DNA of 44,433 nucleotides, taken from NCBI GenBank assembly GCA_044225505.1, contig JBGAIN010000054.1:1-44433 (forward strand), read 5' to 3'. Position 1 is the stretch's first letter. Each line of letters starts with the position of its first letter. Made by a program: the position numbers and the translations under genes. The stretch is from Limisphaerales bacterium. GTDB lineage: Bacteria; Verrucomicrobiota; Verrucomicrobiia; Limisphaerales; SIBE01. Positions 1 to 44,433 of this stretch are shown here, piece by piece. The notes below the pieces were generated by a model. That model worked only from the letters and a program-made list of their open reading frames with translations. It was not told the DNA's origin and ran no database searches.

Positions 1-1259
1 GCGTCCATCCATGTCAACTGTACTCCTGGTTCACCGGCAGCCAGGAGACCGTCGCGGTCAGCGCGAATTCCAAACCGGGTGCCTTGCTTGTACCCTTGAA
101 CGATAGCTTCTATTGCCGCCAATAGAGTCGACCGCGTCTCGTCGCTCTGACTGTGAGTAAGCTCTGCTGTTTGCAGAAATTCGTAAGCCGCCACGACAAA
201 CCAGAGTGACGCGTCAACCGCATTGAACTCGGCCTGCCCGCCCTGGTCGGGAAAACGATTGGGCAACATTCCTGCCGAAATGGCAGAGGCCCAGCTTGTC
301 AGAATATCCCGCGCGTCGTCGAACCGACCTGTCGCCAGACAGAGACCCCGGATGGCAATTAGCGTATCGCGCCCCCAGTCCGTGAACCACGGATAACCGG
401 CAACAATGGTTCTCCCTTCGGATCGCCGAACCAGGTAGGTATCCGCGGCCCCGTGCAGCGGGGTGTCAAACCGCGACCGACGTTCGTGCTCCGTTTCTCG
501 CAGCTGCTGGAGGAGTTCGATTGGGCCGACATTGACAGGAAACTTCGCTTCGGCATGCAATGTCGTGGTGAAAACGAGTGCGGCGTCGCCTTGCTCTAGT
601 TTCCATGAAAATACGCCCGGGGCAGCTAGGTCTTCCTCGCAATCCAAGCCACGTGCGCGCTCTTCTTCGTAAAGGAAGTTATAGTACCAGAGCGGCTCGT
701 GATGGTAATGGCCGTTACTTAATGCCATCACACCTGGCGCGCCTGAATAAGGGCACCATGAAACTCGATCCAATCCTCGCTTAGCCTCGAATTGAAACGC
801 CGCGTTCTTTCGGTGTAATGAATGATAGTCACGCCCGGAGAGGAATGGACGGAGGTGGAGTGTCGCGGGCGTGGACCGGTCACGCAGCCTCCACCGCAAA
901 CAGGTAACAGGCTGATCTTTGACCACGAAAACTTCTTGCTCGAGTTCCGTTCCGTCGTCGAGGCGGTAGATCCAATGCGGCCAGGGATAAGCGGTGAAGT
1001 TCTTGATCCGTTGCCAGCCGTTTCCAGCAACGACGCCCGGTGTGTAGTTCTGGGAGGAAATGGGGAACGTTCCGTTCGGTGTTTCAACCCAAGCGTCGAA
1101 GCCATTCACAAGCACCATGCGCCCCGTAGGGGGAGTAGTCGCAGTTAACAACAAGGCGTGATAGCGGCGGGTCCGGATCCCTGTCGAGGTTCCTGAGGCG
1201 AAGCCACCCAAGCCGTCAGTCTCAAGCCATTCACAGGCGTTTAAAGATGTTTCGCTCAT
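1..1259 (-). CDS. Glycogen debranching enzyme / amylo-alpha-1,6-glucosidase (3' end runs off the window)
   Basis: Not in the ORF track. Manual minus-strand translation from ATG 1259 gives MSETSLNACEWLETDGLGGFASGTSTGIRTRRYHALL (GDE N-terminal motif), then TIVAGYPWFTDWGRDTLIA, MLPNRFPD, NAVDASLWF and QLTWMDA at the window edge. Confidence 0.93.
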   Translation of the reverse strand, partial: MSETSLNACEWLETDGLGGFASGTSTGIRTRRYHALLLTATTPPTGRMVLVNGFDAWVETPNGTFPISSQNYTPGVVAGNGWQRIKNFTAYPWPHWIYRLDDGTELEQEVFVVKDQPVTCLRWRLRDRSTPATLHLRPFLSGRDYHSLHRKNAAFQFEAKRGLDRVSWCPYSGAPGVMALSNGHYHHEPLWYYNFLYEEERARGLDCEEDLAAPGVFSWKLEQGDAALVFTTTLHAEAKFPVNVGPIELLQQLRETEHERRSRFDTPLHGAADTYLVRRSEGRTIVAGYPWFTDWGRDTLIAIRGLCLATGRFDDARDILTSWASAISAGMLPNRFPDQGGQAEFNAVDASLWFVVAAYEFLQTAELTHSQSDETRSTLLAAIEAIVQGYKQGTRFGIRADRDGLLAAGEPGVQLTWMD

Positions 1260-1364
1260 CGTTGGGGAAGGCCAGAAGCCTTGTCTGCCTTTCTTGGGCA
1301 TTGCGCCGTTTGGCCGTTACCATTGAGTAGGAAGGAAAAGTCGTGGAGTCGGCACGCGGGAAGT

Positions 1365-2297
1365 TTAGCCGCCTGTCTCGAAACCAGGATACAGCGTCAT
1401 GCCGCCGTCTACGAAGATGCTTGCCCCGTGAATGTAGTCTGAATCGTCGCTGGCTAACCAGACGGCAGCGCGCCCAATATCTTCAGGTTCACCGATTCGC
1501 TTGTAGGGAATAAGCTTCATGAGCTCGCGGTATGCTTCCGGAGTGCCCCACGCTTCCATGTTGATGGGCGTGCGGATGGCCCCGGGGCAGACCGAGTTAA
1601 CGCGGATTCGATACGGCGCGACTTCCTGGGCGATGCTCTTCATCATCAGCATGACGCCGCCTTTGCTCGCCGCATAGTTCACATGCCCCGCCCAGGGAAT
1701 CACCTCATGCACGGAACTCATACAAATGATCTTTCCGGCGGCGCAGGAGACCTCAGGTCGTATTCCACGACGTTTGAACTCGCGGATAGCCTCACGTGCG
1801 CAAAGAAACTGACCGGTTAGATTCACGTCCAGGACGAAGCGCCAATCAGCCAGCGTCATTTCCTCGATGCGTGCGTCCCTTTGCAGGCCGGCATTGTTGA
1901 CCAGGATGTCGATCGTTCCAAACTCCTGAATCATCTTTTTGAACATCGCTTGTACTTCATCCTCGCTGGCGACACTTGCTTTGTGGGCGTAGACGTTCGC
2001 ACCACTCCGCCTGGCTTCCTGGACGACCGCTTCGGCAGCATCCGGACGGGAGACGTAGTTGACGACCACGTCAGCTCCGGCTTTTGCGAGGGCCAGGGCC
2101 ACGGCCTGACCGATCCCCGAGTTGGCACCCGTGACCAAGGCCTTCTGGCCTTTGAGGACTCGGTTGATCGGGAGGGCTGGCATGACGGCTTCCGGCAAGT
2201 TTTCGTCGCGCAGATGCTGTTGCATCAAGTCTTCTTCCTGTGGCGACATGGCCATCGCGCGGCCAGGTGGCATTTTGATTTCAAATGTATTGTTCAT
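1365..2297 (-). CDS. Glucose 1-dehydrogenase, SDR family
   Basis: TGANSGIG Rossmann motif, NNAG, SSVHEVIPW, YAASK, C-terminal DGGMTLYPGF. Start placed at ATG 2297 (MNNTFEIK) rather than 2501; a later start is possible. Confidence 0.9.
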   Translation of the reverse strand: MNNTFEIKMPPGRAMAMSPQEEDLMQQHLRDENLPEAVMPALPINRVLKGQKALVTGANSGIGQAVALALAKAGADVVVNYVSRPDAAEAVVQEARRSGANVYAHKASVASEDEVQAMFKKMIQEFGTIDILVNNAGLQRDARIEEMTLADWRFVLDVNLTGQFLCAREAIREFKRRGIRPEVSCAAGKIICMSSVHEVIPWAGHVNYAASKGGVMLMMKSIAQEVAPYRIRVNSVCPGAIRTPINMEAWGTPEAYRELMKLIPYKRIGEPEDIGRAAVWLASDDSDYIHGASIFVDGGMTLYPGFETGG

Positions 2298-2580
2298 CGT
2301 GTTACTTCGAATTTCGCTGACGTGTTGGTGTTGCTGCTTGCCTCGATGGGTCGCGGTGGCGGAGTATTCCTTACAGCTAAGAGAATGAGTCCGACGCCAT
2401 AGGGCGCATCGTTCGTGACGGGTGGAGCGCGATCTGTTCGTCAGCGAAGAGATGGCTCGACACACCAAAATTGAGCGAGGAACGTTTCGGGAATGCTCCA
2501 TCGCGCGGACTTTGGTTTGGGCGCAACGGAGCTATGGATTCATGGCGCGGAGTGGGAAACATTTCCGAGCTCAAATGTTG

Positions 2581-2612
2581 TGTAAGGTTGAGAGATCATT
2601 TGTCGACTTACA
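2581..2612 (+). promoter_or_regulatory. Putative ECF-sigma-type promoter (TGTAAG-N18-GACT) overlapping a TGTAAG/CTTACA inverted repeat
   Basis: TGTAAG at 2581-2586, GACT at 2605-2608, CTTACA at 2607-2612. It lies upstream of the zf-HC2 gene, and the same geometry recurs at 24849 and 13253. Confidence 0.4.
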
Positions 2613-2671
2613 GTTCGAGCGAGTGGAGTCGGCAGGGAACAGAATTTGCGTCCGAGTCCGATCCTTGAAAA

Positions 2672-2989
2672 ATGGAAACTCGTATGCAGCGCCCTGAAAG
2701 CCCTCTGAATAAACTGAAAACTGCGATTCAAACCATGTTTCTGAGCTGTCGCGAGGTCGCGCGGATGCAAACGAAGGCTCTCGACCAGGCGCTCGGGAGA
2801 CGCCAGCGCTTGGCCTTGCAACTGCATTTGCTGGTGTGCAGTTGGTGTCGCCGGTACGGAAAGCAAATCCGCCTCTTGCGAAAGGTGAGGCTCGAGCAAT
2901 CGGAGCCCTTGTCTCAACCCAACGCGCCATCATTAACACGGGACGCACGGGAGCGGATGAAACGCGTGCTCGATCGGAGAGACGAGTAA
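2672..2989 (+). CDS. zf-HC2 (ZAS) zinc-finger anti-sigma-factor-like protein
   Basis: LSCREVAR...LQLHLLVCSWCRRY gives C...HxxxCxxC, followed by the typical LTRDARERMKRVL tail. Start could be 2672, 2684 or 2735. Confidence 0.85.
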   Translation: METRMQRPESPLNKLKTAIQTMFLSCREVARMQTKALDQALGRRQRLALQLHLLVCSWCRRYGKQIRLLRKVRLEQSEPLSQPNAPSLTRDARERMKRVLDRRDE

Positions 2990-3200
2990 ATGACCTATGC
3001 ATCAATGTTCAATGACGGTTTCAATCCGGGGGACCTTGGAGCGATGAAACCTCCTTGGAATGGTCCGACGGTGCAAGCTTTCCCGCACCTGTTTCCGAGC
3101 CCGTCGGGGGCGCGCGCTTTGTTTTGGAAGTGAGTCTAGACGACTTGCTCATGCATCCTTGCAGTCGTCATGCAATGTAAAACTAGATTGAGAATCCAAT

Positions 3201-3767
3201 ATGAAACTTCGTGATCAAATCAAGCTTGGCTGGGTAATTTTAGCGGTCGTTTTGCGGATCCATACCAGCGCGGCTGAACCACCCAAGGTCGGCGAAAAAG
3301 CCCCGGAGTTCAGCCTGATGACCCTGGACAACCAGCGCATTCAATTAGGCGAACTGACGGCGAACGCCAATGTTGTTATCGTGGTGCTCCGCGGTTGGCC
3401 CGGGTACAATTGTCCCTTGTGCACGATCCAAGTCCAAGACCTCCTTGACTCAGCGGATGAGCTTTTGAAAAGGTCCCAAGTATTGCTGGTCTATCCCGGC
3501 CCGAGTGAGGACTTAAAAGCGCATGCCGAAGAGTTCTTGAAACACAAGCAGTGGCGGAACGATTTTCGCTTTCTACTGGACCCGGATTACAGAATGGTGA
3601 CCTCATATGGATTGAGGTGGAAAGCGCCGAATGAAACCGCTTACCCAGCGGCCTTCATTTTGAACAAAAAGGGGATTGTCTCCTTTGCGCGAGTGAGCCG
3701 AGGTCATGGCGGTCGGACTGAGGCTAGCGAATTGATTAAGGCGCTGAGTCAATTCGGGGAAAACTAA
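3201..3767 (+). CDS. Secreted AhpC/TSA-family redoxin (peroxiredoxin-like)
   Basis: Signal peptide, VGEKAPEFSL, RGWPGYNCPLC (CxxC), LLDPD, YPAAFILNKKGIV. Confidence 0.88.
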   Translation: MKLRDQIKLGWVILAVVLRIHTSAAEPPKVGEKAPEFSLMTLDNQRIQLGELTANANVVIVVLRGWPGYNCPLCTIQVQDLLDSADELLKRSQVLLVYPGPSEDLKAHAEEFLKHKQWRNDFRFLLDPDYRMVTSYGLRWKAPNETAYPAAFILNKKGIVSFARVSRGHGGRTEASELIKALSQFGEN

Positions 3768-4045
3768 TGGCTGTGAGCCGGGCATAACGCCGCGGAGCAG
3801 ATTTACTCCTTCAGATCCACTCAGCGGCTGACGTGGATGGCAACGTCATAGTCGCCAGACCAAGCCCGGTTAAAGATCGTCCTGCGATGTCCCGTTTTCC
3901 CACGGGCGGGGATTGGCTGTTGAAACTAAGACGCTATGACTGATGGGGAACTTCTCCGCACTTGGTCCGAGCAAGGCTCGGAATCGCCTTGGTCGAGAGT
4001 GTAATTCTCCCTTTCAATCTTCCTCAGTGGGCGCATGATCTAGTC

Positions 4046-5494
4046 ATGCGTCTCCCCGTTGTTGTCCTTGGCCGCGCATTTGCGTTCACACTTCTGACCA
4101 CAGCCCGACTCAGCGTTGTCGGAGAACTGAAGGATCCGGATATCTCGGCTCCTGCGAATGGTTCCGGCCCAGTCCAAGTGGTGACCTATCCTGCTCCTGC
4201 GAATGAGCCCCGGTCTGCGGACTATGAGATAAGCGTCAATGGTCAATCCGTTGACGTTTCGATGGCGCGAGTTCTGGACGCCCCCTTTGCCGGGAAAGAA
4301 TGGGACTACGGGGGGGCTTACTCTTTTGCTAACTTCGATTTCGCGGGGCCTGTGGAAGTTCTGATCCGGTCCAAGCGCGTCCTCGACCAGACCGTGATTC
4401 GTCCGGCCTCCGCGGTGGACAGTTTGATGCACGACGGACCGTACCGGCTGCGTTTGACGCTCGTGAAGCCGCGCTTTTTCAGCGTGGAACCTGAGGGTCG
4501 CAAAGGACCGTTGCTACTGTTCGCTAACCCGCTTGAGGTAAATGCTCCGGTCCCGGGAGCACCGGGAGTGGTCTACTACGGTCCTGGCATTCACTCCGCA
4601 GAAAGAATTGTTCTCACGAATCACCAGACACTCTACCTGGCTGGCGGCGCGGTGGTGAAAGCGGGCGTCGTGGCGGAAGGGGTGAACATCCGCATCGCCG
4701 GGCGCGGCATCCTTGATGGTTCGGACTGGCCGTGGCTGAAGGGGCCGACTCCGCACGTCCTCTCTTTGCGCGGGACGAATTTGACGATTGAAGGCATAAC
4801 GATTCGCGGCGCCTCGCATTGGACTTTGGTGCCACGCCAGAGCCGCAATGTTACCGTCCGTGGGGTGAAAGTCTGCGGAGGGCGCGTTCAGAATGACGAT
4901 GGCATGAATCCGTGCAATTCTCAGGATGTCCAAATAACGGACTGCTTCATTCGCAGCGACGATGATTGCGTGGCCCTTAAAGGCTTGGATTCCTCCGCTT
5001 CCAACAGCAACGTCGAACGCATTCTCGTCCAGAACACGGTCTTTTGGTGCGATCGTGCGCGCATCTTCCTCTTAGGCCACGAAAGTCGCGCAGCGTTCAT
5101 GCGTCAAATTACCTTCCGCAACCTTGATATAATTCATTTCACCATGACTCCGTTTCTGTTCGAGCCTGGGGAAGAGATGCGTCTGGAAGAGGTTTTGGTT
5201 GAGAACGTCCGTATCCACGGGGAAGGCCAGCGTGAGCTCATTCGCCTCAAACCGGTGGTGAATCAATACATGAAGAAGAAAGTTCCTGGGCATGTCCGGC
5301 AGATTACATTCCGGAATCTTGAGGTGGAAGGTGCCCCTGGCGAATATCTCATTCAACTGGAAGGAGCTGATGAAGACCATGGCGTACGCGATATCACCTT
5401 GGAGAATCTTAAGGTCCGCGGACAGTCCTTGGCGCGGGGGCAACCGCGATTGCAGGTCGGCGCCCATGTGGATAATGTGATCGTGACGCCTTGA
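4046..5494 (+). CDS. Glycoside hydrolase family 28-like right-handed beta-helix protein
   Basis: YYGPGIH, LYLAGGAVV, IAGRGILDG, NDDGMNPCNSQDVQITDCFIRSDDDCVALK. Start placed at ATG 4046; the ORF track starts at TTG 3962. Confidence 0.85.
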   Translation: MRLPVVVLGRAFAFTLLTTARLSVVGELKDPDISAPANGSGPVQVVTYPAPANEPRSADYEISVNGQSVDVSMARVLDAPFAGKEWDYGGAYSFANFDFAGPVEVLIRSKRVLDQTVIRPASAVDSLMHDGPYRLRLTLVKPRFFSVEPEGRKGPLLLFANPLEVNAPVPGAPGVVYYGPGIHSAERIVLTNHQTLYLAGGAVVKAGVVAEGVNIRIAGRGILDGSDWPWLKGPTPHVLSLRGTNLTIEGITIRGASHWTLVPRQSRNVTVRGVKVCGGRVQNDDGMNPCNSQDVQITDCFIRSDDDCVALKGLDSSASNSNVERILVQNTVFWCDRARIFLLGHESRAAFMRQITFRNLDIIHFTMTPFLFEPGEEMRLEEVLVENVRIHGEGQRELIRLKPVVNQYMKKKVPGHVRQITFRNLEVEGAPGEYLIQLEGADEDHGVRDITLENLKVRGQSLARGQPRLQVGAHVDNVIVTP

Positions 5495-5823
5495 GCGGAA
5501 TCGCTGGCTCACGAATCCACGCACTCGCGTCGGCGGCCTGCGGCGTAACTTCCAGATTCGTTGGATGGTCAGCGGCCGTCCGGCTGCCAGCCGATTTCGG
5601 AATTTGCAGCGTTGGGTGGTAAGTCTCAAGGCTGTTGAAATTCATGACGGCTGCGCTAAGATCGCCCGCAACGGTGACACCAGAATCCATCGGCTCGGCC
5701 ACGCTCAATGGCGGCTCGCCTTTCCCTGGCAAATCCCGGTAGATTTGGGAGACAGGTCTTGCGGCCAGCACTCGCGGTAAGACAAGCTCGATGGCAATCG
5801 GCGAATGACAACTGATTAATCCT

Positions 5824-7407
5824 ATGGGCCTGCTCAACGTTTTTCAACGCGTCTCGCAATCGCCCACAAATCCGCATTCGGCAACGGCGGCGCGTTCGTT
5901 TGACGTGGCTGACCTTTATCGCGGACCCGTTTCCGGACAGACTGACGGTCAAGGCCAGGGCGCTACTGCGTTGGATGAAAAATTACGGCAGGCCTATTTC
6001 TGGATCGTGAACACAGCGATCATTAGTCCCCACTACGATATCGAGTACAATGAAGGCCCGCCCCAGTCCTTCGTGTTGGGTGACAGTCGCAGCCGCTTGG
6101 TCCTGCCATCTGGGCAGTGCTACTCGAGCTTTATACTTTTGCCGCTTCTCACGTTTGCCACACGGCGCAAGTGCCTTTTCGTGGGCGGTCCAGGTCGGGG
6201 CAAGACCGCGAGCGCGATCCTAATGGGAGTCTTGGGAGGCTATTCGGTGCGCGAGGTGCGGCGCGCGATGCAGCATGGTCACCCGCAGATGACGATCGCG
6301 GATCTTCTTGGCAATCCTTTGCCGGCTGACCTGGTCAACGCGCAGCGTATCGAGGACATTCGCATCTCGTGGCGGCAGTGGCTCGGGATGCGAGTCAAAA
6401 TTATTGACGAGTACAACCGGATCCCAACACGGACGCAGAGCGCGTTGCTGACGGTGATGGGCGACAATTACGCGGAAATCCTGAACCACGTCTTTGAGTG
6501 TCCGGACGCAGCTTGGTTTCTGACCGCCAACGATGATCAAGGTGGCGGCACTTACCAGGTCATCGAGGCGCTGCGCGACCGTATCGACGTCGTTGTCCAG
6601 GCTCTCGCATTCAATTCCCGCTTTCTCGGGGATCTGCTCACCCGCATCGAGGAAAACATTCGTCCGGAGGAAGTGGTGCCTCGCCAGATCGTATTCGCCG
6701 ATTCGGAAGTGGACCGTATGCAGGAGGAAATTCGCGCCGTTGCTGTCCCGTCCGAGGTTCGGCGCCGGTTGGAGTTTTTCGCAAGCCAATTTGAGTTTTG
6801 CGAAGTCGCTGCAGAGCAATTCGAGTATAAGACCAAGGATACCGTGCGTCTGTCCGGCATCGAATGGCACACGATTTCGTCGCAGGAAACGGGCCGCGAC
6901 CGTCTGAAAGACATTGGTTGCCAAACGAAGAATGGCCTGTCCGTTCGCGTGTTGATGACGCTGCTGGTTTATGCAAAGGCCCTTGCTTACTTCCGCGGCA
7001 ACCGGATAGTGGATTTGGAAGACCTGCGACAGATTCTTCCGTTCGTGTTGCACGATAAACTCGTCCCGGATTTTGAGGCTCCGTTCTTCGATGCCCCAGG
7101 CCAAGCGGTCTTTCGCACCGACCGCATTGGTTGGCTGAGGAAGATCTTCGACCTAGCAGGCGCTGACTATAACCGGCTCGACTGTGATCGCGAAGATCCG
7201 GTGGCTGAATTGGCAGCGGAGTTTCGCCTCGGCTTGGACGGATTGAGCGAAGGCGACACGCGCAGTCGGTTGGTTCGAATCGAGCGGCTAATTGGCGATT
7301 GGTCGAAAGGGAGGAAGCTTTACGGTCATCTTTACGATGATCTGCTCAAACTTAAATACCTCCACCAACGCTACACCAACTACCTGCGGTGGCTTAAAAC
7401 CCAGTGA
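5824..7407 (+). CDS. MoxR-like AAA+ ATPase with N- and C-terminal extensions
   Basis: Walker A GGPGRGKT, Walker B KIIDEYNR, TQSALL, sensor-1 LTAN, GTY..EALRDR arginine finger, LSVR sensor-2 region. Confidence 0.88.
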   Translation: MGLLNVFQRVSQSPTNPHSATAARSFDVADLYRGPVSGQTDGQGQGATALDEKLRQAYFWIVNTAIISPHYDIEYNEGPPQSFVLGDSRSRLVLPSGQCYSSFILLPLLTFATRRKCLFVGGPGRGKTASAILMGVLGGYSVREVRRAMQHGHPQMTIADLLGNPLPADLVNAQRIEDIRISWRQWLGMRVKIIDEYNRIPTRTQSALLTVMGDNYAEILNHVFECPDAAWFLTANDDQGGGTYQVIEALRDRIDVVVQALAFNSRFLGDLLTRIEENIRPEEVVPRQIVFADSEVDRMQEEIRAVAVPSEVRRRLEFFASQFEFCEVAAEQFEYKTKDTVRLSGIEWHTISSQETGRDRLKDIGCQTKNGLSVRVLMTLLVYAKALAYFRGNRIVDLEDLRQILPFVLHDKLVPDFEAPFFDAPGQAVFRTDRIGWLRKIFDLAGADYNRLDCDREDPVAELAAEFRLGLDGLSEGDTRSRLVRIERLIGDWSKGRKLYGHLYDDLLKLKYLHQRYTNYLRWLKTQ

Positions 7408-7432
7408 TGCCGTCCTGGGCCAGGCGCGACCA

Positions 7433-8458
7433 ATGCCTATGGTAAGTCCAACGCTGACATCCATACTTCGTTCGGGTCGGACCGAGTTCAACGCGCGCTT
7501 TGCCGCGGCCCGCCGCCTTTATCCGGACCTCGATCCCGGAGCATTCTCAAGCTTCATGCAAACGGGCATCGACGATCTGGTGTGCGCCGTGGCCAAAGTC
7601 CGGGCTGAACAGGCCGGTGCAGTCGCGCTCGCAGCGTATGATGCGGGCCTCGCGCTAGTCGGCCAAAAGTTGATGGGACCCAGCGCCCGCAGCTCCGTCT
7701 TAGAGGAAGGCTGGCGCCGCATCCTGCCGCAGATCGCAACCCTTGTTGCGAGTGGGGCGGGGCGTTTAATTCCCGCAGTCTGCAATGCGCTTCATCAACT
7801 TGTGTCCACCCCGACCGCCCGGCCGAAGCAGTGGATTGATCTGGTCGAGCAACTCGGGCCACAATGCGTCGATCTTGATAGTTTTCTAAGACTTGGCCAG
7901 GTCTGTGCCTGGCGAGCTGGTCTGGCGCATTTTCGCCATGGCGCCTTGCTGGCTGCCGACGCTTTGCCGGAGGCTATGGCTTTGACCATCGTCGGTGCCA
8001 AGCCTCATACAACGTGGAGAGAGACACGAGCCCAGTTAGTGGCCAGCCCTTGGTTCGATCCCGCAAATCCGGTCCAGGATGCGTCGCTCGTCCGGGTCGC
8101 GTCTCAAGTTGGTGCCTTCCGCGGTTTTGGAGGGCTGTTCGTAGAACCGCCCACCGTGGCGGCCATCCAACAGGATTTCTTGGTCCGAGCTAACGGCGAT
8201 TGTTGGTTACTCAAAGCGGATGCGTTTGGCGCAACATTTCATCGAGCTTCCGTCGGCGACTTCGAGGCTGCCGCAAAACAGGTTCAGCTTCCTCCGGGAC
8301 TTAGGTTAAGCGGCGGCACCGTTCTCGTCCATGGCGCCCGATGCGAGCTCCCTCCTCTCGGCGAGATCACTAGCGCTGCGGGCAATGACACGACTCTCTC
8401 CCTGACGTTTTCTCTAACCCACTCTGTGGTGCTCGTTGCGCTAAAGGGGAACGGATGA
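7433..8458 (+). CDS. Hypothetical protein (helical N-terminal region, beta-rich C-terminal region with GAFRGFGGLFVEPP)
   Basis: Fills the gap between the ATPase and vWA genes, and its stop overlaps the next start (ATGA 8455-8458). Start placed at ATG 7433 (7439 possible). Confidence 0.8.
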   Translation: MPMVSPTLTSILRSGRTEFNARFAAARRLYPDLDPGAFSSFMQTGIDDLVCAVAKVRAEQAGAVALAAYDAGLALVGQKLMGPSARSSVLEEGWRRILPQIATLVASGAGRLIPAVCNALHQLVSTPTARPKQWIDLVEQLGPQCVDLDSFLRLGQVCAWRAGLAHFRHGALLAADALPEAMALTIVGAKPHTTWRETRAQLVASPWFDPANPVQDASLVRVASQVGAFRGFGGLFVEPPTVAAIQQDFLVRANGDCWLLKADAFGATFHRASVGDFEAAAKQVQLPPGLRLSGGTVLVHGARCELPPLGEITSAAGNDTTLSLTFSLTHSVVLVALKGNG

Positions 8459-10248
8459 AACCGCCAAAGTTGCCTACGTCCGACCTTGGAATGCTACAGA
8501 CTGAGTGGCTGGCGGTTTGGCCATCCGCCTTGGCCGCATGGAGCAAGTTTACCCGGCTCCGCCCCCCTCGGTTGTGTGTGACCGACCTCGAGGCGAAGAA
8601 CGAGGGGCTTGCCGGTAGCTTTGCCATGATCCGGTTGCAGGACCAGGCGATCGTCGTCAGCTTGCCGCGTGTTGCTTCGTGCCACGTGGAACGGTTTGCG
8701 CTCGAGATCCTGGCTCATGAAATTGGCCATCATGTCTTAGCTCCCGCGACTTTGGTTGAGCACGGTCGAATGATCGCGCGCATGCGCTGGGCGCTGCCGA
8801 CAGTGGAGAAGCATGCTCCGATGGTTGCCAACCTTTACACCGATTTGCTAATCAATGACCGCCTGCAGCGCAGCGCTCAATTGCGTATGGCGGATGTCTA
8901 TCGAACTCTCGCCGTTGCAGGAGAGGGTGGTGCGGTGTGGGCGCTCTACACGCGCATTTATGAGATCCTTTGGAGTCTGGAGAGAGGCTCGCTTGGCGGT
9001 GGAAAGACAGATGACCGAAGCGAAGGGGATGCGGTTCTTGGCGCGCGCTTGGTGCGCAATTATGCCACCGATTGGCTGGACGGTTCGGGGCGGTTTGCGG
9101 CATTACTGTTGCCGCATCTGATGGAGGATGCGAAGTCCGCGCGCATTTTTGAGAAGTGGCTCGACACGCAGGCTGCCGGCGCGGGTGGGGACCTGACCGG
9201 TCTGGTTGAAGCAGAAACAGGCGAGCGAGAAGGAGCTGTGCATCCCGCTCAGGATGCGTCGTTGTCGGATTTGCTAGATGGTGCGGAGCCAAGCGAGGAC
9301 GGAAACGCCTTGCCAATCGACACGCCGCAAAACCTTCCTGGTCGAGGACAGGCGCGTGAGCCTTTTCAGTTCGGTGAGATCCTTCGAGCGATGGGGATCC
9401 AAATTGCTGATCATGCGGCGGCGGTCCGATACTACCGTGAACGCGCGCGTCCCTATCTGATTCCCTTTCCCAGTCAGCCGACTCCCGTAGGCACCGAACC
9501 GCTTCCGGAAGGATTGGAGCCCTGGCAGATCGGAGACGCATTCGACATGGCGGACTGGTTCCAATCGGTTCTGCAGAGTCCTCGCGTCGTTCCCGGCCTC
9601 ACCACGGTGCAGAGAGTGTGGGGCATGTCGGAAAGCCAGGAACCCAAACGCCAGCCGCTCGACCTCGATCTTTACGTCGACAGTTCGGGATCGATGCCCA
9701 ATCCACAACGATATACCTCCTTTCCCGCGTTAGCCGGCGCTATCCTCGGGATTTCTGCTTTGCGCGCCGGTGCCCGCGTCCAAGCGACGCTCTGGAGCGG
9801 TAAGCGCCAGTTCGTTTCCACGCCAGGTTTCGTGCGTGATGTCGACTCCGTGTTGGGAGTGCTCACCGGTTATTTCGGAGGTGCCACTGCGTTCCCCATT
9901 CATATCCTTCGCGAAACATACGGTGCCCGAAAGGGGGACGCTCGGCCTACTCATATTCTGGTGATTTCCGACGACGGTATATCGACCATGTTTGACGCCG
10001 ATGAACGGGGCAAATCCGGGTGGGAAGTCGCCGCCATGGCGCTCAGGAAGGCTGCTGGAGGAGGAACGCTGGTTTTAAATCTACCCTCAACCTGGGAGGC
10101 CCAACAAGGCCCCTGTGCTGCCATCCGGCGCGCTCGGAATGAACAGGGCTGGACCGTGTGTCGGGTCGCGTCTTTGGAGGATCTCGTGGAATTCGCGCGC
10201 AACTTTAGCCACCTTCGCTATGGCCCAAGTTCGGGCGCTCAAAGGTGA
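8455..10248 (+). CDS. HEXXH metallopeptidase-like domain fused to a C-terminal vWA domain
   Basis: LAHEIGHH (HEIGH at 8716-8730) plus NLYTDLLIND; acidic Gly/Pro-rich linker; MIDAS YVDSSGS (DSSGS at 9679-9693), GGAT, ILVISDD. Confidence 0.87.
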   Translation: MKPPKLPTSDLGMLQTEWLAVWPSALAAWSKFTRLRPPRLCVTDLEAKNEGLAGSFAMIRLQDQAIVVSLPRVASCHVERFALEILAHEIGHHVLAPATLVEHGRMIARMRWALPTVEKHAPMVANLYTDLLINDRLQRSAQLRMADVYRTLAVAGEGGAVWALYTRIYEILWSLERGSLGGGKTDDRSEGDAVLGARLVRNYATDWLDGSGRFAALLLPHLMEDAKSARIFEKWLDTQAAGAGGDLTGLVEAETGEREGAVHPAQDASLSDLLDGAEPSEDGNALPIDTPQNLPGRGQAREPFQFGEILRAMGIQIADHAAAVRYYRERARPYLIPFPSQPTPVGTEPLPEGLEPWQIGDAFDMADWFQSVLQSPRVVPGLTTVQRVWGMSESQEPKRQPLDLDLYVDSSGSMPNPQRYTSFPALAGAILGISALRAGARVQATLWSGKRQFVSTPGFVRDVDSVLGVLTGYFGGATAFPIHILRETYGARKGDARPTHILVISDDGISTMFDADERGKSGWEVAAMALRKAAGGGTLVLNLPSTWEAQQGPCAAIRRARNEQGWTVCRVASLEDLVEFARNFSHLRYGPSSGAQR

Positions 10249-11231
10249 GATCAATAGAAAGCATGGTCGTTGTTTGGCGAATTACCCAGCGCTGCAATTT
10301 AAGTTGTCCGTTTTGTGCTTACGATCGAACCAACGCTTGGCCGCGGCGCGAGGCTGACGCTGCGCGTATTCGGCGCTTTGGCGCTGTCTTGGCCGAATAC
10401 CAGAGTGTTACAGGGTGCTCCGTGCTCGTCAGTTGGCTGGGCGGCGAGCCCTTTCTCTTTCCAGGCTTGCAGGATTTGACTGCTTTCTTCGCGACTCAGC
10501 TCGGCCTCCGGGTCAGCATCACATCCAACGGAACAACTCTCGACTCCGCCCATGTGCGTGAACACATTTGCGCCCACTATTCAGAACTAACCATTAGCGT
10601 CGACGGGATTGGCTCCGTCCACGACGAGTTACGCGGATGGCCAGGTGCTTACGCCAGCTTGCGCAACGCTATCAGCGCCCTCGCTGAGACCAAGCGTCAG
10701 GACGGCCGCGGGCCGCGGCTGCGTGCCAATGTTGTCTTGATGCGCCAAACCCTCGCCCGCTTTGAGTCGCTTTGCGTCGAACTCGCCGATTGGGGCATCG
10801 AAGAAATTACTTACAACCAACTGGGAGGCCGGGATCGGCCATCGTTCTTTCCATCCCATCGACTGCTGCCTGAACAAACTGCCTGGCTTCTCCGCGAAGT
10901 CCCCCGAATCCGTCTTCATTTGGCAGCACGGCACGTGTCGCTGAACGGAAGCGAGAACTATCTTCGTCGTATTCAAGCCAGCAGCCGTGACGAAACAATT
11001 CTGGTTTCAGAGTGTCGTCCGGGGCGGCAGTTTCTGTTTGTGAACGAGAATGGGATTGTTTCTCCGTGCAGTTTCACGACGCGAGAGTATGGAGTCGCTC
11101 TGGAAGAGCTGGATAGTCTTGCCTCTTTGCGAGAGCTGCCGATGCGCTGGGCGGACCAACGGCGTGAAAGGCGCTCCGTTGCTTGCGAAGATTGCCATAG
11201 CACCCATGTTTTTGAGAAGTTTGGACTATAA
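10245..11231 (+). CDS. Radical SAM protein with Twitch/SPASM-like C-terminal domain
   Basis: CNLSCPFC (CxxxCxxC), LGGEP, SNGT, ISVDG..HDELRG; auxiliary cysteines in ECRPG...SPCSF...CEDC. GTG start overlaps the upstream TGA. Confidence 0.92.
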   Translation: MRSIESMVVVWRITQRCNLSCPFCAYDRTNAWPRREADAARIRRFGAVLAEYQSVTGCSVLVSWLGGEPFLFPGLQDLTAFFATQLGLRVSITSNGTTLDSAHVREHICAHYSELTISVDGIGSVHDELRGWPGAYASLRNAISALAETKRQDGRGPRLRANVVLMRQTLARFESLCVELADWGIEEITYNQLGGRDRPSFFPSHRLLPEQTAWLLREVPRIRLHLAARHVSLNGSENYLRRIQASSRDETILVSECRPGRQFLFVNENGIVSPCSFTTREYGVALEELDSLASLRELPMRWADQRRERRSVACEDCHSTHVFEKFGL

Positions 11232-11234
11232 GCA

Positions 11235-11819
11235 ATGGACACCGAAGGCCCAATTCTGGAAACACTGACACGCCGCCTGGCCGAGACGCCGGAAGAATTC
11301 CTGGGCGAGCCTCGCATCGGCGGAACAGGCCAAGTGCACGTAGCGGCGGTCGCGGGCGACCTGCTTCGTGCTTTGGGAGCGTCTCCGGATGCCAAGTCAC
11401 TCTCTGTCTTCACCGGACGTGACCCGCAACGAGATAGGAATCGACTGGCATTGACGCTCCTCCTCTCCTGGCTGTTGGGCGACGATTGGTTTCAGCAAAC
11501 GAAACACGACGCCCGCAAATTGTTCTGTCTGCTAGATGCCGAAGCCGCGGAATTGGCACTGCAAACTGCCGCGCGACGCTTTGTGACTGATCCCGAACGG
11601 CGTGAGGAATTAGCGCGTTTTACTTTGGCGCAGCTCGGTTTTCGGCCTGCGGGAGAAACTCTCGCTCAAGCTCAAGATCGGTTAACGACTTTGAGCTCCG
11701 CGGAACGCGCTCGCGTGATTAAGGCTGCCCAGACAGCGGAATTGCGGGCCAGGCAAATCCGTGAAGCTCTCGCTCGCAAGGCTGCCGATGAATCTGCAGA
11801 CAAATGGACGCGCGAATAA
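11235..11819 (+). CDS. Hypothetical all-alpha protein, 194 aa
   Basis: Starts 3 nt after the radical SAM stop and overlaps the next gene. Contains DPERREELAR and a charged helical tail (RARQIREALARKAADESADKWTRE). Confidence 0.8.
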   Translation: MDTEGPILETLTRRLAETPEEFLGEPRIGGTGQVHVAAVAGDLLRALGASPDAKSLSVFTGRDPQRDRNRLALTLLLSWLLGDDWFQQTKHDARKLFCLLDAEAAELALQTAARRFVTDPERREELARFTLAQLGFRPAGETLAQAQDRLTTLSSAERARVIKAAQTAELRARQIREALARKAADESADKWTRE

Positions 11820-13171
11820 TAGACGACAGTATTTCAATTGGGGCGCGTTACCCGACATTAACGGATGCCGGGCACCAGATGCTCCATTTCCTGCGAGAGC
11901 ATCCACATGCTCCTATCTTTCGCAATGAAAGCGGCAATCGCCTGACAGCGGAGGATGTCGCGGAGGTGCGCGCTTTTGAGCGTCAAGTCGAGCAAGCGCC
12001 TATTGGCTGGTCTCCAGGCGAACTTCCCACCTGGATTCACGATTTCCTGGAATGGGCGCTGGCCGATGTACCTTTCTACCGACGTTACGGATCGGTCCCG
12101 AGCCACCTTCACCATTTGCCAACGATTTCACGAGCGGATTTAAGCCGTGACATCACGCAATTCGTGCCCGACTCGCTTCCCATCGATCGGTTGGTGAACT
12201 ACCGCACAAGCGGTACAACGGGGCATCCGTTGTTGCTGGCATCCCATCCGGTCGTGGCCGCAAACTACTTAGCATTCCATAAGCGCGCCTTGCGCCGTGT
12301 CGGAATCGATTTGCGCCACGGTCGAGGACAAGTGGGAGTTGTCCTGGTCGGATTCCAACGGACGTGTTTCACGTATGTTTCTGTGACTCCCACTATGGAC
12401 GAGTCCGGTTTAGCCAAGATCAATCTCCACCCAGCGGACTGGCGCGATCCGGCAGACCGAGTGGAATACCTCGATGCATTGTCGCCCGAAATATATACTG
12501 GAGATCCGATCGCGTTCGCTGAATTGGCTAAATTGCCGTTGCGAAAGTCTCCACGCGCCATGCTTTCCACGTCCATGACATTACTCCCGGCAATGCGGCA
12601 GCGGCTTGAGCAGCGGTTCGGATGTCCCGTGCTGGATCTCTATTCTATGAACGAAGCGGGCCCGGTGGCTGTCCAAGATGCGACCGCTGGCGGGCACGTC
12701 TTATTGCAACATCGCCTCTATCTGGAGATCTTGGATGAAAAGGGCTGCCCGCAGCCGCCGGGGAAACGTGGAGAGGTGGCTCTCACAGGTGGTTTCAACA
12801 CCTATCTGCCGTTGATTCGGTATCGAACAGGTGACTATGCCCACTTGCGCTTTTATGGGAACGAACCGGTGTTGATTGGCTTGGAAGGGCGGCTGCCAGT
12901 TCGGTTCCGCACTGTCCACGGTGAATGGCTTAACAACATCGAAGTGACCCATGCGCTTCGTCGGTTTGCTTTCCCTCAGTTTACCCTTCACCAGGACTCT
13001 GACGGCAGACTTTGCCTTCGACTGGGCCAAGGCATTCAGGAGGGCGGCGTCCGCGACACCCTTCTCGAGTTGTTCGGTCCTGAGCAAAGGCTGAGCATCG
13101 AAGTAGTGCCTGACTTCGATGGGAAGATTGTCCAGTACACGTCGGCCCTGGAACATTCATTTCTGGCTTAG
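11804..13171 (+). CDS. Phenylacetate-CoA ligase / CapK-like adenylate-forming enzyme
   Basis: VPFYR, LPTISRADL, TSGTTG P-loop, YSMNEAG, GEVALT, PLIRYRTGD, LEGR. Confidence 0.88.
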   Translation: MDARIIDDSISIGARYPTLTDAGHQMLHFLREHPHAPIFRNESGNRLTAEDVAEVRAFERQVEQAPIGWSPGELPTWIHDFLEWALADVPFYRRYGSVPSHLHHLPTISRADLSRDITQFVPDSLPIDRLVNYRTSGTTGHPLLLASHPVVAANYLAFHKRALRRVGIDLRHGRGQVGVVLVGFQRTCFTYVSVTPTMDESGLAKINLHPADWRDPADRVEYLDALSPEIYTGDPIAFAELAKLPLRKSPRAMLSTSMTLLPAMRQRLEQRFGCPVLDLYSMNEAGPVAVQDATAGGHVLLQHRLYLEILDEKGCPQPPGKRGEVALTGGFNTYLPLIRYRTGDYAHLRFYGNEPVLIGLEGRLPVRFRTVHGEWLNNIEVTHALRRFAFPQFTLHQDSDGRLCLRLGQGIQEGGVRDTLLELFGPEQRLSIEVVPDFDGKIVQYTSALEHSFLA

Positions 13172-13252
13172 CTAGGTCACGGAGAAACGTCGTGGAGGGA
13201 TGAGCGCGGTCGTGGCCGAGCATAGACTATCTTCTTCGCGGGGAGTGGGCTT

Positions 13253-13280
13253 TGTATCAAAAGACGTTGTCGAAGGGACT
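13253..13280 (+). promoter_or_regulatory. Possible TGTA-N20-GACT promoter copy upstream of the asnB operon
   Basis: TGTATC at 13253-13258 and GACT at 13277-13280, the same spacing as the copies at 2581 and 24849. Confidence 0.25.
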
Positions 13281-13504
13281 ACTTTAAGTTCCTGCGACGA
13301 TCATCAGGCAAAGTCACGTGGTCTTCAAACTGTTCCCTGTCTTGGCTAATGGTAATTCGGGTGAACAACATGGCACGGGGCCAGCTTTCCCAGTGTGAGT
13401 TTGCGAAAAAGGCAGCCACCGCTGTCTCGGATCAGGACAAGCCTGATCGATAGTCGACCGCGATGTGGCAGCTATCGAGGTTGTAGCAATGTATTAGGTG
13501 TGCT

Positions 13505-15457
13505 GTGTGCGGAATCGCGGGATATAAGAATTTGGATGGTCGCCCGATCGATCAATCTTTACTAACAAGGATGGTCGCAGGCGTGTCGCATCGCGGGCCG
13601 GACGGCCAGGGCTTCTTCTTGGACGAGAAAGCCGGGGTTGGTCTTGCCCACGCGCGGTTGGGCATTATCGACCTTCAGACCGGACAGCAACCGATCGGAA
13701 ACGAAGATGGAACTGTGGTCGTCGTGGCCAACGGGGAAATTTTCAATTACATCGAATTACGTCGCGACTTGGCGGCTCAGGGCCATATTTTTAAAACACA
13801 GTCCGACATCGAAACGATCGTCCATCTCTACGAGGAGTATGGCGAAGACTTGGTACACCAACTGAACGGTCAATTCGCATTCGCTCTTTGGGATGGGCGG
13901 CGCAGGCGATTAATGCTGGTTCGAGATCGGCCTGGAATTCTGCCGCTGTTCTATTGCCAAACGCCCAGTCGGCTCGCGTTCGGGTCAGAGATCAAATCTT
14001 TGCTGCCCGCGTTGGACTCGGTTCCGGCAATGAATCCCGATGCTTTGGCCGAGATTCTCACTTATTGGGCGCCAGTCTCGCCCGGCACAGCTTTCAAAGG
14101 CATCTTCGAAGTGGAGCCCGGCCAAATGCTTTGCCTGGATTCCGCGGCTGACGCTCCCGTTCGCAAAAGAAAATATTGGAATTGGATGCTGGCTAGTTCG
14201 AGCGAGTGCCGCAGCGCCTCGGATTCTACTGGGAAGCTTCGGCTGGCGGAAGAACTCTACGGGCTACTCGACGATTCGGTTCGCATTCGCCTGCGCGCTG
14301 ACGTTCCGGTTGGGGTCTACATTTCTGGGGGACTGGATTCCTCGGTGTTGGCCGCCCTCGTGCGCAAGAGACAAGAGTCGGTGACAGCCTTTTGCGTTGG
14401 ATTCGAAGACAAAGAGCTTGATGAGGGCCCTTACCAGGACGAAGTGGCGAAGTCGCTATCGATTGATGCCAGTCGGGTGGTGTGCAAGGCGAAGGATATC
14501 CGGGAGCGTTTTCTGCAATGTGTCGAAGCTTGCGAGGTTCCGATCACCCGGGCCGCGCCCGTGCCGATGTTCCTTTTGTCGGAACGCGTTTCAAAGTCAG
14601 GCTGCCGCGTTGTCCTAACGGGCGAAGGGGCCGATGAGGTTCTTGGTGGCTATGGACTGTTCCAAGAGGCCAAAATCCGTGCGTTCTGCGCTCGGTTTCC
14701 GGACAGTTCGATGCGGTCGGCGCTATTCAAGCGACTTTATCCTGATCTGAACGTGACTCGGGGGCAGTCCGTGCGCACGCTGAAGTCGTTTTTCGCAAGC
14801 GGCGATTCCGTGGAGTCTCCTTATTTCTCTCATTTCAACCGGTGGAAGACCGGAGCCTGGGCGTGTGGTTTCTTAACTGCGCGCTTTCGGACTGCTCCAA
14901 GCTATACTTCCGTCGCCAGCGTCAGGCCAGCGGAACTGGCTCAGATTCCGCTTCTTTCGCGCGCCCAACTGTTGGAAGTGAAGACTTTCATGGCGCCGTA
15001 CTTGTTGTCATCGCAGGGAGATCGCATGTTGATGGCGCACGCTGTGGAGGGGCGCTTTCCTTACTTGGATCATCGAGTCATTGAGTTCGCCAATGCCTTG
15101 GACCCCAGGCTTAAAATGAGAGGACTCATCTCCAAATACTTGCTTCGCACCGTTGGCGCCCGATTGGTTCCTCCCGCGGTGCTTAACCGGCCGAAGCACG
15201 CCTACCGGGCGCCAGACGCGGAGGCTTTTTGCGCCGTTCCCAGGCCAGACTATGTCCACGAGTTGCTGAGTGACAGAACGATCGAGGAATACGGCTACTT
15301 CGACAGTAAAAGGGTTGCGCAACTCGATCGAAAGATTCAGGCGGCTGTTTCCGGGAGGACTCCTGTGAGCCATCGAGAAAGCTTGCTCTGGATGACGGTG
15401 CTATCTACTCAAGCGTGGCACTTTCGCTTCCAAATCAAGAAATACGGAGTTTCATGA
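13505..15457 (+). CDS. asnB: Asparagine synthase (glutamine-hydrolysing)
   Basis: GTG start with MCGIAG (Ntn Cys), HRGPD, NGEIFN, SGGLDSS PP-loop, LTGEGADE, VEGRFPYLD. Confidence 0.95.
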   Translation: MCGIAGYKNLDGRPIDQSLLTRMVAGVSHRGPDGQGFFLDEKAGVGLAHARLGIIDLQTGQQPIGNEDGTVVVVANGEIFNYIELRRDLAAQGHIFKTQSDIETIVHLYEEYGEDLVHQLNGQFAFALWDGRRRRLMLVRDRPGILPLFYCQTPSRLAFGSEIKSLLPALDSVPAMNPDALAEILTYWAPVSPGTAFKGIFEVEPGQMLCLDSAADAPVRKRKYWNWMLASSSECRSASDSTGKLRLAEELYGLLDDSVRIRLRADVPVGVYISGGLDSSVLAALVRKRQESVTAFCVGFEDKELDEGPYQDEVAKSLSIDASRVVCKAKDIRERFLQCVEACEVPITRAAPVPMFLLSERVSKSGCRVVLTGEGADEVLGGYGLFQEAKIRAFCARFPDSSMRSALFKRLYPDLNVTRGQSVRTLKSFFASGDSVESPYFSHFNRWKTGAWACGFLTARFRTAPSYTSVASVRPAELAQIPLLSRAQLLEVKTFMAPYLLSSQGDRMLMAHAVEGRFPYLDHRVIEFANALDPRLKMRGLISKYLLRTVGARLVPPAVLNRPKHAYRAPDAEAFCAVPRPDYVHELLSDRTIEEYGYFDSKRVAQLDRKIQAAVSGRTPVSHRESLLWMTVLSTQAWHFRFQIKKYGVS

Positions 15458-15714
15458 AGGATCACCGGCAGACCATCCGAAGTTTTATTCTGGAGAATTT
15501 TCTGTTTTCTGACGACGAATCCGAACTGAGAGACTCCGATTCGTTTCAGGCGACGAGGATCATCGATTCCATGGGCATGATGGAGTTGATTCACTTCATT
15601 GAGAAAATCGCTGGAATCAAGATTCCCGACGAGGAAATGAGCCCAGAACACCTCGATTCCGTAGATCGGATCGTTCAATATATCGAGGGGAAGTCGCAAG
15701 GCAGACGCGAATGA
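15454..15714 (+). CDS. Acyl carrier protein
   Basis: Small acidic protein (MKDHRQTIRSFILENFLF...IIDSMGMMELIHFIE) with a DS phosphopantetheine site. ATGA overlaps on both sides. Confidence 0.92.
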   Translation: MKDHRQTIRSFILENFLFSDDESELRDSDSFQATRIIDSMGMMELIHFIEKIAGIKIPDEEMSPEHLDSVDRIVQYIEGKSQGRRE

Positions 15715-17231
15715 TCAAAGACGGTCCAACCGTAGTGCATTTTTTGGCTGAATCGGTCCGGCGCTTTCCTGATCGGCAAGCCATGGTCTACCAAGGAAAG
15801 TCTACCACTTACGCCGAACTTTGGAGCGCGATGACGGCGTTCACCCAACACATTCAATCCACCGGACTGACTCCTGGCGACCGTATCGCCATCGTGATTC
15901 CCAACTCGCTTGAGTACGTGGCGGCGAGCTACGGAACTATGGCTGCGCGAGGGGTAGTGGTGGGGCTGAGCGCGGAGGCAATAGCTGCCGAGAACTTGCG
16001 TCTCATTCGACATTGTGGTGCCTCCATGGTCATTCTTTCGGACAACTATCTCGAAGCACCAAGGCTCGCACGCGAGTTGGAAGAAACCGTGCGACTGCTG
16101 CGCGTATCCGAAGTAGCGTGTCTTAAGCGGACGGCGGCATTGGACCGCTTGCCGACGCGGCATGAACTTGCCGCGATTGTTTATACATCTGGGACGACCG
16201 GAGCGCCAAAGGGCGTGATGATCAGCCACGGCAACCTAGCGAGCAATACCGAATCCATCTTGAGTTACCTGTCCCTTTCGCCTCAGGACCGGGTTTTGTG
16301 CGTCTTGCCATTCTCTTACGCATATGGGAGTTCGGTGCTGCACACGCATTTGGCGGCGGGTAGTTCCGTGGTGGTCGAAGATGGTCTTTTATATCCTGAA
16401 TTGGCCATGCGCGCGTTGATCGAACAGGGGGTAACCGGTATTGCCGGTGTGCCCTGGATGCTGGCACGTCTGCTGAACTTCCGTCAGTTCAACAGTGAAT
16501 CGATTCGAACACTCCGTAGCGTCACCCAGGCGGGAGCGCCGATGCCTGCAGCTACGATCGACCGTCTTTGTGAGCGTTTCCCGGAAATGCAGTTCTTCGC
16601 GATGTATGGCCAAACCGAAGCGACCGCGCGACTGACCTATTTGCCACCCAGGGACGTGAGACGAAAGCGCGGGTCGGTAGGCGTGGCCATTCCTGGCGTC
16701 ACTCTGGAAATCCGACGTGACGATGGAACTCGCGCTGTCCTGAACGAAACGGGCGAGGTCTTTGCGACTGGCCCTAATATCATGGAGGGTTATTGGAACG
16801 CACCCGAGGCGACAGCCCGAGTAATCAGCTGCGAACCCACCGGACGCTGGCTTCGGACTGGGGACATGGGACGGCTTGACGAGGACGGGTATCTCTATCT
16901 AGTCGGGCGCAATACAGAGTTGATCAAGACCGGAGCGCATCGGGTTAGCCCCCTGGAAATCGAGGAAGCGGTTACGCAGTTGAAAGGAGTCGCGGAAGCC
17001 GTGGCGTTCGGGATTTCCGATCCTGCCCTGGGCGAGGCGATCGTGCTAGCCGTCGTGAAGGAAAAACACGCGGGGCTGGACGAGCGAACGGTTCTCCGTC
17101 ACTGTCGCCTCAATCTCAGCCAGCATAAGATTCCTCGACACATTCTGTTTCTGGAGGGCTTGCCCAAGACCGCTAATGGCAAACCTCGGCGAAAAGACTT
17201 GAATGAGCTTATTGCGCAAAAGTTGTCTTGA
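15711..17231 (+). CDS. AMP-binding acyl-CoA/acyl-ACP ligase
   Basis: YTSGTTGAPKG, YGQTEAT, RTGD, GR, PKTANGK. Confidence 0.93.
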   Translation: MIKDGPTVVHFLAESVRRFPDRQAMVYQGKSTTYAELWSAMTAFTQHIQSTGLTPGDRIAIVIPNSLEYVAASYGTMAARGVVVGLSAEAIAAENLRLIRHCGASMVILSDNYLEAPRLARELEETVRLLRVSEVACLKRTAALDRLPTRHELAAIVYTSGTTGAPKGVMISHGNLASNTESILSYLSLSPQDRVLCVLPFSYAYGSSVLHTHLAAGSSVVVEDGLLYPELAMRALIEQGVTGIAGVPWMLARLLNFRQFNSESIRTLRSVTQAGAPMPAATIDRLCERFPEMQFFAMYGQTEATARLTYLPPRDVRRKRGSVGVAIPGVTLEIRRDDGTRAVLNETGEVFATGPNIMEGYWNAPEATARVISCEPTGRWLRTGDMGRLDEDGYLYLVGRNTELIKTGAHRVSPLEIEEAVTQLKGVAEAVAFGISDPALGEAIVLAVVKEKHAGLDERTVLRHCRLNLSQHKIPRHILFLEGLPKTANGKPRRKDLNELIAQKLS

Positions 17232-18171
17232 CCTCGATTTCAAACAAGAAGCAGAGCGTATTGCTGGACGTTTGAGGGAGGTTCTCCGCTGGGAATTGCG
17301 GCGTCGAGGACTCGTGATCGCCGTTTCTGGGGGAATCGACAGTTCTGTTTGCGCCGCCTTGGCTGTCAAGGCGATTGGCCCAGGTAAGGTTTTACTCCTG
17401 TCACTACCAGAGGCAGACAGTTCACCGCGAAGCGAGAAACTAGGGCGCCAATTGGCGGAACATTTGGGAGCGCCCTATTTGGTCTGCAACATCGAACCAG
17501 CGTTGCAAGGAATTGGATGCTATGAGGAACGGGACAACGCGATCCGGCGGCTGTTTCCCGCTTATGGAAACGGCTGGAAGAGCAAGATTGCGATTGCCGG
17601 CGGATTGGACGGACGCTATAGCAGTTTTGATCTCGTTGTCCAGGACCCGCACGGATGTGAGACGAAACGGAGGCTACCGCCGGCTGAATGCCTTCAAATC
17701 ATCGCCGCTACCAATCATAAGCAGCGTATTCGAGCCGCTATCACCTATTATCATGCCGACCGGAAACAATATGCCGTGGTCGGGACGCCCAACCGGTTGG
17801 AGTATGATCAGGGGTTCTTCGTTAAGAACGGCGACGGAGCGGCTGATGTTAAACCGATCGCCCACCTTTACAAAACCCAGGTCTACGGCCTAGCGCGGTA
17901 CCTTGGACTGCCAGATGAAATCTGCGCGGCAGTTCCTACGACCGATACCTACAGTCTTCCTCAGGGCCAGGACGAATTCTATTTCGCGCTGCCTTACGAG
18001 CAAATGGATTACGCGCTGTGGGCGCATGATCATGGGGTCTCGGAAAATGAACTCGGCGCGTTTGTGCGGGTGAGCGCGGACCAAGCCGCGAAGATCTATC
18101 GCGAGATCGAAAACAAAAGAGCAGCGACGCGCTATTTGCACCTGCCGCCTGTTTTGGTGCAGGAGGGATGA
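17203..18171 (+). CDS. nadE: NH3-dependent NAD+ synthetase-like protein (cluster-associated paralogue)
   Basis: SGGIDSS PP-loop, NHKQRIR, GTPNRLE, GFFVKNGDG, PIAHLYKTQVY, PTTDTYS...QDE. Confidence 0.85.
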   Translation: MSLLRKSCLDLDFKQEAERIAGRLREVLRWELRRRGLVIAVSGGIDSSVCAALAVKAIGPGKVLLLSLPEADSSPRSEKLGRQLAEHLGAPYLVCNIEPALQGIGCYEERDNAIRRLFPAYGNGWKSKIAIAGGLDGRYSSFDLVVQDPHGCETKRRLPPAECLQIIAATNHKQRIRAAITYYHADRKQYAVVGTPNRLEYDQGFFVKNGDGAADVKPIAHLYKTQVYGLARYLGLPDEICAAVPTTDTYSLPQGQDEFYFALPYEQMDYALWAHDHGVSENELGAFVRVSADQAAKIYREIENKRAATRYLHLPPVLVQEG

Positions 18172-18905
18172 TGGACTACCGCTCCGGCTTCTTATTCAAC
18201 CGACGCGGGAAGCAGATTTTCAATGCTCGGGCAGGAGCCCCGGACAGTCCGGAGGTGTGGGTGATCTGTCCGCCATTCTTTGAGGAAGGGGTTGTGACGC
18301 ATGACATCCTGCGCAATTTCGCGCGCAAAACCGCCGAGCATGGCGCACTCGCTGTAAGGTTTGACTACGAAGGCACGGGCGACAGCGAAGGGACGCTCGA
18401 GCAAGTCGGTCTGGACGAATGGGTGAACGACGCACTTGATATAGTCAGGTCGATTCAAACCGAGTTCCCGCGGCGGACGACGTGTTTTCTTGGAATTCGA
18501 GGGGGGGCGTGGGTCGCCAGTCGCGCTGCCCTGCAAACGCCTGGAGCAAGGGTGACAGCCTGGCATCCCATCGAGAGTGGAGAGGAGTACTTCCGCGAGT
18601 TGCTGCGATTTAATCTGACGGCGCAGCTCTCGGCGTGGCATAACGTGCGATCTTCGCGTGAAGACTTGATTAAGAAAATGGAGGCAGGAGGAACAGTAAA
18701 CGTGCTGGGATGGGACCTAACCGCAAAGTCGGTGAGAGCAATGCGCTCGAGTGTGTTTTCGGAAATGGCCGCCCTGTTGGGCAGCCGCATGCGGGTTTTG
18801 CTGTCCGGGGGGCGCCCCTTTTGGCACGACCCGCGCCTAGTGGATTTTGACCAAGAGGAACTGGTTAACAGCACCCTCCATGACAAAGGAGATCAAGCCC
18901 GTTGA
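18168..18905 (+). CDS. Alpha/beta hydrolase-fold protein (resembles exosortase A system-associated hydrolase 2)
   Basis: CPPFFEE, RFDYEGTGDSEG, nucleophile elbow GIRGG, WHPIESG. Confidence 0.78.
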   Translation: MMDYRSGFLFNRRGKQIFNARAGAPDSPEVWVICPPFFEEGVVTHDILRNFARKTAEHGALAVRFDYEGTGDSEGTLEQVGLDEWVNDALDIVRSIQTEFPRRTTCFLGIRGGAWVASRAALQTPGARVTAWHPIESGEEYFRELLRFNLTAQLSAWHNVRSSREDLIKKMEAGGTVNVLGWDLTAKSVRAMRSSVFSEMAALLGSRMRVLLSGGRPFWHDPRLVDFDQEELVNSTLHDKGDQAR

Positions 18906-19792
18906 CGCCGAGCTATCGTGAGTTGACGCTCGAGTATTCAGTCCGCGACGGCGGGATGGGACGGGGGATCGTGTGCGAGCCGGTCGCGAGAGCATCGCGG
19001 GCTACTCTGGTCCTGCTCTCGGCTGGGCTAAAGTATCGGGTTGGTCCGGGTCGGCTCTATGTCGAACTCGCCCGGCACTTTGCTCAAGAAGGGTTCCGGG
19101 TGATCAGGGCGGATCCGTCTCAGATTGGCGAAAGCGACGGTCGTTTGGAGTCGGCGCCGATCCAGGAGATCTGGAACACAATCGAACGCGGCCGCTTTGT
19201 TGACGATGGGATCGCCCTGATTGGAGCTTTGCGTCAGAAATGTGGGGAAGGGCCGATTTTTGTCTCCGGCCTGTGCGGAGGTGCGGTCACGGCGGAAGTG
19301 ATCGCACATGCCAAACCTAGACTCGTGCAAGGAGTCGTAGCCCTGAATCCGGCAATCACTCTTTCGACGGGATCCGGTCGCCCTGTTCGGGCGGTGGCGA
19401 AGGCGAATGCTAGAACTTACGTGAAAAGGCTGGTGTCTCCGTTCGCCTGGCAGCGGCTGCTTTCAGGCATCAGCAATTACCGTTTGATGTGGGCTACGGC
19501 CCGAACCATGCTCGGAACGGTTCCTCAAGGTGTGAATCCCTTGTACTTTTCAGCGTTGCAGAGCGCGCTGTCGGCCAAGATTCCCCACCTGCTCATTTTT
19601 GCCGAAAACGATGAGCGCTGGCATGAGTTTAAAGACTTGATCTTGAAACAGGCTTGGGAAGAACGCTCGAACGGCGATAGTTATCAGATCTGCGTCGTGC
19701 CGGAAGCGAATCATGAATTCCACTGGCGGCCCTGGCGAGAGGCTTTGGCCCGACATTTTCTCGAATGGGCGCACATGGTGGCTAACGTATGA
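18902..19792 (+). CDS. Alpha/beta hydrolase-fold protein (resembles exosortase A system-associated hydrolase 1)
   Basis: YRVGPGRLYVELAR, IGESDG, elbow GLCGG, FAEND, ANHEF. TTG start overlaps the upstream TGA. Confidence 0.8.
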   Translation: MTPSYRELTLEYSVRDGGMGRGIVCEPVARASRATLVLLSAGLKYRVGPGRLYVELARHFAQEGFRVIRADPSQIGESDGRLESAPIQEIWNTIERGRFVDDGIALIGALRQKCGEGPIFVSGLCGGAVTAEVIAHAKPRLVQGVVALNPAITLSTGSGRPVRAVAKANARTYVKRLVSPFAWQRLLSGISNYRLMWATARTMLGTVPQGVNPLYFSALQSALSAKIPHLLIFAENDERWHEFKDLILKQAWEERSNGDSYQICVVPEANHEFHWRPWREALARHFLEWAHMVANV

Positions 19793-20811
19793 CCAGAACG
19801 TTTACCATGCCATTTCGGCCTTTGGGGGCGTCGGGACACAGCGTCAGTGCCTTCGGCCTTGGAGGGTGGAATACGTTTGGCACGAAGTTGCGCACGGTCC
19901 GGGAGGTCGGTGCGGTGATCCGGGCAGCCCTCGATTCCGGCATTAATCTTTTCGACACCGCAGATTCGTATGCTGGAGGCGAGTGTGAAAGACTGATGGG
20001 CCAAGCCTTGCACGGGACAGATCGATCCAAGTGGGTTCTCTGCACGAAAGTGTTTTTCCCACTAAACCCCGGTTCAACGGAGAGCGGGCTTTCTAAACAG
20101 CACATTCTCGCGTCGATTGATGCCTCCTTGCAGAGATTGAACGTTGATTATGTGGACGTCTACTTCTGTCATCGCCCCGATCCGAATACACCGCTCGCGG
20201 AGACAATTCAAACCATGCACGATCTGGTCCGGGTAGGGAAAATCCGCTGTTGGGGCACGAGCGAATGGAGCCCTCGCCGAATCCGGGCGGCATGGGGCAT
20301 CGCGAAGCAGCTGGGACTGGAAGGTCCGAAGGTCGAGCAGCCTCAATATAGCCTTTTAACGCGTGGGAATTTCGAAAGGCGGATCGCGCCCTGTCTCCGA
20401 TACCATGGAATGGCGGCAATGGTCTGGAGCCCTTTAGCCTCCGGCGTGTTGACCGGCAAATATGATAACGATCTGCCGCTTGGCAGCAGGCTTGAGCAAA
20501 TCGGTTGGCTGCGTGAGGAAATCCTCAGTGCGCGCAGTCTGGAGCAGGTTCGGCGGATGAAGACCACTGCGACCGCCACGGGGTGTTCGAGAGCCGAACT
20601 GGCATTGGCCTATCTGCTGGCGTGTTCGAGTGTTTCCTCGGTCCTGCTCGGCGCGTCGTCCGTGGATCAACTGCAAAGCAATCTCGGCGCTTTGCGGGTG
20701 GACATGACAGAGGACCTGAAAGCACAACTCCGGGCTCTGTTTAAAGTTCCCGTGACTGAAACTATCAAAGTTTTCCTCCGTTCGATTTTTCGCCGGGAGC
20801 AGATCGTGTGA
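19789..20811 (+). CDS. Aldo/keto reductase (Kv-beta/Tas-like)
   Basis: FDTADSY, CTKVF, SLQRLNVDYVD, HRPD, WGTSEW, WSPLASGVLTGKY. Confidence 0.93.
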   Translation: MTRTFTMPFRPLGASGHSVSAFGLGGWNTFGTKLRTVREVGAVIRAALDSGINLFDTADSYAGGECERLMGQALHGTDRSKWVLCTKVFFPLNPGSTESGLSKQHILASIDASLQRLNVDYVDVYFCHRPDPNTPLAETIQTMHDLVRVGKIRCWGTSEWSPRRIRAAWGIAKQLGLEGPKVEQPQYSLLTRGNFERRIAPCLRYHGMAAMVWSPLASGVLTGKYDNDLPLGSRLEQIGWLREEILSARSLEQVRRMKTTATATGCSRAELALAYLLACSSVSSVLLGASSVDQLQSNLGALRVDMTEDLKAQLRALFKVPVTETIKVFLRSIFRREQIV

Positions 20812-21179
20812 GACTGCCAATGGATCCCGATCGTCTTTTGCCGACCACTTGAACGGATGTTTCGAGTGGAGCTAAAGACGTTTCTTCATTGAATTGCTCG
20901 ATTGCGCTGCGATGGACGCAGCGATCCGCGGCTCACAAGAATCCTCAATGTTTCCGTCCGCCCCTGAAGCAGACATGGAACGAGTGACCGTGGGGGGAGT
21001 TCTCTGCCGACGATGGGGCGTGCGTTGGTTCGGGCGAAATGCCTCAATGGATGCGGGGCTTCGTCCGACGACGACTGTTGGTTGAGACCGGGCTAACGAC
21101 TCCGAGGGCTTGAAAAACTCCGCACGTCGCCGCTGGTATGGCCTCGGTCGATCCTTGACTTCCGGGAAGGGTTTGGAGC

Positions 21180-23381
21180 TTGGAGTGCGAAACCTGGTTT
21201 GCAGTGGCCATGGCTCTTGCGCTACAAACATTCATGACCTCATGCGTCCTTTCGAGCACGTGGTGGCATTTCTGCATCTGGGTTTGCTGGCTGACGGTTT
21301 TTCTGACTTCGAGAAGCGATGGGGTCCCGGTTGCGAGCACCTGGCCTCAAGACTATTCTGTCCAGCGGGACGATTTGGCCGGCGTTCTAAGTCTGCGCAC
21401 TCCGTTCTATGAGGTCGTCCATGACTTAAAGCGGGGTGGAGCCATTGCGGCGATTCGACTCACTCATGGCCTCGCAACAAACCTGTTGACTCATCCCATG
21501 GAGGCGCGATTGCGCAACGCGGACGATGTTCTTTTTCGCGATGCCCTCGATTCAGAAGCGACGGTATCGAACCACAAAGAGGGGACATTCGAGATTGTCA
21601 CGGTTGAGGGCAAGCTCAAGGATGCGAATGGCCGGATTCTCGACGTGGTTGTCAAATCCATATTCGAATACCATTGGGGTTACATCAAGATCCACAAGGA
21701 ATTCCGCCGCTTGTCCCCATCCGTGAAGGTGCGCGAAGTCTGTCCGTTTGCGACCGTCGTTGCTCCCAATCTCACGAGCTACGGGTATCGGGAAGGCATC
21801 ACAGAATACGAAGGAGCCCCCCCTTTCTCCTTTGATAGTAATCGTTGGGGAAAACTCCTTGCCACGTCACCAAATGATCCGCTGGTGCAAACAGGGTTTA
21901 TGCCACGCTCCGTGCTGTTAGCGGACCCCGGTGTCGAAGGTTTGGAATGGTTCGCCGGGTCGGACTTATGGCAATGGGACCTGCAGTTATCCGATCGCCG
22001 TGGCCAAGGGCGCTTCACGTTGCGTCGAAGTCTCGATAGCCCCGGTCTGAGCCTCTCGATTGCTCCCTTATCCAGGACCGAGAGGAGCATTGAGTTGCCC
22101 AGTAAATGCACTTTTGATTTCTATGTTGGCATCCCGTTGCTCGAGGGACACGTCCTTCGGCCATGGTTCCACACCTCGTTCAACCGAAATCGCGGGGAAT
22201 GGGTCTCAACCACTCAGATTCACGCTTGGGCTGAAGCCGGGATTCAAACGGTTCATTGCCATAACGACGGCGACTACTACGAGGACGGACTCTTTTGGCG
22301 CGACGGCGCCTATCCGCCTTACCCGGACATGGAGCGGTTTGACCGCGTTGTTTCCGATTGCCAGCGCGCTGGACTGAAGGTCGCCACCTACTTTTCGAAC
22401 AAGGAATTGCACCCCAGCACTCGTGAGTACCAGGACCATGGACGCGACTGGGGGCGGATGAATCGCGAGGGCAAGTTGCAGCACAATGTTTTCCGCGGAA
22501 CCAACGAGTTTGGAGTTCAGATGTGCCTGCGCTCGGGATGGCTTGAGTTCCTGAAATTGTCCATCGACCGTGCCGTGAGGAATCATCATCTCGACGGCGT
22601 CTACTATGACTGGAACGTCGCGTTGGCGTGCTTCAATCCCCTTCATGAAGGCAAGAAATCCGATGCCACCGCGACAGGCCACTGGGACATCGACGAATTG
22701 CTTAATCTCATGGAGTGGACACGACAACGAGTTGGCGCGAACGGATTGATCATCGTCCACAATACTACCACTCCGATGTTCACGATGGAAAATTTCGCCG
22801 ACAAGATCGTTGCCAATGAATGGGGTTACGGAACCTGGAAAGACGACGGTCCCGCGCTCAACCAACTGCCGCTGGAGTGGTCGCTAGTGAATGCCCGCGC
22901 TCGCGGCGTCATCAGTTACGGACAACTCAACGAGCAATCACCGAAGCGTTTGTATCGCATGTTCGCGTTGGAAGCGCTCGTGAGCGGCGTGACGCCATGG
23001 CCCGCCAGTTCCGAGGCCTTTGAGCTCTGGGCGCCGTTGCGCCGCGTCGATGTCGAAAAATTCGTATTTGCCGATTGGCGCAACCCAGCGGTCGTTCTGG
23101 GCAACGACCGTTGCACTTCGGCCATCTACAGTCGCCCCCAGGAGTCGTACATCGTGATCGGGAACCTGACCGGGGCGGCGCAAAACGTCCACTTTCGGCT
23201 TTTCCCAGAAAAGCTTCCTTGCCCTATGGCGAATCCAGGCATCGTCACGCTCGTGCATGAAGGGAGTGGCCGGGAAACAAACGTGCTCGCTTCTCGCCTC
23301 GATATTCGTCAACTCCTCGGCGATGGCATTCCGCTCACGCTGCCTCCGGACGGCACCCTGTGGTTAAAAATTCAACCGTAA
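21180..23381 (+). CDS. Large putative secreted glycoside-hydrolase-like (TIM-barrel) protein
   Basis: Hydrophobic N-terminus; the C-terminal half has GLKVATYFS, MCLRSGW and LDGVYYDW, typical of GH-like barrels. True start uncertain (21180, 21210 or 21234). Confidence 0.65.
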   Translation: MECETWFAVAMALALQTFMTSCVLSSTWWHFCIWVCWLTVFLTSRSDGVPVASTWPQDYSVQRDDLAGVLSLRTPFYEVVHDLKRGGAIAAIRLTHGLATNLLTHPMEARLRNADDVLFRDALDSEATVSNHKEGTFEIVTVEGKLKDANGRILDVVVKSIFEYHWGYIKIHKEFRRLSPSVKVREVCPFATVVAPNLTSYGYREGITEYEGAPPFSFDSNRWGKLLATSPNDPLVQTGFMPRSVLLADPGVEGLEWFAGSDLWQWDLQLSDRRGQGRFTLRRSLDSPGLSLSIAPLSRTERSIELPSKCTFDFYVGIPLLEGHVLRPWFHTSFNRNRGEWVSTTQIHAWAEAGIQTVHCHNDGDYYEDGLFWRDGAYPPYPDMERFDRVVSDCQRAGLKVATYFSNKELHPSTREYQDHGRDWGRMNREGKLQHNVFRGTNEFGVQMCLRSGWLEFLKLSIDRAVRNHHLDGVYYDWNVALACFNPLHEGKKSDATATGHWDIDELLNLMEWTRQRVGANGLIIVHNTTTPMFTMENFADKIVANEWGYGTWKDDGPALNQLPLEWSLVNARARGVISYGQLNEQSPKRLYRMFALEALVSGVTPWPASSEAFELWAPLRRVDVEKFVFADWRNPAVVLGNDRCTSAIYSRPQESYIVIGNLTGAAQNVHFRLFPEKLPCPMANPGIVTLVHEGSGRETNVLASRLDIRQLLGDGIPLTLPPDGTLWLKIQP

Positions 23382-23387
23382 AACCCA

Positions 23388-24689
23388 ATGAATGAGAAAC
23401 GCCTCGCTTTAGCCCTTCTGGGCTGCGGCGCCCGCGCCCAAACCTATGCGGCTCTGGCCTCGCGCCAACCGGAACGATTTCACATTGTCGCCGGCGCCGA
23501 TCCCTTGCCGGAACGTATCGAGAAGGTTCGCGTGTTCTCGAGTGCGCCCGAGTTTCGTGCTTTTCCGAGCGGTCAAGCGTTGCTGTCGGCCGGGAAAATT
23601 GCCGATGTCCTCGTCATCGCTACGCAAGATAATGATCACTTCGAGCCCTGTCGGCAGGCGCTCGCCCTGGGCTATGACGTGTTGTTGGAAAAGCCAATCG
23701 CGACCCGAGTCGAACAAGTCTTGGCCATTGAACAATTGGCCTTAAAACACGGGCGTCGCGTGATGGTGTGCTTCGTCCTGCGCTTTGCCGCATTTTACCG
23801 CAAGGTCAAAGAAATCATAGCCTCGGGCGCTCTGGGCGAGATTGTTTCCATCCAAGCGAGCGAAGGCGTAATGCCTTGGCACCAGGCTCACTCTTTTGTT
23901 CGGGGACATTGGTCGGTTGTGGGCAAAAGCTCGCCGATGATTCTCTCCAAGTGTTGCCATGACGCCGATATTATTCCCTGGCTTGTGGGAAAGTCTTGTC
24001 GAAGCGTTGCTAGTTTCGGTTCACTGGAGTACTTCCGACGAGAACGGGCCCCTCAGCATGCTCCACGCCGATGCACGGACGGTTGCCCGGTCGGCGACGA
24101 ATGTTCCTACAACGCACTTCGCTACGCTGGAGATCAGCGCAACCCTTGGTTGGGAATGGTCTATGATCGAGCTGCTTCGGCCTCGCCGGAGGAAGTTGTC
24201 GGCTGGTTGCGCGAGAGCCCGTGGGGCCGTTGCGTTTACCATTGCGATAACGACGCGGTGGATCGACAAGTCCTGCTGCTCGAATTCGAAGGAGGCATTA
24301 CCGGGACGTTCACTATGACCGCGTTCGAGAATGGTCGCCACTTGGAGATCTATGGAACGCGCGGAGTTCTGAAAGGCGGCGAAACGTATCGTCATCAATT
24401 TGGCACACACCTGGTTTTGCTGCCGCACGAAGGGGAGCCGAAGCGCTTCACAGTGCAGGCTGCGGACGGTGGCTACGAACTGCACGGAGGCGGTGACGCC
24501 GGCTTAATAGAGGCGCTTCACACCGAGATGACCGCACCTCCCGGAGCGCCTCTGCAAGCTGCGATCTCAGCCACGGTGCACAGTCATCTTTTGGCCTTTG
24601 CGGCGGAGGAAGCTCGCCTTTCCCGGCAGGTGGTTGACATCTCGGAGTTTCAAGCGCGTCATTCCGGAAATATTCCGGCCGGCGCCTGA
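23388..24689 (+). CDS. Gfo/Idh/MocA family oxidoreductase
   Basis: GCGARA, IATQD..H, LLEKP, HSFVRGHW, KCCHD, HGGGD. Confidence 0.92.
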   Translation: MNEKRLALALLGCGARAQTYAALASRQPERFHIVAGADPLPERIEKVRVFSSAPEFRAFPSGQALLSAGKIADVLVIATQDNDHFEPCRQALALGYDVLLEKPIATRVEQVLAIEQLALKHGRRVMVCFVLRFAAFYRKVKEIIASGALGEIVSIQASEGVMPWHQAHSFVRGHWSVVGKSSPMILSKCCHDADIIPWLVGKSCRSVASFGSLEYFRRERAPQHAPRRCTDGCPVGDECSYNALRYAGDQRNPWLGMVYDRAASASPEEVVGWLRESPWGRCVYHCDNDAVDRQVLLLEFEGGITGTFTMTAFENGRHLEIYGTRGVLKGGETYRHQFGTHLVLLPHEGEPKRFTVQAADGGYELHGGGDAGLIEALHTEMTAPPGAPLQAAISATVHSHLLAFAAEEARLSRQVVDISEFQARHSGNIPAGA

Positions 24690-24848
24690 CGTGAACGTCT
24701 ACGGGGTGAACGGGGCTCCGCCGGACCTTTGCGGGTCTGTGCGAATCGCGCGGCGACAGCGCTGACTTTACCTCCGGTTGAGACATGGTCCCGAGTCTCT
24801 CTTGGACCGCATCACGCATTGCAACCGATGAGTCGTTGGGAGAGCATT

Positions 24849-24877
24849 TGTAAGATGTTCGACGTTGTCCGTGACTA
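24849..24877 (+). promoter_or_regulatory. Putative ECF-sigma-type promoter TGTAAG-N18-GACTA
   Basis: TGTAAG at 24849-24854 and GACT at 24873-24876; ATG follows at 24886. Confidence 0.4.
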
Positions 24878-24885
24878 AGACAGCT

Positions 24886-25911
24886 ATGATTAATGGCAAA
24901 GAGCGCATCCAGCGCGCGATGCAGGGTGTGCCAATGGATCATCCTCCGATCGGTCCGCTCGCGGTGCATTACTGCGCGGGCTTGGGGGGCGTTTCGTTCC
25001 GGGACTACACGCTTAACAGTCGCACTCTTGCGGATTGCGTGGTTCGTTACTACGAACGATTCCGACCGGACGCGGTTTGGATTTCTGCCGACACCTGGGT
25101 CAGCGCCGAGGCGGCTGGAGCGGAAGTCGCTTTTCCTGGTGAAGATCAACCGATGGGCGGAACGGGAACTCCCTTAATCCGAGAGGCGGCTGATATCGAA
25201 CGAATCCCTATGCCGGATCCGTCGTCTCAAGGGCGATGGCCAACGATGATTAAGGCGCTTACGGAGGTGCGCTCTCGCCTCGGACAGGAGGTCTGCATTG
25301 TGGCTTGTTTTGACCAGTATCCTTTCTCTTTGGCTTGCGCCCTAATGGGTTTGGAAAATCTTCTTCTCAGAATCCGCGACGATCGACCCATGATCGAAGC
25401 ACTCCTGGAACGATGCTCGGAGTATGGGATTGTTTACGGCCGCGCCCTAGCTGCGGCCGGCGCTGACATTTTGAGCGGCGGCGATTCACCCGCGGGTCTG
25501 ATCGGTCCCGCGCTTTATCGCCGTTTGGCATGGCCGTGGGAACGGGCCGTCATTTCGGCACTTCGCGCCTCCACTTCCCTGCCGGTATCTCTGCACATCT
25601 GCGGAAATGCCACGCCTTTGCTGCCGGACATGGCGACTTCTGGTGCCGATATCCTGGAACTGGATCAAAGTGTTGATTTGCCTGCGGCAGCCTTAACCGT
25701 TGGGCCGGAAACGACACTTTGGGGAAACATCGATCCGGTGCAAGTGCTCGCCCAAGGGAACGCGGTGCAGGTTCGCCAAACCGTCCGATCGCTCATCGAG
25801 GCCATGGCGCAGATTGGGCATCGCCGTTTCGTCCTGAGTTCAGGCTGTACGCTGGCCATGGAGACGCCCGTTGAAAACCTTCAAGCGCTGTTCGATGCCG
25901 GCCGAGAATAG
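24886..25911 (+). CDS. Uroporphyrinogen decarboxylase-family / MtaA-CmuA-like methyltransferase
   Basis: NGKERI..A..G...DHPP, PFSLAC.LMG.E, LHICGN, LWGNIDP, LSSGC. Start placed at ATG 24886; the ORF track gives TTG 24865. Confidence 0.85.
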   Translation: MINGKERIQRAMQGVPMDHPPIGPLAVHYCAGLGGVSFRDYTLNSRTLADCVVRYYERFRPDAVWISADTWVSAEAAGAEVAFPGEDQPMGGTGTPLIREAADIERIPMPDPSSQGRWPTMIKALTEVRSRLGQEVCIVACFDQYPFSLACALMGLENLLLRIRDDRPMIEALLERCSEYGIVYGRALAAAGADILSGGDSPAGLIGPALYRRLAWPWERAVISALRASTSLPVSLHICGNATPLLPDMATSGADILELDQSVDLPAAALTVGPETTLWGNIDPVQVLAQGNAVQVRQTVRSLIEAMAQIGHRRFVLSSGCTLAMETPVENLQALFDAGRE

Positions 25912-25972
25912 TGACTGAGTCAATACCACCGGAAAGTGGCAACTTTCACATTCACTGATAATTTGCCGGGAC

Positions 25973-26458
25973 ATGCACGCTCGATCGATCCAGACCCCCC
26001 GTCTCAAGCTGGTTCTGCAGACTTCAGAGGATATTCGAAGATATTTAGACGAAATCCCGGCGCAGGCTCGCGCGGAAATCTCCCCCGCTTGGCTCGCCCT
26101 CGTGGATGGCGCAGTAGAGTCCGATCCCTGGATCCATGGTTTTCTGATCTTGGACCGCGCGAGTGACCGTCTCATCGGGAGATGTGGGTTTAAGGGACGT
26201 CCAGATTTAGAGGGCGTCGTAGAAATCGCTTACGGCGTAAACCCAGACGAGGAAGGTAAAGGCTATGCCACAGAAGCGGCGTCCGAATTGGTAAAGTTCG
26301 CTTTTGAACACGACAACGTTCGAAAGGTTCGAGCGCATACGTTGCCGGAAAATAATGCCTCCGGTCGGGTCTTAACCAAATGCGGATTCCAGCGGACAGG
26401 GGAAGTGATCGACCCTGAGGACGGTCGGGTTTGGCGGTGGGAAGCTCATCGGCGGTAA
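25973..26458 (+). CDS. GNAT N-acetyltransferase (RimJ/RimL-like)
   Basis: IQTPRLKL, EIAYGV..EEGKGYATEA, NNASGRVLTKCGF. Confidence 0.92.
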   Translation: MHARSIQTPRLKLVLQTSEDIRRYLDEIPAQARAEISPAWLALVDGAVESDPWIHGFLILDRASDRLIGRCGFKGRPDLEGVVEIAYGVNPDEEGKGYATEAASELVKFAFEHDNVRKVRAHTLPENNASGRVLTKCGFQRTGEVIDPEDGRVWRWEAHRR

Positions 26459-26809
26459 CGTTGACTGGGGCGAAGTCTAGGTCTCGCGCTGTCCGCCCAA
26501 CGAGACGCTTCGGAGGGCGGCGGCGGCCGGTCGTCCGGCAGATTCACTCTGAGTGTCGGCGCAGTCCGCGCCGCGCATGATCCAAGCGCTCGCCGGTGAA
26601 CGGCAGATGCAGAATTCTTTTGTGGACTGGAGAAGCCGGTTACCTGACGGAACCTGCTGACGCCGCGGCAAGAGTTGATCCTCCGTTGGAGTTCGGTTAC
26701 GGAGACGCGGCTGCAGGGAGCAAGATTTTTCTTTCCGAGCAACCATAGATTTGCTGAGATGCGGCAGCTGGTTCCCGGATATGCGCGTTGGGCATGACTA
26801 ACTCCTGTT

Positions 26810-29800
26810 TTGAGGGTGTTCCTTCTGGGCCCGCGATGGCTTTATCACGTTGTCTTACTTGCGTGCGTCGCGGTTGGTCTGATTGGACGTCCTGACTCTC
26901 AGGGTGCGCCTTTGCCGCGGCTGGCTGGCACCCGCCTTCCCGACCAGCAAATCCGGGTTGGATGGCCGAGTGATACCAAGGACTTTATACTGGAATCTTC
27001 GGCCGCGCTGGACAAGGGCGCAGCTTGGGCAACCGTGAGCGGCGCAGTCCAAGTGGATGGTTCGGGCTTCTTCGTCGTGCTCGCGCCTGGATCGACAAGC
27101 CGGTTTTTTCGACTTCGTCAGACCCAAGGAACGCCGTTGGCCAGCCTTGAGGAGACTTCTCCAGCGCAAGGTGAATCCGGGGTTGCTGTGACACGCGAAA
27201 CGATTCTCCGATTTACCGCGCCCCTGGCGTCGAGCACCACCGTTGGAAATGAGCGGCTTTACGCGGAGTTTGGAGGAAGGCGGCTCCTCTCACGAATCCA
27301 GTTGTCGAGTGATCGACGGACCTTGACCCTGTTTTATTTGGAGCCTTTGCCGGGCAGTTCCCGTGTCCGTGTGACACTCAAAGGAGATGGATTGACGGAT
27401 GCCACTGGAGGTGGCGTGGATGTGGATGGCGACGGGCTGCCTGGAGGTGTGGCGCAGATTGATTTCAATACCGTCTCGGTGACCGCGGTGGAAAAGACGG
27501 CGGTGTGTGGACGAGTCTTTGCCAGCGAATTGGCAACCACACGCACCGGAGATTCGGTCAACGTTCCGTTGGCGGGCGTCACCGTTACTGTCGACGGTAA
27601 AGAAGAGACCTTGCGGGCGGTTACCGATGACAATGGCGACTTCCGGCTTGAACCCGCCCCTGCCGGCGACTTCTTCGTCCATATCGACGGCCGGACCGCG
27701 GTCCGATCGGTGCAGAATGACTTTCCGCGTGGCGCTTACTATCCTTTTGTTGGAAAGAAATGGGCCTCGGTGGCCGGGGAAGAAATTAATATCGGGGACA
27801 TCTTCCTGCCTTTGATCGTGGAAGGTAGTTTAAAGCCCGTTAGCGCCAACCAGGAGACGTTGGTTACTTTTCCGTCGGATGTGCTCACCGAACATCCTGA
27901 ATTGGCGGGTGTGACCGTGACGGTTCCGGCCAACGCGTTGTTGAGCGACGCCGGTGTGCGTGGCGGGATGGTCGGGATCGCACCCGTTTCTCCGGACCGG
28001 CTGCCCAGTCCGTTGCCACCCGGTCTCGATTTCCCACTCGTTATTACGGTGCAAACGGATGGTCCAAGTAACTTCGACGTGCCTGTGCCAGTTTGCTTTC
28101 CGAACCTGCCGGACCCACGGACTGGTCAGACGAAAGCGCCAGGCGCCCAAAGCGCACTCTGGAGTTTCAATCACGACATTGGAGATTGGGAAGTTGTCGG
28201 CTCGATGACGGTGAGTGCCGACGGAAAACTCGTTTGTACGGATCCGGGCGTCGGGATCCGTCAACCGGGCTGGCACGCCGATGGTCCAGGGAGTCAGGCT
28301 ACCGGCGGCAACACGCAAAACAGCCAGCCGCGCAACCCGACTCGGCCTCGTCCCACTGGCAACCAGGAGTGTGCCCTCAATGACTGCCCCTGCGAGGGGA
28401 ACTGTCACACTGGTCGCGAAGTCTATTTGCAGAGTGGAGAAGAAGTGCTCACGGCAACCGATCTTTTGATTCCAGGACGCGCCGGCCTGGATTTTCGCAT
28501 GGAACGTACTTACCGGAGTCGATTGGACTTTAACGGTCCAATCGGATTCGGCTGGAACTTCACCTACAACGAGGCCCTGTTCTTCGAACCCAACGGCAAT
28601 GTCGTGAGGTATACCGGCCGATCTCATGAAGCGACTTGGACACGCCAGGACGATGGAACCTACACTGCGCCGCCTGGCTATTTCGGAATGCTAGCGCGCG
28701 ACCTGGACGGCATCTTTGTTTTGACCGAGCCTGATGGATTCCAGCGTTTGTATCGGGAGGACGGCCGGGTCATTTGTCATCAGGACCGGTTCAACAACCG
28801 GATTCTTTTTGACTATGACCCGCGTGGTAACCTCCATCGTGTCGTTGACGTTTTTGGGCGCGAGATCGAGTTTACTTTTGAGACTCAGGGAGATGGCATT
28901 GACCGACTCACCCGGGTGGAGGACTTTCTTGGACGCCAGATCCACTATCAATACGACGCCAACGGTGACTTGGTGAGTGTCACGGCGCCGGCGATTTCGG
29001 GGACGTCCACCGGCAATGATTTTCCCAATGGCCGGACCGTTCGCTATGCCTACTCGAGCGGCTTCTCTCACCCCGACCTCAATCACAACTTGTTGAGTGT
29101 GACGGCCCCGGAGGAAGTTGCGCACGGAGGTCCGCCCCGTCTGCAATGGACGTACGGAACGAGTTTTGATTCGCCATTGCTGCTGGATCGTGTGCTTACC
29201 GAAACGGAAGGAGGGACGAACGGATCGGGAGTTGCCTCCGGCGGGACACGGCGATTCGAATACAGCGCTCTCAATGCAGACGCCCCACCCGGGCAGTTGG
29301 ATATTCCGCGTGGCCAAGCGCGCATCACTGAGCGGAACGGCAATGTTAAAGAATTCTACGTGAACGAGCGACAGCTTCACATTCTGACCCGGGAGTTCAC
29401 CCGAGGGCGGAGGGCTGCGGAACCTGAGTTTTACGAGACGCGTTCCTATTTTGATGAGGATGGCCAGCTGATTCGTCGGGTGTTTCCGGAAGGCAACGAA
29501 GTCCGATACCTTCACGCGTCCAACGGGCCGCGGCGAAGCCGCGCGAACGTGATCGAAATCCGACAGATTGCCGATCCTACCCGCGGGGGAGGACCGGACC
29601 TGGTGACGACATTTACGTATGAACCGCTCTACAATCAGATCCTGACCATGACCGATCCGCGCGGAAATGCCCCAAGCTTTAAGCCCTCGCTCGGATCACA
29701 AAGCGCAGCCCGCTACACCAAACGGTTTTTCTATGACTACCAGGAGTCAACCTCGCCTGTTCTGCTCGCGCAAAAATTCGGAATCGATCTCTCGGGTGTG

Positions 29801-32800
29801 GCCAGAGGTTTAGGTGACTTGAATGGAGACGGTCGGACAGACCAGGCCTTTGGCAACCTTGTCCGCGTGGAAGCACCGGAGGTGCTCCTACGCTCAGGAT
29901 CCAAGGAAGCGACCCGGTTACAGTCGACCACACAGAGGATCGTTTCCCAAATGATTTGGAATGATCAGGGCCAAGTCGTCACCCGAATCGACCCGGAAGG
30001 GAATGTCACAGAGTACACCTATTATCCTGAGGATGACCCTGACGGTGACGGTCAGAAGACCTTTTCCGCCTATGCCGCCCCATCGGGCAAAGCACTGGGC
30101 TATTTGCAGTCTATCACCGTCGACAGTAAAGCCTCGACACGTCGCAGGGCCGACTCCCCAGCCCCTACCGTTCTGAATACCACTTACCGCTATGACCCAG
30201 CGGGCAATCCTATCGGAGTCCAGGACGGACGAGGAGTCACCACTCGCATCGAGGTCAATGCGGCGAACGAAATTGTTGCCCTCACCCGCGGAGCTGAGGT
30301 AGCGGCTGCCGCACAGAATGGACAACTGCTGACGGGAGAGGAACCCCTGCGATACCGAACCGCGTTCTACTATGACAGCAATGGGCGGGTCATTCGGAAA
30401 GAGTCGGAGAACCGGGGCGGCAGCACGCCCGGGGTGGGCGCATCGATAGACGAGACGTTCCGCTATGACATCCTCGACAATCTGGTCGCGCAAACCAAAG
30501 AAGTCGACGCTGGCAAGAGTCTGATCACGCGGTTTGCCTACGATGCCAACGAATTGCTCACGTCGGTGACCGCACCGGAAGGAACCGTGACCGCATTGAC
30601 TTATGACGAGCGGGATCTGGCCTTCACGGAAACCCGTGGGTTTGGAACACCCGAGGCTGCAACTCAGCAAGTCGATTACGACCGGAACGGAAACCGGATC
30701 CGCGTCCTCGACGCCGAAGACACGGACGGAGACGGGCGACGTGGTGCCGTCACATTCCAGCGCGATGGCTTTGATCGTGTGATTTCGGTCACGGACGCTT
30801 TGGGGAACCGGGAAACCTGCGAGTACGATCCGGCTGGCAACTTAATTCAATGGCAGCATTTGGGTCAGCCGGCAGGCCAACTGGCAGGTCCGACCACACT
30901 GCTGGATCGAGCGTTCGTGAGTTACGACGAACTCAATCGCAGAGTTCAGGTCGACCAGGCGCTCTTTCTTGCTAACGGATTGACCACGGTCCGCCCGGCG
31001 CAACTAACCGACGCCAATGCCGACGGGTTCGTGACCACGGTTCACGAGTACGACGCCCTCTCGCGCCTAACCCACGTGATCGAAGATGATGGTGGCGTCG
31101 CTCTAATTCGTTACGACGGGGCCGGGCGTGCGGTGGAAACAATGGACGCCGCTGGCAATCGCAAGGTTGTCCAATTCGATCGGAATTCGAATCCAGTCCG
31201 CGTTACCTCGCAAGAGATTGCCACCGAGAACATGGTGGCCCAGGAGACCTTCAATACCTGGCTGGTCTATGACCAACTGGATCGTCTGGTTCGAGCCACG
31301 GACAACATCGGACAGACCACTCGTTTTTCCTATGATTCTCACAATCATCTCGTGCAGAGATCCGATCCTGAAGGTGCACCGACAGCGGACCCGCTCAAAC
31401 TCTTTCCGACAAGCATCAATGAGCCAGGTAATATCGTGCGTTTCACCTACGATGGGGCGGATCGCCTCATCCAAGTGACGAGCGAACTGCGCCAGAATGG
31501 ATCGGGCGCGGGCGCCCTCGACTTGTCCAATCCGTTCAACTCGGATGGGCTATCGATCCTTCGGTACGATTGGGACGATAACTCCAGGTTAATCGGCATC
31601 ATCGACGATAATGGGAATCGGACAAGTTATTCCTACGACGCCCTGGGCCGGCGCACTCGCAGAACGATGGCCGATGGGACGTTCCATTCTTACACCTTCG
31701 ACCGTGACAACAATCTCGTCCGGATGACAGACGCGAATGGCACTGCGGTCCAGCGGACTTACGATGAGCTCAACCGCCTGGTGCGAAGCGAAGTGGTCAC
31801 GGCGGCGCCTGGACTGGTGGGGACTCGGGTCGAAACTTATGAATACGACGGACTCTCCCGACTGACCCGGTCTACCGACGACAATGGTCTGGCTGATCGG
31901 ACCCAGGTGTTCGAACGCACTTACGACTCGCTGTCCAGACTCCTGGAAGAGCGGCAGAACGGAAGGGCGATCAGCATCGCCTGGGCCGGTGACAACAACC
32001 GGCTTGCCCTCATCTATCCGGGAGGCCGTAAACTTCAGCAAACTTTCGACTCTATCGACCGCGTAGCGTCGCAAGCGGACGCTACGGGAAACGTGGCGCA
32101 ATACCGCTGGATTGGACCGGGCTACCGGCAGCTCGTTCGACTCCATGGCAACGGGACTCGTGCCACCGTCCTGACGGACGCGGGTGATCGGGAATTCGGC
32201 TACGATGGCGTCCCACGCCTGGTTTCCCATCGTGTCGTAGCGGAGGGCGGTGCCAGGCCGTTGCTGGACCGAGTCTACAGCTACAATCGCGTGGATATGC
32301 GCGTGGCGGAGAAGCGCAATGAAGACGAGTTCCAGGGCGACCGTTACACGCTCGATTCCCTTTATCGGATTGTGAAGGCGGCCTTTGACGAAGCGTCGAT
32401 CGCAGGCGGCGTTTCGCGCGATCTACGAAGCACCGAATACAGTTTGGATGGAGTGGGCAACCGTCGGCAACTGATTGATACCATACGAAACCAGAACCCG
32501 ACGCCATTGCCGTTCGCGGTCAATGCAGTCAACGAATACACCGCCATCGGCGGCAGCCCCTGGGTTTACTCTGCCAACGGCAACTTGATCGATGACGGGC
32601 AGCGCACCTACGCCTACGACTACCGAAACCGGCTCGTTTCAGTGAGTCGCAAGAGCGATGGCTTCCCAATTGCTGAATACCTTTACGACACAGGCAATCG
32701 TCGACGCGCTAAAACGACTTACCGCCAGGACGTGCGCGGCCAGATCGATTCGCAGACCCTCTACTTCTACGATCATTGGCAAGTCATCGAAGAGCAAAAC

Positions 32801-33961
32801 GCGAGCGGAGCTACTCTTTTGACCTACGTCTATTCCCCCGTTTACATCGATGCGCTCGTTCAAATGGAAAGAACGGCCAATCATCCTTTGGGCTCGGGAA
32901 AGTTCTATCTGCATCAAAACGCCCGCTATGACGTCGCCACTGTCTCAGACGCCAACGGTCGTTTTGCGGAACAGCGAGTCTATGAAGACTTTGGCCGTAG
33001 TTACGACATTGACAAGCGACCTGTGAATGCGAGTGCGATCGGCAATGCTCGTGGTTTTCAGGGACAATATCTCGATGGCGAAACAGGACTTTATTATTTC
33101 CGCGAACGATTCTATGACCCGGATACCGGGCGATTCCTCCAGCGTGACCCAGTCTGGGATCCGATGAACAGCGGGAATCAATACACGCTCGGCGGGAACA
33201 ATCCCGCAACGATATTGGATCCGTATGGGATGAACGGCCAAACCCAAGCCCGGCCGCCGGGCGGCGGGCAGACCAGGACCCGGCCATCGACGCCAACCCC
33301 GGAAGGAATGCAAGCGCACGAAGCGGTGCGGGACGTGGCCGACTTAGCGCGCATTCCTCTTCAGCTCGGTGGGCCGCTCGGATACTCAAAGTGGGGAAAG
33401 GCCGCTCTGGTCTACGAGGCCTACGAGGAGGCGTATCAGGCGGCGCATTTTACGGCGAACATGTACGACCCGTTAGCCTATCGGGGCGCTGGTAATGGGG
33501 CCGTTCTCGACCGCATGCGGGATTTGAAGAAAACCTTGGAGAAGAGTCCCTTTTCCGCTCCAACGAAAAGCCAGGTAACCACTGTCAAGACCGCCAAGAC
33601 CGCGGCGAAAGTCGGAGCAGCACTTCAGGCTGCGGAAGTCGCCGCCCAAGGCTACGAATATTATCAGAAAGACGAGCGGGTGAAGAAGCTGTCGGCTAAC
33701 GAGCGGGACCGCATTCTGGCTGAGTATGATCGCTTGGTAAAGGAAGCCATGCAGCTGTCTAACACCTGCTTGCGCGACAACCTGATCAAGCAACTGCAAG
33801 CCAACATGGAGTTTCAGCTCAATAACGTGACGGACAGTCAGATCACGGAGCACTTCATTAATGGCGCGGTGTTCATACGAGATTCGCTCTCGACCTTTAT
33901 CCCACTGCCCACAGGCTGGCTCTGGGGCAACACGGCCGAAGAACAGGGCCGACCGCGCTGA
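26810..33961 (+). CDS. Secreted RHS/YD-repeat protein (signal peptide, Ig-like domains, DUF6531-like domain, RHS core, unknown C-terminal domain)
   Basis: Hydrophobic N-terminus, ERTYRS...GPIGFGW, many YD repeats, and the core GLYYFRERFYDPDTGRFLQRDP...NNPATILDPYG (DPYG at 33218-33229). TTG start. Confidence 0.93.
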   Translation: MRVFLLGPRWLYHVVLLACVAVGLIGRPDSQGAPLPRLAGTRLPDQQIRVGWPSDTKDFILESSAALDKGAAWATVSGAVQVDGSGFFVVLAPGSTSRFFRLRQTQGTPLASLEETSPAQGESGVAVTRETILRFTAPLASSTTVGNERLYAEFGGRRLLSRIQLSSDRRTLTLFYLEPLPGSSRVRVTLKGDGLTDATGGGVDVDGDGLPGGVAQIDFNTVSVTAVEKTAVCGRVFASELATTRTGDSVNVPLAGVTVTVDGKEETLRAVTDDNGDFRLEPAPAGDFFVHIDGRTAVRSVQNDFPRGAYYPFVGKKWASVAGEEINIGDIFLPLIVEGSLKPVSANQETLVTFPSDVLTEHPELAGVTVTVPANALLSDAGVRGGMVGIAPVSPDRLPSPLPPGLDFPLVITVQTDGPSNFDVPVPVCFPNLPDPRTGQTKAPGAQSALWSFNHDIGDWEVVGSMTVSADGKLVCTDPGVGIRQPGWHADGPGSQATGGNTQNSQPRNPTRPRPTGNQECALNDCPCEGNCHTGREVYLQSGEEVLTATDLLIPGRAGLDFRMERTYRSRLDFNGPIGFGWNFTYNEALFFEPNGNVVRYTGRSHEATWTRQDDGTYTAPPGYFGMLARDLDGIFVLTEPDGFQRLYREDGRVICHQDRFNNRILFDYDPRGNLHRVVDVFGREIEFTFETQGDGIDRLTRVEDFLGRQIHYQYDANGDLVSVTAPAISGTSTGNDFPNGRTVRYAYSSGFSHPDLNHNLLSVTAPEEVAHGGPPRLQWTYGTSFDSPLLLDRVLTETEGGTNGSGVASGGTRRFEYSALNADAPPGQLDIPRGQARITERNGNVKEFYVNERQLHILTREFTRGRRAAEPEFYETRSYFDEDGQLIRRVFPEGNEVRYLHASNGPRRSRANVIEIRQIADPTRGGGPDLVTTFTYEPLYNQILTMTDPRGNAPSFKPSLGSQSAARYTKRFFYDYQESTSPVLLAQKFGIDLSGVARGLGDLNGDGRTDQAFGNLVRVEAPEVLLRSGSKEATRLQSTTQRIVSQMIWNDQGQVVTRIDPEGNVTEYTYYPEDDPDGDGQKTFSAYAAPSGKALGYLQSITVDSKASTRRRADSPAPTVLNTTYRYDPAGNPIGVQDGRGVTTRIEVNAANEIVALTRGAEVAAAAQNGQLLTGEEPLRYRTAFYYDSNGRVIRKESENRGGSTPGVGASIDETFRYDILDNLVAQTKEVDAGKSLITRFAYDANELLTSVTAPEGTVTALTYDERDLAFTETRGFGTPEAATQQVDYDRNGNRIRVLDAEDTDGDGRRGAVTFQRDGFDRVISVTDALGNRETCEYDPAGNLIQWQHLGQPAGQLAGPTTLLDRAFVSYDELNRRVQVDQALFLANGLTTVRPAQLTDANADGFVTTVHEYDALSRLTHVIEDDGGVALIRYDGAGRAVETMDAAGNRKVVQFDRNSNPVRVTSQEIATENMVAQETFNTWLVYDQLDRLVRATDNIGQTTRFSYDSHNHLVQRSDPEGAPTADPLKLFPTSINEPGNIVRFTYDGADRLIQVTSELRQNGSGAGALDLSNPFNSDGLSILRYDWDDNSRLIGIIDDNGNRTSYSYDALGRRTRRTMADGTFHSYTFDRDNNLVRMTDANGTAVQRTYDELNRLVRSEVVTAAPGLVGTRVETYEYDGLSRLTRSTDDNGLADRTQVFERTYDSLSRLLEERQNGRAISIAWAGDNNRLALIYPGGRKLQQTFDSIDRVASQADATGNVAQYRWIGPGYRQLVRLHGNGTRATVLTDAGDREFGYDGVPRLVSHRVVAEGGARPLLDRVYSYNRVDMRVAEKRNEDEFQGDRYTLDSLYRIVKAAFDEASIAGGVSRDLRSTEYSLDGVGNRRQLIDTIRNQNPTPLPFAVNAVNEYTAIGGSPWVYSANGNLIDDGQRTYAYDYRNRLVSVSRKSDGFPIAEYLYDTGNRRRAKTTYRQDVRGQIDSQTLYFYDHWQVIEEQNASGATLLTYVYSPVYIDALVQMERTANHPLGSGKFYLHQNARYDVATVSDANGRFAEQRVYEDFGRSYDIDKRPVNASAIGNARGFQGQYLDGETGLYYFRERFYDPDTGRFLQRDPVWDPMNSGNQYTLGGNNPATILDPYGMNGQTQARPPGGGQTRTRPSTPTPEGMQAHEAVRDVADLARIPLQLGGPLGYSKWGKAALVYEAYEEAYQAAHFTANMYDPLAYRGAGNGAVLDRMRDLKKTLEKSPFSAPTKSQVTTVKTAKTAAKVGAALQAAEVAAQGYEYYQKDERVKKLSANERDRILAEYDRLVKEAMQLSNTCLRDNLIKQLQANMEFQLNNVTDSQITEHFINGAVFIRDSLSTFIPLPTGWLWGNTAEEQGRPR

Positions 33962-33971
33962 CCTGATTTGT

Positions 33972-36671
33972 GTGAAAACGAACCTGGCACCGCGAGAAAA
34001 GAGACCGAGCTGGAGCACGGGTCTCTGGGGGGGCCAATCAGTCTGGTCAGCCATAGCGGCCGGACTCGTCGCGCTGGGCCTCACGCTGCCAACCATGGCG
34101 GCTCAGCAAGGCACGGCTGTCACAGGTCTCATTTACTACGCGGTTGAAAACTTGAATTTGCAGCGGGTTGAGCTTCGCGGGATTGCCGGGAATGCCGGAA
34201 CGGCGTTTGATCGCCTCAATCTTAGTTCGAACAGTCGCTACCGCATTTGGCTGCTGGAGGCGGCTACCTTGCGAGTGGCGGATGTTGAATTCGCAACGCT
34301 GGCTCCTGGGCGATCCATTCGCCTCCCTGAGTTCCTTTTCCGCCGTGCCAGTTCTCACGACACGGATGGGGATGGACTTCATGATTTGGGAGAATTCATC
34401 GTTGGCACCGATCCGCACAACCGTGACTCGGACGCGGATGGTCTTGAGGATGGACCGGAAGTTCGCCAGGGATTGGATCCGTTGAGCGGCCGGGCCGTTC
34501 GAACCGGCGTGATCGACAGTGTCGATACGCCCGGGACGGCCATCGACATTGTTGCCGCGAACGATTTAGCAGTGATTGCGGACGGGCCTCGAGGTATCTC
34601 TGTTTTCAACGTCTTCAATGGCATGGCTGCGGCTTTGATCGCGCAGGTGGACACGCCGGGAGACGCTCAAGCTGTTGCCCTATCGGGGAATCGTATTGCC
34701 GTCGCGGATGGTGCCGCTGGACTTTCCATTATCGATATCAGCGATCCTCCCGCTGCCTCTATTTTGTCCGAAATCCCATTTGGAGCCGACGCGGTGGCGG
34801 TGACGGTGGCAGGCACGACCGCTTACGTAGGGCTTTCGAACGGGCAAGTTGCGGCCGTTGATCTGCTCGCGGGCACGATTCTCGAGCAGGCTCGGATCGC
34901 CACGACGCGCATCCAGGACGTCGCGATTGGCGGCGAGACGCTTTACGTGTTGGTGGTCGGAAAGGTCTTTAGCATACCTCTTGGCGAGGCTGGGCTGCAG
35001 GTCCGAGGCAGCGCCGAATCACCGGGCGTTCAAGGAGCGGGTCGGCGCCGTTTGCGGTTATTCGCGGGAGATCGCTTGCTCTACGCCACCTACACGTCCG
35101 GCTTCAATATCTTCAACACAGCCGACCCGGAGCAATTGACTCTTCTCAAAACGGTTTCGACGCCCCAATTCGGCTGGAAACAGATCGTTTCCAACGGGGC
35201 TGGAATCGGTTTGGCCGCACTCGGGGCGAACAGCACGGACGACGGCGCGCACGACATCTCACTCTATAACTTGGGCCAGGACGGAACCGGCGGAGATTTC
35301 GTGACGACGTTCCTCACCCCCGGATTAGCCGCGGCGGTCTCGATTTACAATGGGATCGCTTATGTCGCCGACAGCGCCGCTGGATTGCAAGTTGTCAACT
35401 ACTTGCCTTACGACACGCGCGGTCTCCCTCCGACTCTGACCTTATCGACGAGCTTTTCCTCAGGCAGCGCTGAAGAGGGTAAGTTGATGCGGATCACGGC
35501 CCATGTCACCGATGACGTGCAAGTTCGCAACGTCGAATTCTATGTGGATGGCGTGAAAGTCTTCACCGACGGTAATTTTCCCTTCGAACACCGCTTGCTC
35601 ACCCCGTTGATACGAAACGGCCAGACTTCACTCGCCATTCGGGCGCGAGCCTCTGACACAGGCGGGAATGCCTCCTGGAGCGACGCCGTGACTTTGCAGT
35701 TGGTCCGCGATGCGACCCCGCCGCGTGTGCGCCGAACGACTCCTTCCAACGGTGCACTGGTTGGGACCGTCTCGAGTGTTTCGATTTATTTTAGCGAACC
35801 GGTAGATTCCACGACCGTGAATGCAGCGGCGATTCAAGTCGTGACGGCCGGAGCCGATGGACGGGTTGGCACGGCCGATGACACGCCGATTTCGGGAAGT
35901 CTGGACTACCGGGACAACCTCCGCGCGGCTTTGTTTGTTCCGCTCAATCGATTGAGCCCAGGGAATTATAGACTGGCTGTCCTTCCGTCCATCCGGGACC
36001 TTTCCGGTAATCCATTGTCCAGTCCGTTTTTCGCGGATTTCCGCGTCTTTAGCTTCACCGACGAAGATTTGGACGGACTGCCCGATGAACTGGAACCGAC
36101 GCTCGGACTTGACCCCAGGAAGGCGGATTCCGACGGGAATGGAATTGTCGACGGCTTGGAAGATCCGGATAGGGATGGACTGCCTAATGCCGGAGAAGTT
36201 CTGGCAGGCACGGATCCGAAGAAACCCGATACGGATGGCAACGGAATCCTGGATGGCGCAGAGGATCCAGACCGGGACGGGTTGAGCAATGCTCGGGAGT
36301 TTGCCGCCGGCACAAATCCATTGGTTGCCGATACCGATGGAGATGGTTGGAATGACGAAACGGAAGTCACCGGACTGAGTGATCCGCTGGACCCTTCGTC
36401 ACGTCCTCGACTTCGGCTGGTTGGATATCCATCCGTGAGCGTGACCGTGCTTTCCCAACGCGCGAGCGGCCTGATGACCGCGGGCACGATCGTGGGAAGG
36501 CCACCGTTGGGGATCCACCTGAACTCTCTGGCCGATCCCGGTCTGATCGGGTCCGGCGTATTCGTCGCGCGACCGCCGGTGACGCTGCTGCGGCCCTCGG
36601 CGGCATTGGGCAATCAGCAGAATGGGGTCATCATCGCTAAACCACCTTTAGATCTCCGCATCGGACCCTAG
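33972..36671 (+). CDS. Secreted protein with LVIVD-like repeats, Ig-like domains and TSP3-like DxDGDG Ca-binding repeats
   Basis: Signal segment AIAAGLVALGLTLPTMAA, DTPG repeats, AYVADSAAGLQVVN, VRNVEFYVDG, and repeated DTDGDG/GTDP units. Start placed at GTG 33972. Confidence 0.85.
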   Translation: MKTNLAPREKRPSWSTGLWGGQSVWSAIAAGLVALGLTLPTMAAQQGTAVTGLIYYAVENLNLQRVELRGIAGNAGTAFDRLNLSSNSRYRIWLLEAATLRVADVEFATLAPGRSIRLPEFLFRRASSHDTDGDGLHDLGEFIVGTDPHNRDSDADGLEDGPEVRQGLDPLSGRAVRTGVIDSVDTPGTAIDIVAANDLAVIADGPRGISVFNVFNGMAAALIAQVDTPGDAQAVALSGNRIAVADGAAGLSIIDISDPPAASILSEIPFGADAVAVTVAGTTAYVGLSNGQVAAVDLLAGTILEQARIATTRIQDVAIGGETLYVLVVGKVFSIPLGEAGLQVRGSAESPGVQGAGRRRLRLFAGDRLLYATYTSGFNIFNTADPEQLTLLKTVSTPQFGWKQIVSNGAGIGLAALGANSTDDGAHDISLYNLGQDGTGGDFVTTFLTPGLAAAVSIYNGIAYVADSAAGLQVVNYLPYDTRGLPPTLTLSTSFSSGSAEEGKLMRITAHVTDDVQVRNVEFYVDGVKVFTDGNFPFEHRLLTPLIRNGQTSLAIRARASDTGGNASWSDAVTLQLVRDATPPRVRRTTPSNGALVGTVSSVSIYFSEPVDSTTVNAAAIQVVTAGADGRVGTADDTPISGSLDYRDNLRAALFVPLNRLSPGNYRLAVLPSIRDLSGNPLSSPFFADFRVFSFTDEDLDGLPDELEPTLGLDPRKADSDGNGIVDGLEDPDRDGLPNAGEVLAGTDPKKPDTDGNGILDGAEDPDRDGLSNAREFAAGTNPLVADTDGDGWNDETEVTGLSDPLDPSSRPRLRLVGYPSVSVTVLSQRASGLMTAGTIVGRPPLGIHLNSLADPGLIGSGVFVARPPVTLLRPSAALGNQQNGVIIAKPPLDLRIGP
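36060..36400 (+). repeat. Degenerate coding repeats of DxDGDGLxD/N..E...GTDP
   Basis: DEDLDGLPDELE, DSDGNGIVDGLE, DPDRDGLPNAGE, DTDGNGILDGAE, DPDRDGLSNARE, DTDGDGWNDETE. Confidence 0.8.
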
Positions 36672-36722
36672 TGCACGAACATGGAATGATAAATCGCCTC
36701 CTGACAGCGAGCCATTGATCCT

Positions 36723-37940
36723 ATGACGAATCAAACTTCCGATAACGATCTTTCTCCGCGAGGGATGAGGATCGTTCGTAACCTGGGGCTGCTTTTCGCG
36801 TGGCTCTGCTTGGCAAACCAGTTTCCCGCTGCGGCACAGCCCTTTCAATCGGGTAGCAACGGTTCTTACGGTGCCATCAACACCGGTGGCAACACCTTGA
36901 CTCTGGATGTTCCTCCCGACGGAATCTTTCACGCTACCACCGTGACCGTTTCCTCGGGCAGTCGATTGCTATTCAAGCGTAACGCCTTGAACACCCCTGT
37001 TTATCTGCTGGCCACCGGCGATGTGACTATTGCCGGCATCATCGACGTGTCGGGAACGCGCGGGACTGCTTCGGCACCCGGTTATGGAGGCCCGGGCGGA
37101 TTCGACGGCGGAGCCCCAGGGGCGGTCGGGTTGCCTGGAGGGGATGGATTTGGGCCGGGTGGCGGAAAGTCCGGAACGAGCATTGGTAGTAACGCCGATG
37201 ACGCTGGCCCTGGCAGCTATGCCACAGCATCGACGGCAGGCCCGGCAGCCAAACGCGGCCCAACTTACGGGAACCCGCTGCTTTTCCCAATTGTGGGTGG
37301 CTCCGGCGGTGGGGGTGCTTCCGGCAATCCGGGTTGGGGCGGCGGTGGCGGTGGAGGCGCCATTGTCATCGCGTCGACAACCAAGATTGCGTTTTCGGGC
37401 GTCATTCGTGCCGCAGGAGGCAATGCGCTGTCGGGGAATGTACAAAACACAGGCAGCGGTGGAGCCGTGCGTTTAGTTGCCCCTGTCGTTTCAGGCAACG
37501 GTACCATTGAAGTTCGCGGCGATGGGGCCAACTCTGGGAAGGGCGATGGACGTATCCGTGTGGACACGGTGGACCGCACTGGGCTCGCGCTTATTTTCAA
37601 TCCCAATACGGTGGCCACGATCGGAGGTTTGATGGCAACCTTTCCCGATCCTCTGCCTAGGCTGGACATCACCGAAGCGGCTGGACGTCCCATCGCCATT
37701 GATTCAGGCCCTGCTCAAGTCCTGCTCCCGACGGGAAGCCCGGTCAATCAGACGATCAAAGTTCGCGCCAAGGACTTCGGCCAGATTGTGCCCATCCGCC
37801 TGGTCCTGACCCCCGAAAGCGGTGTCTCGCAAAGCTACGATGCGCAAATTGACAATGCGGCCACCAATCCGGCGGAAACAACGCTCAATGTGACTATCCC
37901 GGTCAACGTATTGACACATGTGACCGTCTATTCGCGTTGA
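36723..37940 (+). CDS. Secreted glycine-rich hypothetical protein
   Basis: Signal peptide ending AAA-QP, FQSGSNGSYG, GGPGGFDGG, GGSGGGG...GGGGGGGAI, GSGGAVRL, GDGRIRV. Confidence 0.85.
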   Translation: MTNQTSDNDLSPRGMRIVRNLGLLFAWLCLANQFPAAAQPFQSGSNGSYGAINTGGNTLTLDVPPDGIFHATTVTVSSGSRLLFKRNALNTPVYLLATGDVTIAGIIDVSGTRGTASAPGYGGPGGFDGGAPGAVGLPGGDGFGPGGGKSGTSIGSNADDAGPGSYATASTAGPAAKRGPTYGNPLLFPIVGGSGGGGASGNPGWGGGGGGGAIVIASTTKIAFSGVIRAAGGNALSGNVQNTGSGGAVRLVAPVVSGNGTIEVRGDGANSGKGDGRIRVDTVDRTGLALIFNPNTVATIGGLMATFPDPLPRLDITEAAGRPIAIDSGPAQVLLPTGSPVNQTIKVRAKDFGQIVPIRLVLTPESGVSQSYDAQIDNAATNPAETTLNVTIPVNVLTHVTVYSR

Positions 37941-37959
37941 TGAAGTGGTGTCGCCGTTC

Positions 37960-37973
37960 GCCAGTGCACTGGC
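37960..37973. terminator. Palindrome GCCAGTGCACTGGC between convergent genes; possible weak bidirectional terminator
   Basis: Perfect 14-bp palindrome in the 40-bp gap between two convergent stop codons, with no strong U-tract. Confidence 0.3.
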
Positions 37974-37980
37974 CGTTTAG

Positions 37981-38880
37981 TTACGTCCGATTTACCCCGC
38001 GCTCCTCACCGCCGGGTTCTCTGGAAATTGGGGTTGGTCGATCTCCCCGTCGATCGACCCATTCGCGGACATCACGGAGCATTTTGTCGCGGTCGAGGTC
38101 GTTGTGTGGCTCGTGATAGCTGCCGGGGTAAATGATGAGTTGCTTGTCGGAAGAGCCCACGGCGTTGCACAACCACTGAGCGCCCTGCGGCACATTGAGC
38201 GGATCGGCTCCGCCATGAACAATGAGTAATGGGAGTTTAAGGGAATGGGCTCGATGCCTTACTGACTCGACCGCCGCCAGTGCCTCAATCCCAAACCGAG
38301 CTGTGACATGCTTGAACACGAGAGGATCCGAGTGAAAGTCAGCCTCGACCTTCGGATCGCGAGAAAGCGTTGCCCGCCCTTCCACGCGGATTTTTATTGG
38401 GAACGTTGGCCAGACTCGAGAGAACAGACGCGCGAGTGCGACTCGACTCGGACGGGCCACTCCGACGGGTTCGATGGGAATGCCACAAACCACCGCTCCC
38501 TGAATTCCAGCCGCGTGCTGAAGAAGGTAGGATAAGACGATGAGCGCCCCGAGACTATGGCCGAAACAGAATATCGGGACCTGCGGGTGCTTACGGCGGA
38601 GGTCGTTTAGAAAGAGGTGTAGATCTGAGATATAGTCCTGCCATTGCTCGACGTGGCCTCGGTGACCTGAGGAGCATCCATGTCCTCGCAGGTCAAATGC
38701 GTAAACGCCAATACGCGCCGACGCGAGGCCCTGAGCAAAGGGCAGATACCTCGCGGAGTGTTCCGTGACTCCATGAACGACGACTAGCAGCGCGCGGCCA
38801 AGCGCTGGCGGCAGCCACGATCGAAACGCGAGCGAGACTCCTCCCGCACCTGCGAAACGCTCCAATTCCGGTGTTGCCAT
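37981..38880 (-). CDS. Lysophospholipase / monoacylglycerol lipase (alpha/beta hydrolase)
   Basis: VHGVTEHSARY, DLRGHG, GHSLG, HGGADP, YHEPHND. Confidence 0.92.
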   Translation of the reverse strand: MATPELERFAGAGGVSLAFRSWLPPALGRALLVVVHGVTEHSARYLPFAQGLASARIGVYAFDLRGHGCSSGHRGHVEQWQDYISDLHLFLNDLRRKHPQVPIFCFGHSLGALIVLSYLLQHAAGIQGAVVCGIPIEPVGVARPSRVALARLFSRVWPTFPIKIRVEGRATLSRDPKVEADFHSDPLVFKHVTARFGIEALAAVESVRHRAHSLKLPLLIVHGGADPLNVPQGAQWLCNAVGSSDKQLIIYPGSYHEPHNDLDRDKMLRDVREWVDRRGDRPTPISREPGGEERGVNRT

Positions 38881-39170
38881 AGTTTATGGATGAACAGCTC
38901 GCCTTGCCTCAGGTTTTGGCGAACTTCCGTAGATCCAGATCCAAAGTCAACTCAGATCAAACGGGCGTGTGAGATATGACGTTCGGGCTGGGATCCGACC
39001 GCCCTAAACCGTTTGATGCCGTGATGCCATCGTGACCCTCTGAAATGACGGCTGGCACGTTTTGATTGTCAGCCCAAGAACTTGACGTCTTGTGCGGCAC
39101 GAAGTCCAGTCGGAGCGGTGGCCGGTAGCCTCCATTGACAGCGACCAACGTTCCTTTCAAAATTGCGCGC

Positions 39171-39470
39171 ATGGCTACACCCCCCTTGAGCTCGGAAACG
39201 CGTCGGCGGGTGGATCGTTTGTTTCGGCCTCAGGACCGCGAGGAAGCAGCGCGAATGCTGGCCGAGCAATGCGGAAACAATTTGCCGTTCCTGGAGAAAC
39301 TCAGCGCACAGGAGTTGGAAAGATACCAGTTCGCTGCCCTAAAGTTGAGCAGAGGGAAGTTGCCCCGGCTTCTAGACGCAATCCAATTAGCGAAGACAGA
39401 TTGGCGCGATCTGCTGATGGCGGCGGGGTTCGGTGAGAACGTGCGGGCACATCTGGACTGGAATCCTTGA
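39171..39470 (+). CDS. Small conserved hypothetical protein, 99 aa
   Basis: ERYQFAALKLSRGKLPRLLDAIQLAKTDWRDLLMAAGF resembles a widespread uncharacterised family as I recall it. ATG 39171. Confidence 0.75.
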   Translation: MATPPLSSETRRRVDRLFRPQDREEAARMLAEQCGNNLPFLEKLSAQELERYQFAALKLSRGKLPRLLDAIQLAKTDWRDLLMAAGFGENVRAHLDWNP

Positions 39471-39709
39471 AGGCGCTGCGGCTGAAATGATCAACGAACG
39501 ATTCCGCTACCACCCTTGGAGATCTGTCACAGCAGCGGTTCGAGTTACGTGCGAGCGAGTCAGGCCGCTTTCTCCTCCAGTCTTGGTTTGCCCGGATGGC
39601 AGGCGCCGTGCTCGGCCCTCCCGATAACACGATTGTGGACTTGGCCTTCAGCGCTGAACGAGTCGTTAAAACAGTGAGTTCTTTCCCTGGATCCAGCAAT
39701 GTGTCGTGA

Positions 39710-41941
39710 TTAGTAATGGCATTGGATGACATCGTGCAGGTCCTCGACAAGGACCTCCACTTGGTGTCCGCGCTGTTTGAGCCTGGTGCTGGTATTGAAC
39801 GTTCGGACCTCGTTGACGCGCTCGCTAAAATGGAGCGTGGCTCGAAAAAGGAGCGGATCTTCAATAAGCCCAGGCAAGAGGTAAGGGCGGTTTTTCGGTG
39901 GAGTGGTCTGGGGTGGGGCGTTGTAGTTCAGCAGATGTACCCGCAAGGTTCGGTTTCGCGGATCGTCCGTGACTACTGCTTCCACGGTGGCAGGGGCAAC
40001 AATCTGGACCCGCGGCTTGGGATGCAGCAGATGAACGGCATTCGCGAGAAGCTTCCGCGCTTCGACGGTGTGATGGTCACTCGCGGTGGCCCAGTCGGGT
40101 GAAGTGGCCATAGTCAACACGCGCCCACGCCCGAGTTGGTTTAGCAGAATCGCTGGGCCTACAACGGTGTCAGGACTTAGTGGCCAATCCTCCGGATAGC
40201 GATGCTCTTCGTGCAGCCGAGTGCGCTGAGGTTGAATCAGGTCGCCGATCGGCATCGCGCCCCATGGCTCGTAGACAGTCGCCGGACCGCGCACAAGGAA
40301 CGGAACCGGACCATGGTTGCCGTTTGCCTCATGCCAGTCTCGAGTGTGCGCAATCCCTTCCGAAAGCAGCTTTGTCTCGTCCGTCGTCGCCGAGAGCCTC
40401 ACCCAGTTGTCGGTCGAGTCAATCGTGCGCACCCGTCGGGCACCGACCAGTTCCTGCAGTCCTGAACGATCTCGTTTCTCGCCCCGCCATCCGCGGGTCC
40501 CGCTCTGGCCGGTTACGAGCAGTTGTCCTCCCTCTTCTACGTACTGTCGGAGCAGGGCGATCTCGCCATCCGATAGGACCGACACGTTAGGTAGCACGAC
40601 GACCGGAAGGTGTTTTAATCCTTCGAGAGACAAGTTTTCGTCAAGCACGACGCAGTAAGGAATGTGTTCATAGACCATCGTCTTGTGCGCACCTTGGAAG
40701 CTCTGGAAGTATTCTGCGGGGTTGGCGCGCCCGACCCAATCCCGCGTTCGGCTGCTAAAGTAGAGCCCGACATCCGCCAAAGGGCGATAGCCGAATTCTG
40801 CCCGTTTGGCTTTGGCTTCCTCGAAGGCGGTCCCGATTCTCGCATAGGCGATCGGATCCAGGGTTCCTTCCAGGCCGGTCTTATCGACGATGGTGACAAA
40901 TGCGTCGTGAGCGAGCAGTGTCAAGAGTTCCCAGCGAAGGTCGTTCAACGGCCGCGTGGTTTGGTCGTGGTACATCCGGACGCCCCGTTGTATCGCCACC
41001 TGCACACGTTGCTGGGGCACGGCAGCGCGATAGAACGCAGCATTCAATCCCACCGCAAGCGCGCTGAATCCCCAGACGCCGCTTTCGCCCGTAATGAAGT
41101 CGCCATTGCGCGCATGCTGAACCGGCCGCTGGCCAACCTCAAAACTAAAGGGCGGATTTCCATGATAGTTGAAGTCGACTGTGAGCCGCGGGTGCGTGGA
41201 GCGGATGTGCGTGCGTAGTGCGTTCTCGAAACGGTCACTGGTCCGGTAGCGGAACTCCAGGAACTTGTCCCAAGCCTCGTCCCAAGTCGCTTCGTTGGGC
41301 ATCGGTTGCTTGTATTCCTTCTGGAACTGTTCTCGGCACGAATCGCACCAACAGCCGTAAGGAGGACCGAACCCTTGATCAACCATGTCAATGTGGAAGC
41401 CGTCAATGCTATAGGCAGCCTGTTCAGCGATGATCTGCTTCATTGCTTCGAGGTAGCCAGAGTTATAGCAGAAGCGCCCCAGCGGCTTGTGGTCGGCCCC
41501 GCGCATTTCCCATTCTGGATGGGCTTTGAGGTAATGGCCGCCCTGTTGGACGACGCAGTAGGCGATGACCGGCAATCGGTGCTGGCGGGCCTCGTCCGTC
41601 GCCTCCTGCAACGGATCGCGTTCTCCCAATCCCGGAGCCTTGGGCAACAGTTGGGAGTTGTAGTAGGCATAGTCTCCGTCGCGCGCCCAGAGGACCAGAT
41701 ATTCGCTATGTGCCGCTACCGCCCGGCGCACGATCTCGCGCCCGTCGAAATGGGCACAGTAACGCCGATCGCTCGGATCGCTGTCTCCAAATTGAGCCCC
41801 GGTCGGGCCTACCTCCATGCCCACTTGGGCCTTCTGATACCACATCCCGGTCGAGGTAATATTCGTGGGAGCGGAGGAGGCAGCCGCCATGCCGGTCAAG
41901 GCAACGACGATGAGCCAAAAGCGATGCGATCCTGAGTTCAT
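39710..41941 (-). CDS. Secreted glycoside hydrolase-like protein with beta-galactosidase trimerisation-like domain
   Basis: Signal peptide, ARDGDYAYYNS, HPEW, CYNSGY, IDGFHIDM, GCWCDSC..F, VVLPN..LSD...LRQYVEEGGQLLVTG. Confidence 0.8.
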   Translation of the reverse strand: MNSGSHRFWLIVVALTGMAAASSAPTNITSTGMWYQKAQVGMEVGPTGAQFGDSDPSDRRYCAHFDGREIVRRAVAAHSEYLVLWARDGDYAYYNSQLLPKAPGLGERDPLQEATDEARQHRLPVIAYCVVQQGGHYLKAHPEWEMRGADHKPLGRFCYNSGYLEAMKQIIAEQAAYSIDGFHIDMVDQGFGPPYGCWCDSCREQFQKEYKQPMPNEATWDEAWDKFLEFRYRTSDRFENALRTHIRSTHPRLTVDFNYHGNPPFSFEVGQRPVQHARNGDFITGESGVWGFSALAVGLNAAFYRAAVPQQRVQVAIQRGVRMYHDQTTRPLNDLRWELLTLLAHDAFVTIVDKTGLEGTLDPIAYARIGTAFEEAKAKRAEFGYRPLADVGLYFSSRTRDWVGRANPAEYFQSFQGAHKTMVYEHIPYCVVLDENLSLEGLKHLPVVVLPNVSVLSDGEIALLRQYVEEGGQLLVTGQSGTRGWRGEKRDRSGLQELVGARRVRTIDSTDNWVRLSATTDETKLLSEGIAHTRDWHEANGNHGPVPFLVRGPATVYEPWGAMPIGDLIQPQRTRLHEEHRYPEDWPLSPDTVVGPAILLNQLGRGRVLTMATSPDWATASDHHTVEARKLLANAVHLLHPKPRVQIVAPATVEAVVTDDPRNRTLRVHLLNYNAPPQTTPPKNRPYLLPGLIEDPLLFRATLHFSERVNEVRTFNTSTRLKQRGHQVEVLVEDLHDVIQCHY

Positions 41942-41944
41942 GAT

Positions 41945-44005
41945 TTATTTCTTTTGCAGCAACCCCTGGAGTGCGGCCAAATCTGTGTTCTTACGGCCCG
42001 GATCAAACCCGATGGCATTCTCGCCGGCCACCAGCGCCTGGCGTCGTGCCTCGAGACGCGACTGCTCGCCTGGAGCCGCGGAGGCGACGTAAATCGCTAC
42101 GCGACTGACTTGATCGCGGATTGTTAAGCGACCATCGCTCACCGAATGGTTTACTGGAGTAATGCCCTCGGCATCTACACGGAAGACCTCGGCAGGAGTG
42201 CGGAGATAAGACGGAAGCGGGAACTGGAACGCGCATTCCCGCGGCGGGCCAAACTTGAAAACGCGTTCCTGCTGGTCGGGTGCGTAGGCAAGGTCCAACG
42301 CGAACAACAGCGCGCCACGCGGCCCGGACACGACATCTAGATCCCAGTCGGGCTTGCTGTTGTGCAGAACACGTTGGTGACTCGCCGAGTCGCCCTCCAA
42401 ATAGTATTCCGCTAGCATTCGGATCTCGCGTCCAACCCGGGTCATGGGTTCGATGAGATCAGGGAACGCCAGGAGCGAGCGTAGGCTCAAGTTGAACCAG
42501 TAGAGTGACGTGATTCGACTTGCCAGGGCATGATACGCTTGGAGTCGGAGTTCGTCCGGTGTCGGGGAACTTCGCTTCCGGCCGCCGTAACCATTCCAGT
42601 CGTAATGAGGCCCCTGAGACCAGTAAGCAACGGGTCGCGGCCGGTTCAGTTCCCGGAGCGATCGAGACATCTCGCCGATGGTTTCGAGTGGTGCACCCCA
42701 GCGGATCCGTTCGCCGTCCCACCGGTCGTATTGGCCCCAAGCGTCCGCTGAGGGAGCCGTGACGCGGTAAGCGTCATAGTGCGGGTAGTCAGAGATGCCG
42801 GCGTAGAACCGCCAGACTCTTTCTTCGCTGTGCGTGACGGAAGTGGGAAGTCGCGTTGCGGCATAGGTGGACAGAGCTTTCCAGCACGCCTGAGGTGGTA
42901 CAGGCTTCCCGCCGCCATACTGGGGTTCTCCGAGGAACTCGACGGCATGGATGCGCGGCAACAGTGCGTCGGAATCGTAGTGATCGATCGGTTCGAGCTT
43001 GGAGAAATACTTCAGGGGATAGCGTGTGTAGAGGCCGTCGGGTCCTGTTTGGTCGGTATAGCCAGGCAGGTCCATGATGTGAGCGGTGTTGACATGAATT
43101 CGGCGCAGGGTCTGGTGAAACATCTCCTCCTCGACAGGTGGGCGGGCGACGCCGGCGCTTTCTTGCACCCAACCCCCGCTGATGTCAAAGACCTCGCGCT
43201 TGATGCGCTGATGGGCCCAGACGGTCACGGTCTTCCCATCGAGGGCGGCGAGTTGCACTTCGATCGCCGCGTAAGTCAGTGGGAGCGGCCCGGTAGCAAC
43301 GCGCGCGCCGCCGCGGTCATTGGCGGGGATAAGCCCGTCGTCAGGAAACCGCTCGAGACGATTGCTAATCCACGGTTGCGGGATGAGTGTCCGCCATGTC
43401 CTCTGGTTTTCCGGCAGCCAAAGGCGGCAGGCTTCCAGACGCAGCGTCCCGAAGGCGCGATTCACCACATGGAACACCAACATGTCCGGTTGAATGTTGG
43501 TGCTGGAGCCGAGGAACGTGACGGCGGACAGCCAGGCCGTGGGATTGTCGATCTGCACCTGGAAACGATCGGCCTCCGGTCTGCCCATCAGGCTAACCGC
43601 CACGTCCGCTTTCGTGTTGGGACCCCAGCCAGCTCGCTTCCCATTCCAACTCCAGACGGTCATCGTGCCGGGCGGGAGCCGCAATGCTTCCCCGCCCCAG
43701 GCTGAAGGCAAGTCGTGCCAAGCCCATTCATCGGATTTCAGCAATTCGTCAGGCGTCCGTCCGCGTAACCGAATTTCAGCTGAAGGTGAAATGGCGATCG
43801 TCTCCGCCGAAGTGTTGCGCAGGAATACCTCAACCCTAGCGCCGAGACTAAGGTCGGGCTTCTGTCGGTAGCGCATCTCGGTGGACTGGACGTGCGGGAT
43901 AACATGAATGCCGTCCACATTCATTCGCGGAGCCGCGTTGACTACAAGCGCCATCGAACAAGCGAAAAGGGACAAGACATGGGGGCTTTTCATGGATCGG
44001 GGCAT
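41945..44005 (-). CDS. Secreted hypothetical protein, possibly with a GH-like C-terminal barrel
   Basis: 686-aa ORF with a signal peptide, FLGEPQ, HYDAYR, SPTPDELRLQAYHALA..ITSLYWF. Only 3 nt separate it from the next gene. Confidence 0.78.
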   Translation of the reverse strand: MPRSMKSPHVLSLFACSMALVVNAAPRMNVDGIHVIPHVQSTEMRYRQKPDLSLGARVEVFLRNTSAETIAISPSAEIRLRGRTPDELLKSDEWAWHDLPSAWGGEALRLPPGTMTVWSWNGKRAGWGPNTKADVAVSLMGRPEADRFQVQIDNPTAWLSAVTFLGSSTNIQPDMLVFHVVNRAFGTLRLEACRLWLPENQRTWRTLIPQPWISNRLERFPDDGLIPANDRGGARVATGPLPLTYAAIEVQLAALDGKTVTVWAHQRIKREVFDISGGWVQESAGVARPPVEEEMFHQTLRRIHVNTAHIMDLPGYTDQTGPDGLYTRYPLKYFSKLEPIDHYDSDALLPRIHAVEFLGEPQYGGGKPVPPQACWKALSTYAATRLPTSVTHSEERVWRFYAGISDYPHYDAYRVTAPSADAWGQYDRWDGERIRWGAPLETIGEMSRSLRELNRPRPVAYWSQGPHYDWNGYGGRKRSSPTPDELRLQAYHALASRITSLYWFNLSLRSLLAFPDLIEPMTRVGREIRMLAEYYLEGDSASHQRVLHNSKPDWDLDVVSGPRGALLFALDLAYAPDQQERVFKFGPPRECAFQFPLPSYLRTPAEVFRVDAEGITPVNHSVSDGRLTIRDQVSRVAIYVASAAPGEQSRLEARRQALVAGENAIGFDPGRKNTDLAALQGLLQKK

Positions 44006-44175
44006 GATTCTTGAACCGACGAATCATGGCAACACTCGATGCGTGATGATGCCCATGGGGCCGATCCCAACGGTGACGTCGAGTCATGCTCGCCGGACAT
44101 CGAGTCCTGGTGCCGTTTTGTCACCAGGCCACCCCTCTTCCTTCCGCGACCCCCGTCCTTGGAAAAATCCCGCTC

Positions 44176-44433
44176 TTACGGATTCCGTGGCCGAAGGCGT
44201 TCCAAATCAATGCCCTGCAGCGCCGCAGAGCCAATGACCGGGTTGGATCGAGCGATCATGCCGTTCTCAAAACGAACGCAATAAGGCGAGAAAGCGAGAT
44301 TTGGATCGCGATAGTCGGTGCTGACGAATTGCGCGCCACTGGCCAAAGCTCGATCGCGTTGGGTAGGATCATTGGATCGTGCCTGGCGAGTATCTCCGTC
44401 CGCACGTGTTCGCACGAGAAACCCGTTCCGAAC
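44176..44433 (-). CDS. Ca-dependent phosphoinositide-specific phospholipase C-like protein, C-terminal part (5' end outside the window)
   Basis: VRNGFLVRTRADGDTRQARSND..RDRALASGAQFVSTDY...ARSNPV. Confidence 0.82.
   Translation of the reverse strand, partial: VRNGFLVRTRADGDTRQARSNDPTQRDRALASGAQFVSTDYRDPNLAFSPYCVRFENGMIARSNPVIGSAALQGIDLERLRPRNP

Follow-up and report, generated by a model that had tools for sequence, protein, structure and literature searches.

A widely conserved bacterial operon joining MoxR and zincin-motif vWA proteins to a PaaK-like ligase and an orphan protein with an invariant acidic C-terminus

Gene content of the operon

The window analysed here is the whole 44,433-nucleotide stretch of contig JBGAIN010000054.1 from a Limisphaerales bacterium. 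Its ORF listing contains six co-directional genes on the + strand between positions 5824 and 13171, here called g1 to g6 and joined, in order, by a 25-nt gap, ATGA and GTGA overlaps, a 3-nt gap and a 16-nt overlap. The gene calls and tight junctions of an earlier sequence-only reading of this DNA were reproduced, with one reservation: in 8 of 12 g4 homologues the start is aligned with Met7 of g4, so that this gene may begin at the ATG at 10263 and a 14-nt gap would then replace the GTGA overlap. Inspection by eye revealed no apparent signal peptide at any of the six N-termini.

The first gene, g1 (5824..7407, 527 aa), encodes a MoxR-like AAA+ ATPase that matches Pfam AAA_3 (29.0 bits, cut-off 27) and AAA_lid_2 (26.0 bits, cut-off 22.7). 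Its Walker A motif, GGPGRGKT, occupies residues 121-128 (nt 6184-6207) and the Walker B motif, IIDE, residues 193-196; extensions of ~110 aa and ~100 aa are present at the N- and C-terminus, respectively. The PDB search gave a single match, 2r44 (E 2e-5), and none was obtained among the 18,950 NCBIfam models scanned; identity with homologues of other phyla is 70-84%.

The product of g2 (7433..8458; 341 aa from the ATG at 7433, in an ORF open from 7292) is composed of a helical N-domain (residues ~1-216) and a beta-rich C-domain (~221-336), the latter containing the invariant motifs GFGG and ADxFGATxHR. Searches of Pfam, NCBIfam, PADLOC and PDB sequences returned no match, and Foldseek found none at E<=1e-3 for the AF2 model (pLDDT 92.2); the VIA-wide comparison gave partial beta-propeller blades only, with a best Z of 8.1 over 109 residues. 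In a profile search 1345 representatives passed E<=1e-3; lengths among the best 150 listed are 251-403 aa. Thus g2, like g5, is an orphan that no match in these family, structure or fold searches accounts for.

The third protein, g3 (8455..10248, 597 aa), has no Pfam or NCBIfam match of any kind. It is characterized by a zincin motif, HEIGHH, at residues 88-93 (nt 8716-8733), and by a full MIDAS set of a vWA domain, formed by DSSGS at 409-413 (nt 9679-9693; D409, S411, S413) together with T478 and D506; both are invariant in 15/15 sequences, and an acidic, variable linker is found at ~270-297. In hhalign comparisons, a vWA profile from the same genome was aligned over 101 columns (probability 58%, E 9.9e-5), and an M48 profile over 23 columns corresponding to the HEXXH helix only (probability 33%). 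Among members of the Atlas neighbour clusters of g3, 18% carry Peptidase_M48 and 10-20% carry VWA_2, and some homologues are labelled 'VWA domain-containing protein' at NCBI. Of the domain labels first given to the operon, MoxR, vWA, radical SAM and ligase hold, whereas the 'metallopeptidase' of g3 is a putative assignment at the level of its HEXXH motif.

The radical SAM enzyme g4 (10245..11231, 328 aa) matches Pfam Radical_SAM (48.1 bits, cut-off 29.5) and contains an invariant CX3CX2C motif (C17/C21/C24; residues 17-24, nt 10293-10316). Four additional invariant cysteines, C257, C275, C314 and C317, suggest an auxiliary cluster. The best NCBIfam matches are to SPASM-type families and maturases, all partial and far under their cut-offs; SkfB was matched in the PDB (E 1.1e-11). 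The last two genes, g5 (11235..11819, 194 aa) and g6 (11804..13171, 455 aa), encode the second orphan and a PaaK-like ANL adenylating ligase, and are considered together below.

Distribution and genomic neighbours

The cassette is syntenic across 97 loci (17 genome loci and 80 metagenome loci; 82 non-redundant), most of which keep all six genes in this order, and its hosts include Verrucomicrobiota, Gemmatimonadota, delta-type proteobacteria, KSB1, Eisenbacteria and Chloroflexi. Recurrence of these genes, identically ordered, in 82 non-redundant loci of several phyla places the arrangement far beyond chance, and the grouping of the six genes proposed from the window is borne out by strong synteny in other genomes. 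The suggestion that no characterised system is of this kind also agrees with our searches, since no curated family, PADLOC model or searchable paper was found to describe the cassette. The operon is thus widely conserved across bacteria and uncharacterised.

Not all components are equally constant. The g1 gene is present in 45 of the 46 loci having at least 2.8 kb 5' of g3, g2 in 44 of the same 46, and g5 in 48/51 loci. The radical SAM gene, initially taken as a fixed member of the operon, proved to be accessory: g4 is found in 40 of 52 loci containing g3 and g6, and is absent from at least six loci with ample flank. The core consists of g1-g2-g3 plus g5-g6, often extended by PnuC-NadR, a pair absent from the window. 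In two loci, L008 and L080, g1-g3 occur without g4-g6 nearby, which counts against the interpretation favoured below; in the L008 genome a g5 gene lies ~12 kb off on the same contig.

Genes for NAD salvage are frequent neighbours. Among 36 loci with at least 1.5 kb of flank, PnuC is found within 3 kb 3' of g6 in 21, a NadR-like gene in 22, and either of them in 23; in L053 a PnuC missed by tblastn was detected by Pfam. The PnuC protein scores above the NCBIfam equivalog cut-off (71.9 vs 42.45), and the NadR-like protein aligns over its full length to TIGR01526, under the cut-off (161.6 vs 341). This arrangement of PnuC with a full-length NadR-type NMNAT/kinase resembles known PnuC-NadR salvage; in L050 the pair lies upstream of the cassette and NrtR is added. 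Rodionov et al. (2008, PMC2330246) described regulons in which PnuC-NadR is on its own or accompanied by genes of NAD biosynthesis, whereas a link to a MoxR/vWA/ligase cassette is not mentioned in the parts of that paper available to us. In favour of a tie between the cassette and NAD metabolism, the window also has a true NAD(+) synthase (459.8 bits, cut-off 313) 4 kb 3' of the cassette. Several observations count against it: adjacent PnuC/NadR genes are missing in the window and in 13/36 loci, the PnuC-NadR pair of the window's own genome is on another contig, and no cassette component resembles a NAD-using enzyme. Association with ADP-ribose hydrolases, too, is anecdotal: of 82 lineages, L017/L022 is the only one with ARH, and L050 the only one with NrtR-PARG-NADAR.

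The flanks of the cassette are otherwise not conserved; their genes are of ordinary metabolic or sensor types, and some loci have mobile genes close by, namely TrwC at L017, an rve integrase at L007 and a group II intron maturase at L004. Occurrence is patchy, with the cassette in 2 of the 401 genomes sampled in Verrucomicrobiota, the phylum of the window. Patchiness, mobile genes and the NADAR/PARG/NrtR neighbourhood of L050 would all suit an anti-phage or abortive MoxR-vWA conflict system, with g2 as its constant third component and the ligase, g5 and the radical SAM enzyme as effectors, in which PnuC-NadR would restore or protect the NAD pool. Kaur, Burroughs, Iyer and Aravind (2020, PMC7159879) described ternary systems made of MoxR, vWA and a constant third protein, and the g1-g2-g3 core, with its gene order, fits this theme as set out in the parts of the paper available to us. 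The same parts report simple systems of the FtsH type whose radical SAM enzyme 'likely modifies a peptide-effector', one subtype combining a standalone radical SAM effector with a vWA domain fused to a helical N-terminal domain. However, the FtsH-type double AAA+ protein that defines this subtype is absent from the cassette, Pfam and NCBIfam detect no recognised effector domain, such as the caspase, trypsin, TIR or EAD effectors of the described systems, and an ANL ligase with a g5-like carrier and PnuC-NadR is not mentioned in those parts. Furthermore, the components show strong conservation and no diversification (mean column identity 58-66%, besides the close similarity of g1 across phyla), the flanks contain no defence islands, PADLOC gave only generic viperin-like radical SAM matches, and no copy of the cassette was found among 2.9 M viral contigs, 50,697 phage records and 72,556 plasmids. 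The anti-phage role entertained from the sequence alone thus found no positive support, and a conflict system appears unlikely, although it fares best among the alternatives.

The g5 tail and the predicted g5-g6 complex

The g5 protein is conserved over its whole length of 194 aa and consists of a helical globule (residues 1-153) followed by a long C-terminal helix, which ends in a conserved tail, ...ADKWTRE-COOH (residues 178-194, nt 11766-11816). No family match was found in Pfam, NCBIfam or PADLOC and no solved homologue in the PDB; the AF2 model (pLDDT 87.2) has no fold match either, the best Foldseek E being 0.57 and the best VIA Z 5.3. The C-terminus is R-[E/D]-COOH in 55/55 complete homologues (R-E in 51, R-D in 4). 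Three of the 55 have R or Q in place of the Lys at -4; since this Lys is not strict, the terminal carboxylate is favoured over it as the reactive group.

The g6 ligase matches Pfam AMP-binding (39.7 bits, cut-off 29.9), and its best PDB match is PaaK1 (2y27, E 3e-9). It shares with PaaK and PaaK-like ligases (PDB 2y27, 6siw, 6wuq) the P-loop (TSGTTGHP, 135-142; nt 12206-12229), YxxxE (YSMNE, 280-284), YRTGD (340-344) and a C-terminal lysine (K441), all invariant in 13/13 sequences, which argues for a catalytically competent enzyme. Nevertheless, it differs from PaaK in scoring 36.5 bits against the equivalog cut-off of 646 and in carrying an extra N-terminal domain of ~100 aa, specific to the g6 family; among NCBIfam models the DVU_1553 family gives 93 bits (cut-off 300). 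The substrate also appears to differ, a small aryl acid for PaaK and, according to the predicted complex, a protein C-terminus for g6. To our knowledge no ANL enzyme activates a protein C-terminus, and this counts against the interpretation proposed below.

The two genes, which overlap in the window, stay adjacent or near-adjacent even in loci of the Chloroflexi type, where the order is changed to g3-g5-g6-g4. In L034, L085 and L035 they are separated by small PDDEXK_3 or DUF6483 genes, and the pair is duplicated as a unit in L013 and L089, the L013 paralogues sharing 66% (g5) and 67% (g6) identity. Complex prediction gave ipSAE values of 0.82, 0.81 and 0.83 for g5-g6, against 0.45 for the best control. 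The ipSAE mark is reached by 116/157 solved complexes and 2/215 mismatched pairs, counts only roughly valid here because the g5-g6 model was made from custom alignments. At least 89% of contacts are common to the runs and partner pLDDT is at least 86; moreover, as g5 has no solved homologue, the score is unlikely to reflect memory of a known complex. On the g5 side the predicted interface comprises residues 168, 171-172, 174-176 and all of 178-194; on the g6 side it comprises 279 and 281-283 (at YSMNE), 254, 256-257 and the P-loop flanks 130-133 and 144-149, together with 6-15, 41-46 and 90-97 of the N-terminal extension. The g5 tail is thus predicted to sit against the conserved ANL motifs of g6.

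In LysW/LysX and Pup/PafA, a strictly conserved acidic C-terminal residue is served by a dedicated ATP-dependent ligase, with a metallopeptidase in the operon, and the carrier, ligase, tailoring and metallopeptidase-release logic is established in LysW and PEARL systems. The acidic g5 C-terminus, its own ligase and the HEXXH protein g3 resemble this organisation; however, g6 has an ANL fold, not an ATP-grasp or glutamine-synthetase-like one, g5 is a 194-aa protein of unmatched fold, and no sequence relationship to either system was found. By the logic of LysW amino-group carriers or of PEARL/3-thiaglutamate synthesis, the operon might make a small molecule or cofactor on a scaffold: a precursor would be ligated to the C-terminal Glu/Asp of g5, tailored by g4 and g2, and freed by the g3 zincin with regeneration of g5, and the product could be a pyridine-nucleotide-related metabolite. 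The invariant tail and its predicted docking in the ligase would suit a carrier, as would the encoding of a ligase, a SPASM-like peptide-modifying radical SAM enzyme and an HEXXH protein in one operon. On the other hand, g5 is conserved throughout, unlike RiPP leaders, the radical SAM gene is missing from at least six complete loci, conserved exporter or further tailoring genes are lacking in the flanks, and the need for a MoxR ATPase and a vWA domain is not accounted for. We regard this route, too, as having only a small chance of being correct.

Proposed function of the cassette

Pairing of a MoxR ATPase with a vWA protein of intact MIDAS is a feature of the characterised NorQ-NorD, CbbQ-CbbO and RavA-ViaA pairs. 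The cassette shares with these, and with CoxD-CoxE, a MoxR-class ATPase encoded beside a complete-MIDAS vWA protein, and a maturation chaperone of this type could equip a target enzyme with a metal or cofactor site, or repair one; the target might be g4 or a NAD-dependent enzyme encoded elsewhere, and g5-g6 would be accessory factors. In contrast to these co-chaperone pairs, g3 has an N-terminal HEXXH domain, the orphan g2 is located between g1 and g3, the g1/g3 pair is locked to a ligase-carrier module, and no conserved candidate client gene lies in or beside the cassette. The HEXXH domain, the invariant g5 tail and the ligase would remain as leftovers, and the g4 gene is dispensable; this explanation is improbable. 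Pup/PafA/Mpa/Dop is a tagging system that offers another analogy, but ligation of the g5 C-terminal Glu/Asp to target lysines by g6, with g1 and g3 recognising, unfolding, cleaving or detagging the products, is very improbable, since sequence searches detected no relationship to Pup, PafA/Dop or proteasome components, g5 carries a 150-residue folded domain and the NAD-salvage linkage is unaccounted for, even if an acidic-ended helical tail protein, a ligase, an AAA+ ATPase and a putative metallopeptidase in one operon match by analogy and the predicted ligase-tail complex would suit a tag-activating step.

The explanation that we tentatively prefer is that g5 and g6, with or without g4, form a protein-C-terminus ligation module, coupled to a MoxR/zincin-vWA remodelling module and tied to NAD metabolism. 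The predicted binding of g5 by g6 and the invariance of the g5 C-terminus lend indirect support to the idea, raised from the sequence alone, of a cytoplasmic protein-modification machine. The whole would be a self-contained cytoplasmic machine, spread horizontally and made of two modules. In the chemistry module, g6 would dock on g5 through its N-terminal extension, and its acyl-substrate site would take in the invariant tail in which the long helix ends (...K-x-x-R-[E/D]-COOH); g6 would then adenylate the terminal carboxylate and couple it to a nucleophile, and g4, where encoded, may further modify the tail or the adduct. The second module, g1 with g2 and g3, would be an ATP-driven remodelling and processing unit, in which the MIDAS site of g3 may bind an acidic determinant, possibly the acidic g5 terminus itself, and the HEXXH domain may cleave or recycle the product. 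Of all this, the gene content, synteny, conserved motifs, constant g5 tail and linkage to NAD salvage are direct observations, and the binding of g5 by g6 with the tail at the ANL motifs is a model prediction, whereas carboxylate adenylation, the nature of the acceptor and the roles of g1 to g4 are inferred.

In this machine, PnuC-NadR encoded right after g6 would provide a connection to NAD synthesis and to the uptake of nicotinamide riboside. The frequency of this arrangement suggests that the acceptor or co-substrate is most likely a pyridine-nucleotide or ADP-ribose-type molecule.

Composition of the cassette

The sequence-only reading described the cassette as six co-directional genes with very tight junctions; ORF calling finds all six on the plus strand where it had placed them, and the calls agree with its junctions (a 25-nt gap, ATGA, GTGA, a 3-nt gap and a 16-nt overlap). 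Its labels for g1 (MoxR ATPase), g4 (radical SAM enzyme) and g6 (ANL ligase) are borne out by Pfam and NCBIfam scans; NCBIfam release 20 holds no model for g1, g2, g3 or g5. Rfam, at gathering scores, reveals no riboswitch or other RNA upstream of the cassette in the window and five loci, the 45 regions upstream of g1 share no recurrent operator in palindrome and 8-mer scans, and promoter and terminator scans return about what shuffled sequences do (3 vs 2.9 and 11 vs 9.0).

The product of g1 (5824-7407, +) is assigned to the MoxR family by its AAA_3 core, lid and Walker motifs, with a narrow Pfam margin: PF07726 (AAA_3) scores 29.0 bits for a cut-off of 27 and covers only profile positions 37-129, PF17863 (AAA_lid_2) scores 26.0 bits for a cut-off of 22.7, and both Walker A (GGPGRGKT) and Walker B (IIDE) are found. 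Its PDB match is 2r44 (E 2e-5). The second gene, g2 (7433-8458, +), begins with the ATG at 7433, the g1 stop lying 25 nt before, and encodes an orphan without match in Pfam, NCBIfam, PADLOC or PDB sequences. Its AF2 model, built on our own alignment (pLDDT 92.2), predicts a helical domain and, C-terminal to it, a beta-rich one; Foldseek against the PDB gives nothing at E<=1e-3, the VIA-wide comparison reaches a top Z of 8.1 with partial propeller blades, in a range that the tool deems common, and an Atlas search gives no usable match.

The g3 protein (8455-10248, +) has no matches in Pfam, including its VWA models, NCBIfam or the PDB; profiles of g2, g3 and g5 likewise give chance-level rows or none against the PDB. 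Its C-terminal part can be classed as a vWA domain with a MIDAS site, the set D409, S411, S413, T478 and D506 being invariant in 15/15 sequences. A vWA profile, self-built from 9 sequences of the window's own genome, is aligned by hhalign with a probability of 58% (E 9.9e-5, 101 columns) and with the motifs in register. The HEIGHH motif is also invariant in all 15 sequences, as is E118; since an M48 profile aligns at the HEXXH helix alone (23 columns, probability 33%), the peptidase call is a motif-level one. Atlas clusters neighbouring g3 carry VWA_2 in 10-20% of their members, or Peptidase_M48 in 18%. Two further features of g3 are an invariant Cys41 (window 8575-8577) in a RPPxLC motif, 47 residues N-terminal of HEXXH, to which a role in latency ('cysteine-switch'-like) or with a metal might be ascribed, and a conserved GEREGAxHPxxD loop at residues ~256-270 (window 9220-9260), followed by a variable acidic linker.

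The g4 gene is called at 10245-11231 (+); translation may in fact begin with the ATG at 10263, since the first residue of most homologues aligns with Met7. The protein is placed in the radical SAM superfamily by PF04055 (48.1 bits, cut-off 29.5) and by a CX3CX2C motif (C17, C21, C24) invariant in 13/13 sequences. Further invariant cysteines are found C-terminally at 257, 275, 314 and 317 and may bind an auxiliary Fe-S cluster of the SPASM/Twitch kind. Three NCBIfam SPASM families align on g4 as far as residue ~320, all far under their cut-offs (anSME, for example, scores 41.4 bits for a cut-off of 349), and Pfam gives no SPASM match. In PADLOC, g4 matches pVip models (56.8 bits, residues 8-131) through the shared radical SAM core only.

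Distribution and genomic neighbourhood

A one-genome-per-species scan seeded with g3 yielded 17 loci from Verrucomicrobiota, Gemmatimonadaceae, delta-type proteobacterial MAGs, Geobacteraceae, KSB1, Eisenbacteria and several Chloroflexi; by tblastn, gene set and order are the same as in the window, with g1 70-84% and g3 55-73% identical. A metagenome scan added 80 loci, taken from 126 relatives found, and collapsing loci with g3 at least 97% identical left 82. Every locus was seeded by g3, so that the counts cover g3-bearing cassettes, and their denominators differ because metagenome contigs are short. Where at least 2.8 kb lies upstream of g3, g1 is found in 45/46 loci and g2 in 44/46; g5 is present in 48/51 loci with at least 2 kb downstream, the exceptions being L008, L080 and the degenerate L090, and the L008 genome carries g5 ~12 kb away on the same contig. 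The radical SAM gene is found in only 40/52 loci where g3 and g6 occur together; among the other 12, several are short contigs where g4 could lie past the end, and it is truly absent, despite ample flank, from L035, L055, L067, L073, L082 and L098. In Chloroflexi-type loci the order is changed to g3-g5-g6-g4. Small PDDEXK_3 genes occur between cassette genes in this type (L034:2486-2923, L085:8490-8933, L085:12519-12974), and a DUF6483 gene lies between g5 and g6 in L035 and L012; both look like independent insertions.

In larger collections the g3 profile reaches at least 3208 clusters at E<=1e-3 among 8000 candidates scored, all named hypothetical or 'VWA domain-containing', and the g2 profile 1345 representatives of clusters at 50% identity, of which the best 150 measure 251-403 aa. 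Inside any one group the cassette is rare: of 401 genomes sampled in the phylum of the window, it is found in 2, the window's own included. An unrooted g3 tree with few taxa shows a well-supported Chloroflexi clade, whereas its two Verrucomicrobiota rows do not form a clade of their own; this is compatible with descent that is mostly vertical inside clades and with some transfer. The organism of the window recurs in bioreactor and activated-sludge metagenomes.

Around the window's cassette lie a GH28-like gene upstream and AsnB-like, acyl-CoA ligase and NadE genes on the downstream side; none of these is conserved in the other loci, where Pfam assigns 152 flanking ORFs (48 + 104) to unrelated metabolic, sensor and occasional mobile genes. 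Directly downstream of the cassette, a second tightly packed cluster (13505-20811, +), not conserved beside it elsewhere, encodes an AsnB-type amidotransferase, an acyl-CoA ligase whose top NCBIfam row is exosortase-A-associated and under cut-off, an NAD(+) synthase, two alpha/beta hydrolases and an aldo-keto reductase. Further on, the region 26810-36671 contains a giant RHS-repeat protein of 2383 aa (Pfam DUF6531, Big_5, CarboxypepD_reg) and then a 936-aa protein (Pfam Big_5/Big_7/TSP3/LVIVD).

Clustering of the flanking ORFs revealed two recurrent genes downstream of the cassette: the first encodes PnuC (Pfam NMN_transporter, E about 1e-45 to 1e-49), which exceeds its NCBIfam equivalog cut-off, and the second a NadR-type protein (Pfam CTP_transf_like and AAA_28), which aligns end to end with its NCBIfam model at a score under the cut-off. 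Among 36 non-redundant loci in which g6 is complete and followed by at least 1.5 kb, the 3 kb following g6 contain PnuC in 21, NadR in 22 and an ADP-ribosylglycohydrolase in 1, and at least one of the three in 23. The other 13 loci include L050, with PnuC-NadR upstream of g1, and L089, with a NadR fragment inside the cassette; in L053, Pfam revealed a PnuC that had escaped tblastn. In L050 alone, PnuC, NadR, NrtR (NUDIX + NrtR_WHD), a microbial-type PARG and NADAR directly precede g1 (L050:2224-6129). In L017 (4403-6063) and L022 (13186-14846), from the Verrucomicrobia lineage closest to the window, the order is g6-ARH-PnuC, a DraG-like ADP-ribosylglycohydrolase taking the place of NadR; L017 also has a TrwC relaxase-like gene close by. 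Being confined to these two lineages, the ADP-ribose-processing neighbours are anecdotes and form no pattern.

The window itself has no PnuC or NadR, the pair being on another contig of the same genome; the gene of a genuine NAD(+) synthase (459.8 bits, cut-off 313) follows at 4 kb from g6 on the downstream side, and its proximity may be a coincidence. Cassette genomes are not obligate auxotrophs, since NadA, of de novo NAD synthesis, is present in 4/5. Phyletic complementarity with nicotinate/nicotinamide phosphoribosyltransferase was rejected: PF04095 is missing in 14/19 cassette genomes and also in 178/201 sampled genomes of the window's phylum, which leaves no signal.

The g5-g6 pair

The g6 gene (11804-13171, +) encodes a PaaK-like ligase that is recognised by Pfam AMP-binding (39.7 bits, cut-off 29.9), retains all ANL catalytic motifs and carries a family-specific N-terminal extension of ~100 residues; its nearest solved relative is PaaK 2y27 (E 3e-9). 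It is PaaK-like and no PaaK, because it lies far under the PaaK and DVU_1553 equivalog cut-offs; both identities are thus ruled out by the scores for TIGR02155 (36.5, cut-off 646.3), NF041878 (37.1, cut-off 700) and NF045666, the DVU_1553 family AMP-dependent ligase (93.1 bits, cut-off 300).

Its partner gene, g5 (11235-11819, +), encodes an orphan without match in Pfam, NCBIfam, PADLOC or PDB sequences. The AF2 model (own alignment, pLDDT 87.2) predicts a helical globule at residues 1-153 and a long C-terminal helix at 155-193; Foldseek against the PDB returns nothing at E<=1e-3, the VIA-wide comparison a top Z of 5.3, again in the range that the tool deems common, and a search for longer proteins that might be fusions one uninformative protein of 382 aa. 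All 55 complete homologues end in R-E (51) or R-D (4), and the Lys four residues before the end is R or Q in three homologues.

The two genes overlap and stay together after rearrangement. They are also duplicated as a unit: the pair is present twice in two Chloroflexi-type cassettes, L013:11833-16637 and L089:11817-17255, the L013 copies being 66% identical for g5 and 67% for g6. The g5 proteins of the second copies have unusual tails, which read …ARMMRE in L013 and …MKAMRE in L089. Gene overlap, togetherness after rearrangement, duplication as a unit and the invariant R-[E/D] end make the C-terminus of g5 the most likely candidate for the acyl substrate of g6.

Complex prediction of g6 with g5 as the scored partner passed its controls, giving 0.82, 0.81 and 0.83, the best control reaching 0.45; 116/157 solved complexes and 2/215 mismatches attain that mark, counts that are only rough here because the alignments were our own. 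At least 89% of contacts are common to the runs, and the partner has a pLDDT of 86 or more. The confidently predicted interface comprises, on g5, residues 168, 171-172, 174-176 and all of 178-194, and, on g6, the P-loop neighbours 130-133 and 144-149, the YSMNE motif (279, 281-283), 254, 256-257, 179-205 and the N-terminal extension; the PaaK stretches aligned with 179-205, 254-257 and 279 probably line the phenylacetate pocket. We hold that g5 and g6 probably bind each other, and activation of the g5 carboxylate by g6 is a prospect that we regard as evenly balanced.

A possible two-module machine and its alternatives

The favoured, still tentative general statement is that the cassette encodes a two-module machine, for ligation and for MoxR remodelling, with co-substrate supply by NAD salvage. 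Module B, g5 and g6 with or without g4, would activate and ligate the C-terminal carboxylate of g5; module A, formed by g1, g2 and g3, would carry out MoxR-driven remodelling and processing, the MIDAS site holding an acidic determinant; and the NAD salvage genes would provide a co-substrate of the pyridine-nucleotide type or keep it in balance.

Among known systems the MoxR-vWA pair, with its multi-gene elaborations, comes nearest, and the cassette differs from it by the HEXXH-vWA fusion, by the conserved orphan g2 and, above all, by the putative ligase-carrier module and the NAD-salvage linkage. Its architecture resembles that of the ternary conflict systems of Kaur et al. 2020, and the sequence-only reading had considered an anti-phage role; identity with such a system is nevertheless rather unlikely. 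According to the article text of PMC7159879, the third component of the FtsH-type ternary system has two FtsH-type AAA+ domains; this defining component is absent here, no second AAA+ protein being found in the cassette or its conserved flanks. The same text describes, for the VMAP-type, a third component that carries the VMAP-C domain and whose middle region varies rapidly, whereas g2 is conserved (mean column identity 58%) and constant in length, and the cassette proteins in general are conserved rather than diversifying. Conflict and anti-phage roles also find no support in PADLOC-DB v2.0.0, where five of the six proteins are unmatched, in the flanks, or in collections of viral contigs, phage records and plasmids, where the cassette has no match.

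Synthesis of a metabolite on a scaffold, its product being released by the zincin, is a rather doubtful alternative. A maturation chaperone of the NorQD/CoxDE type, for which the MoxR and vWA components would speak and from which the ligase-carrier module sets the cassette apart, is improbable, and Pup-like tagging, to which a conserved protein tail might point, is more improbable still.

Within the two-module machine, an NAD-derived acceptor is unlikely, on present evidence, to be the right one. A more specific and quite improbable version makes g5 a new kind of carrier, whose C-terminus would be esterified or amidated by g6 to a pyridine nucleotide or ADP-ribose-type molecule. The acceptor would be made from imported nicotinamide riboside, leaving a nicotinamide or ADP-ribose group tethered on the long helical arm; g4 would tailor the adduct, whose loading, remodelling or recycling would fall to the MoxR/zincin-vWA module, and ARH, PARG and NADAR, where they occur as neighbours, would remove what is left of spent ADP-ribose. 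Were this true, g6 would be without precedent among ANL enzymes in acting on a protein C-terminus, and the adduct would represent a new type of cofactor or protein mark held by a covalent bond.

A full-text literature search, which took in text of PMC7159879, PMC9503650, PMC2330246 and a 2026 bioRxiv preprint, found no description of the cassette, and none of the curated models searched describes it. It is common, with carriers among soil, sediment and sludge bacteria of many phyla, and two of its proteins, g2 and g5, match no known family or fold. Should the predicted pairing of the ligase with the g5 tail prove correct, protein C-termini would join the substrates of ANL adenylating enzymes, a new carrier or tag protein would be defined, and MoxR-vWA machines would be connected with NAD metabolism.
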